Source: an uncultured Mycoplasmataceae bacterium (GTDB lineage: Bacteria; Bacillota_I; Bacilli_A; Mycoplasmatales; Hepatoplasmataceae). Taken from it: DNA of 64,000 nt. The position numbers and the translations under genes are program-made. Location of the stretch: NCBI GenBank assembly GCA_947330515.1, contig CAMZOE010000065.1:1526-65525 (forward strand), given 5' to 3'. Below the pieces are notes generated by a model, which saw nothing but the letters and a program-made list of their open reading frames with translations, made no database searches and was not told the DNA's origin. This document shows positions 1 through 64,000 of the stretch, piece by piece. Positions within the stretch are counted from its first letter, which is position 1. The number at the start of each line of letters is the position of its first letter.

Positions 1-1003
1 CTTCTGTATTTATTAAAAGAGAAACAAATTTTGAATAAATTAAATAAGGATCATTAGTTCTAATCATTGTATCAATTAATTCATTAACAATACTGAAGAA
101 TAAATTTTTTTTATTAATTTTGTTTTCTAAAGAAACTTTAAAAAAGAAATCAATAAAATAATTAATAAAATGTTTTATATTGCTTTGATTAACTTTTATT
201 ATTTTTAATAATTCACCAAAATTTTCTGATTTTATAATATCGAATAAAGCATCTTCATTTACCAATCCAAAAAGTTCACTTACCATTGAATTAGTAATAT
301 TTTTTTCATTTGTAGAAGAAAGAATTATTTTTTCAAGAATTGTAAGAGAATCTCTAAAACTACCCTTTGCTAAAAAAGCAATCATAGAAGGAACATTATT
401 TTCAAACTCAATTTTTTCTAATTCAAGAATGTTTTTGATATAATTTTCAATTTCAAAATTATTTATATTTTTAAATTCTAAAATAATTGTTCTTGATAAA
501 ACTGTTTGAGGAATTCTTGATAATTCTGTAGTCAATAAAATAAAAATAACATTTTTAGGTGGTTCTTCTAAAATTTTTAATAAAGCATTAAAAGCAGCTT
601 TTGACAACATATGAACTTCATCAATGATAAAAATTTTATAATTAGAATTTAAATTATAATGAGCTTTTTCTTTTATTTGTCTAATTTCATCAATTCCATT
701 ATTTGATGCTGCATCAATTTCTACAACATCTAGAGAAGTTCCTTTATTAATTCCTTTACAAGAATTACATTTATTGCAAGGTTCGTAATCATTTTCTTTT
801 TTATCATTACAATTTAATGCTTTGGAAAAAATTCTAGCTAATGAAGTTTTCCCTGTACCTCTTGTTCCATAAAACAAATAAGAATGGTTGATATTTTCAT
901 TAATAATTGAGTTTTCTAATATAGTTACTATTAGTTTTTGACCTTTTATTTCTTCAAATAAGTTTGGTCTATATTTGTTATACAGTGAATTAGTGTTTTT
1001 CAT
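1..1003 (-). CDS. dnaX: DNA polymerase III gamma/tau subunit, N-terminal part (C-terminus runs off the window start)
   Basis: Hand translation from ATG at 1003..1001 gives MKNTNSLYNKYRPNLFEEIKGQ...YLFYGTRGTGKTSLARIF (Walker A), then CNKCNSC (Zn module), then VVEIDAASNNGIDEIRQIKE. It overlaps the tadA stop by 14 nt. It is absent from the ORF track because it stays open to the window edge. Confidence 0.9.
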   Translation of the reverse strand, partial: MKNTNSLYNKYRPNLFEEIKGQKLIVTILENSIINENINHSYLFYGTRGTGKTSLARIFSKALNCNDKKENDYEPCNKCNSCKGINKGTSLDVVEIDAASNNGIDEIRQIKEKAHYNLNSNYKIFIIDEVHMLSKAAFNALLKILEEPPKNVIFILLTTELSRIPQTVLSRTIILEFKNINNFEIENYIKNILELEKIEFENNVPSMIAFLAKGSFRDSLTILEKIILSSTNEKNITNSMVSELFGLVNEDALFDIIKSENFGELLKIIKVNQSNIKHFINYFIDFFFKVSLENKINKKNLFFSIVNELIDTMIRTNDPYLIYSKFVSLLINTE

Positions 1004-1457
1004 CTTTCTTTTTCTCTTTTCTTAACTCATTGAAAAATTTTTTTAATAATTCATGAGACTCTTCACTTTTTATGTTTTTAGTAATCGTTAATTTTTTTAA
1101 TGCTGTTTCATTAACAAAATTAGAATATCCATATTTGGAATTTGGTAATCCATAATTAATATTTCTAATATTAAAACTTTTTATGATTGAAAAACAAGTT
1201 AAACATGGTTCTAAAGTAACATAAATTTCATAATCATTTAAAAAATTATGTTTCAATGAAGAAGTTAAATTTTTTAACGCTTTAATTTCTGCATGTGAAA
1301 ACGGGTCTTTCTTTGTTGAGGAATCATTATTTGCTCTTGAAACAATTTTTCCAGTATTTTTATCTATAATTATGCATCCAATAGGCAAAGAAGAAGAATC
1401 AACTTTCTTTGCTTCTTTTAGTGCCTCATGCATATAAAAATCTTTTGTTTCTTTCAT
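990..1457 (-). CDS. tadA: tRNA-specific adenosine deaminase
   Basis: Track ORF of 155 aa carrying the CDA zinc motifs HAEIKAL and EPCLTC. The stop is TAA. Confidence 0.85.
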   Translation of the reverse strand: MKETKDFYMHEALKEAKKVDSSSLPIGCIIIDKNTGKIVSRANNDSSTKKDPFSHAEIKALKNLTSSLKHNFLNDYEIYVTLEPCLTCFSIIKSFNIRNINYGLPNSKYGYSNFVNETALKKLTITKNIKSEESHELLKKFFNELRKEKKKDEKH

Positions 1458-1521
1458 TATATAAATTATAAATTATCTTGATTATAAAATACAAATAGTT
1501 TATATTTTATATAATAAAAAA

Positions 1522-1592
1522 GTCACACATTGCTTACTTCATGTGGTTGCTCCTTTTCAGGCCTAGCCGAGTCATAAATTCACAATTGTGAC
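1522..1592 (-). ncRNA. ffs: Small (4.5S-type) signal recognition particle RNA
   Basis: The minus-strand sequence is GUCACAAUUGUGAAUUUAUGACUCGGCUAGGCCUGAAAAGGAGCAACCACAUGAAGUAAGCAAUGUGUGAC followed by U6. The terminal helix pairs GUCACA..AUUG with CAAU..UGUGAC. A GAAA tetraloop is closed by CCU/AGG and is followed by the conserved AGCA of SRP domain IV. It lies next to tadA/dnaX, as in Firmicutes. Confidence 0.7.
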
Positions 1593-1718
1593 AAATAAAT
1601 TATAAACTATTATTGCAAAAAAATAATCATAAATTCACAACAAGAGAAAATAAAATAAACTATTGTGATAAAATTTATTTAAATAAAATAAATATGTTTA
1701 TAAAAAAGAGGAATAAAA

Positions 1719-2465
1719 ATGACAGAAGTAATTGGTGTAATAACAATTGTTATTACTAGTATAATGTCCTTTATTTTGTTCTTTTCTGTTTGATTTGGAA
1801 TTATGACAAATATTTTTGGTTTTAAATATAGAAGAGATGCAAATTTAGGTTTAAGGAAAGACTATCACATCAATATAATAGAAAACTTTTATAATTTTTT
1901 AGATAATTATGAAAATGAAGAAAAAATGAAAGAAGCAAAATATGATATTAAATTGCTTTCATTTCTTTATTCTCCATTATCTCCTAAAAAATATCGTGAT
2001 TCGATCAAAAAAAACTTTATTATTGATGATGATGTTCTTATAGAACAATTTAAAAATTGAAGAAATATAGAAAACGATTTTATGATCAATAAAAATACTT
2101 CTTTTAATGAATTTTCAATTAAAAGAAATATTGGATTTCAAATTGAAAACAAAGAAGATGCATTAATTTTAATAATCGTTTTACTAATTTATTTAAAAAC
2201 TGATACATTAGATTTAATAATAATTGATGAAAAATACTTAAATGTTGCAAAATACTTTAAACATCTATCTTTAAGTAAAAAACAACTTAAACGTAAAGTA
2301 AAAAATAATGAAATTTCAAAAGAAGATGCAGAAATTATTAAGGAAATAATAGTTGAAGAAGAAGAAGAACAAGCAGAAAAAATAAATGAAGAAACTAATA
2401 TTTCAAAAGAAAGCATTTTAAGTAAAGACAAAGAAAACAAAGACAAAGAAAACAAAGATAAATAG
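1719..2465 (+). CDS. Hypothetical membrane-anchored protein (248 aa) with an acidic, lysine-rich tail
   Basis: ATG at 1719 follows AAGAGGAAT. Track ORFs 1803..2060 and 2082..2465 are in the same frame, joined by TGA codons at 1791 and 2058. The N-terminus VIGVITIVITSIMSFILFFSVWFGI is a TM helix. The C-terminus ends with a KDKENKDKENKDK repeat. The stop is TAG. Confidence 0.6.
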
Positions 2466-2998
2466 AATATTTATATATATAAATATAATTTAAAATATGA
2501 CGGATTTCTTTTAAACAAAGGAATTCGTCATATTTTATTTTAAAAAAAAGATTATTGTGATAAAGTTAAATTATTTAGTTATTATAATATTGTTTGAGAA
2601 AGAAAAAAGAGCAATTAAGAATTAACTTTATTTTAAACACATTAAATATATTAAATATGTTAATTCTTTAAAGCTATATTTTATATTACTCATATAAACA
2701 TTTAAAGGACTTTATGTTTTCTCTTGATTTTTTTTCTCAACTTTAAATGAAATTTAGCTTTTTGAATTAATAAAATTATATTTCGGTAAAAAATTACTTG
2801 GTTTTATATTTACTATTTAATATTAAATTAATTGAAATTTCAGAATTTAAATATTAAAAAGTTATATTTTTAATTTATGTGGAGCAAAACATAAAAAAGT
2901 AAATTTTCTTCTGTATCCTTTTTTTGATAACTACTTTTTTAGTTTTGCTAAACGAATATTATTAGAGTGATTTTCTTCTATATTCTATTAATGAATAT

Positions 2999-3035
2999 AA
3001 AAAAAACACAAGTATTTGAACTTGTGTTTTTTTTT
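2999..3035. terminator. Bidirectional rho-independent terminator between convergent genes (serS and the 1719..2465 gene)
   Basis: Perfect 9-bp stem AACACAAGT / ACTTGTGTT with a 6-nt loop, flanked by an A-run on the left and a T9 run on the right. Confidence 0.7.
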
Positions 3036-3044
3036 ATGTCTAAA

Positions 3045-4304
<1,260 letters not shown>

Positions 4305-4319
4305 AATTTTCTTTCTATT

Positions 4320-6890
4320 TTAGTTACTATTTTTATCTTCATTTTTATCTTCGATGTTTTTTTCCACAAAAGAATTATCATTTTCTTTAATTACTTCTGT
4401 TTCAATTTCTTCATCAACAATATTAGGAATGATTGTTGCTTTAGAGATAAATTCATTATCTTTTAAGGTAACAATTTTTACCCCTTTAGTTGCTCTAGAA
4501 GTTTTATTAACTTGATCAAGAGAAATTCTAATTGTAGTCCCTTTATTAGTAATTACAATTAAATCTTCATTTCCATTAACTACTTTTAAAGTAATTAATT
4601 TTCCTGCTTTTTTAGTGTTTTGTGTAAATGAACCTTTTGCTCCACGTTTAGTAGTGCGATACTCTTCAATATTTGTTAATTTTCCAAATCCTTTTTCAGA
4701 AAGAGAAAAAACTGTTTGTCCAGTATTTGTTGTAGCAAAACCAACAACTTCAAAACCTTCATTTAAAGTTATCCCTCTCATTCCTTGAGAAGTTCTTGAA
4801 AGACTTCTAACATCATTAGAACTAAATTTAACTACTTTCCCTTGAGAAGAACCAATAACAATATCATATTCTCCTTTTCTTGCAGTTAAAACTCCAACAA
4901 GGGAATCATCTTCTTTTAAAGTAATCGCTTTTTTACCATTTTTATTAACATTAGAAAATTCATCAAGATTAATTTTTTTAATTATTCCTTTTTTAGTGAA
5001 AAACAATAATTCATCAGTTTTAATATTTTCTTCTTTAAGAATAAAGGAAATATGTTCATTAGGTTGCATATTTTCTTTTTCAATATAATTCACTATTGGT
5101 TTACCTTTAGAATTTTTTGAAGCTTCCATAATTTTATATGTTGGAAGTTTGTAAACTCTTCCAAAATTGGTAAACATTAATAGGTTTGAATGGGTATTAG
5201 AAACAAGTAATAATTTAACATTATCATCTTCTTTAGTTTTAATTGATTTTGATCCCATTCCCCCACGATTTTGTGTGTGATATTCATCAATTGGAACTCT
5301 TTTTAAGTAACCTGTTTCAGTCATTGTTACAACAACATCTTTTTGTTCAATAAATGCTATTTCATCTAAATCAAAAATATCATAACCACTAACTTCTGAA
5401 CGTCTTTCATCACTAAATTTTTCTAAAATTTCTTTTAAATAACTAATGATATGATCTAATCTTAATTCATGAGATTCTAAAAGTTCTTTGTGTTTTTTTA
5501 TTTCTTCTTCTAATGCATTTATTTCTTTTTGAAGTTTTTCAATTTCAAGAGCTGTAAGACGAGAAAGTTTCATTTCAAGAATTGCATCTGCTTGAATTTT
5601 AGTTAATTCAAAGTTTTTTTGTAATAAAACTAAAGCATCTTTTCTAGAAGGAGAAGCTTTAATTACTTTAATAATTTCATCAATATTTTTTAAAGCGATT
5701 TCTAAACCTAATAAAACATGTATTCTTTCTTCTGCTTTTTTAAGAAGGAAATTTGTTTTTCTTGTTAAAACATCTACTTGATGTTTTAAAAAGATTCCTA
5801 AAGCTTCTTTTAAATTTAAAACTCTTGGAAAATTACCATCTAAAGCAAGAAGATTAATTGAAAATGATGTTTGTAGTGGAGTATGTTTAAATAATTTGTT
5901 TAACTCACTTTTTGCATCAACATGTTTTTTTAATTTAATTACAATTCTAATTCCTTCACGATTTGATTGATCAGAAACATTAACAATTGAATCAACAATT
6001 TTCTTTTTAGCAACTTCAACAATTTTTTGAACTAATGACGCTTTATTTACTGCATAAGGAATTTCTTTAACAACTAATTCATTTATACCTTTTTCATCAT
6101 TTTCATAGATTTCAACCTTTGAACGAATAATTGCTCTTCCTCTCCCGGTTCTATAAGCTTCCTTAATTTCACTAGGATTTAAAATTAATCCACCTGTAGG
6201 AAAATCAGGACCTTTAACAAAAGCAAATAAATCTTCGATATCAATTTTTTCAATATCTAAATCGTTATTTTCTTGAAATCTTTTAGCAATAAAAATAGTA
6301 GCATCAATAATTTCTTTTAAATTATGAGGAGGAATAGATGTTGCCATTCCAACAGCAATTCCTACAGAACCATTTATTAGCAAATTAGGAAGTTTATTTG
6401 GTAAAACAACTGGTTCTTCTTCACTCTCATCATAGTTAGGAATGAAATCCACTGTTCCTTTATCAATATCTTGAAGCATTAACTCTGAAATTTTTTGTAA
6501 TCTAGTTTCTGTATAACGCATAGCAGCAGCTCTATCACCATCGATAGAACCAAAATTTCCTTGTCCATCAATCAATGGATAACGTAAAGAAAATTTTTGT
6601 GCCATTCTTACAAGTGCTTCATAAGCAGCTTGATCTCCATGGGGATGATATTTAGCAAGTACTTCACCAACAACTTTTGCTGATTTTTTGTATGCTTTGT
6701 TTGATCAAAGATCAATCTCGCTCATCGCAAATAAAATTCTTCGATGAATTGGTTTTAATCCATCTCTTGCATCTGGAATTGCTCTTGAAACAATAACACT
6801 CATAGCGTAATCAATAAATGATTTTTGCATTTCTGTTTCTACAGAAATTGTTTCAATTTTTCTTTGATTTTGTTTATTATTTTCTTCCAT
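4320..6890 (-). CDS. gyrA: DNA gyrase subunit A
   Basis: Track ORFs 4320..6605 and 6705..6890 are in frame, and the gap carries TGA codons. Motifs seen are [18 protein letters not shown] and repeated C-terminal beta-pinwheel blades. Confidence 0.95.
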
Positions 6891-6899
6891 TATTTATCT

Positions 6900-8810
<1,911 letters not shown>

Positions 8811-8985
8811 TCACTTCCTATGCTTTTTAAAATAGAAAAATATTATTTGTTATCTATTTACCAAAAAAGCAACAATGTTTTATATAACTACATTATATCC
8901 TTTCGTATATCTATTTAAAAGGACTTTTTTTAAACGAAAAATGTTTCCGAATGGTATAAGTCATTTGGATATTTTAACTTGACAA

Positions 8986-9957
8986 TTACGCAATTTTTAA
9001 AATTTCGATGTTTTTGGAATAATATTTCTCTTGCGAAGTGATTCAAACATTTAAATTTTGTTTTTCTAGCGTTGATAAAATAATAGTTATTTTTTCATTA
9101 TCTAAATGAGCAAAAACATCATCTAAAAATAAATAAACAACTTTATTTTGATTAAGAGAATGATAATAATTAATAAAAGCTAGTTGAACAAAAATTACTG
9201 CTACTTTAGAAATTCCTTCTGAATAAAAAAGAAAAAGATTTTTTTCTTCTACAATAAATTCATAATCATAATTATTAAAATTTTTGTTTTCGTTTTTATT
9301 TTCATATTTCAAAGAAAAATCAAAAAAACTTTCTTCTCCTAAAATATCTTTTAAAAAATAATTTATTTTTTTTAGATATTTTTTTCTTTTTTCATTCAGT
9401 TCTTTTTCAAGAAAAAATAACTCTTCATTATAAGTATTTAAAATCTTTGTATTAGTAACAATTAAGTTAGTATTTTTTAAAAGATTGTTAATTAAAGATT
9501 TTGTTTGTTTATGTGTTTGTAATTGAGTTTTATACTCAGAACTTATTGAGGAAAACATTTGATCAAAAAATTTTTTTCTTTCAGTTTTAGAATGAGCTAT
9601 TAATACAAAATCTTTTGATTGTAATATAAAAATTTGGAAAAAACTTTGCATTTTTTTTCATGTATTTTTTGAATCATTAATATAAATTTCGTTTTTACCA
9701 TTCTTTTCTAATCAAAGAGAATAATTTTGATTTTTTATTTCATCTTGATAATGAACAAACGCTGTTGTTTCTTCATTATTAATAAAAGAATATGTTTCTG
9801 TTTTTTTAAAACTTTTACCATTTATTAAGAAAAAAAAGGCTTCTAAAATAGAAGTCTTTCCACTACCATTAGGTCCTGAAAAAAGAATAATTTTTCTTTT
9901 TCAAGAAAATGAAAAATTTTTAATATTTCTAAAGTTTTGAATTACTATTTTATTCAC
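8986..9957 (-). CDS. recF: DNA replication/repair protein RecF (323 aa)
   Basis: GTG at 9957 lies 3 nt after the dnaN stop. The N-terminus is NKIVIQNFRNIKNFSFSW..ILFSGPNGSGKTSILEAFFF (Walker A). Walker B is YLFLDDVFAHLD. The track ORF's apparent stop at 9043 is TGA. Reading through adds WITSQEKYYSKNIEILKIA and reaches TAA at 8986..8988. Confidence 0.8.
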
Positions 9958-9960
9958 TGT

Positions 9961-11070
9961 TTAATTCCCAAATGGAAGTATTAATATTTCATGATCTTCT
10001 TTATCTTTTGCTTTTACTAAAAATGGTTCATTATAAGAATTAAATTTTATTTCTATTGTTTTTGTTTCCATACTTTTAACACTTTCAATTAAAAATTTAG
10101 GATTAAAAAGAATATTAAAATTTTCATCATCATCTATTTTATATTTTTTAGTTGTTACAGTAACGTTTCCAATTCCTTCATCTTGTGTTTCAATTTTTAA
10201 TAAATTATTCATTATAAATAATTTAATTGGTGTTTCATCAATAGTTTTAATGTTATTAATTAACATTCCTTGATTAAAAATTGTTAATAAAATATCTTTT
10301 TCAATTTCTAATGTTTTTTGAAATTTTTTTGGAATAAAATTTAAAACATTAGGATAATTATTTTGAAAAATTTTCATATCAATTTGAATATTATTATTAA
10401 TAATAATTAAATCTTCTTCAACGATAAAAAATTTCATCGTTCCTTGTTCTACAATTTTTAATAAATCTTTAATAATAGCAAGTGGAAGGGAAAAAGATGT
10501 TTCTTCAAATATTTCAATATCATCAATTTTTGAATATCCTATTTTAGTATCATCAGTAGCTACTAAAGTAAGTGCATTATTTTTTATTACAAAATTAACA
10601 CTTCTTAGAATTATTCTAGAATTTTTTTCAGTTGCACAAAAAAGAATTGATTTTAAACTTTTTTTAAACTCTTCAGTTTTAATTGAAAAAATTTTTTTAA
10701 AGTTAATAATGCTTTTTGGTAAATATTCAAAATTACCACTTAATAGGTTTAATTTAAACTCTAATGTTTCAGTTTTTATTTTAATAGAATTATTTTTATT
10801 TTTTTCTAAAACTAATTCTTCTTCTGTAATTTTATTTATTGCTTCATTAAATGTTTTTGCTTTAATAAGAAAATTACCAAATTCTTGATTTTCTATATTC
10901 AATGTTGTTTTAATAACTAAATTTTTATTTTTAGCTTTTAAAGTAATTTTATTTTCATATGCTTCTACAAAAATACCTGTATTTTCACTTATTGGATCAT
11001 AATCAGAAACAATATTATTAAGATTATTAATTGTTTTTTTTATTTGGTTGGTTTTTAAAATTAATTTCAT
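9961..11070 (-). CDS. dnaN: DNA polymerase III beta sliding clamp
   Basis: Track ORF of 369 aa, of clamp length and periodicity, in the position dnaA ... dnaN-recF-gyrB. The sequence is strongly diverged, so the call rests largely on synteny. Confidence 0.8.
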   Translation of the reverse strand: MKLILKTNQIKKTINNLNNIVSDYDPISENTGIFVEAYENKITLKAKNKNLVIKTTLNIENQEFGNFLIKAKTFNEAINKITEEELVLEKNKNNSIKIKTETLEFKLNLLSGNFEYLPKSIINFKKIFSIKTEEFKKSLKSILFCATEKNSRIILRSVNFVIKNNALTLVATDDTKIGYSKIDDIEIFEETSFSLPLAIIKDLLKIVEQGTMKFFIVEEDLIIINNNIQIDMKIFQNNYPNVLNFIPKKFQKTLEIEKDILLTIFNQGMLINNIKTIDETPIKLFIMNNLLKIETQDEGIGNVTVTTKKYKIDDDENFNILFNPKFLIESVKSMETKTIEIKFNSYNEPFLVKAKDKEDHEILILPFGN

Positions 11071-11189
11071 ATTATTATTATAACTTTAATTACTACTACT
11101 ATGAAAACTATAACTAGAGAATTTTATGTTAAATTTGAAAAAAATCCTTTATTTAAAGGAAAAAAATGCAAAAAGAAACAATAATATGA

Positions 11190-11418
11190 TGTTGATTAAT
11201 GTTGATAACTATCCAAAATATTTAAAATAAATAATAAAATTTTTTTATTTAAAAAATTAAATGTTCAAAAAAATAATTAAAAATCTAAAAAAAGAAGGTA
11301 AATTGGAGTTTTCAACATGAGTTTTCAACAGGTTTTCAACATTTGTAAAAATAATGTTCAAAACTCAAAAGTTTTCAACATTTTTATCAACATTGTTCAA
11401 AACTCAAATGTTCAAAAC
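11190..11418. promoter_or_regulatory. DnaA-box cluster with an AT-rich tract (candidate oriC)
   Basis: TTTTCAACA occurs 4 times (11309, 11322, 11333, 11372) and TTATCAACA once (11384), all in one orientation. TGTTGATTA (11190) and TGTTGATAA (11200) lie in the opposite orientation. TGTTCAAAAC(TCAAA) occurs 3 times (about 11355, 11394, 11409). A pure A/T tract spans 11216..11262 between the two box groups. Confidence 0.7.
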
Positions 11419-11452
11419 TTTTTTAATCTTTTCATAAAACATTTCAATAAAA

Positions 11453-11486
11453 CAAAAAAAAGAAGCATTTTTGCTTCTTTTTTTGT
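11453..11486. terminator. Rho-independent terminator after the orphan gene
   Basis: Stem AGAAGC / GCTTCT (11461-66 and 11473-78) flanked by A8 and T8 runs, directly downstream of the stop at 11488. Confidence 0.6.
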
Positions 11487-11487
11487 T

Positions 11488-12210
11488 TTATTGAAAATTA
11501 TTTTCTATTAATTTTTTAATAGCAAAAAAATATTTTTCACTTTCATCATCTGCTATTTTTGTTTGATGATTTAAATCATTAGAATCTTTTCTTAAAATAT
11601 TTAAAATTGCTTTTTCTTTTTTTAATATGTATTTATTATCGAAAAGTCACTCAATATATTCTTCAAATTTTAATTGACTTTTATTTTTTCTTGTTTTAAA
11701 ATATTTAGTAAGTTTTTTAGTTTTTACTTCATAATTTTCATCAATTATGTCAAGAATAAATTTATTATATTCTTCTTGATCAAAATCTTTGTCTTTCTTA
11801 ATAAGACATTTATATTTAGGTAAAAATTGCATTACACCATTTACTTTTTGTATCATTGGCATAATTGGAACTTTATCTTTAATACTTAAAATTTCGACAA
11901 TATGAACAATTATTTTACGAGAAAGTAACCCTACAGAATTGTATAAATTAAATTTAAATGCTTCTTCTATTTCTTTAATAAGAATTTCTAAATTTTTTAT
12001 TTCAATTTTAAATTTTTCATATTCTTCTTTGCTTAAAGATTTTTTAATTTCAACATAATTAGTATTAATTTTAATTTTAATATAATTTTCAAGGTTAGTA
12101 ATTTCTTTTTTTAATTCATTATTTTGAAGAAAATTTCTTTCATTTTCTTCATAAGTTTTTTTTATCGAACTTACAACATGTTTTCTAAGTTCATTTATAT
12201 CATTTTTCAT
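11488..12210 (-). CDS. Hypothetical coiled-coil protein (240 aa) lying between dnaA and the DnaA-box cluster
   Basis: Track ORF 11647..12210 ends at a TGA. Reading through adds WLFDNKYILKKEKAILNILRKDSNDLNHQTKIADDESEKYFFAIKKLIENNFQ and reaches TAA at 11488. The start lies 17 nt after the dnaA stop. I recognise no family motif. Confidence 0.6.
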
Positions 12211-12227
12211 ATTGATACCTTAATTAT

Positions 12228-13625
12228 TTATTTTAGTATATTAGCTTTTATTTTAGAAATTGCAATATTTAAATTTTTATCAATTTCTTTTCTTTGTTCG
12301 ATTTTTTTAATACTACTAATTATTGTAGAATGATTTCTATCTATTTTTTTACTAATTTCTTTTAAAGAAAAATTTAAAAGAGTTCTGCTTAGATAAATAG
12401 TTATTTGTCTTGCTAGTAAAATATTTTTATGTCTAGATTTTCCTAAAACTTCTTCTTTGCTAATGTTATAGTAGTCTACAACCGCATTAACAACATTATC
12501 AAAAGTAAGAGTACTTATTTTATTTTTATTGTCTTTAAAGATTGAATTCATTACTTCCATTGTAATGTGATTTACATTTGTATTTATTGTTCAAAAAATT
12601 ACTCGATTAATTGATCCTTCAAGTTCTCTTATATTTGTACTAAAATTTTTTGCCAAATATTCAATACATTCTTCATCAATGAAATTTAAGTCAAAATCAT
12701 GAATTAATTTCATTTTCATCTTTATTATTTTTTTTGCTCCCTCAAAATCTGGGGGCAAAATACCAATAGTTAACCCTTTTTCAAATCTAGTAATAAACCT
12801 TTGTTCGAAATTATCAAGTTCTTGAGGATAAGTATCTGAAGTTATAATTACTTGTTTATCATTTTCAATAAAATTATTAAAAATATGAAAAAATATTTCT
12901 TTTGCTTTTGTTCAAGTTTGAATAAATTGAATATCATCAACCAATAACATGTCATATTTACTATAGTTTTCTTTGATGTATTCTATTTCATCACTAGCAT
13001 TTTTACTTTTTATTGCTTGATGAACTAATTCTCCAAAATCTTTAGCTTGTATGTATTTAACATTGAAATTTGGATGATTTTCAATAGTTTTATTTCCTAT
13101 TGCATGTAATAAATGAGTTTTCCCTAATCCACTTCCTCCATAGATAAAAAGGGGATTTCAAGGTCCTCCAGGTTTTAAACTTACACTAAGAGCGGCAGAA
13201 TAAATCATTTGATTGATGTTCGAAACAACATACGTTTTAAAAGTTAATTTTTCTTTTAAAGAATTTGTTGAATAATCAATTTCTAAATGTTTTTTTTCAA
13301 CAATATTTTTTTTAGTTTTAGTTTCTTTTAATTTTTCTTGTTGTTTGTTATAATCCTCTTTTAAAGTTAAAACAACATTATAATTGCTATTTAAAACATT
13401 ATTAAAAGCTTTTGTAAGTGCTCCTCTAAAACTATTTTCTATAATTGTCATATAGAAAAGAGAATCAACGATAATGATTATTTCTTTGGTCTCTTCGTTT
13501 ATTTGTTTTAATATTGTGTCCTTTGTTACACTAATAAACAATTCTTTTTGTTGTTCATTAATTTCAATTATTTCAAAGACATTAATTAAAATTTCTTTTA
13601 ATTTACTTTTTTCGATAGTATTCAT
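12228..13625 (-). CDS. dnaA: Chromosomal replication initiator protein DnaA (465 aa)
   Basis: Track ORFs 12228..12560 and 13158..13625 are in frame. The hand-read middle gives WNPLFIYGGSGLGKTHLLHAIGN (Walker A), LLVDDIQF and the sensor region. The C-terminus carries the DNA-binding signature GKSRHKNILLARQITIYLSR...SLKEISKKIDRNHSTI. Confidence 0.95.
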
Positions 13626-13794
13626 TCTATTTAATATTATAAAGGTGATACTTTTTTTTGTGTCAAAAATATAAAATTAATTCTTTTTTTTAAAAAAAAC
13701 AAAAATTTTATATAATTTTAATTATAAACTTATAGAATTCAAGTTATTAAAATTGAAGTTAAATTTTATGCTTAAAAATAAGAAAGGAATTTTT

Positions 13795-13929
13795 ATGAAA
13801 AGAACATATCAACCAAACAAACGTAAAAGAGCTAAAACTCATGGTTTTAGATCAAGAATGGCAACAAAAAATGGTAGAAGAGTTTTATCTGCCAGAAGAA
13901 ATAAAGGTAGAAAAGATATTACTGTTTAA
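13795..13929 (+). CDS. rpmH: 50S ribosomal protein L34
   Basis: Hand translation gives [50 protein letters not shown] lies upstream of the start. Confidence 0.95.
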
Positions 13930-13931
13930 AA

Positions 13932-14285
13932 GTGAAAAAAAAATATTCATTAAAACAAAATAATGTCTTTAATGATGTTTTAAAAAAAGGTAAAAAAAAT
14001 CATAGTGAATTTTTTTTACTTTCAAAATCAAGACATCAAAATAATTATGGACATATTAGAATAGGTATTTCTATTCCTAAAAAATTTGGAAATGCTGTTT
14101 TTCGTAATAAACAAAAAAGGCAAATAAAGAATATTATCGATTCTTTTTTTATTGATATTAAAGATAAAAATGTTGATTTAATTATTTTAGCAAAAAAACC
14201 TTTTTTTAGTTTATCATTTATTGAAAAACAAACCATTTTAGAAAAAAAAGTGAAAGAATTTATAATTAATGGCACAAGGACATAA
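13932..14285 (+). CDS. rnpA: Ribonuclease P protein component
   Basis: GTG start 2 nt after rpmH. It is a basic 117-aa protein with the RNR-like motif AVFRNKQKRQIKN, in the conserved position rpmH-rnpA-yidC. Confidence 0.85.
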   Translation: MKKKYSLKQNNVFNDVLKKGKKNHSEFFLLSKSRHQNNYGHIRIGISIPKKFGNAVFRNKQKRQIKNIIDSFFIDIKDKNVDLIILAKKPFFSLSFIEKQTILEKKVKEFIINGTRT

Positions 14286-16671
14286 CTCTTTTTACGAAGA
14301 ATCTTCTACTAAAGGTTCTAATGGTAAAAAGTTAGATTTAAATTGAAAGAAAATACTTAAGTCATCACTTAAAGTTTTTAAGTGAGCAACTTTCCTTTTT
14401 TTAGCAATTACAACGCTATGAGGATGTGTGCAAGAATTTACTATTTCAACTTCAAAACAATTAACACAAGGGCTGGAAACATATAAAAATTCACAGGACA
14501 TTCTTCCTAATCTTTATTATCTTAAGAAGAGTTTTTCTTATACTTCAGCAACAAAAACAGATGGTGAATATATAGATGATGCTTCTAAAGCAGTAACACC
14601 TTTTCAAAATATTTTATATCCTTCTGTTGAAAAAAAAGATGGAAGTGTTAATTTTGCTTCCTTAGAATGAATTGATGCTGATGAAGCACATAGAAGAATA
14701 ACTGATGAATCAGATGTATATGACATTACTCTTCCTAATTTTACTAGTACAGTAACGTTATTAAATTCAGTTGCAGCATTAAATTATTTTTTAATGTTTG
14801 ATCAAAGTCAACAAAAAAATATTAGTGGTGAAGAACAAATGTTTTTACCATTTTATAATGTTGATATTGATACTGGGATAGGAAAATGATTTATCCCTAA
14901 AAAAGCTTCAAAAACAAATGATGTTGAAACTGTTGAAGTTCATCATTTTTTTGATTATAAAAGTTGACTAACAACAGAAGATTTTGATTTAATTAGTACA
15001 AATCCAACGTTAATAAAAGCTATGGAAGCAATTGATGAAGCAATTCTTTATACAAATGCTTATGGTTTTTATAATATTGAATCAATTACTCCAACTGATG
15101 TTATCTTTACAGATGTTGCTTCACCAGATGATTCAATAAATTTCCAAACTATTATTAATAATAATCTTAAAATTATTGATGAAACAGAAAAAGTTCCTGA
15201 TGTAGTTAAAAATTATTATGATAGCTTAGGAACAACTTATACAACATTTGATTATAATAAAATTTTTCAAAATGAAGATGGTGAAGTTAACGCAGGAATT
15301 TCTGTTTTAGTTGATCAAGCAACTAAAAAAAATAATTATGTTCCTAGTTTAGATACTTATAATTATCTTTATAAAGAAGGTGGAATTGATGAAATTCGTT
15401 CAAGAAATTTTGAATCAATAGCACCTACTGAAACAGCTAGAAACACTTATAATAATGATTATTCTCTTGGTAATGTTGGATGATTATTTCTAGATACTGA
15501 AGGTAATAGAATTAAGTTTACTAATTCTAGTGAAGAAGAGTTTTTACAAGGACAAACTCTTGATACAACAATTGGGACTGCTGATGAAATTCATAAGACT
15601 ATTGATTATTGAAATAAAAAATTTATTGATTATTCATATAAAACTGATTTTAATGATAATAATTCATTTTCATTTATTTTAAATAAAAATGAAGAAATAA
15701 ATTATAAAATTGATTTAAGTGAATTTACGTCAAATAATTTTTTAGGATTTACATCCATAAATAACATTGTTGGTAGAGGTGTTGAATATAACCAAAACAT
15801 CTTTTTAACTCCAAAACATTCAATTGAAGAAAGTGGATTGAAAGGATATAACGATAAGAGAATTGCCTTATCTTCTTGAGGTGAAGCATGAACTTATGGG
15901 CCATTTTACGGAATGTTTGTTTATCCAATTTCAATGATTGCAAATTTCCTTTCCGATTTGTTTAAATATGAAAGTATTGGAGCATGATCAGTTCTTATTT
16001 CTGTTTTTATTATTGTCTTCTTCTTTAGAACTTTAGCAGCTTTAATATCTTTAAAAGGAACAAGAAATTCTCAAAAAATGCAAGAATTACAACTTGAAAT
16101 TGCACAAATTAATGCAAAATATGAAATGTATAAAGATAATAAAAATATGAAACAAAGAAAACAAATGGAAATTATGGCATTGTATAAAAAAGAAGGAGTG
16201 TCTCCATTTTCATCATTTTCTAATATTTTCATGACCTTGCCGATTTTCTTAGCAATGTGAACAATTATTTCAACACTACCACTTTATAAAGTTGCAGCAT
16301 TTGGACCATTCTTATTATCTGTTTCACCTTTATTTGGAATTTTTAATATTTTCTTTCAAACAGCAGGTTTATATTTAATCATTTCAATAGTTGTTGGTAT
16401 GCTTCAATTCTTATCATTTAAATTACCAACATATCTTGTTCAAAAAAGAAAAGGTATTAAAAACCTAGATGAACAAACAAAAATTCAAATGAAAAAAAAT
16501 GGAAAAATGATGACAATAATGTTGGTAGTATTTGTTTTCATTGGATTAACAATTCCAACATTATTATCTATTTATTGAATTTTTTCATCATTATTTACAA
16601 TTGTTCAAACGTTAGTTCAACATTATTTCCAAGTAAAAAAAGCGGAGAAAATAAAAAAAGCAAATAGTTAA
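14269..16671 (+). CDS. yidC: Membrane protein insertase YidC, lipoprotein form with a very large N-terminal ectodomain (800 aa)
   Basis: ATG at 14269 overlaps rnpA by 17 nt. The signal peptide and lipobox read FLFLAITTLWGC (Cys53). The frame stays open through 9 hand-checked TGA codons. The conserved core begins near residue 537 with WGEAWTYGPFYGMFVYPISMIANF and includes RTLAALISLKGTRNSQKMQELQ. The stop is TAA at 16669. Confidence 0.85.
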
Positions 16672-16673
16672 TT

Positions 16674-18011
16674 ATGGAAACAATTTATTCTTTAGTGACA
16701 AAACCAATTAATCAAAATATAGCAGTCATCAGGATTTCAGGTCCTGATGCTTTTTGCTTTTTAAATCTTATTTTAAAAACAAAAATTACACCTGAAGCGA
16801 ACAAAGTAGTTTATTCTAAATTTTTTAATAATGATGAATTTATTGATGAAGGATTAATTTTAATGTTTAAAGGACCAAATTCTTTTACCGGCGAGAATGT
16901 TGTAGAAGTACAAACTCATGGTTCAATGTATGTTGTTGAAAAAATTCTTGAGATTTTTAGAAAATCTAAAATAGGAAGAGTAGCATTACCTGGAGAATTT
17001 TCTAAACAAGCATTTTTAAATAAAAAAATGGATCTTACAAAAGCTTCAGCTATCAATTCATTAATTCTTAGTGAAAATAAACAAGTTGCAAGAAAATCAT
17101 CTTTAAATATTAATGGTAAACAATTAAATTATGTAAATCATTTAATTAAAGTTTTGGAAAATTTAATTGCCAGATTACAAGTATCAATAGATTATCCAGA
17201 AAATAACGATATAGAAGAATATTCTTCAAAATCAATTCATAAAGATTTAAAAGTTTTAAAAGAAGATATTTCTTGATTAATAAAAAAATCTAAACAATTA
17301 CAAAAAGTAAATGATGGTTTTTCAGTAGTTATAATAGGAGAACCTAATGTTGGAAAATCAACATTAGTTAATGAAATTCTTGGTGAAGAAAGAGTTATTG
17401 TATCTGATATAAAAGGGACTACTAGAGATGTTATAGAAGTTAGAATTAATATTAATGATGTTAACATTACTTTAAAAGATACTGCTGGATTAAGAAATAG
17501 AACTAATGATAAATTAGAAGCAATTGGAATTGAAAAAACAAAAGAAGAAATTAAAAAATCAGATTTAGTTCTTTATTTACAAACAATTGATAACATTTCT
17601 TCTTCCTTACCATCATATTTAGAGGATTCAAAAGATAAAACAATTAATATTCTTACTAAGAGTGATTTAATTCCTAATCATAAAAAAAATAATAATTATG
17701 TTTATATTTCATCTATTAATGGAGAAATTGATCAATTGTTAACAGCTATTGAAGATGGATTAAAAAATTTTATTCCTAATCAAATGGAAAAAGATTTTGA
17801 ATATCTTACTGACAAAACACAAATTTCTTTATATGAAGAAATTTTGGAAAATATCGAAGGAACTTTAGAACTATTGGTTCAAAACTATCCAATTGATTTA
17901 ATTCTTTCAGAAGTGGAAAATTCATTAGAAATCTTATATAGAATCATCGGTAAAAAAATGAATCCCGATTATATTAATAATTTATTTGGAGGATTTTGTC
18001 TTGGAAAATAA
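16674..18011 (+). CDS. mnmE: tRNA modification GTPase MnmE (TrmE)
   Basis: Track ORFs 16674..17276 and 17736..18011 are in frame. The middle reads VIIGEPNVGKSTLVNEIL...GTTRD...DTAGLR (G1-G3 motifs). The C-terminus is FCLGK. Confidence 0.92.
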
Positions 18012-18792
18012 AAAATTAATTGATACTCATGCACATTTATTAAAAGAAGTTTATGAAGAATTTGATTTAAATCAAATTATTAAAGAAAATTTAGATAAAA
18101 TAGAATATATTTTTAATATTTCTTGAAATCTAGAAACATCAAAAAAAGTTATTGCTTTAAATAAAGAATTTCCAAAACTTTTACCAGTTATTGGTATTCA
18201 TCCAAATGATGTTGAAGAAATAGAAGTTGAAAGTACAATTAAAGAATTAGAAAAATTAATTATTGAAAACAAAATTTATGCAATTGGTGAAATTGGCATT
18301 GATTTGTACAGAAGTGAAGAAGGTACGCTTAAAAAACAAAAATTATTTCTTGGAAAACAATTAGAATTAGGGATAAAACATAATTTACCAATTGTTCTTC
18401 ATATTAGAGATGCATATGAAGAAGTGATAGAAGTTTTAGTTAAATACCCTGAAGCAAAATTATTAGTTCATTCTTGAAATTCAAATGTTGAAACATTAGA
18501 AAAATTTTTAAATTTACCAAATGAAGTTTATTTTGGAATAAATGGAATTGTAACTTTTAAAAATGCTAAAGAATTAAATAGTTCAATTAAATCAATTCCA
18601 CTTGATAAGTTAGTTATTGAAACTGATTCACCGTGATTAACACCATCACCTAATCGTTCAATAAAACCAAATCAACCAATTTATGTAAAAAATGTTTTTG
18701 AATATTTAGTTTTAAATTTAGAAATTGATGAAAATGAATTAAGTAAAATATTATTAAAAAATTCAAAGGAGTTTTTCAATCTTGAATCATAA
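18001..18792 (+). CDS. tatD: TatD-family metal-dependent DNase/hydrolase
   Basis: The N-terminus reads (TTG)ENKKLIDTHAHLL. The gene contains several TGA codons, so it has no track ORF. The start codon is uncertain, with TTG at 18001 the best fit. The stop is TAA at 18790. Confidence 0.75.
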
Positions 18793-19585
18793 GACAAAGA
18801 AAAAATTTGGTCAAAATTTTTTAATGGATAAAAATATTTTAGATAAAATTATTTTACTTTCAAAACCAAATAAAAAAAACATAATTGAAATTGGACCGGG
18901 AACAGGAAATTTAACTAAGTATATTTTAAAAGAAGAACCAAAAAAACTATTAGCATTTGAAATTGATGAAGATTTAATTCCTTTATTAAAAGATGAATTT
19001 TCTTCATTTGAAAATTTCAAATTAATCGCTTCCGATTTTTTAAAAGTAAATTTAGAAGAAATTATTGAAGAAGAATTTTTTGGAGAAAATGTTGATGTTA
19101 TTGCAAATTTACCTTATTATATTTCTTCAAGAATTATTTTTAAACTTTTAGAAAATCCACAAGTTAATTCTATTGGGATTATGTTACAAAAAGAATTGGT
19201 AGAAAGAATAGTTTCTAAACCTTCAACAAAAGCATATGGAAGATTTAGTGTAGCTCTTAACTCTTTTTATGAAATTGAAGATTATTTCATTGTTTCAAGA
19301 AATGTTTTTAATCCTGTTCCTAAAGTTGACAGTGCTTTTATAAAGTTAAATAAAAGAAAAGTTTTTCCTAAAGAGATCAAAGATTATCTTGAGTTTATTA
19401 AACTTTCTTTTGCTCAAAAAAGAAAAACTTTTTTAAATAGTTTAAAAACTAATGAACTATTTTATAATATAACTTATAAATACTTAGTTAAACAAAATTA
19501 TGATTTAAAAATAAGAGCAGAATCATTAAGTTATAAAGAATTTATAAATATATATGAAGAAATAGAAAAGGAAAAAAATGCATAG
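18782..19585 (+). CDS. rsmA: 16S rRNA (adenine1518/1519-N6) dimethyltransferase
   Basis: Track ORF with a TTG start. It reads KKKFGQNFLMDKNILDKII, carries the SAM motif EIGPGTGNLT, and has NLPYYISS. Confidence 0.9.
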   Translation: MNHKTKKKFGQNFLMDKNILDKIILLSKPNKKNIIEIGPGTGNLTKYILKEEPKKLLAFEIDEDLIPLLKDEFSSFENFKLIASDFLKVNLEEIIEEEFFGENVDVIANLPYYISSRIIFKLLENPQVNSIGIMLQKELVERIVSKPSTKAYGRFSVALNSFYEIEDYFIVSRNVFNPVPKVDSAFIKLNKRKVFPKEIKDYLEFIKLSFAQKRKTFLNSLKTNELFYNITYKYLVKQNYDLKIRAESLSYKEFINIYEEIEKEKNA

Positions 19586-20567
19586 AAAAGAAAATTTTAT
19601 TATTTTTGGTTTAAACGATGATGATAAAATGGCAAAATTAGTTTGTGATCATTTGGGTGTTGAACAAGGAAAGTTAGACATTAAAAAATTTTTAGATGGT
19701 GAAATTTATCAAAGTACAAAAGAGAGTGTTAGAGGGAAAGATATTTTTATTATTCAATCAACTTCTTCTCCAGTAAATGATAATTATATGAAAATTTTTA
19801 TGTTAGCTGATTTATTAAAAAGAGCATCTGCTAAAAGTATTGTTGCAATAATTCCTTATTTTGGTTATTCAAGACAAGAAAAAATTTCCATAAGTAAAAG
19901 GGAACCAATTACAGCAAGTTTAGTTGCTAATTTATTGGAGGTTAGTGGAGTCCAACATTTAATTACGTTTGATATTCATGCCCCACAGATTCAAGGATTT
20001 TTTCATATTCCAACAGATAATGTTAGAAGTTTACAATTTTTAATTAAATATATCAAAGAAGAAAATGATCTTAAAAATACTGTTATTCTTTCTCCTGATT
20101 TTGGGTCAGTAAGAAGAGCAAGATATGTTGCTAGTGTTTTAGATTTACCAATTGCAATTATAGATAAAAGAAGAGAAAAACATAATGTTGCTACTTCTAA
20201 AAATGTTATTGGAGATATTGATAATAAAGATTTATTAATCATTGATGATATGATCGATACAGGAAATACTCTAAAAGAGAGTTTAAAACTTGTTAAAGAT
20301 AGAGTTAATAAAATCACTATTGCTGCAACTCATGGAATTTTCTCATACCCAAAAGATAAATATAAAGATATTGATGAATATCTTGAATCATTTAAAGAAT
20401 ATGGTGTTGACGATATATATATTACTAATACTATTGATAATAGTCAAGTAAAAAATCCAATTTTAAAAATTGTCGATGTTTCTAAACATTTAGCTAAAAT
20501 TATTGAAATTGTTTTAGGGAAAGATAGTTCTTCACTATCTGAATATTTTAAAAAAGAATGAAATTAA
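19578..20567 (+). CDS. prs: Ribose-phosphate pyrophosphokinase
   Basis: The track ORF ends at a TGA at 20559. Reading through adds W-N and reaches TAA at 20565. The PRPP-binding loop DDMIDTGNT is present. Confidence 0.9.
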
Positions 20568-21118
20568 TTGTTGGCCTAGGTAATCCAGGAAATAAATATC
20601 AAAAAAATCATCATAATGCTGGTTTTATTGTAATGGAAGAATTTTTAAGACGTCACGGATTAACTATTAAAAAACAAAAATTTAATGGTATCTATGAAAA
20701 AGTTAGAATTCAAAATCAAGAAGTTATTTTAGCGATGCCATATACATTTATGAATTTGTCAGGTAATTTTGTTTTTGCTATTTCTAATTATTTTGGAATT
20801 AGTCCTAAAGACATTTTAATTATTCACGATGACAAAGATATTTTATTAGGAAAATATAAATATAAATTTAGTGGTGGCCATGCTGGACAAAATGGTGTTA
20901 GAAATATAATTCAACAATTAGGAACAAAAGATTTTTCAAGATTAAGAATAGGAATTGGATTAGAAAAAGGTAAAGAAATCAACATCATGAATCATGTTCT
21001 TAAAAATTTTAGTAATTTTTATTATAAAAATTTGCTTAGCGATGATACACTTTATGAATCACTTGATTATTTTTTAAATAATGATATTTTGGACACAATG
21101 AATAAGTATAATGAATAA
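20558..21118 (+). CDS. pth: Peptidyl-tRNA hydrolase
   Basis: The protein reads MKLIVGLGNPGNKYQKNHHNAGF and contains GGHAGQNGVRNI. Confidence 0.92.
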   Translation: MKLIVGLGNPGNKYQKNHHNAGFIVMEEFLRRHGLTIKKQKFNGIYEKVRIQNQEVILAMPYTFMNLSGNFVFAISNYFGISPKDILIIHDDKDILLGKYKYKFSGGHAGQNGVRNIIQQLGTKDFSRLRIGIGLEKGKEINIMNHVLKNFSNFYYKNLLSDDTLYESLDYFLNNDILDTMNKYNE

Positions 21119-22013
21119 TTCAAAAAAAATTTTACTTGCTGTTTCTGGTGGTCCGGATTCAATGTATATGTTAAATAAATATAGAAACAAAGCAATTGAG
21201 GTTGCTCATGTTAATTACAATTATCGTGGTAATGATTCAATTAAGGATGAAGCACTAGTTAGAAACTTTTGTAATTCTAGAAAAATTCCTTTTCATGTAC
21301 TAGTTTTAAATCATGAAAAGGAATTATCGCTTTCTAAAATTAAAAATAAACAATATCGTGCAAGACAAATTCGTTATGATTTTTTTTTCAATATAATGAA
21401 AGAAAATAATTTAGAAACATTATTAGTAGCACATAATAAAGATGACTTTTTAGAAACTGCAATTATGCAATATAAAAAAAGTCCTAACGATAGATTATTT
21501 TATGGAATTAAAAAGAAAACAATGATTAACAATTTTCTTATCGAAAGACCTTTATTAAAATATTGAAAAAATGATATTTTAGAGAAATGTAATAAAAAAA
21601 ATATTCCGTATAGAGTTGATCAAAGTAATTTTGAACCTGTCTATCAAAGAAATAGAATTAGAATTGTTTTAAAAAATAAATCTTTACTTGAAAAAGAGAA
21701 TTTGATAAAAAGTTATGAAAATATTAATTTACAAAGAAAATCGCTCAATAAAGAAGTAGAATTTTCTTTTTCTCTTTGAAAAGATGAAAATTTTTCAATT
21801 AAGGTATTTAAAGAGTTTGATGATAAATTAAAAAATCACTTAGTTTATCAATGGATTATTGAACAAAATATTTATATTAATTTAAGTAAAGGAAAGATAA
21901 TTAATATTGTTAATTTTATTCAAAGCAAAAAAGGAAATAACAATAATTATAAATTATCAGATAAATATTATATTTTAAAAAAAAATAAAGAAATAAAAAT
22001 AGAAAGATATTAA
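21111..22013 (+). CDS. tilS: tRNA(Ile)-lysidine synthase
   Basis: The PP-loop LLAVSGGPDSMYM is present. The track ORF is extended through two TGA codons to TAA at 22011, and the whole extension was hand-read. Confidence 0.88.
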
Positions 22014-22014
22014 A

Positions 22015-22557
22015 ATGACGACTGAAGATAAGTTAGTAAAGGAAATCCTTTATACTGAAGAAGAAATTCAAAAAAGAATAAAAGAAATAGCAATAGAAAT
22101 AAATGAACATTATAAAGCAAGTGATGAAATTATTATTATGCCAATAATCAAAGGGGGGTTAAATTATACTTATGATTTAATTAAGCATATTAAAATAGAT
22201 TTATCAATTTCTTTAATAAAAGCATCATCATACCATTTGTTGGAAAAACTTTCAACTCCTAAAATATCTTTAATTGATGATATAAACATTAAAGATAAGG
22301 ATGTTTTATTAGTTGATGATATTGTTGATACTGGTGAAACTCTTTTAGGAGTCAAAAAAATTTTAGAAACATTTAACCCTAAATCAATTGCTATTACTTC
22401 TTTATTTTATAAAGAAAATAATAATGAAGAAGTTAAACAAATGAAAAGCTTCGTTTGTTGAAGAAAAAATCCCAAAGGTTTCTTGATGGGATATGGTTTA
22501 GATTATGATGAAAAATATCGTAATTTGCCATATATTGCTATTATTAGTTATAATTAG
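22015..22557 (+). CDS. hpt: Hypoxanthine-guanine phosphoribosyltransferase
   Basis: The PRPP motif [14 protein letters not shown] is present. After the TGA the translation continues [29 protein letters not shown]. The stop is TAG at 22555. The conserved tilS-hpt-ftsH order is kept. Confidence 0.9.
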
Positions 22558-22593
22558 TATTAGTAAATATTTAATAATTAGAAGGAATACAAA

Positions 22594-24780
22594 ATGCAAA
22601 AAGTTTCATTTTCTTCATTATCTAGATTAAAGATAATCAATGATAATAAAGATCCAAAGAAAATGCCACCATCTGAAAAGAACAATCAACAAAAAGGAAA
22701 TAATTTAAAATCAACTAAAAAACCAAAATCAAAACTTTGAAAAACTTTATGAATTTCTCTTGGAGTTTTAGTTAGTATTTTAATTTTAACGTTAATTTTT
22801 GCACCAAGAGCGAATGATCTTACAGTTAAACAAATTATGGCTTTAGCTAGCGCTCCTAAAGATGCTCTTAAAGATGTCAATATTGATGTATATTTTTATA
22901 CTGATAATTTAGCCCAATTTGTTGTACAAATACCAAAGGCGATTAAAATAGGTGATGTAACTTTCCAAAAAGGAACTTATATTACAGCTTTAAATTCATT
23001 GTGACTTGGGTTTCCTAACTTTCTAAAAGAGTTATCAACAATAGGTGGAGCGAATGTTCGCTTAATAATCCCTCAAACACCATTTTTATTATCATTAATT
23101 TTAGCATTATTACCATGAGTAATTTTTGGATTAATTTCATGATTTATAATTAAATTAGTAATGGATAAACAAACTGGACAATTAGGATTTGGAAAATCAC
23201 AATCTAAACCACAAACTTCAAGTGTAAGATTTAATGATATTGCTGGTTATGAAGAAATTAAATTAGAAATGAAAGAATTAGTTGATTTCTTAAAAGAACC
23301 AGAAAAATTTAAAAATAGAGGAATAAGAACACCTAAAGGAGTTCTATTATCAGGTCCTCCAGGAACTGGAAAAACTTTATTTGCTAAAGCAATCGCTGGT
23401 GAAGCTAAAGTGCCATTTTTCTCAATTTCTGGTTCTGATTTCGTTGAAATGTTTGTTGGTGTAGGAGCTTCAAGAGTGCGTTCATTATTTAAGAATGCAA
23501 AAGCAATTGCACCTGCATTAATTTTTATTGATGAATTAGATGCTGTTGGAAGAAAAAGAGGTTCTGGAATGGGAACTAATGATGAAAGAGAACAAACTTT
23601 AAATCAACTACTTGTTGAAATGGATGGATTTGTTGAAAACTCTGGAGTTATTATTGTTGCTGCAACAAATAGACCTGATGTTCTTGACCCTGCTTTAAAA
23701 AGACCTGGTAGGTTTGATAGAGAAATTCAATTAAGATTACCAGATATTAGAGAACGTGAAGAAATTTTAAAACGTCATTCAAAATCAAAAAAATATGAAA
23801 AAAATATTTTATGATCAAATATTGCTAAGAGAACACCAGGATTTTCTGGAGCGCAATTAGAAAACGTTTTAAATGAAGCAGCAATTTTATCAATTAGAGA
23901 AGATAGATTATTTGCTAATATGGAAGATATCGATGAAGCTATTGATAGAGTAATTGCTGGACCTTCAAAAACAAATAATATTATTTCTATAGAAGAGAAA
24001 AAACTAGTTTCTTATCATGAAGCTGGACATGCAGTAATCGGACTTATATTAGAAAAAGCTCAAAAGGTACAAAAAATAACTATTATTCCTCGTGGGGATG
24101 CTGGTGGTTATGTATTAATGACACCTAAAAAAGAAAAATTCATTCAAACCAAAAGTGAATTAGAAGCTCAATTAGTTTCTTATCTTGGAGGAAGAGTTTC
24201 AGAAGAAATATTCTTTGGTCCAGAAAACATCACTACTGGAGCATATTCTGATATTCAAGAAGCAACTAAAATTGCTAAGAGAATGGTTACAGAATTTGGA
24301 ATGTCAAGTTTAGGACCAGTTCAATTTCATAAATCAAGTGAACAAGAATTATATGGTCAAGAATCAAGTGTTCTTACCTCTTCGACATTGAAAAATGAAA
24401 TTGATACTCAAATTTTAAAATTAATTAATGAATCTTATGCACGTGCATATAAAATAATTTTAGAAAATAAAGATTTAATTGAATTGTTTGCAAAAGCATT
24501 AATGTTAAAAGAAACAATTAATCTTGAAGAAATAGAATACATATATAAAAATAGAGTTATTCCTGAAGAGTTCTTTAATGTACAAATGTCAAAAGCAAAT
24601 AAAACTTCATTTAAAATTGAAGAGTTTGTTTTAGAAGGTGGAATTACTATCTTTGCTTCTCCGAAAGAAATTAAATCAATAAAAGATAAAATCTCTAAAA
24701 AATTAGAGCAAAGAAAATTAGAAGAACAAAATCTAAAAAAAGAAACTTCTAATAAAACAAGTCAAAACAAACATAAATAA
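22594..24780 (+). CDS. ftsH: ATP-dependent zinc metalloprotease FtsH
   Basis: Three in-frame pieces join into one ORF. Motifs are GPPGTGKTL (Walker A), [11 protein letters not shown]-like [10 protein letters not shown], the SRH region and the zinc site HEAGHAV. Confidence 0.95.
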
Positions 24781-24794
24781 ATTTAAACAAATTT

Positions 24795-24827
24795 AAAACA
24801 CTGATTTTCAGTGTTTTTATTTTTTTA
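24795..24827 (+). terminator. Rho-independent terminator after ftsH
   Basis: Stem AAAACACTGA / TCAGTGTTTT with a 3-nt loop, followed by a T-rich run. Confidence 0.65.
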
Positions 24828-24888
24828 TAATAATAAATATATATTTGCTAAAATATAAATATATTATATTTATTTAATTTGGAGAAAA

Positions 24889-26277
24889 ATGAAACAAGAA
24901 AATATTAATTCAAATGTTGATAATGTAGATAACAATATATATATATTTGAATTAAGTGAAAATAAAAAATCCATTACTACTAAAATAAAAACTTTAAAAG
25001 AAAATAATGTTGATTATTTAACTTTAGAAACAAAAGTTTCAAAAACAAATTTAATGAATGAATTATCTAAAGATGAATCAGAAATTCATACAGAAGAATT
25101 TAATTTGATAAAAGAACAACATGAAGATACAAAAGAAATCGTAGAGTATAAAGAAAACAAAAAAAATAAAGAAAACATAGTTGAAACTAATGATGCTTTA
25201 ATTGATAAAATTTTTGATGATGAAAATGAAATTTTTATCGAAGAAATTGAAAACAATGAAAAAGAAAAAAATTTCCAAAAATCAATGGAAGATTTCTTTT
25301 CTTTTTTCAAGAATAAAAAAAATCAAAAATCAAATGATCAAGAATCTTCAAAATTAGAAGAAGAAAATAATCTTTTTGATATTGATTCATCAAATAATAA
25401 AGGTTCAGTTAAATACATTAAAAACTATCGTAAAAATAGAATTAAATTTGAAAAAAACGAACAGAAGTTAAAAATAAAAAATGCTGTTGATGCTAAAGAA
25501 AAACAAAAGTTAAAAAAAGAATTTAAAGATAAATTTGTTTTAGGTAAAGAAAAAAATACTGATGATAACATTATTGAATTGGAAAATGTTAATAAGTATT
25601 ATTTTACTTCTGGAAGATATGAAAGAATTCTTAAAGGGATTAATTTAAAAATTCCTCGTGGAAAATTTGTTTTAATTCTTGGACATTCAGGTTCAGGAAA
25701 AACAACTTTATTAAATGTTATTTCTGGATTAGATTCTGCAGAAGACGGTAATATAATTGTTGAAAATCACAATCTATTTTATTTAAATGATAATAGAAGA
25801 ATAAAATTTAGAGCAGATTACCTATCTTTTGTATTTCAACAATATAATTTAATTTCAACTCTTACAATTGTTGAAAATATAAAAATTGGTTCTAATTTAA
25901 GAAGAAAAGATGCAGAAGAAATTTTAATTCCGGAAATATTAGAAAATTTAGGGCTTACTGAACAAGCAAATAAATATCCTTATCAATTATCTGGTGGACA
26001 ACAACAAAGAGTTTCTATTGCAAGAGCTCTTGCAAAAAATCCAAAAATATTATTCGCTGATGAACCTACTGGTGCTCTTGATGAAGAAAGAGGGAGAGAA
26101 ACAATTAAACTTCTTCTTGATATAAATAAAAAATATAATACAACTTTAATAGTTGTTACTCATAATCCTAATTTAGCTATAGTTGCAGATATTATTTTAA
26201 AAGTTAAAGATGGAAGAATTGATGAATATATAGTCAATGAAAATAAAGTAGATGATGTTACTAAAATTAAGTGATAA
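24889..26277 (+). CDS. ABC transporter ATP-binding protein (MacB/FtsE/LolD-like cassette) with a ~225-aa low-complexity N-terminal extension
   Basis: Walker A is GHSGSGKTTL, the signature is LSGGQQQRV, and Walker B is LFADEPTGALD. The N-terminal 225 aa are rich in K, E and N and carry no recognisable motif. The protein ends ...TKIKW with TAA at 26275. Confidence 0.85.
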
Positions 26278-26301
26278 AAAAAGCGTGAAAAGGAAAGTAA
26301 A

Positions 26302-27780
26302 ATGAAATATAACGAACAGCAACAAATAAGAAGTGAAAAAGTAAAAGAATTAAAAAAACTTCTTCCAAATTATTCTTATGAATATAAAATCGCTCAAAAT
26401 AATTCTTTAGATTTAGAAAAAGAATATAGTTCTTTCAATAAAGAAGAATTAGAAGAGATGAAAGTAAAAGCATCAATAATGGGAAGAATTAAAACAATTC
26501 GTGGTCAAGGGAAAACCATGTTTCTTACTATGGATGATGAATTTGGATCAATGCAAGTTTATTTAAGAAAAGATGCGATGTCAGAAAAAGATTGAATGAT
26601 AGTAAAATTATTCGATTTAGGAGATATGGTTTATTTTGAAGGAACATTAATGAAAACACATACTAATGCTCTTACTTTGAGAGCATTAGAGATTACTTTT
26701 ATTATTAAATCAATTTCTCCTTTACCAGAAAAATTTCACGGATTAAAAGATGAAGAAGAAATTTCTAGAAGAAGATATGTTGACTTGATTATGTCAAAAG
26801 ATTCTAGAGATCGTTTTAAAATAAGATCACAAATTCTTAATGAAATTAGAAAGTATCTTTCTGAAAAAGGGTTTCTTGAATTTGAAACTCCAATTCTTCA
26901 TTCAATTTTAGGAGGAGCAGCTGCTAAACCTTTTATTACTCATCATAATGCTCTTGGAGAAGATTTTTATTTAAGGATTGCTCCTGAACTATATTTAAAA
27001 CGTTTAATTGTAGGTGGGTTTCCAAAAGTTTTCGAAATGGGAAAACTATTTAGAAATGAAGGAATATCATATAAACATAATCCTGAATTCACATCTTTAG
27101 AAACTTATGAAGCTTTTGCAGATTATAAAGATGCTTTAAATTTAGCACAATCAATTATTAATCATTTAGCTAAAGAAATTTTAGGTACAGAAGAGATTGA
27201 ATATAATGATCAAAAGATTTCTTTAAAACTTCCATTCAAACAAGAAAAAATGAGTACGTTAGTAAAAGAAATTACTGGAGTTGATTTCGAAGAAATAACT
27301 TTTGAAGAAGCAAAAATTGCTGCAAAAAAACATGATGTTCCTCTTGAAAAACATTATTCAACTAAAGGATATATTTTAAATGCTTTCTTTGAAGAAAAAG
27401 TGGAAGATAAATTAATTCAACCAACCTTTGTTATTGGTTATCCAGTTGAAGTTTCTCCTTTAGCAAAACTTTCTCATGGATCAACAGAAATAACAGACCG
27501 TTTTGAATTGTTTATTGGTGCAAGAGAATATGCAAATGGATTTAGTGAATTAAATGATTCTGAACAACAATATGAACGTTTTTTAGAGCAACTTAAAGAA
27601 AAAGAATTAGGAAATGATGAAGCAACTGAGATGGATAAAGATTATATTGAAGCACTTCAATATGGTTTACCACCAACTGCAGGATTAGGAATAGGAATTG
27701 ATCGCTTAGTGATGCTTTTAACAAATTCAAAATCAATAAGAGAAGTTCTTTTATTTCCGACTTTAAAATCAAAAAAATAA
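26302..27780 (+). CDS. lysS: Lysyl-tRNA synthetase (class II)
   Basis: Two in-frame track ORFs are joined by TGA at 26593. Motif 2 is FRNEG and motif 3 is GLGIGIDRLVMLLT. Confidence 0.95.
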
Positions 27781-27782
27781 TT

Positions 27783-28667
27783 ATGAAAAAACCAAAAACT
27801 TATAAAGAAAAATTTAATCGAATAAAAACTCAAAATTTATATTGAGAATTTGTGAATTTATTAGAAAATAAATTAAGAAATGATTTTAATTTATTAAAGG
27901 TTAATATTCCTTCATTTTCAAAAATAAATAATTTTATCAAAGAAAGTTCTTTCAAAGAAGAATTTGGTAGAAAAATAACATTTGATTCAATTAATGATTA
28001 TGAAATCTATTCTTTGTTGACATCAAAAAAATTTGAACTTTTTGAAATTTTATTATCTTTATTTGATTTCAACGATTTTCTTACTAGTAGATATTTAGGA
28101 TTATTTACAGAAATTAATAAAATTGAAAGAGATAAAGAAGTAGAAAACATTTTAGAAGTAGAAACTAAGAATTTTGAAATTTTAATTTCTGTTGATATAA
28201 AAGAAAAAATAGATGCTAAAATTATTACTTTCGATTTTTATTCAATTATTTTTGATTTTTTAAATAATGTAGTAAATAAAAATGATGATGATTTTTATAA
28301 GTTATCTTTACCAACAGATATTAAAATTTTTTATGAAGAAAAAGAAATGTATAAATGATTAAACTTTTCAAAAGAAGAAATTAAAAAAAACTTACTTCAA
28401 AAAAATGGTATTATCTTATGACAAGAAAAAAATAAAACAAAATATGAATTATTAGTCCTTTCTTCAGTTACCAATGAAATAAAAACGTTTTTCACTATAG
28501 AAAGACTTGAAAAAAATATGTATGGTAGACTCCTTAAGAACAAAACAGAAAAATTAAAAGAAAGACTAGAAACAAACAAATATTTTTTTATCTCCCTAAA
28601 TATTGATGAAATTATGTTTGTTCTTTTAGAGAAATTTTCTACAAAAGAATTATTCTCTTTGTTTTAA
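27783..28667 (+). CDS. Hypothetical protein (294 aa); weak by-eye resemblance to aspartate-ammonia ligase (AsnA, class II aaRS-like fold) with the catalytic motifs eroded
   Basis: ATG lies 2 nt after the lysS stop. Track ORF 27852..28358 is extended in frame on both sides through TGA codons. See the finding for the segment-by-segment resemblance. Confidence 0.5.
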
Positions 28668-28762
28668 AGTTATTTTATTTTATAATTTAGAAGTAATTTA
28701 ATATAAATTACCTGTTTAATAAATAAAGTATTAAACTGATTCCGGAGGAGAATTTTATTAAA

Positions 28763-29110
28763 ATGAGAAAGTATGAATTTTTATTAATCATTAAACCTAA
28801 TTTAGATTCAGAAGTACAAAAAAAATTCGTTGAAGAATTTGAAAAACGTATTGATGGAAATATTGTTAACAAAGAAGAATGAGGTAAGAGAGCTTTAGCT
28901 TACCCAATTAAAAAAGAACTTGAAGCGTATTATATTCTTTATTATATTGAAGCAGATCCTGAAAAAGTCATTTCAACAAGAGAATGAATGAATATTAAAA
29001 AAGAACTTTTAAGATCAATGGTGTTAGTTCATGAGAAAAAATGACCATTTGAAATGAAAACTTCAAAACAACTAAAATTCCCAGAAAGAAAACCAAGAAG
29101 AAATGCTTAA
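28763..29110 (+). CDS. rpsF: 30S ribosomal protein S6
   Basis: Hand translation gives MRKYEFLLIIKPNLDSE...WGKRALAYPIKK with 3 TGA codons, so there is no track ORF. GGAGGAG lies upstream. It sits in the rpsF-ssb-rpsR operon. Confidence 0.92.
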
Positions 29111-29567
29111 TAAAGTCATTTTAATTGGAAGACTTACTGCAGATATAGAATTAAGACATTCAAACGATCAAGTACCATATTGCTATTTTACTTTAGCTGT
29201 TAATAGACCAAGAAATAAGGATAAAACAGATTTTATTCCTTGTGTTGCGTTTAGACAAACTGCTGAATTAATGAAAAGATATTTAGGTAAAGGATCATTA
29301 ATTTCACTAGAAGGTAGAATGGAAGTTTATTCTACACAAAAAAATGGTGAATACAATACAAGAATTAATGTTGTAACAGATACAATTAATTTTTTAGATT
29401 CAAGAAATAGTAATAATAATCAAAATACTAATTCTAATTTAGATAACAACAGTTTATCATTTGCAAATGAATCTAAAAAAATAGAAAATAATGAACAAGT
29501 TTCAAAAACTAATAATGAAGATTCTGAAGAAGAATTTGATTTTGATAATTTTGAAATAGAAATTTAA
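29103..29567 (+). CDS. ssb: Single-stranded DNA-binding protein
   Basis: The protein begins MLNKVILIGRLTADIELR, which is an OB fold. The tail is acidic and ends DFDNFEIEI. Confidence 0.92.
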   Translation: MLNKVILIGRLTADIELRHSNDQVPYCYFTLAVNRPRNKDKTDFIPCVAFRQTAELMKRYLGKGSLISLEGRMEVYSTQKNGEYNTRINVVTDTINFLDSRNSNNNQNTNSNLDNNSLSFANESKKIENNEQVSKTNNEDSEEEFDFDNFEIEI

Positions 29568-29587
29568 GTAGAAGATAAGGAATTATT

Positions 29588-29851
29588 ATGCCAAGAACAT
29601 CTAGAAATACAAAAACAAAAAAGAAACCTTTTTATGTTTCTAAATCTAAAAAATGTTTATTTACTGAACAAGAGATAGAATACATAGATTATAAAGATGT
29701 AGAAATTTTATTAAGATTTGTATCATCTGCAAATGGAAAAATTTTACCAAGAAGAATTACAGGAACTTCAGCTAAATATCAAAGAAAACTTGCAAAAGCG
29801 ATAAAACAATCTCGTGAAGCAGGATTAATTCCATTTGTAAAAGAATCATAA
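29588..29851 (+). CDS. rpsR: 30S ribosomal protein S18
   Basis: The sequence contains [44 protein letters not shown]. Confidence 0.93.
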
Positions 29852-29863
29852 TTAAAAAAATTT

Positions 29864-29897
29864 AAAAAAACACAACATAATGTTGTGTTTTTTTTAT
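29864..29897 (+). terminator. Rho-independent terminator after rpsR
   Basis: Stem AAACACAACA / TGTTGTGTTT with a 3-nt loop and a T-run. Confidence 0.65.
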
Positions 29898-29967
29898 TAT
29901 TTGAACTTTTAAGAATATTTAAGTAACAAACCATTGCTATTATCTTTATTTTTAGTATAATTTTAGT

Positions 29968-31947
29968 ATGAATTTTTTTAGAAAAAACGGTTTACTAATA
30001 TTTTTAATTATTGGTAATTTAATTTTATGAATTTTATTTCCTATTATAATAATAATGCTTAAAAAAGGAGGACATAATATTGATTTGTTTGTGTCTATCT
30101 TAATATTAATTTTTTTAGCTACTTTTGGTTCGGTAGGATCTTTTTTATATTTTAATAAATACAAAAAAGCAAAAAGAGAAAAACAAAGTCCATTTGATGA
30201 AATTTTATTTGAAGAATTATGAGATTATCAAAAAATGGGACTTATTTATATAGATAAAAGAAATAATGTTTCAAGAATTTCTTCTTTTTTAGAAGAAAAC
30301 GATTTTTCTTTTTTTATTGGTAAGGATGTTAATTTTTTCAAAAATATTGCCAAATTAAAAACAATAGATTTAAATTTTAATGACAGAATATGACAATTAA
30401 CTTATTATGAAAATTTAAATTTTATTTTTGTTTTAGATAAAACTAATGAATTTATTTTGGAAAAAATTGTTGATTCCAAATTTATGTCAATGCGTGTAAA
30501 AATGATTGTTAGAGATATTGAACTTTATGATTCTTTTAAATTATCAGCAATTTTAAATGATATATGGGTTATTCTTTCTAATTTTTTTAAAAACCAAGAT
30601 GGATTTTTCATTGAAACTTTTAACAATACTGCTTTTGGACTTGTTAGTATTGAGAAAGAAAAAACTTTTATTGATGTTTTAAAAACTTCACTTAAAAAAA
30701 TAGAATTAATAATTGAAGAACAAGAAATACCAATTAATTATGCAGTTGGACTTTCTTTTTCAGGAAAAGAAAATTTTAAAACATTAAATTCTAATTCCTT
30801 AGAAGCATTACAAGCTGCTGAAACAAAAGGGATTAATCAAATAGCGATGAAAAAAACAGATAAAGATATTTCTTTTTTAACTAATGGTTATTCTGATTCG
30901 CGTCTTAAAAGTAATTTATCAATTTCTTTTGTTAATAGATTATACGATTCTTTAATGGTTGCTGACAAAGTTTTTATCTCAACTCATAGTGAAGCTGATT
31001 TAGATGCTTTTGGTTCTGTAATTGGAATGTATGAATTTGTAAAATCATTAGGAAAAGAAGCTAAGATTTTTATTAAAACTATGGATAAAACAACTTTTGT
31101 TGCTTCATCAAAAAAATATCGTGATTATAATAATGTTATTATTGATGATATTTCAAAAAATGATATTACTTCTAAGAGTGTGTTAATTGTTACTGATGTA
31201 TCAAAAGAAAATATTCTTCAAAAAGAAAATTTCTTAAATTATTTTGATCAATTAAATATTTTTATAATTGATCATCATGAAGCAATTAATAATGAAATTG
31301 ATATTTATGAATGTAATAAATTCATTGTTCAAAAATATTCTTCAGCATCTGAAATGGTAACCGAATTAATAAGAATTTTTGAAAAAGATGATAATAAAAT
31401 TATTAACGATAATATTGCTAATATTTTATTATCTGGAATTTTTCTTGATACTAATTATTTACAAACTAATGCAAATGAACATACATTTAATACAGTGGGT
31501 TGATTAGTTAAAAATGGTGGAGAAATTTCTTCTGTTAAATCATTTCTTGAACCACCTAAATTTGATTTAGAACAATACTCAAATATTATTTCAAATATTA
31601 AAATTATAAATAATCATTTAATTTCTTTTTTAGATGAAAAATATATCATTAATAATGATCAAGTTTCTATTTTTGCAGATGAACTATTGGAATTCAAACA
31701 AATTTATACAGTTTTCTTTGTTGCCAAAATTGCTAATGATAAATTTAAAGCATCATTAAGAAAAACAAAAAAATCAGAAATTAACATTGTAAAAATCGCT
31801 GAGCGTTTACATGGTGGTGGAAAAGAAAATTCTGCAGCAATCGAATTTAAAATCAATAATGATGAAAAAATAAATAGTGTTATTGAAAAAATTGAAGATG
31901 TTTTTCAAGAAGAGTATCAATTAAGGAATGAAGTAAAAAATGACTAA
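29968..31947 (+). CDS. gdpP: GdpP-type cyclic-di-AMP phosphodiesterase (2 TM, PAS-like/degenerate GGDEF region, DHH/DHHA1)
   Basis: ATG at 29968. There are two N-terminal TM helices. Three in-frame pieces are joined by TGA codons. The DHH motifs are HSEADLDAFGS and IIDHHE. The DHHA1 motif reads GGGKENSAA, so the usual GGGH histidine is replaced by K. Confidence 0.85.
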
Positions 31948-33331
31948 TTTAAGAAATAATAATGAAAAAATTTTATTAACAGAAGAAGCTTTAATTGGAT
32001 TAGTTTTAAAAAAAGCAACTCTTTTTTTCGAAGTCGAACCATTACTTTCAGAAAATGATTTTATTTCCCCAAAGATAATTTCAATTTATATTGCACTTAT
32101 TTTAAATAAAGATAATATAAATGATAATGAAAGTTTTAATCTTCTTGAGATTGCTGAAAAAGCAAAAAATGAATTTGTTACATTGGTAACTTTGAAAGAA
32201 AATAAAAATAATAGTAATTTTATTAATAATGAAGCAATGAAATGAACCACTAAAGATTGGTATGATTATCTTACTTTTTTGGTTTTTTCTGCAGGGTATG
32301 AATCATATTTAGATAATTACATCAAAGACATTAAAGAATATCAAAGAATTAGAAGATTTCAAGAAATTTTATTTTCTTCTACAAACACTAGCGATAAAGA
32401 AAATTCAATGAATTTGATTTCTTCATTGCAAGATAAGTTATTGGAGTTAGCAAGAGACATCGAAGTAAAACATTTTGTTGAAATTGATGAATTTGCTGAT
32501 GAGTTTTATGAAAAACTTATTAATCAAGCAATTAACAATGATAGTTTAAAAACTCATATTCCTTCTCTTGATACAGTTATTAATGGATTTTCACCTGGTG
32601 ATTTTGTTATTTTAGCTGCTAGACCTTCAATGGGAAAAACTGCTTTTGCTTTAGAACTTACAAAAAAAATTGCAAGAAAAAAAAACGTTGCTTTTTTTTC
32701 TATTGAAATGCCTAACGAACAATTATTACAAAGATTAATTGCTTCTGATTCCGGAACATTTTTAAATAAAATTAAAAATTATTCTTCACTAACATCTCAA
32801 CAAAAAAGTTCAATTGAGACAGCGGTAGAATCTATAAAAAATTTAAATTTATGGTTAGATGATACTCCCGGAATCAGATTAAATGAGTTAGTTTGAAAAG
32901 CAAGAAAATTAAATTCAATGCATAAATTAGATATAATTTTTATTGACTATTTACAATTAATAGAATTAGATCGTTATCAAGAAAATAGGACTCAACAAGT
33001 TTCAATAATTTCGAGAACATTGAAAGCGCTCGCAAGAGAGCTTAAATTACCTATTATCGCATTATCTCAATTATCAAGAAAATTAGAATCAAGAGAAGAT
33101 AAACGTCCGATAATGTCAGACATTAGAGAATCAGGTTCAATAGAACAAGATGCTGATCTTATTATGTTTTTATATCGTGATAATTATTATCGTAAAAAAG
33201 AAGAATACAGGGAAGGAAATTTACAAGAAGAAATAGAAGTAATTATTTCAAAACATCGTAACGGACCAACTGGAGTAGTTAAATTAGAGTTTGATCCTTC
33301 AATTGGTACATTTGAAGATAGTAAAGAATAA
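31940..33331 (+). CDS. dnaB: Replicative DNA helicase DnaB
   Basis: Three in-frame pieces join into one ORF. Motifs are [13 protein letters not shown] (Walker A), [10 protein letters not shown] (Walker B), [17 protein letters not shown] and KHRNGPTG. It overlaps the gdpP stop by 8 nt. Confidence 0.93.
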
Positions 33332-33366
33332 TTCATTTTTTCTTTGTTTTAATGTAAAATTATTTT

Positions 33367-33594
33367 ATGGAAGCAATTGCAATACTTTTATTAGTGACAT
33401 CAATTTTATTGATAGTCCTAATATATATACAATCTGGAAAAGTAAAAAATTTAGGAAGTTCAATTGTTGGAATCAAAAATGTTGAACTTTTTGAAACTAC
33501 AAAAAAGAGAGGTTTTGAAAGAATAATATTTTGATCAACGATTTTTCTAATAATATTATTTTTTGTTTTTTCACTCGTTTTATTTTTAGTCTAG
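33367..33594 (+). CDS. secG: Preprotein translocase subunit SecG (75 aa)
   Basis: Hand translation gives MEAIAILLLVTSILLIVLIYIQSGKVKNLGSSIVG...WSTIFLIILFFVFSLVLFLV. That is two TM helices plus the QSGKxxGLG-type loop. It sits in the conserved position before rnr-smpB-ssrA. Confidence 0.75.
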
Positions 33595-33649
33595 CGATGT
33601 TTTAACTCAGCGATAATTAAAGATAAAATTTTTAACAAAAAGGAATTTA

Positions 33650-35812
33650 ATGAAAAAAGAAATTATAGAATTGATCACAAAGAAACCTTCATCTTTTAAG
33701 GAAATAAGAGATGTATTAGGAATAAGAGATTATAATCAAAGTAAGAATTTAAATTCTTTACTTTCTACTTTAGTAAAAGAACAAAAAATTTATTATCGCT
33801 ACAAAGAAGAAAAGTATTATCTTAAAGATAGTAATTTTTATTTAGGTGAATTCATTGAAACAAGACACGCATATTCTTTTATTAAAGTAGAGAATAATGA
33901 AACTAAAGAAGAAATTTCTTATTTTAATCCGAAAAGGTTTTCTTTGAATGCTCTTGATGGAGATATAGTAAGATTTAAATTAATTTCATCAACTAATTCA
34001 AAAGGTGAAGAATCTCAAATAGCAAAAGTACTTCGAATTGTAAAAAGAAATGGAAGAAGTACTTTAGGTGAAGTTTTCTTTGATAATAAATTAAACTTTT
34101 GAACTTTAAAAACTGTAGAACAATTTCAAAAACACACATATAAAATCATTAATCCAAAAGGACTAGATGAAGGAAATTTTGTTAGTGTTAAATTTGATGA
34201 TTACATCGAAGGAATTATTTATGTAAAAGTTGAAGAGAAAATAGCAAAAAAATTTAATGCGTTAATAGATCATCGTTATGTAATGAAAAGATATTCAAAA
34301 GAAATCGAATTTCCTAATGATGTAAAAGAATTAGATATTGAAAAAATAACTAATAATCTTAAAGAAAGAACTAATAGGATTGACTTAAGTAATGAATTAA
34401 CATATACCATTGATGGAATAAAATCTAAAGATTTAGATGATGCTGTTAGTATTAAGGAAAAAGAAAATAGTTTTATTTTAATGGTTCATATTGCAGATGT
34501 TTCTTATTTTGTCCCTAAAGGTTCAATATTAGATCTTGAAGCTAAAAAAAGAAGCAATTCTATCTATTTAATCGATTTTGTTAATCCAATGTTACCAAGA
34601 ATTCTTTCTAATGATTTGTGTTCGTTAAATCCAAACGTTCAAAAGAAAACTATGACAGTTGAAATGGAAATTTCAAAAGTTGATGGTAAACTTTTAAACT
34701 ATAAAATTTTCCCTTCAATAATAGTTTCTAATCATCGTTTAGTTTATGAAGAAGTAGATAAATTTTTAAAAGGTGATACTTCTATTTTTGAAGATAAAAA
34801 TCTTCAAGACTCACTATACATGATTAAAAAGTTAGCAAGGATTTTAAGAGAGAAAAAAATTAATTCTGGAATGATTGATTTTGAATTACCTGAAACAATT
34901 ATTAAAATTGATGAAAATAAAGAACCAATTTCAATTACAAGTAAATATCAAACCGAATCAGAAAAAATTATCGAAGATTTAATGGTAGTTACTAATGAAA
35001 CAGTTGCTTTATTTTTAGAAAAAAATAAAGCATATTCAATTTTTAGAATTCATGAACAACCTGATCAAGAAAAGCTTGATGCATTAAAATTATTTTCTAA
35101 AACAGTTTATTCTGAAGATAATTTCAAAGATCCAAAGGATTATCAAAAAATTTTAGAGTTTATTAATAATAATGAAAATATTACTTCTAAAGATTTAGCT
35201 AATTATATAAAAGTTATTGACACATTAGAAAATCATATTTTCTTAAAAGTTAATTTAATTCAAACAATGGAAAAGGCACGTTATGAAGTTCAAAATAAAG
35301 GACATTATGCTTTAGGGTTAAATCATTATTTACATTTTACTTCACCAATTAGACGTTATCCAGATTTAGTGGTTCATCGTATAATAAACCAAATTTTAGA
35401 AAATAAAAATAATTTTAAACAATCAGAAGAAGAAATTGAAGAACTAAGAACAATTTCTATGAAAGCATCAGAAATTGAAAAAGAAACAATGCAAATAGAA
35501 CGTTCATTAATGGATATTAAAAAAGCTAGATTTCTTAAAAAACTTAAAGAAAAACAATCTATTTTTGTAGGAAGAATAGTAAACATTTTATCTTTTGGAT
35601 TTTTTGTTGATATTGATAACACCTTTCAAGGATTAGTAAGATATGGTGATGATTTTGAAGCAAGTGAAAACAAATTAGAAATCACTAATAAAAAAACAAA
35701 TAAAAAATATAGATTGTATGATAAGGTAACAGTTTCCATTCAAGATATTGTTGTTTCTCAAGGAATGATAGATATGAAGGTAATAGAAGATGAAGTTGAT
35801 ATCAAGCAATAA
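33650..35812 (+). CDS. rnr: Ribonuclease R
   Basis: Two in-frame track ORFs are joined. The RNB signature is HYALGLNHYLHFTSPIRRYPDLVVHR, and a C-terminal S1 domain reads GRIVNILSFGFFVDI. Confidence 0.93.
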
Positions 35813-36221
35813 AAAAGCTTTTCATGATTATGAAATTATTAAAAAATATGAAGCAGGAATTTCTTTTTTTGGTAGTGAAATTAAATCTATTAGAAATTCT
35901 TCACCAACGATGACAGGTTCGTTTGTTATCCTTAACAAAGGTGAAGCATTTTTAATTAACCTTAATATTCCTGATTATAAATTTTCTCCAAAATATTTAA
36001 AACATGATCCCACTAGAAGTAGAAGATTATTATTACATAAAAGAGAAATTAGGAAAATTAATCAACAAGTCAATGAAAAAAGACTTGTTGTTATTCCTTT
36101 AAAATTATATTGAACATCTAATTCATTAATTAAAGTTGAGATTGCAACTGCAAGACCACTTAAAAAATATGATTTAAGAGAAAAGAGTAAAGAAAAATCA
36201 ATCAAACGAAATCAATGATAA
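35790..36221 (+). CDS. smpB: SsrA-binding protein SmpB
   Basis: The sequence contains NKKAFHDYEI..YEAGI.F.GSEIKSIR and RSRRLLLHKREI. It is extended through TGA to TAA at 36219. Confidence 0.92.
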
Positions 36222-36268
36222 AATCATAATTTTGTCATATAATTTAATAGTAATGATACATTACTTTT

Positions 36269-36631
36269 GGGGATGTAAAGGTTTCGACATTATTAGTTTA
36301 GTTTAAATAAGGGGATAATCTCCCTAAATTCAAATAAATGCAGATAACAATGAAGCATTAGTTGATACATTTATGCTAGATTCAGTACAAGGTGCTGAAT
36401 TTGCATATGCATAAAGCATAGCGTAAATTATTTTAATCAACTCTAAAATATTTTGCTTGTAAGACGAAATAATTTTAGTCGGTAAATATCTTACAATATT
36501 TATGGTGATTTAGCAATACCTTAAGTTTGCTTACAATAAATTTATTTAAAAAATAAAAAAATATAATAAAGTTATTTAAACAAATTGGAATTAATATATG
36601 GACCCGGGTTCGATTCCCGGCATCTCCACCA
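36269..36631 (+). ncRNA. ssrA: Transfer-messenger RNA (tmRNA)
   Basis: The 5' end is GGGGATGTAAAGGTTTCGAC. The 3' tRNA-like end is GGACCCGGGTTCGATTCCCGGCATCTCCACCA. The internal tag frame spans 36340..36414 and encodes ADNNEALVDTFMLDSVQGAEFAYA followed by TAA. It lies directly after smpB. Confidence 0.93.
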
Positions 36632-36694
36632 TTTTTTATATAATCAAATTCGATTTTTAATTATATAAAAAATGGATCTTAAAGGAATTAAAAA

Positions 36695-38383
36695 ATGATT
36701 ACAACAATTTTTATGCTTTTATTAAAGTTAGTTTTTTTTATTATATTTTTTACTTTTTCACTAGAAACAAATCATTTTTTTTTAGCAAATAAAAAAACAA
36801 AAAATAAGGAAGTTAATTTTTTAATTTCTTTATTTCTTTTTCTGGATTTATTTTTTTGAGCAACAAGTAAATTAAGTTTAATGATGTTTTTTATTGATTA
36901 TCTTTTTCTTTTGTTTTTTGTAATTCGTTTTGAAAGAAAAAATCTTTTTTCTCCATTTTTCTTTTTTTTATTTGCAACAATGTACTATATCATTATAAAT
37001 TTCACATATGAAGAAATTACTATTAATTCTATTTTTATTGGAATTAAATTATTTGAACCAATAGTTTTTATTTTTTTAATTTGAATTTCTGAAAAAGCAA
37101 ATCAAGAAAAAAAAATTATTAGGTTTTTTGTTGTTAGTGCTCTATTTTTTATTTATATTCTTGTTGAAAGTTATTTTTTTTCATTAAATAATACTTTTAA
37201 GCTTTCTATAGCTATGATTTTTATTTCTTTATTTTTTTATCTTTCTTTTCAAATTTTATTAATTTTTGTGGTAGAAAATCTATACCAAAAATTTTTCAAA
37301 AGACAAAATGATTTCAAAAAAAACAATTATTTTTTCAAACCTTATTTACAAGACATGATTACTGTTGATTATTTTAAAAACAACAAAAAAGAATATGGTG
37401 CTGTCATTACATTTGAGACTATTACTAAAAGTAATTTAGAAAAAAAATATATTATGGAATTTATTGTTGAAAAAATAAATGAATTTTATGATGATGTTTT
37501 ATTTTTCCAAACAAATCAAAAATCTTATTCTTGTCTTTTTTATTTTAAACAAAATGAAATTAACCTTAAAACAATTTATTCAAATAATTTTGTTCTTAAA
37601 AGAGATGACAAAGATTTGTTTAATAAGTTAAATATAATTAATGAAGTTATTGAAGGAGCAGAAATTAAGTTTTATATTTCGATTTATGGGATTGATTCTT
37701 CTGACATTAAGTTTCTTCTACAAAAAAATGAATTTTTACAAATCAACGAACAAAATATTAATTATAAAAATAATGTTATTGTTTACGATGAAAAAATATT
37801 TTATAAATATTTTTTTGATAAAAATCTTCTTTTAGAATTTCTCAAGGAAAATGTTTTAAAGATAAATTATAAAACAAGAAGTACTCCTCAAAAAAACATT
37901 TTTCTTGATTATGATTTTTCAATATCAAAACAAAACAAAGAGAAAGAAAAAAAGATTAATTTTGATAATGAAACAAATTTTTACTTTTTAATGAGATATA
38001 TTTTTTTAAATGTAATTAATAAATTTTTAAGTGAAGAAAAAGAGTATGATAAATTAATATTAAATATTCCTTATTTATGAATTAAAGAAAACATTGAATA
38101 TTTTGAAAATAGAATTAATGGACTAAAAATAGAAAAAAAAATTATTATTAATATAAATTTAGTTAACGTTGATTTAACTTTATTAGAAACAAAAGATTTT
38201 CTTAAAAAAATAAGTTCACTTTATTCTTTAAGTATTTATGATTTTAATGAAAAGTATTTTAAAGAACTTTTATTGATTGAACCATCATTTTTTACTTTTG
38301 ATTCTTTTTCTAAAATTGAAAATATGAAAATAAATGATGAAATTTCAAGAGAAAGAATTTTAAAAAAACAAAATTATTTTAAA
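36695..38383 (+). CDS. Polytopic membrane protein (562 aa) with a large cytoplasmic C-terminal region; function unknown
   Basis: ATG at 36695. Track ORFs 36881..37084 and 37214..38080 are in frame and joined by TGA codons, and the C-terminal extension to TAA at 38381 was hand-read. Roughly the first 190 aa are hydrophobic and F/I/L-rich. The remainder shows faint GGDEF-like and EAL-like spacing without any catalytic residues. Confidence 0.6.
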
Positions 38384-38404
38384 TAATAATTTATAATTAG
38401 TATT

Positions 38405-39019
38405 ATGAACTATTTAAATAATTTATTTTTTTCAATTGATTATGAATTATCATTTTGAATACTATTAGTAGTATTCATTTTATATATATTTCTTCAACTA
38501 GTTCCGTGAAAAAAAGTAATTAGTTTTTTACGAAACAAATTTCTTTTAAGAAAAGAAAGTAATAAAGAAGATATTAGGAAAATAGCACAAGAACTATATG
38601 AAAGTTTTGATATTTTAAAAAGTTTAAACAAAGGAGCAACAATAATAATAAAAGGAACAAACTCTTTAAACAATTATGTTGATGATCCAATTTTATTAGA
38701 TGCTGTTGTTTCTTCAGAATTAATTATTAATATTTTTGAAGGAGAGAATTCCCCATTACATGATGGTGCGGTAATTATCGAAGAAAACAAAATAAGATTT
38801 TCCGGAGCATATATTAACTTTTTATCTTCAAAAGAGAACCTTTTACCTTCTTTTGGTACTAGACATCGCTCTGCTATTGGTTTAACAGAGAAAACCGATG
38901 CAATTGCAATTATCCTTTCTGAAGAAACAGGAAATATTAATTTTGCTAAGAATGGTAATTTTACAAAAATTTCAATTAATGATTTTGAAAAGGAATTAAT
39001 AAATTTATTTAATATTTAA
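38405..39019 (+). CDS. cdaA: Diadenylate cyclase CdaA (DisA_N/DAC domain), 204 aa
   Basis: Hand translation shows an N-terminal TM segment (WILLVVFILYIFLQLVPW). The DAC motifs PLHDGAVII and GTRHRSAIGLTE are both present. The gene contains 2 TGA codons, so there is no track ORF. Confidence 0.85.
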
Positions 39020-39039
39020 ATAAAAAAGAGGAGAGATAA

Positions 39040-39759
39040 ATGTCAGCGCACATTACATCAAAAAAAGAGGATATAGCTAAAATTGTTTTAATGGCTGGTG
39101 ATCCTTTTAGAGTTAAAAATTTTGTTGAAAAACATCTTATTGACTATAAATTAGTCAATAATGTTAGAAATGAATATGGTTATACTGGAATGCTAAATGG
39201 TAAGAGAGTTAGTGTATTTTCTCATGGTATGGGTTTAGATTCAATTGGAATTTACGCTTATGAACTTTTTGATCAATATGATGTAGAACATATTATTCGT
39301 TTTGGTTCTGCAGGTTCATATACTAATGATTTAGAATTATTCGATGTAGTTATTGCTGAAGAAGCTTTTACTGATTCTAACTATGGATTAGCATATGATA
39401 ATAAAAGTAATTATGTAAAACCAGATGCTAAATTACTTAAAATTGCTAAAGAACAAGGTGAGATTATTAAGAACAAAGTTTCTAATAATATTGTTTCTTC
39501 AACAATTCATTCATCACAATGATTTTATACAAAACCTAATTTTTTTAATATTAAGGAATTTAATAAGAAAGGAATTAGTGCAGTTGAAATGGAAGCATAT
39601 GCTTTATATACAATTGCAAATTATTTAGGAAAATCTGCTTTAACATTATTAACAATTTCTGATCATTTGGTTAAAAATAATTCTATAAGTGTAAAAGAAC
39701 GTGAAGGAAATTTTGATACAATGTTTACTTTATTAAATGAAATAGTATCAAAAATATAA
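39040..39759 (+). CDS. deoD: Purine nucleoside phosphorylase, DeoD type
   Basis: The sequence contains HITSKKEDIAKIVLMAGDPFRVK and AVEMEAYALYTIA. It is extended through the TGA at 39520 to TAA at 39757. Confidence 0.9.
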
Positions 39760-39760
39760 A

Positions 39761-41350
39761 ATGAAACAAAATAAAGAAGAATTTCTTGAGCAAGAAGAAC
39801 TTGAATTTAAAATAAAAGCTCTTGAAAAATTTACCTTAGAAAATAAAGGTGAAAAAGTTAAAGCACTTATTGATAATATTTCTATTGCAGATTCAATAGT
39901 TTTTTTAAAAAAATGAAGTAGTGAAAAACTAATTTTATTATTTGAAATAATAGACAATAAAACTAAATCAGAGATTTTATATAATTTAAATTCAAAACAT
40001 ATTACTTTTATTATTCAAAATTTATCTTTAAATGAACTAAAAGATGTTTTTGATAAGTTATATGTAGATGAAATTGTTCAAATTCTTACAAATCAACCAA
40101 AATCTATAAAAAACAAAATTTATTCAATATTACCTAAAAAACTAGTTGATAAAGTAAAATCATATTCTAAATATCCACAAAATACTGCAGGATATAATAT
40201 GACAATTGATTACATAAAAGTATATGAAAATTCTTCAGTGCTAAATGCACTTCAATCGATTAAAAATCAATTTTCTTCAAATGATTCAGAAATTGTAGGA
40301 GCTATTTTTGTAGTCAATAAACAAAATGTTCTTCAAGGGATGGTTAGACCAGAAGAATTAATTTCTTCTATGTCTGAAATTAAAGTTAAGGAAATAATGG
40401 AAGAAACTCCATCAGTAAAAGTTTATGACAAATTAGAATCTGTAAAAAAAGATGTGGAAAAATATGAACAGTCTTTCCTTCCTGTTGTAGATAAAAATTC
40501 TTTTTTAGTAGGAGTAATTGGTGCCGAAGATATTATGGATAAAATCATTACTATTTCTGAAAAAGATGTTAGTGAAGGTGTTGTAAATAAAATTTCAAAA
40601 CCTTATTCTCAACAAAGTGCAAAGGATCTTTTTAAAGCAAGAATTTTTTGAATAGTTCTTCTTTTAATAATTGGAACTTTTACTCAAATTATGATTATTG
40701 GGTTCCAATTGATTTGACAAAATGCTGGTTTATGAAATTATAATGATGGTACATCATTATTAGCAGAAACTTCTGTTTCATCAATTATTACTTTAGGGTT
40801 TGCAACATCGTTATCTGTAGCATCTTCAATTAATGATGCAAGTGGAAATTCTGGGGCACAATCATCAACTACCCTAATTCGGGCATTAGCAACAAATGAT
40901 GTTGATGTCTCGATGACAAAAAAAATACTATTAAAAGAATTTAATGCCGGAATTCTAATTGGTTTAGTTATTTCTGTTACTGCCTTTTTTAGAATGTGAG
41001 CAGTTTGAGGAATAATGGGTCAATATGGAGATATTACTTCTTGATTTGTTTTTGGTTGATATATTGTAATTTCTTTAATTGCTTCAGTATCTTTTGCTAG
41101 TGCTATTATTATTGGGAATTTAGTAGGTGCTCTTTTACCATTAATGGCTGCAAAATTAAATAAAGATGGTGCATTGTTTTCAGGACCATTACAAACAACA
41201 GTTGTAGATATTATTACTTTTTTAATTTATCTTTCTTTAACAACTATTGTTTTTGTTCTTTCTGCAGATTACATTAATAGTCATGATACTACTACTAAAG
41301 AAACTTTAAATGTAATTTTTCAATACGCAAAAACATCATTAATAATATAA
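39761..41350 (+). CDS. mgtE: Magnesium transporter MgtE
   Basis: ATG lies 1 nt after the deoD stop. Three in-frame pieces are joined. An N-domain and a CBS pair (track ORF 40199..40651) are followed by a TM domain containing GNSGAQSSTT and PLQTTVVDIITF. Confidence 0.88.
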
Positions 41351-41419
41351 ATTTTTAAAAAAATCATTTACTTAATATATAATGTTAGTAAATAAAATAT
41401 TAAGTAAATGATTAATTAT

Positions 41420-41510
41420 GGAGTAGTACCCAAGTTGGTTAAGGGGCCTCCCTGCTAAGGAGGTAGGTCGCATTCGTGGCGCGTGGGTTCGAGTCCCACC
41501 TGCTCCGCCA
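41420..41510 (+). tRNA. tRNA-Ser (anticodon GCU), CCA encoded
   Basis: Cloverleaf read by hand. The acceptor is GGAGTAG/CTGCTCC, the anticodon loop is CTGCTAA, the variable arm is long, and the T loop is GGGTTCGAGTCCC. Confidence 0.9.
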
Positions 41511-41543
41511 TTTTTTAATGTAATTGATATTAAGGAAATATAT

Positions 41544-42989
41544 ATGAAAAAATACTTATTTGGAATCCAAATTTTTATAATCTTATTTATTTTTTCATTT
41601 TTAACAATAATCCCTTTTTTATTTTTACCAGAAAATTTTGATTTTTTTCTGATAATTTATGGGATTTATTATTTTTTAAATTTAATTTTCCTTATTGATG
41701 TTTATAGAAACAAAAGGTCAGACAGACAAAGTAAAATTTCATGAACTGTAATTTTACTTCTACCTCTACCTATGTTTTTCTTTTATATACTAAGTGCTAA
41801 ATTATTTTTTTATCAAAAAAAAATAATTACTAAATCACTTCCATTAGAAAATGTTGAAAATACTGAAATTAATATTTTTCAAGAAAAAATTGATATTTTA
41901 GTAACTGGAACTGAAAAATTTACAGATTTAATTCATGAACTTGAACATGCTAAGGAATCAATTGATATTGAATATTTTATTATTAATAACGGAATTATTT
42001 GGAATAAAATCAAAACAATTTTACTTAATAAAGCAGAAGAAAATGTTAAAATTAGAATTTTAACTGATTACATGGGTAATATACAAACTAACGATTCTTC
42101 ATACAAAGAATTAAGAAATCACAAAAATATTTCTTTTGTTATTTTTAATAAAGTAAATCCTTTATTTTCTACAGGATTTGATAATTTAAGGAATCATAAT
42201 AAGGTAGTTATTATTGATAATAATATTGCTTATTTTGGTGGATTAAACCTTGGTGATGATTATGCTCATATGTATTCAAAGTATGGTTATTGATATGATC
42301 TTCATTATAAAACGTTTGGTGCTTTAACTTTAGAAATAAAAAAGAAATTTCTTTTTGATTGAAATAGATTTTCTAATGAAAGTTTTTCTTTAGAAAATGA
42401 AGAAGAAAAACTTTTAAAAAAGAAAAAAACATTAAAAGTAAATTCAGATATCAAACCATATGAAATTAATTTTATTAGTGATGGTTATGATCAACAAAAT
42501 CCTAATTTTTTATTAACTTTTATTCATGAAGTAGATAATGCTAAAGAAACAATAAAAATTATTTCTCCGTATTTAGTTTTTCCTAAAAACTTAATGGACG
42601 CATTTAAAAGAGCAATTAAACGTGGGGTAAAAATAGAAATTATTACAACAGGAATTGCAGATAAAAAAACTGCTTATTTTGTTAGTCATTATTATGCTAA
42701 TGAATTAATTGATAATGGTATTGTAGTTTATAGAGCAAATAATTTTTTTGTTCATGGCAAACAATATATTTTCGATAGTAAAAATATTATCATTGGTACT
42801 AGCAATCTTGATTATAGAGCATTATTTCTTCATTTTGAATATAATTTTTTAATCAAAAAAAATCAATCATTTATTGATGAAAACTTAATAAGAGTTTGAG
42901 AACCACTATTAAAATATTCATTAATCGAAGCTAAGACAAATCACAAAAGATTAAGATTTTTAATTAAATTTATTTCACCAATTTTTTAA
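41544..42989 (+). CDS. cls: Cardiolipin synthase (phospholipase D family)
   Basis: Three in-frame track ORFs are joined by TGA codons. N-terminal TM helices are present. The two HKD motifs are HNKVVIID and HGKQYIFD. Confidence 0.88.
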
Positions 42990-43067
42990 TTTCTTTATTT
43001 TTTATTAAAAAAAGTTTTTTTATAGTATAATACTAATGGAATTAAATAATACAAAGTAAAGTAATTT

Positions 43068-43141
43068 GCGAGTGTAGTTTAATGGTAGAACTTCAGCCTT
43101 CCAAGCTGACTGTGAGGGTTCGATTCCCTTCACTCGCTCCA
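43068..43141 (+). tRNA. tRNA-Gly (anticodon UCC), CCA encoded
   Basis: The acceptor is GCGAGTG/CACTCGC, the anticodon loop is CTTCCAA, and the T arm is GAGGGTTCGATTCCCTT. Confidence 0.9.
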
Positions 43142-43300
43142 TTTTTTCATAAAAGAATTCATTAAATTATTCAATTTTGAAAAAATAGATATTTATAAAT
43201 TAAGAAATGGCCATAAAGTGCCATTTTTTATTATATAATTTTACTAATAATTTATTTGTAGATAACAAATACTTTAAAAAATAAAACCAAAAGGACAAAT

Positions 43301-45037
43301 ATGAAAAAATTATCAGGAATAGGGGTATCTTCGGGAATTGCAACTGCAAAAATTTACAAACTTATAGAAGAACCAATTATTATTTCAGAAGAAAAAATTT
43401 CAGAAGAAAAAATAGAAGAAAATATTGAATTATTAAAATCTTCTATAATTTCTTCAGAACAACAAATTAATAAAATTAAAGAAATTGCTATTAAAAATAT
43501 TGGAAAAGAAAAAGCTGAAGTTTTTGATGCTCATATTTCAATTTTAAAAGATCCAGAAATTATAGATAGTACAATTAATAAAATTAAAGAAGAGAGATAT
43601 AATGCTGCACACGCTTTAAAAGAAATTGCAACAAACTTTATTTCTATTTTTGAAGCAATGGATGATGAGTATATGAAAGAAAGATCAGCGGATATTAAAG
43701 ATGTTACTAATCGTATAATTAAAAATATTTTAAAAATTAATATTAAAGATCTTTCATTAATAAATGAAGAAGTAATTATTATTTCTCATGATTTAACACC
43801 ATCAGAAACTTCACAATTAAATCCTAAATTTGTAAAAGGATTTTTAACAGAAATTGGTGGAAGAACATCTCACTCAGCAATTATGGCTAGAACTCTAGAA
43901 ATTCCAGCAATTGTTGGAATTGGAAAAGAAATTTTTTCATTTGAAGAAGATGAAAAAGTTTTAATTGATGGAGCACAAGGTGAAATCTTGTATAAACCAA
44001 CTCAAGAAGATATTGATATTTCAAAATTAAAAGCAAAAAAAATTGTAGAACAAAAACTTGAATTAGAAAAATACATTAATAAAAAAAGTATTTCAAAAGA
44101 TGGTTTTGAAACAGAAGTAGCTGCTAATATTGGTTCTCCAAAAGATATAGAAGGTGTTCAAAAATTTGGAGCTGAAGGTATTGGTTTATTTAGAAGTGAA
44201 TTTTTATATATGGATTCTCAAGAGTGACCAACAGAAGAAGAACAATTTAATTCTTATAAAAAAGTATTAGAAGCTTTAGAAGGAAAAAGAGTGGTTATTA
44301 GAACTCTTGATATTGGTGGAGATAAACATTTAAGTTATTATGAATTTCCAAAAGAGTTAAATCCCTTTTTAGGATATAGAGCGATTAGATTACAACTTAA
44401 AGAAAAAGATATTTTTAGAACTCAAGCAAGAGCATTGTTAAGAGCTTCTGCATTTGGAAAATTAGCAATAAATGTCCCTATGATTGCTACTATTGAAGAA
44501 TTTAAAGAAGTAAAAGCCTTTTTTGATAATACAAAAAAAGAATTAATTAATGAAGGAATTAAAGTTGGAAAATATGAACTAGGAATAATGGTTGAAGTAC
44601 CATCGGTTGTAGAAATTGCTGATATTTTTGCAAAACATGCAGATTTCTTTTCGATTGGTACTAATGATTTAATTCAATATACTTTTGCAGCTGATAGAAT
44701 GTCAGAACACGTATCTTATTTATATCAACCATTTAATCCAGCAATTCTTAGAAAAATTAAAAAAGTAATTGATGCTTCACATGAAGTAAAAAAATGAACA
44801 GCAATTTGTGGAGAAGCTGCAAGTGAACCAATGTTAACACCAATCTTTATTGGTATGGGACTTGACGAATTCTCTATGTCTGCAACCGCTGTTCCTTCAA
44901 TAAGAAGACTTATTTCTTTAATTGATAAATCAAAAGCAGAAGAACTTGTAAATAAAGTGTTATTTTTAGAAACTCAAAATGAAGTTAAAGAAGCTATTCA
45001 AAAATTCTTTAAAGATAACAATATAGAAGTTTTTTAA
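43301..45037 (+). CDS. ptsI: PTS Enzyme I (phosphoenolpyruvate-protein phosphotransferase)
   Basis: Three in-frame track ORFs are joined. The active-site region is [12 protein letters not shown], and [10 protein letters not shown] and GTNDLIQY are also present. Confidence 0.95.
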
Positions 45038-45078
45038 TTTTATATTATAATTTAGTATATAAACGGAGGCGAAAAGCT

Positions 45079-45645
45079 ATGGGAATTTTCTCAAAATTAT
45101 TTAGTTCAAAATCAAAAGAAACTAAAAAAACTACTTCAACAAACAATCAAGAAAAAGAAACAAATTCATCTAATGAATTGATAGTAACTTCACCAGTAAA
45201 TGGAAAAGTTAAATTTTTATCAAATGTGTCTGATCCTGTATTTGCAGAAGAAATGACTGGTAAAGGGATAGCTGTTGTTCCTAATGAAGAAGAAAAGACA
45301 GTTTTATCACCAATTAAAGGAACTATTAAAGTAGCATTTCCAACAGGTCATGCATATGGAATAGGGACTGAAATGGGACCAGAATTACTTGTTCATATTG
45401 GACTTGATACTGTAGAACTTGATGGAAAAGGATTTGTTAAAAAAGTTGAAGTTGAAGAAAAAGTAACCAACGAAACAGAATTGTGTGATATTGATTTAAA
45501 AACACTTAAAGATAATGATAAGCCAACAGATATTATTGTTATTGCAACAAACGATTCAATAGTTGATTACAAAATTGAAATCGAAGTTGAAGATGGATTA
45601 GAAGTAAAAATTGGAGATCCATTATATAAAATTGTTAAAAAATAA
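45079..45645 (+). CDS. crr: PTS glucose-family EIIA component
   Basis: The EIIA-Glc signatures are GIAVVP...PTGHAYGI and LVHIGLDTVELDG. The N-terminus MGIFSKLF is an amphipathic helix followed by a ~35-aa linker. Confidence 0.9.
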   Translation: MGIFSKLFSSKSKETKKTTSTNNQEKETNSSNELIVTSPVNGKVKFLSNVSDPVFAEEMTGKGIAVVPNEEEKTVLSPIKGTIKVAFPTGHAYGIGTEMGPELLVHIGLDTVELDGKGFVKKVEVEEKVTNETELCDIDLKTLKDNDKPTDIIVIATNDSIVDYKIEIEVEDGLEVKIGDPLYKIVKK

Positions 45646-45702
45646 TTTTATATAATAAAAGTATTCATTATAGAAAATAATATTTTAGAAGGAAGAAAGA
45701 AA

Positions 45703-45969
45703 ATGGCAAACAAAACATTTGTTATAATAGACGAAGCAGGAATGCATGCTAGACCAACATCAATCGTTGTTCAAGAAGCTACAAAATTCAAATCAGAAAT
45801 AACAATTGAATTTAATGGTAAAAATGCTAATTTAAAATCAATTATGTCAGTTATGGCATTAGTTATTAAAAATAACCAACAAATAACAATTAATGCAGTA
45901 GGTGAAGATGCTGAAGAAGCGCTTGCTTCAATTGAAAAAGTTATGAAAGAAAAAGGATTAATAGCTTAA
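45703..45969 (+). CDS. ptsH: Phosphocarrier protein HPr
   Basis: GMHARPTS contains the His15 site, and LKSIMSVMAL contains the Ser46 site. Confidence 0.93.
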   Translation: MANKTFVIIDEAGMHARPTSIVVQEATKFKSEITIEFNGKNANLKSIMSVMALVIKNNQQITINAVGEDAEEALASIEKVMKEKGLIA

Positions 45970-46002
45970 TCAATTATTATAAATAAGAAAAAAACTCAAA
46001 AT

Positions 46003-46032
46003 AAAAAAGCAAGAATTATATCTTGCTTTTTT
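46003..46032. terminator. Bidirectional terminator between convergent ptsH and sodA
   Basis: Stem GCAAGA / TCTTGC with a 6-nt loop, flanked by A6 and T6 runs. Confidence 0.6.
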
Positions 46033-46067
46033 ATTTTTTATTTTTTGTTTCAATATTAGTTTATTTT

Positions 46068-46712
46068 TTAACTTTCATCTTCGCTATCTTCAACGTTTGT
46101 TTCTAATAAAAATTGTTTATTAGCGAATTCTCAATCAACAACTTTTCAAAAATCATTTAAATAATCAATTTTTTTATTTTGATATTTTAAATAATATGAA
46201 TGTTCTCAAAGATCGATTCCAATAATTGGTGTGAATCCTAAAAATCATGGATTATCTTGATTGAATGTTTTAATTATTTTTAAACTATTATTTTTTCTTT
46301 TTACAAATCAAACTCATCCTGAACCAAATAAATTTTTAACTTGTTTTTCAAATTCTTTTTTAAATTCTTCCATTGAATCTCAATATGCTTCGATAGCTTT
46401 TACAACTTCTAAATTTTCATCAAAAGTTTCTTCATTTTTTAATGATTCAAAATAAAAATTATGATTTGCAAGACCTCCACCAAATTCTCTTATTGCGACT
46501 TTGATTTCATCATTATCAATTTTTTGATAATTTTTTAATAAATCAATAATGTTTGGAAAACTTTCATAAATATTTGTTTTTAAAATTACATTATTTAAAT
46601 TTTCTTCATAACTTTTATGATGTTTTTCATAATGTAATTCTATAGTTTTTTTGTCAAGATGCGGTTCAAGCGCATCATATGAATATGGTAATTTTATTCT
46701 TTTATACCCCAT
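46068..46712 (-). CDS. sodA: Fe/Mn superoxide dismutase (214 aa)
   Basis: Track ORF 46380..46712 is extended through several TGA codons to TAA at 46068. The metal ligands look intact: LHYEKHH, GGLANHNFYF and GIDLWEHSYYL. Confidence 0.9.
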
Positions 46713-46841
46713 AGTTATCTCCTTTTTCTTTAATTATTATACTATCAAATTTATAATAATTTCTTTTTATTATAGAATATAGTTATAGAATTTTAGTAAA
46801 ATACATTTACTTTTTTCAAAATAAGGAAGATTTTAGAACAA

Positions 46842-47642
46842 ATGACAATAGAAAAATTAAAAGATGAACCGAAAAAAACAGAATGAAAAATTAACGAAAA
46901 AGATAATATACATACAAAGAGATTTGTTTCTTTTTTATATTTTTTCTTTATATTTTTTCTTTCATCACTTATCACATTAGTAATTTTTAGTTTATATTAT
47001 CCAATTTTTACATTAAATTTTAAAGATCCTGATTTAATAAAAATGTTAGAAAATACACTTTTACCATTAATGATGTTTAGTAGTATCGTATCATCAGCTA
47101 TATATATAGTTTTTGCTTTATCTAAAAGTAAGGAAATAGTTTTTAACTTTAATGAAAAAATTCAAAAAGAAAAAATTAAAAAAACATTAAAGTGAGCTTT
47201 AATATGAATAATAGTAAACATAATTATGACAATTGTAATACAATTTATTTATAAAGCAACACATGGTGGTGATAAATTTATTCCAGATAATACAAATCAA
47301 GAATTACTCAAGGAAGCGATTAAAGTTGCTCCATTTTATTCTTTTATAGCAATTGTTGTTATTGGTCCATTAATGGAAGAAATTGCTTTTAGATATGGTA
47401 TTATCGGTTCATTTAAAAATAAGAAACTTGGAGTTTTTATTTCTGTGTTTGTTTTTGCTTCAATGCATTTATTAGCATCAATTAGTAGCAAAAGTTTATC
47501 ACACGATCTTTGAACGTTGCCTAGTTATCTTTTAATGGGATTCATTTTTTCTATGATTTATCTTAAAACAGATAATCTAAAATATTCTTATGCTTTCCAT
47601 TTTTTTAATAATTTACTCGCTTTTATATTTATTGTTTTATAA
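46842..47642 (+). CDS. CPBP (CAAX/Abi) family intramembrane metalloprotease
   Basis: ATG at 46842 is in frame with track ORF 47226..47513 through TGA codons. Motif 1 is PLMEEIAFRYG and motif 2 is FASMHL. There are multiple TM helices. Confidence 0.8.
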
Positions 47643-47660
47643 AAAAATAAAGGAAAAAAA

Positions 47661-49274
47661 ATGTTATTTAAACCATTATTAGTTACAGGATTATTTTTTT
47701 GAAATACGGCAATAATAATTGCTTTTTTTCTTTTTATATTTTTTGCTCTTGGAAAAGTTTTTCAAAAAAGATTTGATATCAATCCTTTAAGTTTCACTAT
47801 TAGTATTCCACTGGGGTTTATAATTTTTCTTCTTTTAACTTTTATATTTTTAATTCCAACTATGTTATTAAGATGAACACTTAATTTAAATTTTTTTATT
47901 ATAATGGAAAATATTTTCATTTTTGCCATTATTTTTATTTATTATGATTCTTGATGACCATTTTCATTTGAAAATAAAAAAAGAATTTTTATTCCAGGAT
48001 ATTCATTTATATTTTCATTTTTCTTATTTTTTATTTTTATTTTATTAATGGTTTATGCTAATTTACTTCTTCCAAATTTTAATCATTTAACTTATTTTCA
48101 TATTCGTAAAATTTCAGATACTTCTACATCGGTAAAATTTGGTAATTATTTATTAAATATTCTTAATGTTGGTGTTTCAGGAAAAGAATATCTAACTTTA
48201 GAAATATATTATAAGTGATTATTATTTATCTTAGCAATTGTTATTCTTTATTTTACTTCTATTTATTGAATGAGACAATTAACTAATTTTACTTTCTTTT
48301 CTTCTTTTTTTGGTTTTTTAATGGCGCTTTTTCTTTCTTCTTACTTTTTGTTTTTAAATACACAAAGTTTATTATTAATAGAATTTCTTATTTTTTTAGT
48401 TAGTCTTTCCTTAGTAAAAAACTTTTATACAAATTGAAGTAAGGAAGAAAACATTATGATTATGTTTTATTATTCATTGTTTGTTATTTTTACTTTTTTA
48501 CCTTATGGTGTAGTAATCTTTTTAGTTTTTTTTGTTTCAATATCATTAATTCAAATGCAACAAACTAATAAATCTAAAAAGATTATTATTAATGGTGTTT
48601 TTCTTTTATTAGTTCAAATTAATTTATTAATTTTTTTTATATCACAACCTATTTCTTTGATCACTTTCTTTTTATCAATGATTTTTTTCATTCCTACAAT
48701 TAGTAAATATAATAATGTAGAAAAACAAAAAAATGAAATTATAAAAGAAAGAGAAAAAAATGAAGAAATAGAAAATTTTAAAAATAATCCTGTTTCTAAT
48801 AGTAAAGCAATTTCTATAACAATTACTTTTTTTATTATTTTTCTTTCAAATGTTATTGTCTTCGTGACAAAAGATTTTTCTTTTAATGATTATATAGGTT
48901 GATATTTTAACATCATTTATAATAAAACTTTTACTATTAATCTTTATATTTATTTTATAGTTTTCTTTTTTCCGTTTCTTCTGCTTCTTGTTTTTTATTT
49001 AGTTCGTTCTAAAGTAAAATGATTTTCAGCATTTGGAATTGCATATCTTTTGTTTTTAAATCCGTTTTCATATATCATTATTTGAAAACTCTTTCCTAAA
49101 GATAATTTTGCTTATTTATATTTATTTTTACCACTTTTATATATAGAAATAATTTGATGAGCAATTTCATCTAGATTTCAAAAAGTAACAATTTCTCTTA
49201 AAAATAGTAATAGAGAAAAAAGAGCATTTAGGAGAAAACAACAGAAAGTAAGGAACAATAAAAATGAACACTAA
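47661..49274 (+). CDS. Large polytopic membrane protein (537 aa), function unknown
   Basis: ATG at 47661. The frame was hand-read as open through 12 or more TGA codons, and track ORF 48456..48902 is an internal fragment. There are at least 12 hydrophobic segments and a charged loop EKQKNEIIKEREKNEEIENFK. The 3' end overlaps the ligA start by 11 nt. Confidence 0.65.
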
Positions 49275-51255
49275 AAAAGATATTAAAGAATTAGTTAAAC
49301 TATTGAATAATTATTCAGATTCTTATTACAATAAAAATATATCTTTAATAGAAGATAAAGAATATGATCTTTTATTAAGAAAACTAGAAAAATTAGAAGA
49401 ACAATATCCAGAATTTAAATTAAAAAACTCTCCAACTTCTAAAGTCGGTTATAAAACACTAGATTTTTTGGAAAAAGGAAAACACAATCATAAAATGCTT
49501 TCTTTGCAAAATGCTTTAAATTTTGATGAGTTAGATAAATTTTTTGAAAGAATTCAAAAAGATTTAAAAGATACTAATTTAGAAAAATTACAATTCACCA
49601 TAGAACCAAAAATTGATGGAGTATCAATTTCTTTAATTTATGAAAAAGGAATTTTAATAGAAGCAATTACTAGAGGTGATGGTTTTGTTGGAGAAATTGT
49701 TACTCAAAATGTTCTTCAAATAAACTCAATTCCTAAAAAAATTAATTATCAAAAAAAACTTACAGTTAGAGGTGAAATTTTTTCAACTTTAAGTAATTTT
49801 AAGAGAGTAAATGAATTAGCAATAAAACCTTTTTCAAATCCAAGAAATTTTGCTTCAGGAACTATTAGATTATTAAATCCTCAAATTGTTAAAGAAAGAA
49901 ATTTAAGTGCTTATTTTTATCAAGTTGTTTTTGATAAGGAAGATAATAAAAAGTTAAAAACTCAAAATGATGTTTTAAAACTTTTAAAAGAATTAGGATT
50001 TCCAATTTATCAAGATACTATTTTAGCAAAAAGAAACAAAATAAAAGAAGCATTAATTGAATACACTTTTGTTAGAGATAAAATTGATTTTGAAATTGAT
50101 GGAGTTGTAATCAAAATAAATGATTTTAGTAAGTATGAAATTTTAGGGGAAACAACTAAATTTCCTAAATGAGCAATTGCTTATAAATTTCCTCCTGAAA
50201 TTGCAATTACAAAACTATTAGATATTTTTCCAACCATTGGAAGAACAGGTTTAGTAAGTTACAATGCTAAACTAGAAAAAGTGAATTTATTAAATACAAA
50301 TGTATCTTCAGCTACTTTACATAATTTAGAATATATTAAAAAACTTGATTTAAGAATTGGTGATTTTGTAGAGATTAAAAAATCAGGAGAAATTATCCCT
50401 AAAGTAATAAAAGTTGTAAAAGCTAAACGTTCTCCAGGCTTAAAAAAATGAAAAGAAGAAATCAATTGTCCGGTTTGTAAAGAAGAGTTAATTTTCTCAA
50501 AAACAAAAAATGATCAATATTGTATAAATGAAAATTGTGCTTCAAGAAAAATTAATGTTTTGATTCATTTTGTTTCTAAGAAAGCAATGGAAATAGATGG
50601 TTTAGGAGAAAAAATTTTACATACACTTTATGAAAATAATATTATTAAAAATATTGATGATATTTATTTTTTAACAAAAGAAAAACTTCAAAATTTAGAA
50701 GGATTTCAAGAAAGAAGAATTTCTAAATTATTGTCTGCAATTGAACAATCAAAAAAGAAATCATTAGAAAATGTTCTTTTTGGCCTTGGTATTCCAAATA
50801 TCGGTTATAAAACAGCATTAGATTTATCAAAAGAATATAAAACTATTGATTTAATAATGGATAAAACAGTAGAAGAATTAATAGAATTAGAAGATTTTGG
50901 GGAAGTAAAGGCTAATTCAATAGTAGATTTTTTTGCAAAAGAAGAAAACAAAAAATTAATAACTAACCTAAAAAATGAACAATTAAATTTTGAATACATT
51001 GAAGACAACTTTTTATCAAAACAAAAAAAAGAATCAAAGTTATACAAAAAAATTGTTGTCATTACTGGAACTTTTTCTGATTTTAATCGTCAAAATGCAG
51101 AAAAAAGATTAAATGAAATAGGAGCAATAGTGAGAAAATCTATTTCTTCAAAAACAGATTTTTTAATTTGTGGAGAAAAACCGTCACAAAACAAAATTAA
51201 AAAAATAGCAGAAAATAAAATACTTAAAACGATTAAATTAGAGGATATGTTATAA
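49264..51255 (+). CDS. ligA: NAD-dependent DNA ligase
   Basis: The adenylation site is EPKIDG. The sequence also shows FPKWAIAYKFPPE, a Zn finger CPVC...C..C, the HhH region, and a C-terminal BRCT domain (IVVITGTFS). Confidence 0.95.
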
Positions 51256-51264
51256 AATTAAGAT

Positions 51265-52764
51265 ATGGACAAAATAGATAACTTTATGCTTAAAGCATAT
51301 AAAAAATTTAAACATTTTTTTTCAAAACCAATAAGAAAAATTCTTACCCTTTATTTTGTAGTTTTTTTCGTTGGTGGAATTTTTTTATTTTTACCAATAT
51401 CACATAATAGCGGTTACAAAGACATGAGTTTCATAGATGCTTTATTTACTTCTGCATCTGCTTTTTCTGATACTGGATTATCAGTTATTACAACTTATTT
51501 GTCTTTTAATTTTTTTGGACAATTTGTTTTATTTTTATTGATTTTTTTTGGTGGGTTAGGAATTTTTACTCTTAGGATTTTCTTTCTAAGTTTTTTTGTT
51601 AAAAAATTTTCCTTTCGTAGTTATGATTTAGTTTCTAGCGAAATGGAAGGGAAAAATAAAACAGAAGTAATTAAAATGATTAAAACTGCCTTTATGGTAT
51701 CGATAATATTTATTGTTTTTTTTGGTTTTATTTTATCGTTATTATTTTATTTAGTTCCAGCAAGTACTCCGGGAAACGCATCAAATTTTAATAATCCAGA
51801 AGGTAAGTTTTGATTATCGTTTTGAATGGGTATTTTTACTGCTTCATCTTCTCTAAATAATGCAGGATTTGATATTACTTCTTCTGCTTCTTTTGCAGTT
51901 TATGATGCTAATATTACAATTCAAGCAATTATCTTACTTTTATTTATTATTGGTGGAGTGGGTTTTCCACTTATTTATGAACTTCTTGAATGAATGAAAA
52001 CAAAAAAAGATGGAAGGAGTTATAAATTTTCTTTAATATCTAAAATTCTCTTTTTCTCATATGTTTTTGTTGCAGTAGGTAGTTTGGTTATAGTTTACTT
52101 ATTTGAAGGATTAGCGACAATTAATAATAACGATTCTTTTTTTAAAACGGATTTATTGGAATTAAATGTTTGACAAAGAATTTGAGCTTTAACCTTTACT
52201 ACCTTTTCTACAAGATCAGCAGGATTTTCAACATTTGATTTATCTTTACTTTCACAACCTACTTTACTTATTTATATTATTACTATGTTTATTGGTGCTG
52301 GTTCATCATCAACTACTGGTGGAATTAGAACTACTACTTTTTGAATTTTAATGATTTTCTTCTTTAGCAGTTTAAAAGGAAAAAAAGATGTGGAAACCTT
52401 TAATCGAAGAATTAAATCTTCGCGAGTTAATCAAGCATTTATTATTTTTACCTTTTCTTTAATATTAATCGGATTTTCATCAATAATCATGATTATGGAT
52501 ATGTCTTTTGGAAATAATTTTATTAAAGGAAAATCATATTGATCTATTATTCCAATAACTATTTTTACGGCAACATCAGCTTTTGGTGCAGTAGGTCTTT
52601 CTGTTATTGATACTAGTCTTTTCGGTTGGGTTAGTAAATTAATATTAATTTTTCTAATGTTTATTGGACAAGTTGGAATTGCTAATACTTTAAAACAATT
52701 TGATCAACAAACAGATAAAAAAGTAACTAAACGATTAATTGAAGAAGATATTGTTTTAGGATAA
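51265..52764 (+). CDS. ktrB: Ktr/Trk-type potassium uptake membrane subunit (TrkH/KtrB family)
   Basis: In-frame pieces are joined by TGA codons. Repeated pore-loop motifs are SAFSDTGLS, ASSSLNNAGFD, TRSAGFS and GAGSSSTTGGIRT. Confidence 0.88.
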
Positions 52765-52783
52765 ATAATGAAATAATGAAAAT

Positions 52784-52814
52784 AAAAACCTGCTTTTAAA
52801 AAAGCAGGTTTTTA
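52784..52814. terminator. Bidirectional terminator between convergent ktrB and ktrA
   Basis: Palindrome AAAAACCTGCTTTT..AAAAGCAGGTTTTT. Confidence 0.7.
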
Positions 52815-52829
52815 TTTTATATTTTTATT

Positions 52830-53528
52830 TTATATTTTTTCATTTAAAGTACTTGCTACTTTATTTATTATTTTACTTTCTCCAACGATATATATTTCAT
52901 CTTTTTCTTCTAAAATTGTTTCTCCAGTTACAACTTTAAAAGTGTTATCTCTAACAAAAAGTGAAATTAAAATTTCCTTAGGAAATTCTAAATCTTTTAC
53001 CGGAACATTTAAAAATTGTTTTGGTGTTTGCATTTTAGCAAAAGAAACACTTTCATCAATATTGATTATCTCAAAATTTTTTAGTGATGTTTGTAGTTTA
53101 CTAAAATTTAATTGATTAACAATTTTTTGAGCAGAATCAATATTTGGATTGATAATAGTGTTTACTCCTAATTTTCTCAAGATAGTTCTATGAACTCTAT
53201 TTTCACTTCTTACAATTACTCTCCCGTCAAATTTATCTAATAATAGTGAGGAGATTAAAATTGATGATTGTAAATCATCTCCGATTGCAATTATAAAGAT
53301 GCTTGCGTTAGTAATTCCAGATTCCTCTAAAAAATCTTCATCTGTAGCATCACCAATTAAAATTGAATCAGCGATATCTTTTGCCTCTCTTGCACTTTCT
53401 TCGTTTTCATCTATAGCTATTAAGTAGTATTTATTTTCTTTAGAAAGTGATTTAAGAATCGCAACTCCTAATTTTCCGATTCCGAAAACTACTATTTCTT
53501 CTTTTTTATTTTTTTTTTTAAAATTCAT
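52830..53528 (-). CDS. ktrA: Ktr/Trk potassium uptake regulatory subunit (RCK_N + RCK_C)
   Basis: The Rossmann motif is VVFGIGKLGVAI, followed by a C-terminal RCK_C-like domain. AGGTGA lies upstream of the start. Confidence 0.85.
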   Translation of the reverse strand: MNFKKKNKKEEIVVFGIGKLGVAILKSLSKENKYYLIAIDENEESAREAKDIADSILIGDATDEDFLEESGITNASIFIIAIGDDLQSSILISSLLLDKFDGRVIVRSENRVHRTILRKLGVNTIINPNIDSAQKIVNQLNFSKLQTSLKNFEIINIDESVSFAKMQTPKQFLNVPVKDLEFPKEILISLFVRDNTFKVVTGETILEEKDEIYIVGESKIINKVASTLNEKI

Positions 53529-53761
53529 TTTTCACCTATTTTTTTTATTTCTACCAAATGATTGAATATATATAAATTATAAGAAAATAATTTTATATTA
53601 TAAAAATTACTTTTAAATTTACATATTTATTCTTTTTTAACAAGGATAAATAAAAGAAAAATATTTTTTATTTATAATATTCCTATTTTTTTGTATAATT
53701 TATATGCTATAATTTAAAAGATTAAAATAATTAAGTAAAAAAAATGCAGTTAAAAACATTT

Positions 53762-53836
53762 GCCTTGGTAGCTCAGTGGTAGAGCAGCTGGCTGTTAACC
53801 AGTTGGTCACAGGTTCAAATCCTGTTCGAGGCGCCA
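53762..53836 (+). tRNA. tRNA-Asn (GUU)
   Basis: The anticodon loop is CTGTTAA and the T arm is ACAGGTTCAAATCCTGT. CCA is encoded. Confidence 0.9.
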
Positions 53837-53840
53837 TTTT

Positions 53841-53916
53841 GGCCCGTTGGTGAAGCGGTTAACACACATGACTTTCACTCATGCATTCACGAGTTCAAAT
53901 CTCGTACGGGTCACCA
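53841..53916 (+). tRNA. tRNA-Glu (UUC)
   Basis: The anticodon stem-loop is CATGA-CTTTCAC-TCATG. CCA is encoded. Confidence 0.9.
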
Positions 53917-53933
53917 TTTTCCATTTTTTTAAT

Positions 53934-54009
53934 GGGACGTTAGCTCAGTTGGGAGAGCATCTGCCTTACAAGCAGAGGGTCACAGGTTCAAGTCCTGTAC
54001 GTCCCACCA
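53934..54009 (+). tRNA. tRNA-Val (UAC)
   Basis: The anticodon loop is CTTACAA. CCA is encoded. Confidence 0.9.
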
Positions 54010-54071
54010 TTATTTTTTAAAATAATAAATTAAAATTTAAACATCGACACTGAATATTTTTTTTAAAATCC

Positions 54072-54147
<76 letters not shown>

Positions 54148-54152
54148 TAATT

Positions 54153-54237
54153 GCGGGTGTGGCGGAATTGGTAGACGCGCTAGACTTAGGATCTAGTAAC
54201 TTTTGTTGTGGGGGTTCGAGTCCCTTCACCCGCACCA
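54153..54237 (+). tRNA. tRNA-Leu (UAG)
   Basis: The anticodon loop is CTTAGGA, the variable arm is long, and the discriminator is A. CCA is encoded. Confidence 0.9.
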
Positions 54238-54287
54238 ATTATTTTTAAAGGATTTTAAAAAAGAAAATAGAAATTTAGGATTTAACT

Positions 54288-54364
54288 GCGCCTGTAGCTC
54301 AATTGGACAGAGCATTTGACTACGGATCAAAAGGTTACGAGTTCGACTCTTGTTAGGCGCGCCA
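54288..54364 (+). tRNA. tRNA-Arg (ACG)
   Basis: The anticodon stem-loop is TTTGA-CTACGGA-TCAAA. CCA is encoded. Confidence 0.9.
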
Positions 54365-54375
54365 AATTATTAATA

Positions 54376-54452
54376 CGGAAAGTAGCTCAGCTTGGCAGAG
54401 CACTTGGTTTGGGACCAAGGGGTCGCAGGTTCAAATCCTGTCTTTCCGACCA
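54376..54452 (+). tRNA. tRNA-Pro (UGG)
   Basis: The anticodon loop is TTTGGGA. CCA is encoded. Confidence 0.9.
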
Positions 54453-54457
54453 TTAAT

Positions 54458-54533
54458 GGGGTGATAGCTCAGTTGGTAGAGCACTTGTCTTGCACACAAG
54501 AGGTCGCCGGTTCGATCCCGGTTCACTCCACCA
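54458..54533 (+). tRNA. tRNA-Ala (UGC)
   Basis: The acceptor GGGGTGA carries the G3:U70 identity pair. The anticodon loop is CTTGCAC. Confidence 0.9.
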
Positions 54534-54546
54534 TCATTATTGTTTT

Positions 54547-54623
54547 GGCGAGATAGCTCAGTTGGCTAGAGCACGTGGTTCATACCCACGGGGTCGTGAG
54601 TTCGAGTCTCTCTCTCGCTACCA
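54547..54623 (+). tRNA. tRNA-Met, elongator (CAU)
   Basis: The anticodon loop is TTCATAC. Its position in the block matches the known Met-Ile order. Confidence 0.8.
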
Positions 54624-54627
54624 ATTA

Positions 54628-54704
54628 GGTCCTTTAGCTCAGTTGGTCAGAGCAACCGGCTCATAACCGGTTGGTCGTAGGTTCGAGTCCTACAAGGACC
54701 ACCA
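54628..54704 (+). tRNA. tRNA-Ile2 (CAU, lysidine-modified type)
   Basis: The sequence GGTCCTTTAGCTCAGTTGGT.AGAGC...GGCTCATAACC...GTCGTAGGTTCGAGTCCTACAAGGACCACCA closely resembles Firmicute tRNA-Ile2 as recalled from memory. tilS is present in this window. Confidence 0.75.
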
Positions 54705-54743
54705 ATAATTATTATTCAACTATATATATTTAAATAAATAAAT

Positions 54744-54836
54744 GGAGACGTACCCAAGTCCGGTTGAAGGGGTCAGTCTTGAAAACTGAGAGTGGTCGTG
54801 AGGCCAGCGGGGGTTCGAATCCCTCCGTCTCCGCCA
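54744..54836 (+). tRNA. tRNA-Ser (UGA)
   Basis: The anticodon loop is CTTGAAA, the variable arm is long, and the discriminator is G. Confidence 0.9.
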
Positions 54837-54847
54837 TTTATTATTAT

Positions 54848-54924
<77 letters not shown>

Positions 54925-55000
54925 GGTCCCGTGGTGTAGTGGTTAACATGCCTCTCTGTCACAGAGGAGATCGCGAGTTCAATTCTCGTCGGGACCGCCA
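54925..55000 (+). tRNA. tRNA-Asp (GUC)
   Basis: The anticodon loop is CTGTCAC. It starts on the base immediately after the CCA of tRNA-fMet. Confidence 0.9.
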
Positions 55001-55004
55001 TTTT

Positions 55005-55080
55005 GGTCCGATAGCTCAGTCGGTAGAGCATGTGATTGAAGCTCACAGTGTCGGCGGTTCAATTCCGTCTCGGACCACCA
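55005..55080 (+). tRNA. tRNA-Phe (GAA)
   Basis: The anticodon loop is ATTGAAG. CCA is encoded. Confidence 0.9.
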
Positions 55081-55111
55081 TTTCAAATAATCATTTTCCG
55101 TTATTTGAAAT

Positions 55112-55202
55112 GGAGATATACCCAAGAGGCCTAAGGGGCTGGTTTGGAAAATCAGTAGTAGTCATTAGATTAGCAAGGGTTCGAATCCCTTTATCTCCGC
55201 CA
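55112..55202 (+). tRNA. tRNA-Ser (GGA)
   Basis: The anticodon stem-loop is CTGGT-TTGGAAA-ATCAG. The variable arm is long, the T arm is AAGGGTTCGAATCCCTT, and the discriminator is G. Confidence 0.8.
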
Positions 55203-55230
55203 CGTTATTGAAATATAAAAGTTAGTTTCT

Positions 55231-55270
55231 TTTTTTATAAATAAAACATAAAATTTTTATTTATAAAAAA
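55231..55270 (+). terminator. A/T-only 16-bp palindrome after the tRNA array (weak terminator candidate)
   Basis: TTTTTTATAAATAAAA (55231-46) pairs perfectly with TTTTATTTATAAAAAA (55255-70). Confidence 0.35.
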
Positions 55271-55313
55271 AGATGAATTAATTTAATTTTATTTAATTAA
55301 AAGGTAATAAATA

Positions 55314-56981
55314 ATGAATGAATGAAAAACAACATTAAAATTATGGGAAGATAACATTGATAAAGATTCATTGTTAGAGTTAAAAAAACTAGAACAAAAA
55401 GAACAAAAAGAACGCTTCAACGAAGATTTAAATTTCGGAACTGCTGGAATAAGAGCGTTAATGGGAATAGGAACAAATAGGATAAATAAATATACTATTA
55501 ATCGTTTTATTAAAGCCTATGGACTTTTTTTAAAAGAAAATTTTTCTTCTCTTGAATTAAAAGAAAAAGGTGTTTTAATTTTTCATGATAATAGAAAAGA
55601 TGGAAAAATATTTTCAGAATATGCTGCAAGTGCATTATTATCTTTGGGTATTAAAGTTACTTTTTCTTATTTAAATCAATTGCAACCAACCCCTTTATTA
55701 TCTTATATGGTAAGAAATAAAGATTATATTGGTGGTTTAAATATTACTGCCTCTCATAATTTTAAAGATTTTAATGGAATAAAGTTTTACACTTCTAAAG
55801 GTTCTCAAATTGATTTAAACGATTCTAAAGAAATTAAACATCATTTCGATCAATTAGGTTATTTTGATACTGAAGCAAAAATTAACTTAAAAACAGTTAA
55901 ATATCTTCCAAAGAATTTTGAAAATTATTATCTAGAAGAAGTAATTTTTCCTATGATTAAGAAAACAAAATTTCATGAAAAAATATTGTTTTCTCCTCAA
56001 CATGGAACTTCTTTAGGAATGGTTAAAAAAATAGCAAAAGAGATGAATATAGATTTATCTTTAGTTAAGACTCAATCATTTCCTAGTGAAACTTTTGAAA
56101 ATACATTAAATCCAAACCCTGGAACAATAGAAGCTTTTAATGAAGCGGTTCCTATAGCTATTAATCAAGACATTTCAACTATAATTTCTATCGATCCTGA
56201 TGGTGATAGATTAGGATTAATGATAAAAGATGATAATAATTGAATTCATTTAAATGGTAATGAACTTGCTATTTTAATGCTATTTTATTTAATTAAAACA
56301 ACTAGAGCATCAAAATTAAAAAATTCTTTTATTGTTAAATCTATTGTAACTTCTGATCAAGGAACAAGGATTGCTAATTTTCATAATATAAAAGTATATG
56401 AAACTTTAACAGGATTCAAACATTTAGCAAATAAATCTCTTGAAATACAGGAAGATGAAGTAAGACGGGGAATTAAACCTAAAAAAATATCTAACTCATT
56501 ATTAATTTATGAAGAGAGTTATGGTTCAATTATAAATAACATGGTTGCAGATAAAGATGCTTTCCAGGCGTTTGTGTTAGTTGTACAAATGTTAAACTAT
56601 TTTAAAAGTAAATATTCTAAAATTTCTGAAGTTTTAAATACAATTAATCAAAAATATGGACATACAAAATCCATTCAATTTACTAAAGAAATTTCTTCTA
56701 TTACTGAGAGCGAAGAATATTTATTGAATATTACTAAAAGTATTGGTCATAAATTAGAAGATGTTAAACATGTAACTCTTGATTATATTGAAGATTTAGA
56801 AAAACCAAGAATAAAAAAACAATTACCAACAAAAGGAATTAAAATTTGATTAAAAGGTGGCTCATGGGTTGCAATTAGACCATCAGGCACAGAACCAATT
56901 ATCAAATTTTATCTAGATTTATTTAATTTAGATAATGAAACAGAGAATAAATTAAAAGAAGTTTTTGAATCATTTTTTTAA
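55314..56981 (+). CDS. Alpha-D-phosphohexomutase (phosphoglucomutase/phosphomannomutase, PgcA/ManB type), 555 aa
   Basis: ATG at 55314 gives MNEWKTTLKLWEDNID. The sequence shows FGTAGIRALMG, the active-site serine loop TASHNFKDFNGIKFY, the metal loop DPDGDRLG, and the C-terminal phosphate loop RPSGTEP. In-frame pieces are joined by TGA codons. Confidence 0.88.
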
Positions 56982-57012
56982 TTACTAAATATATATTACT
57001 TTAGAATTTTAT

Positions 57013-57086
57013 GGTGCGATAGCCAAACGGTAAGGCATGGGACTGCAACTCCCTGACTGAGGGTTCGAATCCGTCTCGCACCTCCA
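57013..57086 (+). tRNA. tRNA-Cys (GCA)
   Basis: The acceptor GGTGCGA/TCGCACC is perfect and the anticodon loop is CTGCAAC. The T stem GAGGG/CCGTC contains one G-G mismatch at positions 51:63. CCA is encoded. Confidence 0.8.
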
Positions 57087-57171
57087 TTATTAAATTATTC
57101 TAAAGCAATTATGTTTAAATTTAGTAATGAAGAAATAAACATAAAAAAAACACATTGTATATCAATAATTT

Positions 57172-57207
57172 AAAACATTACTTTAGGAGTAATGTTTTTC
57201 TTTATTT
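57172..57207 (+). terminator. Rho-independent terminator downstream of tRNA-Cys
   Basis: Perfect 11-bp stem AAAACATTACT / AGTAATGTTTT with a 5-nt loop and a T-rich tail. Confidence 0.65.
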
Positions 57208-57597
57208 AAAAGAAATTAGTAGATATATTATTAAGTATTATTTTGTTTAAGTTTACCTTCTTTTATTTTTGTTGATCTTTTTTTGATTTTAGATTAAGTT
57301 TTTTGTGTATTTAAGTTACCTTCTTTGAAAATACAATCTTTCTTTTATTTAAGAGAACACAAAACTTTTATATCCATAATGAGTTTCTTTTTTTATAGAA
57401 ACCATTATGGATTTTTTCAAGAAAATTTTATTATAATAATAAGTTTCTAAATAAGTAATCATAAGCTTTGTCTGTTTAATTAACTCCTAAATTTTCATAA
57501 AATCATTTAAATTGTTCTCTTTTTGAAATACTAGAACTAACATTTTTTACTTTTTACGTTTAATAAATATTTAATTATCACTGTTATTTATAAAAAT

Positions 57598-57632
57598 AAA
57601 ACGTCACATAAATAATGTGACGTTTTATTTTT
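57598..57632 (-). terminator. Rho-independent terminator of the murP-murQ-nagA-like operon
   Basis: Perfect 12-bp stem AAAACGTCACAT / ATGTGACGTTTT with a 5-nt loop, 28 nt downstream of the TAG at 57660. Confidence 0.7.
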
Positions 57633-57659
57633 ATTTAGTTTATTTTTTGAATAATAATT

Positions 57660-59279
57660 CTATGAAACTAATTCTATTTCTCTTGTTCCTTCATATTGTT
57701 CAAATTCTTTAAAGTTTTTGATATTATTTAGTCCGAGAATAGTGTTAGTTTTTTTCATTTTTGAAACTGTGTATCCATCTTTTATTGTTTCTAAAATTTC
57801 ATAATTATCACTACTAATTATATTGATGTCTGCATCATAACCAACTTCTATTTTACCTTTGGTTTTTAAACCTAAGAAATTTGCTTGATTAGTTGATGTA
57901 ACTTTTATTGCTTCTGCTAATGTTCCATTGAATTCATTTATTCATTTTTTAAAAGCTTGATGCATTGAAATTGAAGAACCTACAATTTTTTCATTTTTAA
58001 AGATAACATTATCTTTCATAGAAATTTCTTCATTAGAATTTGTATAAATTCCTTCTTTTAATCCTTTCATATAAAATGAATTAGTAATTAAAAGAATTTT
58101 ATCTATGTTTTTTAAAGATTTAATTGTTTTAATATTATTTTCATTAATAATATTTTTATCATTTATAATTTCAACAAATATTTCTTGATTAATAATCGCA
58201 TTTTTATTTAATGAAATTTCATTTGTTCCAAATTCTGTAATTGGCATAATAGAATTTATTCCTAAACTTCCAATTTCTTTTTCATTTAAAGCATTAAAAG
58301 AAGCGACAATTTTAATTTCTTTTCCTTGAAGATTGTTATTTAATGGAGAAGATAGTTTTAATGGATTTTCAGTCAACATAGAAATTTTTATTTTATCATT
58401 GTCAATAATTTCATTAATTTTATCTTCATCTAAAGAATTACCATTTACAAATTCTTTAATGTTTTCTAAATTTCATCCAATTAAAGATGCACCATTAAAT
58501 TTTTTATTTACATAATATGAAAATTTTTCTAAGTTATCAATATCTAAAGTTTTTGTAGAAGCTACAACACTAGTAATTCCTTCTTCTATAGAAATTTTAT
58601 TTAGATAAAAATTAAGTTTTTCTTCATCGCCATTATTTCAATCAAAGTTATATGAACCTTGTGTGTGGATATCAATAAATCCAGGAATAATATATTGATT
58701 AAATTCTTCTTCATTTTTTATATTTGTCGCTGGTTTAATCGATTTAATTTTGTTTCCTTTTATTGAAACAATAATTTTTTCTCCATTTTCATTTAAACCT
58801 TTTATTTTTTTAACTTTATTTTCTTTTACTAAGATTTGTTTTTCTTCTATTATATTTTTTTTATCATCTTTATATCTTGAAAAGAAGATCATTCCTAATA
58901 GTCAAATAACAATAAAGGTAAAAGAGGTTCAAAAAAATGCAATTACTTTTCTATCTCAAATAAGATCTCCACCATCTGCCGGTGAATGTCCTGTTCAAAC
59001 AGTTGTTATTGTTATAAACATTATTGGTAACAAGAAAAAAATGAAAAGTAATAAACTATGTTTAAAAGAAGTAAACAAATAATATCCTTTTCTTAAATCT
59101 TTATCATCCTTTTTTTCAAAACGTTCATGAGATTTATTATAAGTTTTTAATAATGAAGATTTCATGTTTTTAAAAAATTCATTTTTTTCTTTTTTCTTTT
59201 TATCAGAATTATTTTCTTCTGAATTTATGTCAGAAGTATCTTTTTCTTCAAGAAGTTCTTCTTTGTCTTTACTCATCAT
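57660..59279 (-). CDS. Membrane-anchored NagA-like (N-acetylglucosamine-6-phosphate deacetylase family) protein, about 539 aa; catalytic motifs appear degenerate
   Basis: Track ORFs 58995..59282, 58638..58892 and 57942..58379 are all in one frame. I hand-read every codon across 58893..58994 and found only TGA codons, with no TAA or TAG. The N-terminal ~130 aa comprise an acidic/basic region plus 2 TM helices (SLLLFIFFLLPIMFITITTVW and VIAFFWTSFTFIVIWLLGMIFF). The remainder aligns by eye to NagA, with PGFIDIHTQG, KILLITNSFYMKGLKEGIY, VGSSISM and GKIEVGYDADINII. The first ATG is at 59279 and a TTG lies at 59282. The stop is TAG at 57660. Confidence 0.7.
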
Positions 59280-60183
59280 CAATTACCTTTCTTAAATATC
59301 CATTATTATTATTTAATAATTGTTGTGCATCTTCTTTTGATAAATCTTTGATTATCATTACTGAAGATAATTTGCATGAATAATTTGTTTCTTCTAATGT
59401 TTTTTTAATTAGTTCTTCATCTGCACTAGTAATTTCAAAAACAATATTTATACATCTTTGAATTAACTTAGCATTTGCCGGTTTTACATCAATCATTAGA
59501 TTTTTATAAACTTTTCCTAATCTAACCATTATTCCTGTTGATAAGGTATTTAAAACTAATTTTTGTGCAGTCCCTGATTTCATTCTTGTTGAACCAGTAA
59601 TTGCTTCAGGACCAACGACGGCATCTACTGTAATGTTAGCAATCTTTCCTATTTGAGAATTTGCTGAAGTTGAAATAGACATTGTTTTGGCACCTATTTT
59701 ATTTGCATATTCTAATCCAGCAACTACATATGGTGTACGTCCACTAGCGGCAATTCCAACAAGGAAATCTTTTTTACTGAATTTAATATCATTTAAATCT
59801 TTAATGATTTCATCCGCACTATCTTCAGCATTTTCTACTGCATTTCTTAAAGCATAATCTCCACCAGCAATTAACCCAATAAACATATCGCTTGGAGCAT
59901 TATATGTTGGAGGAATCTCACTAGCATCAAGAACTCCAAGTCTTCCTGAAGTACCTGCCCCAATATAAATGATTCTTCCACCATTTCTTATTGTTGCTTC
60001 TCCAATTGTAATCGCTTCTCCAATTTGAGTTAATTCTTTTTCAACCGCTAGTGCAACAAGTTTATCTTCTTCGTTAATTAATCTTGCAATTTCTTTTGGT
60101 TCAGCAATATCTATATTAATAGTATTGTTATTTCTTTGTTCTGTCGAGATTTTGCTTAAATCTATTTTTTTTTCTTTATTCAT
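59269..60183 (-). CDS. murQ: N-acetylmuramic acid 6-phosphate etherase
   Basis: It is a SIS-domain protein with IYIGAGTSGRLGVLDASEIPPTY and NAVENAEDS, and it has the length and profile of MurQ. Confidence 0.88.
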   Translation of the reverse strand: MNKEKKIDLSKISTEQRNNNTINIDIAEPKEIARLINEEDKLVALAVEKELTQIGEAITIGEATIRNGGRIIYIGAGTSGRLGVLDASEIPPTYNAPSDMFIGLIAGGDYALRNAVENAEDSADEIIKDLNDIKFSKKDFLVGIAASGRTPYVVAGLEYANKIGAKTMSISTSANSQIGKIANITVDAVVGPEAITGSTRMKSGTAQKLVLNTLSTGIMVRLGKVYKNLMIDVKPANAKLIQRCINIVFEITSADEELIKKTLEETNYSCKLSSVMIIKDLSKEDAQQLLNNNNGYLRKVIDDE

Positions 60184-60186
60184 AAT

Positions 60187-61797
60187 TTATGATAAATCCA
60201 TTCCTTTTGTTCCTATTAATTTCATAAATAAGAATCCACTTACATATGAAATAATGATTCCTACTAAATATATTCCCATCCCAGCAAGCGCATGAGTTGT
60301 GGTTTCACCTGTTTTTACCATTGTCATCATTGGTATGGCTAATAAACCTGAAGGTCCAAACATAGAAACTAATCCAACATTAATGTTAAAGAATTGTGAA
60401 AGAACTCCTAAAAAGAATCCTCCTACTGCTCCACCAAGCATTGCTGCAAGGAAAGCTTTAGGTCTAGGTAAAGTAATTCCATAAATAATTGGTTCACCAA
60501 TTCCAAAGAAACCTGGAATAATTGCTCCTTTGATATCATTTTTTAATTTACCATCTTTTTCAGCTTTCAAGTAAAGTGCAATTGCAACTCCTACTTGTCC
60601 TGCTCCTGCCATTGCAAGAATAGCAAATAAACCATTAACTCCAGTTTCACTTAAAGCTATCATATACACTGGAACAAATCCTTGATGTACACCGAACACT
60701 ACTGCTAACAAGAATATTCCTGCTAATAATGCTGCTCCAAAAGCATTTTGATAAAGTGAAATAAATAATTTACTTATTAATAAGAATAGAATTCCACTTA
60801 AAGGAATAATGATAAAGTATGATACTACAAGTAAAACTAAGAAAGTTAACACTGAAGTAAATACCATATCAAAAGATGGTGGAACTATTTTACGGATTTG
60901 TTTTTCAACTGGAATTGAAACTAAAGCCATTATCATTGCTCCTATAATTGAACCAGAAGCATAGCTTAATGATCAACCTGCCTCATTATAAGCAGGTCTA
61001 AAACCTAATGTTAATCAATTGGTTCCGGGGTTTTTAATATGAATTCCAAGAAAATTAAATCCTGTTACTATGTCAGCGTTTTTTATTGGAACAAATGGTG
61101 CAGTAACTATTCCTGCAAATGCGGGAACAAATAATACTGCCATTAGTCCTCCGGTTGCCCCTGTACCACCAAATACTTCAGCTGTTCTTCAACCAACTAC
61201 TATAATAAACGCATCTTTTCACGCATTTAGTAATGCTTGAAAGAAGTTAAATCATGATTCGTCAACTGGATTTCCTCAAAGTGTTGTTATAGGATCGTAA
61301 CTACCAAATGATTGAATCATTCCAGCAATTCCTCCAATAATTCCTGCTCCAATAAAAGCAAAAATTAAAGGTGCAAATATTTTAGCAAACTTTGCTAAAA
61401 AAACTTGTACACCGGATGTATTTTTTTCTTTTTGTTTTTCTTTATTTATTTTAGTGATAGTTTCTAAATCTAAATTTTCCATATCGTCTAATGAAGCTTC
61501 ATCTTCGCCTTCATCTTCTGAAGTTAAAGATACACTAGTGATATCGAAATTTTTTCCGACTTCGTCTGCAACTTTTTGCACAAATCCAGGTCCTAGAATA
61601 ATTTGAAGCTCTGTACCAGATTCATTTACTCCAAGTACATTTTGTACTTTCTTAAGTTCATCGATGTTTATTTTACCACTATCTTTAGCAGTAACGCGAA
61701 GTCGAGTCATACAATTTGTATAAGTCTTAATATTCTCTTCGCCACCGATTTTTTCGACGATGTCTATGGCAGTTTGTTTTGGATCTTTTTTTGCCAT
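60187..61797 (-). CDS. murP: PTS EIIBC component, sucrose/trehalose/MurNAc subfamily (B-then-C order); MurNAc-specific by context
   Basis: Track ORFs 60187..60936 and 61276..61797 are in frame, and the gap was hand-read (TGA codons only). The EIIB active site is NCMTRLRV. An acidic linker DEGEDEASLDDMENLD is followed by a polytopic EIIC domain. There is no EIIA domain. The stop lies 3 nt upstream of the murQ start. Confidence 0.8.
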
Positions 61798-61929
61798 AAT
61801 TGTCTCCTTTATTTTATTTTATTGTCTTAGTTTATATTTAATCAAATTCCTAACACATATTTAATATTTTGTTTTGATAAATACATTAATATTTTCTTAT
61901 TTTTTTTTAATTTTACACAAGAAAAAAGT

Positions 61930-61938
61930 ATTATATCA
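61930..61938 (-). promoter_or_regulatory. Candidate extended -10 promoter (TGATATAAT) for murP, implying a leader of roughly 125 nt
   Basis: The minus strand reads AAAATTGATATAATAC. This is the only TGnTATAAT match I saw in the 270-bp upstream region. The RBS AAAGGAGACA precedes the ATG. Confidence 0.35.
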
Positions 61939-62012
61939 ATTTTAGTATATACAAATTTTAATAAAAAGTATAAATGATTAATACATTTACTTTTTTATTA
62001 AAGATAATATTC

Positions 62013-62046
62013 AAAAAAATAACTCTTTAAAAGAGTTATTTTTTTG
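62013..62046 (-). terminator. Terminator after the coiled-coil/nuclease-like gene
   Basis: A perfect 37-nt palindrome TCAAAAAAATAACTCTTTTAAAGAGTTATTTTTTTGA. Confidence 0.65.
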
Positions 62047-62070
62047 AATATTATAAATTATGATGAAATA

Positions 62071-63543
62071 TTAGTTTTCAACTTTTTCAATATTTTTTAC
62101 AATTTTTTTAATTTTAAATTCTTGAAGTTTTGTTTCAATTGTTTTTAAGTTACTTACTCCTAAAGCTTTTTGAGCATTAGCAATAATTTTTGAAGATTTT
62201 TTTTGAATTACATCTGCATCTTTTTCGATTGCTTCTAAATTTTTTCTAATGTTAGAAATAGAATTATTGATAAGTTCATTTTTCATTGTTTCAAATTCAT
62301 CAAGAATTTCTTGTTTTGCTTTAAAGTTTATTTGTTCTGAATGTAATTGTTTTTTACTAATTTCTAATTTATATAAAATATGCATAAAGTTAGTAAAAAA
62401 TTCCGGTCTAACAACATACATATTTTCATATTCAGAAACTCTTTTAATATAAAAACGATCTTCTGTTTCAAGTTCAGAAACAAGAATAGAATAATCACCA
62501 TGATATTTTTTAGTATCTTTTGATAGTTTTTCATAGTGATCTTTATTTTTTTTCTTTGTTGAAGAATTTGGATTTTCACTTTTTGCTTCAATAATTATTT
62601 TAGAAAGTCTTGAACCATCATCTGCAAGAATTTCAAAGAAAAAATCAGGTTTTTCACCTACATCAGTTGTTTTTCCTCATTTTATATTTTCTAAATGTGA
62701 TAATTGATTAGAATACATTGTTTGAATTTCATTTTCTAATTCTTCACCAATTCTTTTAATATTAAGACGAGAACCTTTAGTTCTTAAAATTTCTAATTCT
62801 CTATCGATTGTATTTTTTTCTTCAGTAATTTTTGCTAGTATAGCATCTTTTTCTTCAATAATTTTTGCTAGTGCTGCATCTTTTTCTTCTTTATTTTTTA
62901 AATTATTTATTTCAATATCTCTATTTTTAACATCTTCAATAGTTTTGATTTGATTAGTTAAATAATTTATTTTTTCATTTAATTCTTCTTTGATTCTACT
63001 TTGAGCAATGATTATCTCATTTGCTTTTTTTTCTTTTTCTTGTTCAAGAGTTTGACTTAATTGATTAATTTTTAAATTAAGACTTTCAGATATTTTACTT
63101 TTTTCTACTTCAATATCTTTGTTTTTAATTTCTTCATTAATTTTAATTTGATTAGTTAATTGATTTATTTTTTCATTTAACTCTTCTTTAATTTTATTTT
63201 GTGCAATGATTATTTCATTTTCTTTATTTTCTTTATTTTTATTTAATTCATACTCTAACTTTTGAATTTTGATTAAGTTATCTTCTTTTAGTTTTTTTAA
63301 TTCTAAGAACTCAACACTATTTTTAAATTCATGTTCAAATTTCATTTTTTCTATTTCAATTTGTTCTTGTAATTTTTCTTCAAAAATTTTATCTTTTCTA
63401 AGATTAATTTCATCATTTAATGTTGAAAAATCAATTTCATTAATTTCTTTTAGAGAAAAATAATCACCATTTTCAACAGAATTATCATCAATTTGAAATT
63501 CTAATTTTTCACTATTTAAAATTTTTATTTTTACTTTTTTCAT
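62071..63543 (-). CDS. Coiled-coil protein with a C-terminal PD-(D/E)xK-like nuclease motif (DUF2130-like architecture), 490 aa
   Basis: Track ORFs 62677..63543 and 62071..62421 share a frame and are joined by the TGA at 62677. The hand-read linker is WGKTTDVGEKPDFFFEILADDGSRLSKIIIEAKSENPNSSTKKK...YSILVSELE. That stretch contains a D ... E-x-K arrangement (ILADDG ... IIIEAKSE). Confidence 0.6.
62815..62886 (-). repeat. 33-bp tandem repeat, about 2.2 copies
   Basis: It encodes EEKDAALAKII-EEKDAILAKIT-EEK. Confidence 0.75.
62908..63219 (-). repeat. 198-bp (66-codon) period direct duplication inside the coiled-coil gene
   Basis: Copy A (63106..63219) encodes NEIIIAQNKIKEELNEKINQLTNQIKINEEIKNKDIEV. 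Copy B (62908..63021) encodes NEIIIAQSRIKEELNEKINYLTNQIKTIEDVKNRDIEI. The DNA identity between copies is visibly high. Confidence 0.8.
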
Positions 63544-63706
63544 TGTTCCTCGATTCTCTTTTTTTATAATTAAATTTTATTCTTTTTTTATAAAAAAACA
63601 GAATATAAAAAAATATCTTCCATTAAACTTTCAAAAAGATTAGAAAGTAAAATGAAAGATATTTAATGAGATAAAAATTTCAAATAATATTTTTATTTAA
63701 GGTTAA

Positions 63707-64000
63707 TTATATTCTACTTTTAAAAGAACTAGAATAAATAAATAATGCAATTATCCCTATTATAATTAGAAAAATCAAAGTAATAATTAAATAAATATTA
63801 GAAACTTGAATTTTAGCAGGAGCTGATGAGTATGAATTAACAGAGATATTTTTCGAATTTTCTTCAAGTAAAGTATCACTATATTCATCTGTATAACTAA
63901 TTACTGCTCAATAATCAATAGTTTCTCCATAATCAAATTCAACATCTTTATCTGTTCAATTACCTTTAGTTTTATTGCTCAAATAAACTATTGATGTACC
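63707..64000 (-). CDS. C-terminal end of a surface or membrane protein with a C-terminal TM anchor (N-terminus lies outside the window)
   Basis: Hand translation gives ...GNWTDKDVEFDYGETIDYWAVISYTDEYSDTLLEENSKNISVNSYSSAPAKIQVSNIYLIITLIFLIIIGIIALFIYSSSFKSRI, with TAA at 63707. Confidence 0.55.

Follow-up and report, generated by a model that had tools for sequence, protein, structure and literature searches.

A predicted membrane-anchored NagA pseudoenzyme encoded by the third gene of a Mollicute murP-murQ operon

The DNA analysed here, a stretch of 64,000 nucleotides from an uncultured, wall-less Mollicute of gut-symbiont type (24% GC) that is referred to below as the window, contains an operon for catabolism of the cell-wall sugar MurNAc, and the third and last gene of this operon is the subject of our analysis (Table 1). 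The product of the first gene, murP, carries the Pfam domains PTS_EIIB and PTS_EIIC, and its best NCBIfam match is the MurNAc IIBC model NF007152 at 425.7 bits, which lies under the 516-bit cut-off of that model. The murQ product passes the equivalog model TIGR00274 (376.2 bits; cut-off, 302) and scores 390 bits against NCBIfam NF009222 (cut-off, 255). The start of the third gene overlaps the end of murQ (stop codon TAA, 59271-59269) by 11 nt, and the terminator that closes the operon starts 26 nt past the stop codon of the third gene. Use of MurNAc by wall-less Mollicutes was noted earlier (PMC3762197, PMC10928387). The gene content and order of the window are compatible with the MurP-MurQ-NagA-NagB pathway inferred for Spiroplasma and Hepatoplasmataceae, in which MurNAc is converted via MurNAc-6-P, GlcNAc-6-P, and GlcN-6-P to Fru-6-P. 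Unlike in that pathway, however, the NagA slot of the window operon holds what is predicted to be an inactive, membrane-bound paralogue, and working nagA-nagB genes appear to be encoded outside the operon.

Table 1. Features of the murP-murQ operon and of its third gene (window coordinates)
Feature	Position	Strand	Remarks
Terminator of upstream DUF2130 gene	62006..62052	-	delimits the operon on its 5' side
Promoter-like hexamers	61939-61910, 61845-61816		after the DUF2130 terminator; consensus matches only
murP	60187..61797	-	PTS EIIB-EIIC permease; first operon gene
murQ	59269..60183	-	N-acetylmuramic acid 6-phosphate etherase; second operon gene, separated from murP by 3 nt
Shine-Dalgarno-like GAAAGG	59286..59291	-	within the murQ 3' end, 6 nt ahead of ATG 59279
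Fusion gene	57660..59279	-	539 codons, seven TGA read as Trp; stop TAG at 57662-57660
N-terminal extension	59166..59279	-	codons 1-38; acidic/basic low complexity; missing from the free-standing small proteins
Small 2-TM protein module	58866..59165	-	codons 39-138; assigned by profile match and synteny
TM1	59054-58998	-	residues 76-94; hydropathy
TM1-TM2 loop		-	residues 96-110; acidic, TGHSPADGGDLIWDR
TM2	58946-58881	-	residues 112-133; hydropathy
Internal ATG (M130)	58890..58892	-	possible soluble start; judged unlikely
NagA-fold domain	57765..58817	-	codons 155-505; predicted (beta/alpha)8 barrel and beta-sandwich with degenerate active site
Palindromic bidirectional intrinsic terminator	57590..57634	.	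20-pair stem and T-run; closes the operon

The window is proven to use a code in which TGA is read as Trp: twelve of its genes contain 54 TGA codons versus 2 TGG codons, and TGA codes for Trp residues that are universally conserved in GyrB (HHLVWEIVDN, QLWETTM) and SodA. In-frame TGA occurs in the third gene at codons 95, 108, 117, 126, 214, 269, and 446, and in its NagA-like part these codons align with Trp of homologues (NFDW, IGW, KKW). A previous reading of this DNA from the sequence alone (hereafter, the sequence-only reading) had described a frame interrupted from 59279 to 57660 by TGA only, and indeed the sole TAA or TAG is the terminal TAG. At the composition of the window, an open frame of 129 codons would be expected by chance with P = 6e-5, and one of 539 codons with P = 2e-18. 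The same 538-aa product was called from three assemblies (P0001, P0227, P0228). When read with table 11, the first piece of the gene stops at codon 94, so that the apparent 95-aa ORF is the N-terminus of the NagA-like protein, as had been proposed. A table 11 annotation would thus split the gene; alternatively, automatic pipelines would label it "N-acetylglucosamine-6-phosphate deacetylase". Metabolic models built on such annotations would then assign to the murPQ operon of these symbionts an enzyme that is not encoded there.

The encoded protein consists, in order, of an N-terminal extension, a small 2-TM module, a linker, a degenerate NagA fold, and a C-terminal tail. We consider the gene to be a fusion of two operon neighbours, a murQ-trailing small membrane protein and a nagA paralogue, because residues 39-138 match a small 2-TM protein that follows murQ elsewhere. 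An ORF of 88-99 aa with two TM segments was found after murQ, overlapping its stop codon, in four other low-GC Mollicute-type genomes (L087, 8893-9192; L089, 8893-9186; L114, 4009-4275; and L116, 6843-7130). These ORFs overlap murQ by 1-17 nt and have a GGAGGT-like Shine-Dalgarno (SD) sequence inside murQ, and at least in L087 and L089 TGA must be read as Trp for the ORF to be read through. The fusion shares all these positional traits: it lies on the same strand directly after murQ, with an overlapping start and an SD sequence in murQ. A profile of the small proteins matched residues 39-138 from end to end (HMM positions 1-94) at 27.8 bits, a score reached by 0 of 2000 segment-wise shuffles (maximum, 26.7; mean, 0.1; sd, 5.8); the profile comprises four sequences and its score exceeds that of the best shuffle by little, and hence the case for homology also leans on synteny. 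The next-best ORF of the window scored 4.2 bits. The small proteins and the fusion have in common a basic N-terminus, a TM1 with an (I/L)PI-x-F motif, a short Gly-containing loop, and a TM2 followed by FF-x-(E/R)(Y/F)K. Whereas the small proteins are free-standing, the window protein runs on without a stop into the NagA fold, has 38 extra N-terminal residues, and has a loop longer by 7 residues. At the junction, the C-terminus typical of the small protein (FFSRYKDDKK) is directly followed by the NagA N-terminus KQILVKENKVKKIKGL (cf. MKKILNKIQNKTLIKGL).

Hydropathy and positive-inside analysis agree with the TM1-loop-TM2 layout originally proposed for the N-terminus. Both helices are bordered by K-rich stretches, and the positive-inside rule predicts a hairpin of N-in/C-in topology; with both ends cytoplasmic, the NagA-fold domain would therefore lie at the inner membrane surface. 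Residues 1-21 have a pLDDT below 50. The N-terminus had also been taken for a tether, and of this proposal the membrane module stands; a tether devised ad hoc does not, for the module matches a conserved small protein of murPQ operons. Neither the small proteins nor the N-terminal module matched any Pfam or NCBIfam model beyond sub-threshold noise from other membrane proteins, and a blastp search of the fusion N-terminus against the ORFs of the window gave no match. In a metagenome scan with MurQ, the small 2-TM ORF was absent behind murQ in 23 loci of distant bacteria, the genes found there being murP, murR, anmK, or nagZ-like; the ORF thus seems to be confined to Mollicute-type murPQ operons. 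The fusion physically ties this murQ-trailing protein to the NagA step; for a small membrane protein that is conserved in Mollicute MurNAc operons and yet lacks any annotation, this is an initial clue to function.

NagA (EC 3.5.1.25; B. subtilis 2VHL, T. maritima 1O12, E. coli 1YMY/2P50) has a two-domain fold, which the C-terminal part of the fusion is predicted to share. The AF2 model of the fusion has a mean pLDDT of 80.8, with the domain mostly at 85-98, and the top hits of a Foldseek search were the NagA structures 2VHL, 1O12, and 1YMY (target-normalised TM-score, ~0.78; E, 1e-22 to 1e-24); the best 33 PDB matches were all NagA, with target-normalised TM-scores of 0.71-0.79. The two motif alignments to NagA given in the sequence-only reading were both reproduced by HMMER against 2VHL. 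Motifs kept by the fusion include IIPGFIDIH, LLIT-x-S, VGS, TSTNQA, and G-x-I-x-x-G-Y-D-A-D. Family profiles gave a divided answer: the Pfam model Amidohydro_1 (PF01979) was passed at 43.9 bits against a gathering threshold of 25, by a match limited to residues 441-503, whereas TIGR00221 gave 104.8 bits in two stretches, under half of the NagA family cut-off of 225.65; relatives scored 169.5, 218.1, 226.5, 248.3, and 261.9 bits. Like NagA, the fusion belongs to an amino-sugar catabolic operon, and its domain nests inside the Mollicute NagA clade in a neighbor-joining (NJ) tree. It differs in its N-terminus of ~150 residues, predicted to anchor it to the membrane; a search of 1.84 billion representative proteins revealed no second NagA with such an N-terminus.

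In spite of this conserved fold, the active site is degenerate, as had been suggested. Of ~10 functional positions, only 2 are kept (H205 and E272); the residues found are H205, Q207, E272, S282, F328, P346 or a gap, I377, and N400. All four substitutions named in the sequence-only reading hold in MAFFT and L-INS-i alignments: HxH has become H-T-Q, the His of GH(T/S) is Phe, the His of THxxNAM is absent, and the Asp of TDS is Asn. In addition, Ile377 takes the place of the His of DGxH, and the NAM/HR loop, which binds phosphate, has been lost. Among the ligands of the catalytic metal, the Glu (Bs E136/Ec E131) is kept as E272, whereas one His (Bs H202/Ec H195) is F328 and the other (Bs H223/Ec H216) is a gap or P346; the conserved catalytic Asp (Bs D281/Ec D273/Ms D267) corresponds to N400, in ITNS. 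As for substrate contacts, H258 corresponds to I377, the NAM segment is deleted, and no HR motif is present. The domain contains only two His (H205 and H440) and no Cys, and hence the loss of the active site does not depend on the alignment register; homologues have 9-16 His. The most eroded segment of the domain, which also carries in-frame deletions, is the active-site half of the barrel. A pairing of ITEF with ITHF by HMMER would have let Glu349 replace the missing His ligand, but this was unsupported, and the strand register of the AF2 model places Pro346 there.

Mutational and structural work on NagA provides a measure of these losses. Single substitutions at corresponding residues abolish NagA activity, and the Asp is described as essential, although the Asp mutant retains substrate binding; QxN in place of HxH is tolerated in E. 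coli-type NagA (PMC6016474). In MSNagA, the substrate is contacted by the His of DGxH, the Asn and Ala of T-H-x-x-N-A-M, and the Arg and His of the HR loop (PMC6016474). N400 of the fusion parallels the engineered E. coli NagA mutant D273N, whose crystal structure contains a bound N-acetyl phosphonamidate ligand (PDB 2P53). Because the metal His ligands, the second His of HxH, the transition-state and sugar-binding His, the NAM/HR loop, and the Asp have been lost, the fusion domain is almost certainly not a GlcNAc-6-P deacetylase. An alternative metal or acid-base site might in principle be built from H205, Q207, E272, E349, and N400.

The nearest homologues of the domain (~30) are all canonical, unfused NagA. 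Searches of 5.8 billion clustered and 1.84 billion representative proteins returned orthologues of the fusion from the same species only (P0001, P0227, P0228), and all other matches were canonical and began at query residues ~140-195; the fusion is known only from one species-level lineage, represented by three near-identical strains. A whole-protein scan of a genome collection found no relative, and the species is therefore not among the GTDB representatives. The best match in a GyrB scan was Ca. Tyloplasma litorale (60%), a loose placement.

A second, canonical nagA was sought, and a pair encoding NagA (P0003) and NagB was found on one contig (L003) of run ERR7998031, the same run that contains a contig identical to the window. 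This contig has 25% GC and reads TGA as Trp; its tetranucleotide correlation with the window is 0.981, equal to that of the contigs of other Mollicutes and therefore non-discriminating among AT-rich Mollicutes. The tentative assignment of the pair to the same genome rests on the shared run, the code, and similar composition. GlcNAc-6-P deacetylation probably falls to this canonical nagA-nagB elsewhere in the genome, and the degenerate site together with this pair supports the earlier proposal that the fusion is not a housekeeping deacetylase. Derivation of the fusion as a recent paralogue of P0003 was considered and rejected: the tree instead puts its domain on a long branch beside the Hepatoplasma-type clade, a placement that is uncertain given the NJ method and the risk of long-branch effects.

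Despite its missing residues, the gene evolves under constraint. Comparison with strain GCA_947313775.1 showed 13 substitutions, 9 of them synonymous and 4 nonsynonymous (dN/dS, 0.10; P = 1e-4 versus neutrality), and the ratio based on them is like that of the neighbouring genes (0.02-0.14). The differences between strains are conservative (I/V, Q/E, V/I). The NagA-like half alone has 4 synonymous and 3 nonsynonymous changes (P = 0.03). Both halves are thus under purifying selection, and therefore the protein is used. With catalytic residues missing and purifying selection acting, the gene product would count as a pseudoenzyme in the operational sense.

We therefore asked what such a protein may do. 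The fusion is probably a cytoplasm-facing, membrane-anchored NagA pseudoenzyme that acts as a non-catalytic partner at the MurNAc PTS permease, and a tethered, non-catalytic role of this kind is most likely in preference to that of a housekeeping deacetylase. A small two-helix membrane protein and a NagA paralogue would have been fused into a single protein, of which the small-protein half may position the whole beside MurP, and the dead NagA fold may serve as a docking or regulatory surface without catalysis. For example, the fusion could pair with active NagA or MurQ and thereby couple uptake to downstream catabolism, or it could gate the action of the small protein on MurP. A known parallel is offered by the pseudo-dihydroorotase of Pseudomonas aeruginosa (pDHO/PyrC') and by related inactive subunits with an amidohydrolase fold; pDHO belongs to the superfamily of the fusion domain and is catalytically dead. 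It is soluble and widespread and has been shown experimentally to assemble with ATCase, whereas the fusion is predicted to be membrane-anchored and occurs in one lineage; the likeness is one of logic and not of orthology. The literature searched contained no account of a pseudoenzyme from the NagA family, nor of a membrane-anchored one. The fusion may be a clear-cut case from nature of selection maintaining a bacterial pseudoenzyme, within the scope of a single uncultured species-level lineage and with a role drawn by analogy.

The active sites of NagA are situated at the dimer interface. A bolder version of the partner reading, possible but fairly unlikely in our judgment, treats the gene as a "Rosetta stone": the small protein would serve the MurNAc PTS permease as an accessory subunit that physically recruits NagA, and the duplicated, dead NagA welded to it in this lineage would heterodimerise with active NagA, so that MurP, MurQ, and NagA would be kept together in a membrane-bound metabolon that channels the toxic intermediate GlcNAc-6-P. 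If true, a pseudoenzyme would here mediate substrate channelling at a PTS transporter.

Instead of a scaffold, the dead pocket might bind GlcNAc-6-P or MurNAc-6-P, with the hairpin feeding back on MurP transport. Such a sensor, which would amount to a product-inhibition or inducer-exclusion device, is consistent with the binding retained by Asp-mutant NagA (PMC6016474) and with the fused partner, a membrane protein genetically tied to murP-murQ. The fusion contains no DNA-binding or other output domain, so that any regulation would have to occur by protein-protein contact at the membrane. We nevertheless consider this reading unlikely: with the Asn and Ala of NAM, the His of DGxH, and the Arg and His of the HR loop lost, canonical GlcNAc-6-P binding is doubtful, and loss of these sugar-phosphate contacts weakens a GlcNAc-6-P sensor relative to a scaffold or partner.

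Some members of the amidohydrolase superfamily act without metal. A neofunctionalised enzyme, for example one that hydrolyses a different N-acyl sugar, either through a remodelled site built from the five residues named above or without metal, would account for the purifying selection on the domain, the well-kept fold and barrel-closing motifs with their high pLDDT, and the remaining HxH His and bridging Glu. Its substrate might perhaps be a membrane-proximal or non-phosphorylated N-acyl sugar. E. coli-type NagA likewise functions with QxN for HxH (PMC6016474), and the HR phosphate-binding motif is already missing from the closest canonical clade. However, the beta-metal His ligands, the Asp, and the transition-state His have become Phe, Pro or a gap, Asn, and Ser, which are unable to substitute for them; no further His or Cys is available in the domain; the single mutants tested at these positions are all dead (PMC6016474); and erosion is focused on the active-site half of the barrel. 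We regard new catalysis as distinctly unlikely.

Very improbable is a decaying passenger, that is, a redundant nagA paralogue heading for loss after an accidental read-through fusion, with the small-protein half alone functional. The destroyed active site, the existence of a canonical nagA, the restriction of the fusion to a single lineage, and the marginal P value for selection on the NagA half alone would fit such decay, as would its terminal branch, the longest of the clade (0.77 versus 0.09-0.39). But the NagA part has stayed open for ~400 codons, with in-frame indels only, at ~60% divergence from its nearest relatives. Stop-creating changes make up ~4.3% of single-base changes, and the probability of no stop arising is <1e-7 at 0.3 substitutions per site; a frame still open at such divergence is incompatible with neutral drift. 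The fold is also predicted with high confidence, and the gene is intact in all three strains.

Extremely improbable, finally, is that two products are made, the NagA part being translated separately from M130, or that an assembly error joined the N-terminal 94-138 codons to it: an in-frame ATG is present at 58892 and relatives have free-standing small proteins, but the junction sequence is common to three independent assemblies or strains, the intervening TGA codons are conserved and TGA is Trp genome-wide, no usable SD sequence lies ahead of M130, and no ATG, GTG, or TTG occurs at the canonical NagA start (residues ~145-157). The codons upstream of M130 are under purifying selection in the fusion frame; codons 1-135 show 5 synonymous changes and 1 conservative change between strains, which together with a start translationally coupled to murQ, as in relatives, bears out the single fused ORF. 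An extra internal start, used besides that of the fusion, is strictly speaking conceivable. The only AGGA near M130 abuts the ATG with zero spacer, in line with the poor ribosome-binding site attributed to it earlier; this ATG does lie within TM2, although not in the middle as had been stated, codon 130 being near the C-terminal end of the helix.

The fusion gene closes a compact three-gene operon, after murP and murQ. It overlaps the 3' end of murQ by 11 nt: its start codon is the ATG at 59279, preceded at a distance of 6 nt by GAAAGG. The window also encodes EI, HPr and an EIIA-Glc. MurNAc use by wall-less Mollicutes has been documented for Spiroplasma and Hepatoplasmataceae (PMC3762197; PMC10928387), and the murP-murQ operon as such is ordinary. 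In a pattern-based, non-exhaustive scan of a genome collection, in which the species of the window was absent, the best match of its GyrB was 'Candidatus Tyloplasma litorale' (60% identity).

Coordinates of features in the window, in Mollicute-type loci with murP-murQ (L087, L089, L114, L116) and in further contigs (L002, L005)
Feature	Locus	Coordinates	Strand	Remark
murP	window	61797-60187	-	PTS EIIB-EIIC; best match, MurNAc-specific IIBC
murQ	window	60183-59269	-	MurNAc-6-P etherase; exceeds both NCBIfam cut-offs
Fusion gene	window	59279-57660	-
Terminator hairpins flanking operon	window	62052-62006; 57634-57590
Small two-TM protein ORF after murQ	L087	8893-9192
Small two-TM protein ORF after murQ	L089	8893-9186
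Small two-TM protein ORF after murQ	L114	4009-4275
Small two-TM protein ORF after murQ	L116	6843-7130
277-280-aa protein, then 72-78-aa ORF	L089	5245-6419		upstream of murP
277-280-aa protein, then 72-78-aa ORF	L114	399-1526		upstream of murP
277-280-aa protein, then 72-78-aa ORF	L116	3158-4321		upstream of murP
Sod_Fe gene	L089	11295-11855		near murPQ operon
Hepatoplasma-type 'NagA'	L002	6600-7730
Hepatoplasma-type 'NagA'	L005	2105-3409
DUF2130 protein	window	62071-63543	-	490 aa; just upstream of operon
Fe/Mn superoxide dismutase	window	46068-46712	-	7/7 Trp are TGA
gyrB-gyrA	window	4320-8807	-
ORF between gyrB-gyrA and dnaA-dnaN	window	8986-9957		presumably recF-like
dnaA-dnaN	window	9961-13625	-
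YidC-like gene after rnpA	window	14269-16671	+	800 aa, unusually long; 13 TGA
tmRNA	window	36269-36631
tRNA cluster (Asn to Ser)	window	53762-55202	+	16 genes
PGM_PMM (phosphoglucomutase/phosphomannomutase family)	window	55314-56981
tRNA-Cys	window	57013-57086		just downstream of PGM_PMM

As the sequence-only reading had stated, the frame contains TGA but neither TAA nor TAG until its terminal TAG; it comprises 539 codons, of which seven are TGA. The window has a GC content of 24%; Trp is encoded in 12 of its genes by 54 TGA versus 2 TGG codons, and TGA occupies universally conserved Trp positions of GyrB (HHLVWEIVDN and QLWETTM) and SodA. This makes table 4 the correct code. Under table 11 the frame breaks at codon 95, and the '95-aa ORF', correctly taken by that reading as the N-terminus of the NagA-like protein, is only the resulting fragment. 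Given the base composition of the window, a frame of 129 codons would stay open by chance with P = 6e-5 and one of 539 codons with P = 2e-18. An identical 538-aa product was called with table 4 in three assemblies (P0001, from Logan run ERR7998031, and P0227 and P0228, from NCBI), and a sequencing error at the junction is countered by the identical junction in a contig 99.98% identical to the window and in a strain ~99% identical.

Hydropathy analysis placed hydrophobic segments at residues 76-94 and 112-133, with an acidic loop between them and Lys-rich flanks, and the AF2 model of the N-terminal module is a helical hairpin, both of which bear out the two-TM module claimed to be fused to the NagA-like ORF. 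By the positive-inside rule, the Lys-rich flanks make both hairpin ends, and with them the NagA-like domain, cytoplasmic. The suggested membrane tether stands with regard to anchoring; the module itself is no ad hoc anchor, because it matches a conserved small protein. The loci around the closest MurQ homologues (59-65% identity) were inspected, and four further low-GC genomes proved informative. Each of them has, behind murP-murQ, an ORF of 88-99 aa that overlaps the murQ stop with its start and has a GGAGGT-like SD inside murQ; reading this ORF through requires TGA=Trp in at least L087 and L089. The small proteins have in common a basic N-terminus, a TM1 with the motif (I/L)PI-x-F-T, extended as (I/L)PI-x-FT-x-x-ST, a short Gly-containing loop, and a TM2 followed by an FF-x-E-(Y/F)-K end. 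A profile of the four free-standing sequences, with the query left out, aligned over its full length (positions 1-94) to residues 39-138 of the fusion protein at 27.8 bits, a score reached by 0 of 2000 layout-preserving (hydrophobic-block) shuffles (mean, 0.1; sd, 5.8), the margin over the best of them (26.7 bits) being narrow for this four-member profile; the best score of any other window ORF was 4.2 bits. At the junction, the small-protein C-terminal motif FFSRYKDDKK is followed directly by a NagA N-terminus KQILVKENKVKKIKGLNENGEKI, comparable to MKKILNKIQNKTLIKGLNYDGEKI of the NagA homologue P0002. The gene probably arose via read-through fusion of a murQ-coupled small membrane protein gene and a downstream nagA paralogue, and residues 1-38 are a lineage-specific low-complexity extension. 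The small proteins matched no Pfam or NCBIfam family, and no description of them was found in the family libraries or literature searched. A word-seeded search of proteins with residues 1-156 as query missed even the identical P0001, and its negatives for short, low-complexity or TM-rich segments are untrustworthy.

The NagA-like part matches Amidohydro_1 in Pfam, and its best NCBIfam model is the NagA family model TIGR00221. In the two comparisons that the sequence-only reading had proposed, this profile gave 104.8 bits, under the cut-off of 225.65 (relatives, 169.5-261.9 bits), and the AF2 model (mean pLDDT, 80.8; NagA-like domain mostly 85-98) superposed on all solved NagA structures with a target-normalised TM-score of ~0.78 and E down to 4e-24. 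The four active-site substitutions named earlier were correct according to an L-INS-i alignment with 2VHL, 1O12, 6FV3 and 17 homologues, from which the ligand and Asp losses are tabulated. Independently of any alignment, His occurs just twice in residues 140-539, at 205 and 440, and Cys not at all, versus 9-16 His in homologues; the deacetylase site is thus degenerate.

Active-site positions of NagA and their counterparts in the fusion protein (Bs, numbering of the 2VHL chain; Ec, E. coli)
Position	Role	Fusion protein
Bs H63	first His of HxH	H205, kept
Bs H65	second His of HxH	Q207
Bs E136	metal-bridging Glu	E272, kept
Ec H143	transition-state His	S282
Bs H202	catalytic-metal ligand	F328
Bs H223	catalytic-metal ligand	gap, or P346 per AF2-model strand register
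N-A-M after H223	phosphate binding	deleted
HHR loop	phosphate binding	absent
Bs H258 (DGxH)	sugar-binding His	I377
Bs D281	catalytic Asp	N400

The alignment shows the damage to go beyond what had been stated, the residues that hold the sugar phosphate also being gone. In mycobacterial NagA, each single mutant at the tabulated positions is inactive, the Asp mutant retains substrate binding, QxN in place of HxH is tolerated, and metal removal leads to unfolding (PMC6016474). N400 repeats the Asp-to-Asn change engineered into E. coli NagA as D273N; crystals of that mutant contain a bound N-acetyl phosphonamidate ligand (PDB 2P53). The fusion protein, an amidohydrolase superfamily member descended from NagA, fails the tests for a functional NagA in family cut-off, metal ligands, catalytic Asp and substrate contacts, and has a NagA fold without catalytic or substrate-binding apparatus. 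Judged by its sequence, it is best called a NagA-derived pseudoenzyme joined to a small membrane protein; no membrane-anchored or inactive NagA was found described in the libraries or literature searched.

The nearest homologues inspected (~30) all have canonical residues and none has an N-terminal extension, and residues 1-140 are covered, among 1.84 billion representative proteins, only by the protein's own cluster; a single species-level lineage is known to carry the fusion. In a rough NJ tree, the fusion protein is nested in a Mollicute NagA clade beside Hepatoplasma-type sequences, with the longest terminal branch (0.77 vs 0.09-0.39, by NJ only), and the homologue P0005 clusters with Ca. 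Hepatoplasma crinochetorum NagA. Hepatoplasma-type 'NagA' (P0004, P0005 and P0079) has HTY replacing HxH and GSFFDR replacing GAHxEE, scores 169.5 bits, under the TIGR00221 cut-off, and is encoded between ileS and the rplQ-rpoA cluster, adjoining two unannotated genes and not nagB. This 'NagA' may be a paralogue that is itself diverging. The HHR/HR loop, which in solved NagA structures supplies a phosphate-binding Arg/His from the neighbouring subunit, is missing from the entire Mollicute NagA subclade nearest the fusion protein (P0078, P0002-P0006 and P0079), where K-Y-G-T-E-G-D or similar is found and the metal and catalytic residues are all kept.

No canonical nagA is present within the 64-kb window. 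The search for a second one, also proposed earlier, yielded P0003 (37% identity), which has all catalytic residues; its gene adjoins nagB on a 3-kb contig (25% GC, TGA=Trp) from run ERR7998031, also the source of a window-identical contig, and the protein is recorded from an NCBI assembly too. This contig probably belongs to the same genome as the fusion gene, a point that sequence composition does not prove.

In five lineages the small-protein half is genetically linked to murP-murQ, and it would most simply be an accessory of the MurNAc transport/catabolic unit, with the fused dead NagA fold as a putative docking or regulatory surface; we infer that the fusion protein acts non-catalytically at the MurNAc permease. 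Because NagA active sites are built at the dimer interface (PMC6016474), pairing with the active NagA paralogue is an attractive possibility. An inactive pseudo-dihydroorotase, required for Pseudomonas ATCase (PMC7053772), offers a same-superfamily precedent for an inactive fold with a non-catalytic role, as proposed here. A remodelled enzyme and a sugar-phosphate sensor are the rivals to be set beside the retained fold and the lost catalytic and sugar-phosphate-holding residues.

Two further rivals, both unlikely, are separate production of the N-terminal and NagA-like parts and decay of the NagA-like half as a passenger. Compared with strain GCA_947313775.1, the gene shows 9 synonymous and 4 nonsynonymous (conservative) differences, with a dN/dS of 0.10 (P = 1e-4 against neutrality), indistinguishable from that of murP, murQ, ligA and others (0.02-0.14). 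Purifying selection acts on both halves, with 5 synonymous and 1 nonsynonymous differences in the N-terminal 135 codons (P = 0.001) and 4 and 3 in the NagA-like half (P = 0.03). The 5:1 ratio also shows that the N-terminal part is translated in the fusion frame. What the gene encodes is a single polypeptide that is anchored in the membrane, faces the cytoplasm and is translationally coupled to murQ. In this gene ~4.3% of single-base changes would create TAA/TAG, and a frame that has stayed intact across the observed divergence, with no indels but in-frame ones, is incompatible with neutral decay.

Upstream of the operon, the DUF2130 protein has a long, Lys/Glu-rich, repeat-like N-terminal half, and its gene position is kept in strain L086; contig L004 has a gene of the DUF2130 family in its rnpA/yidC region and a YidC-like counterpart of 917 aa. 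The 277-280-aa protein (faint SIS match in one of three loci) and the 72-78-aa ORF, which has no family, may act as a pair of regulators on the murPQ operon of L089, L114 and L116; between the DUF2130 gene and murP, the window holds no counterpart of the pair. Sod is seldom found in Mollicutes. At 54370-55244, several table-4 'ORFs' overlie genes of the tRNA cluster and are artefacts. Taken together, dnaA-dnaN, the recF-like ORF and gyrB-gyrA indicate that the window spans the chromosomal origin region.
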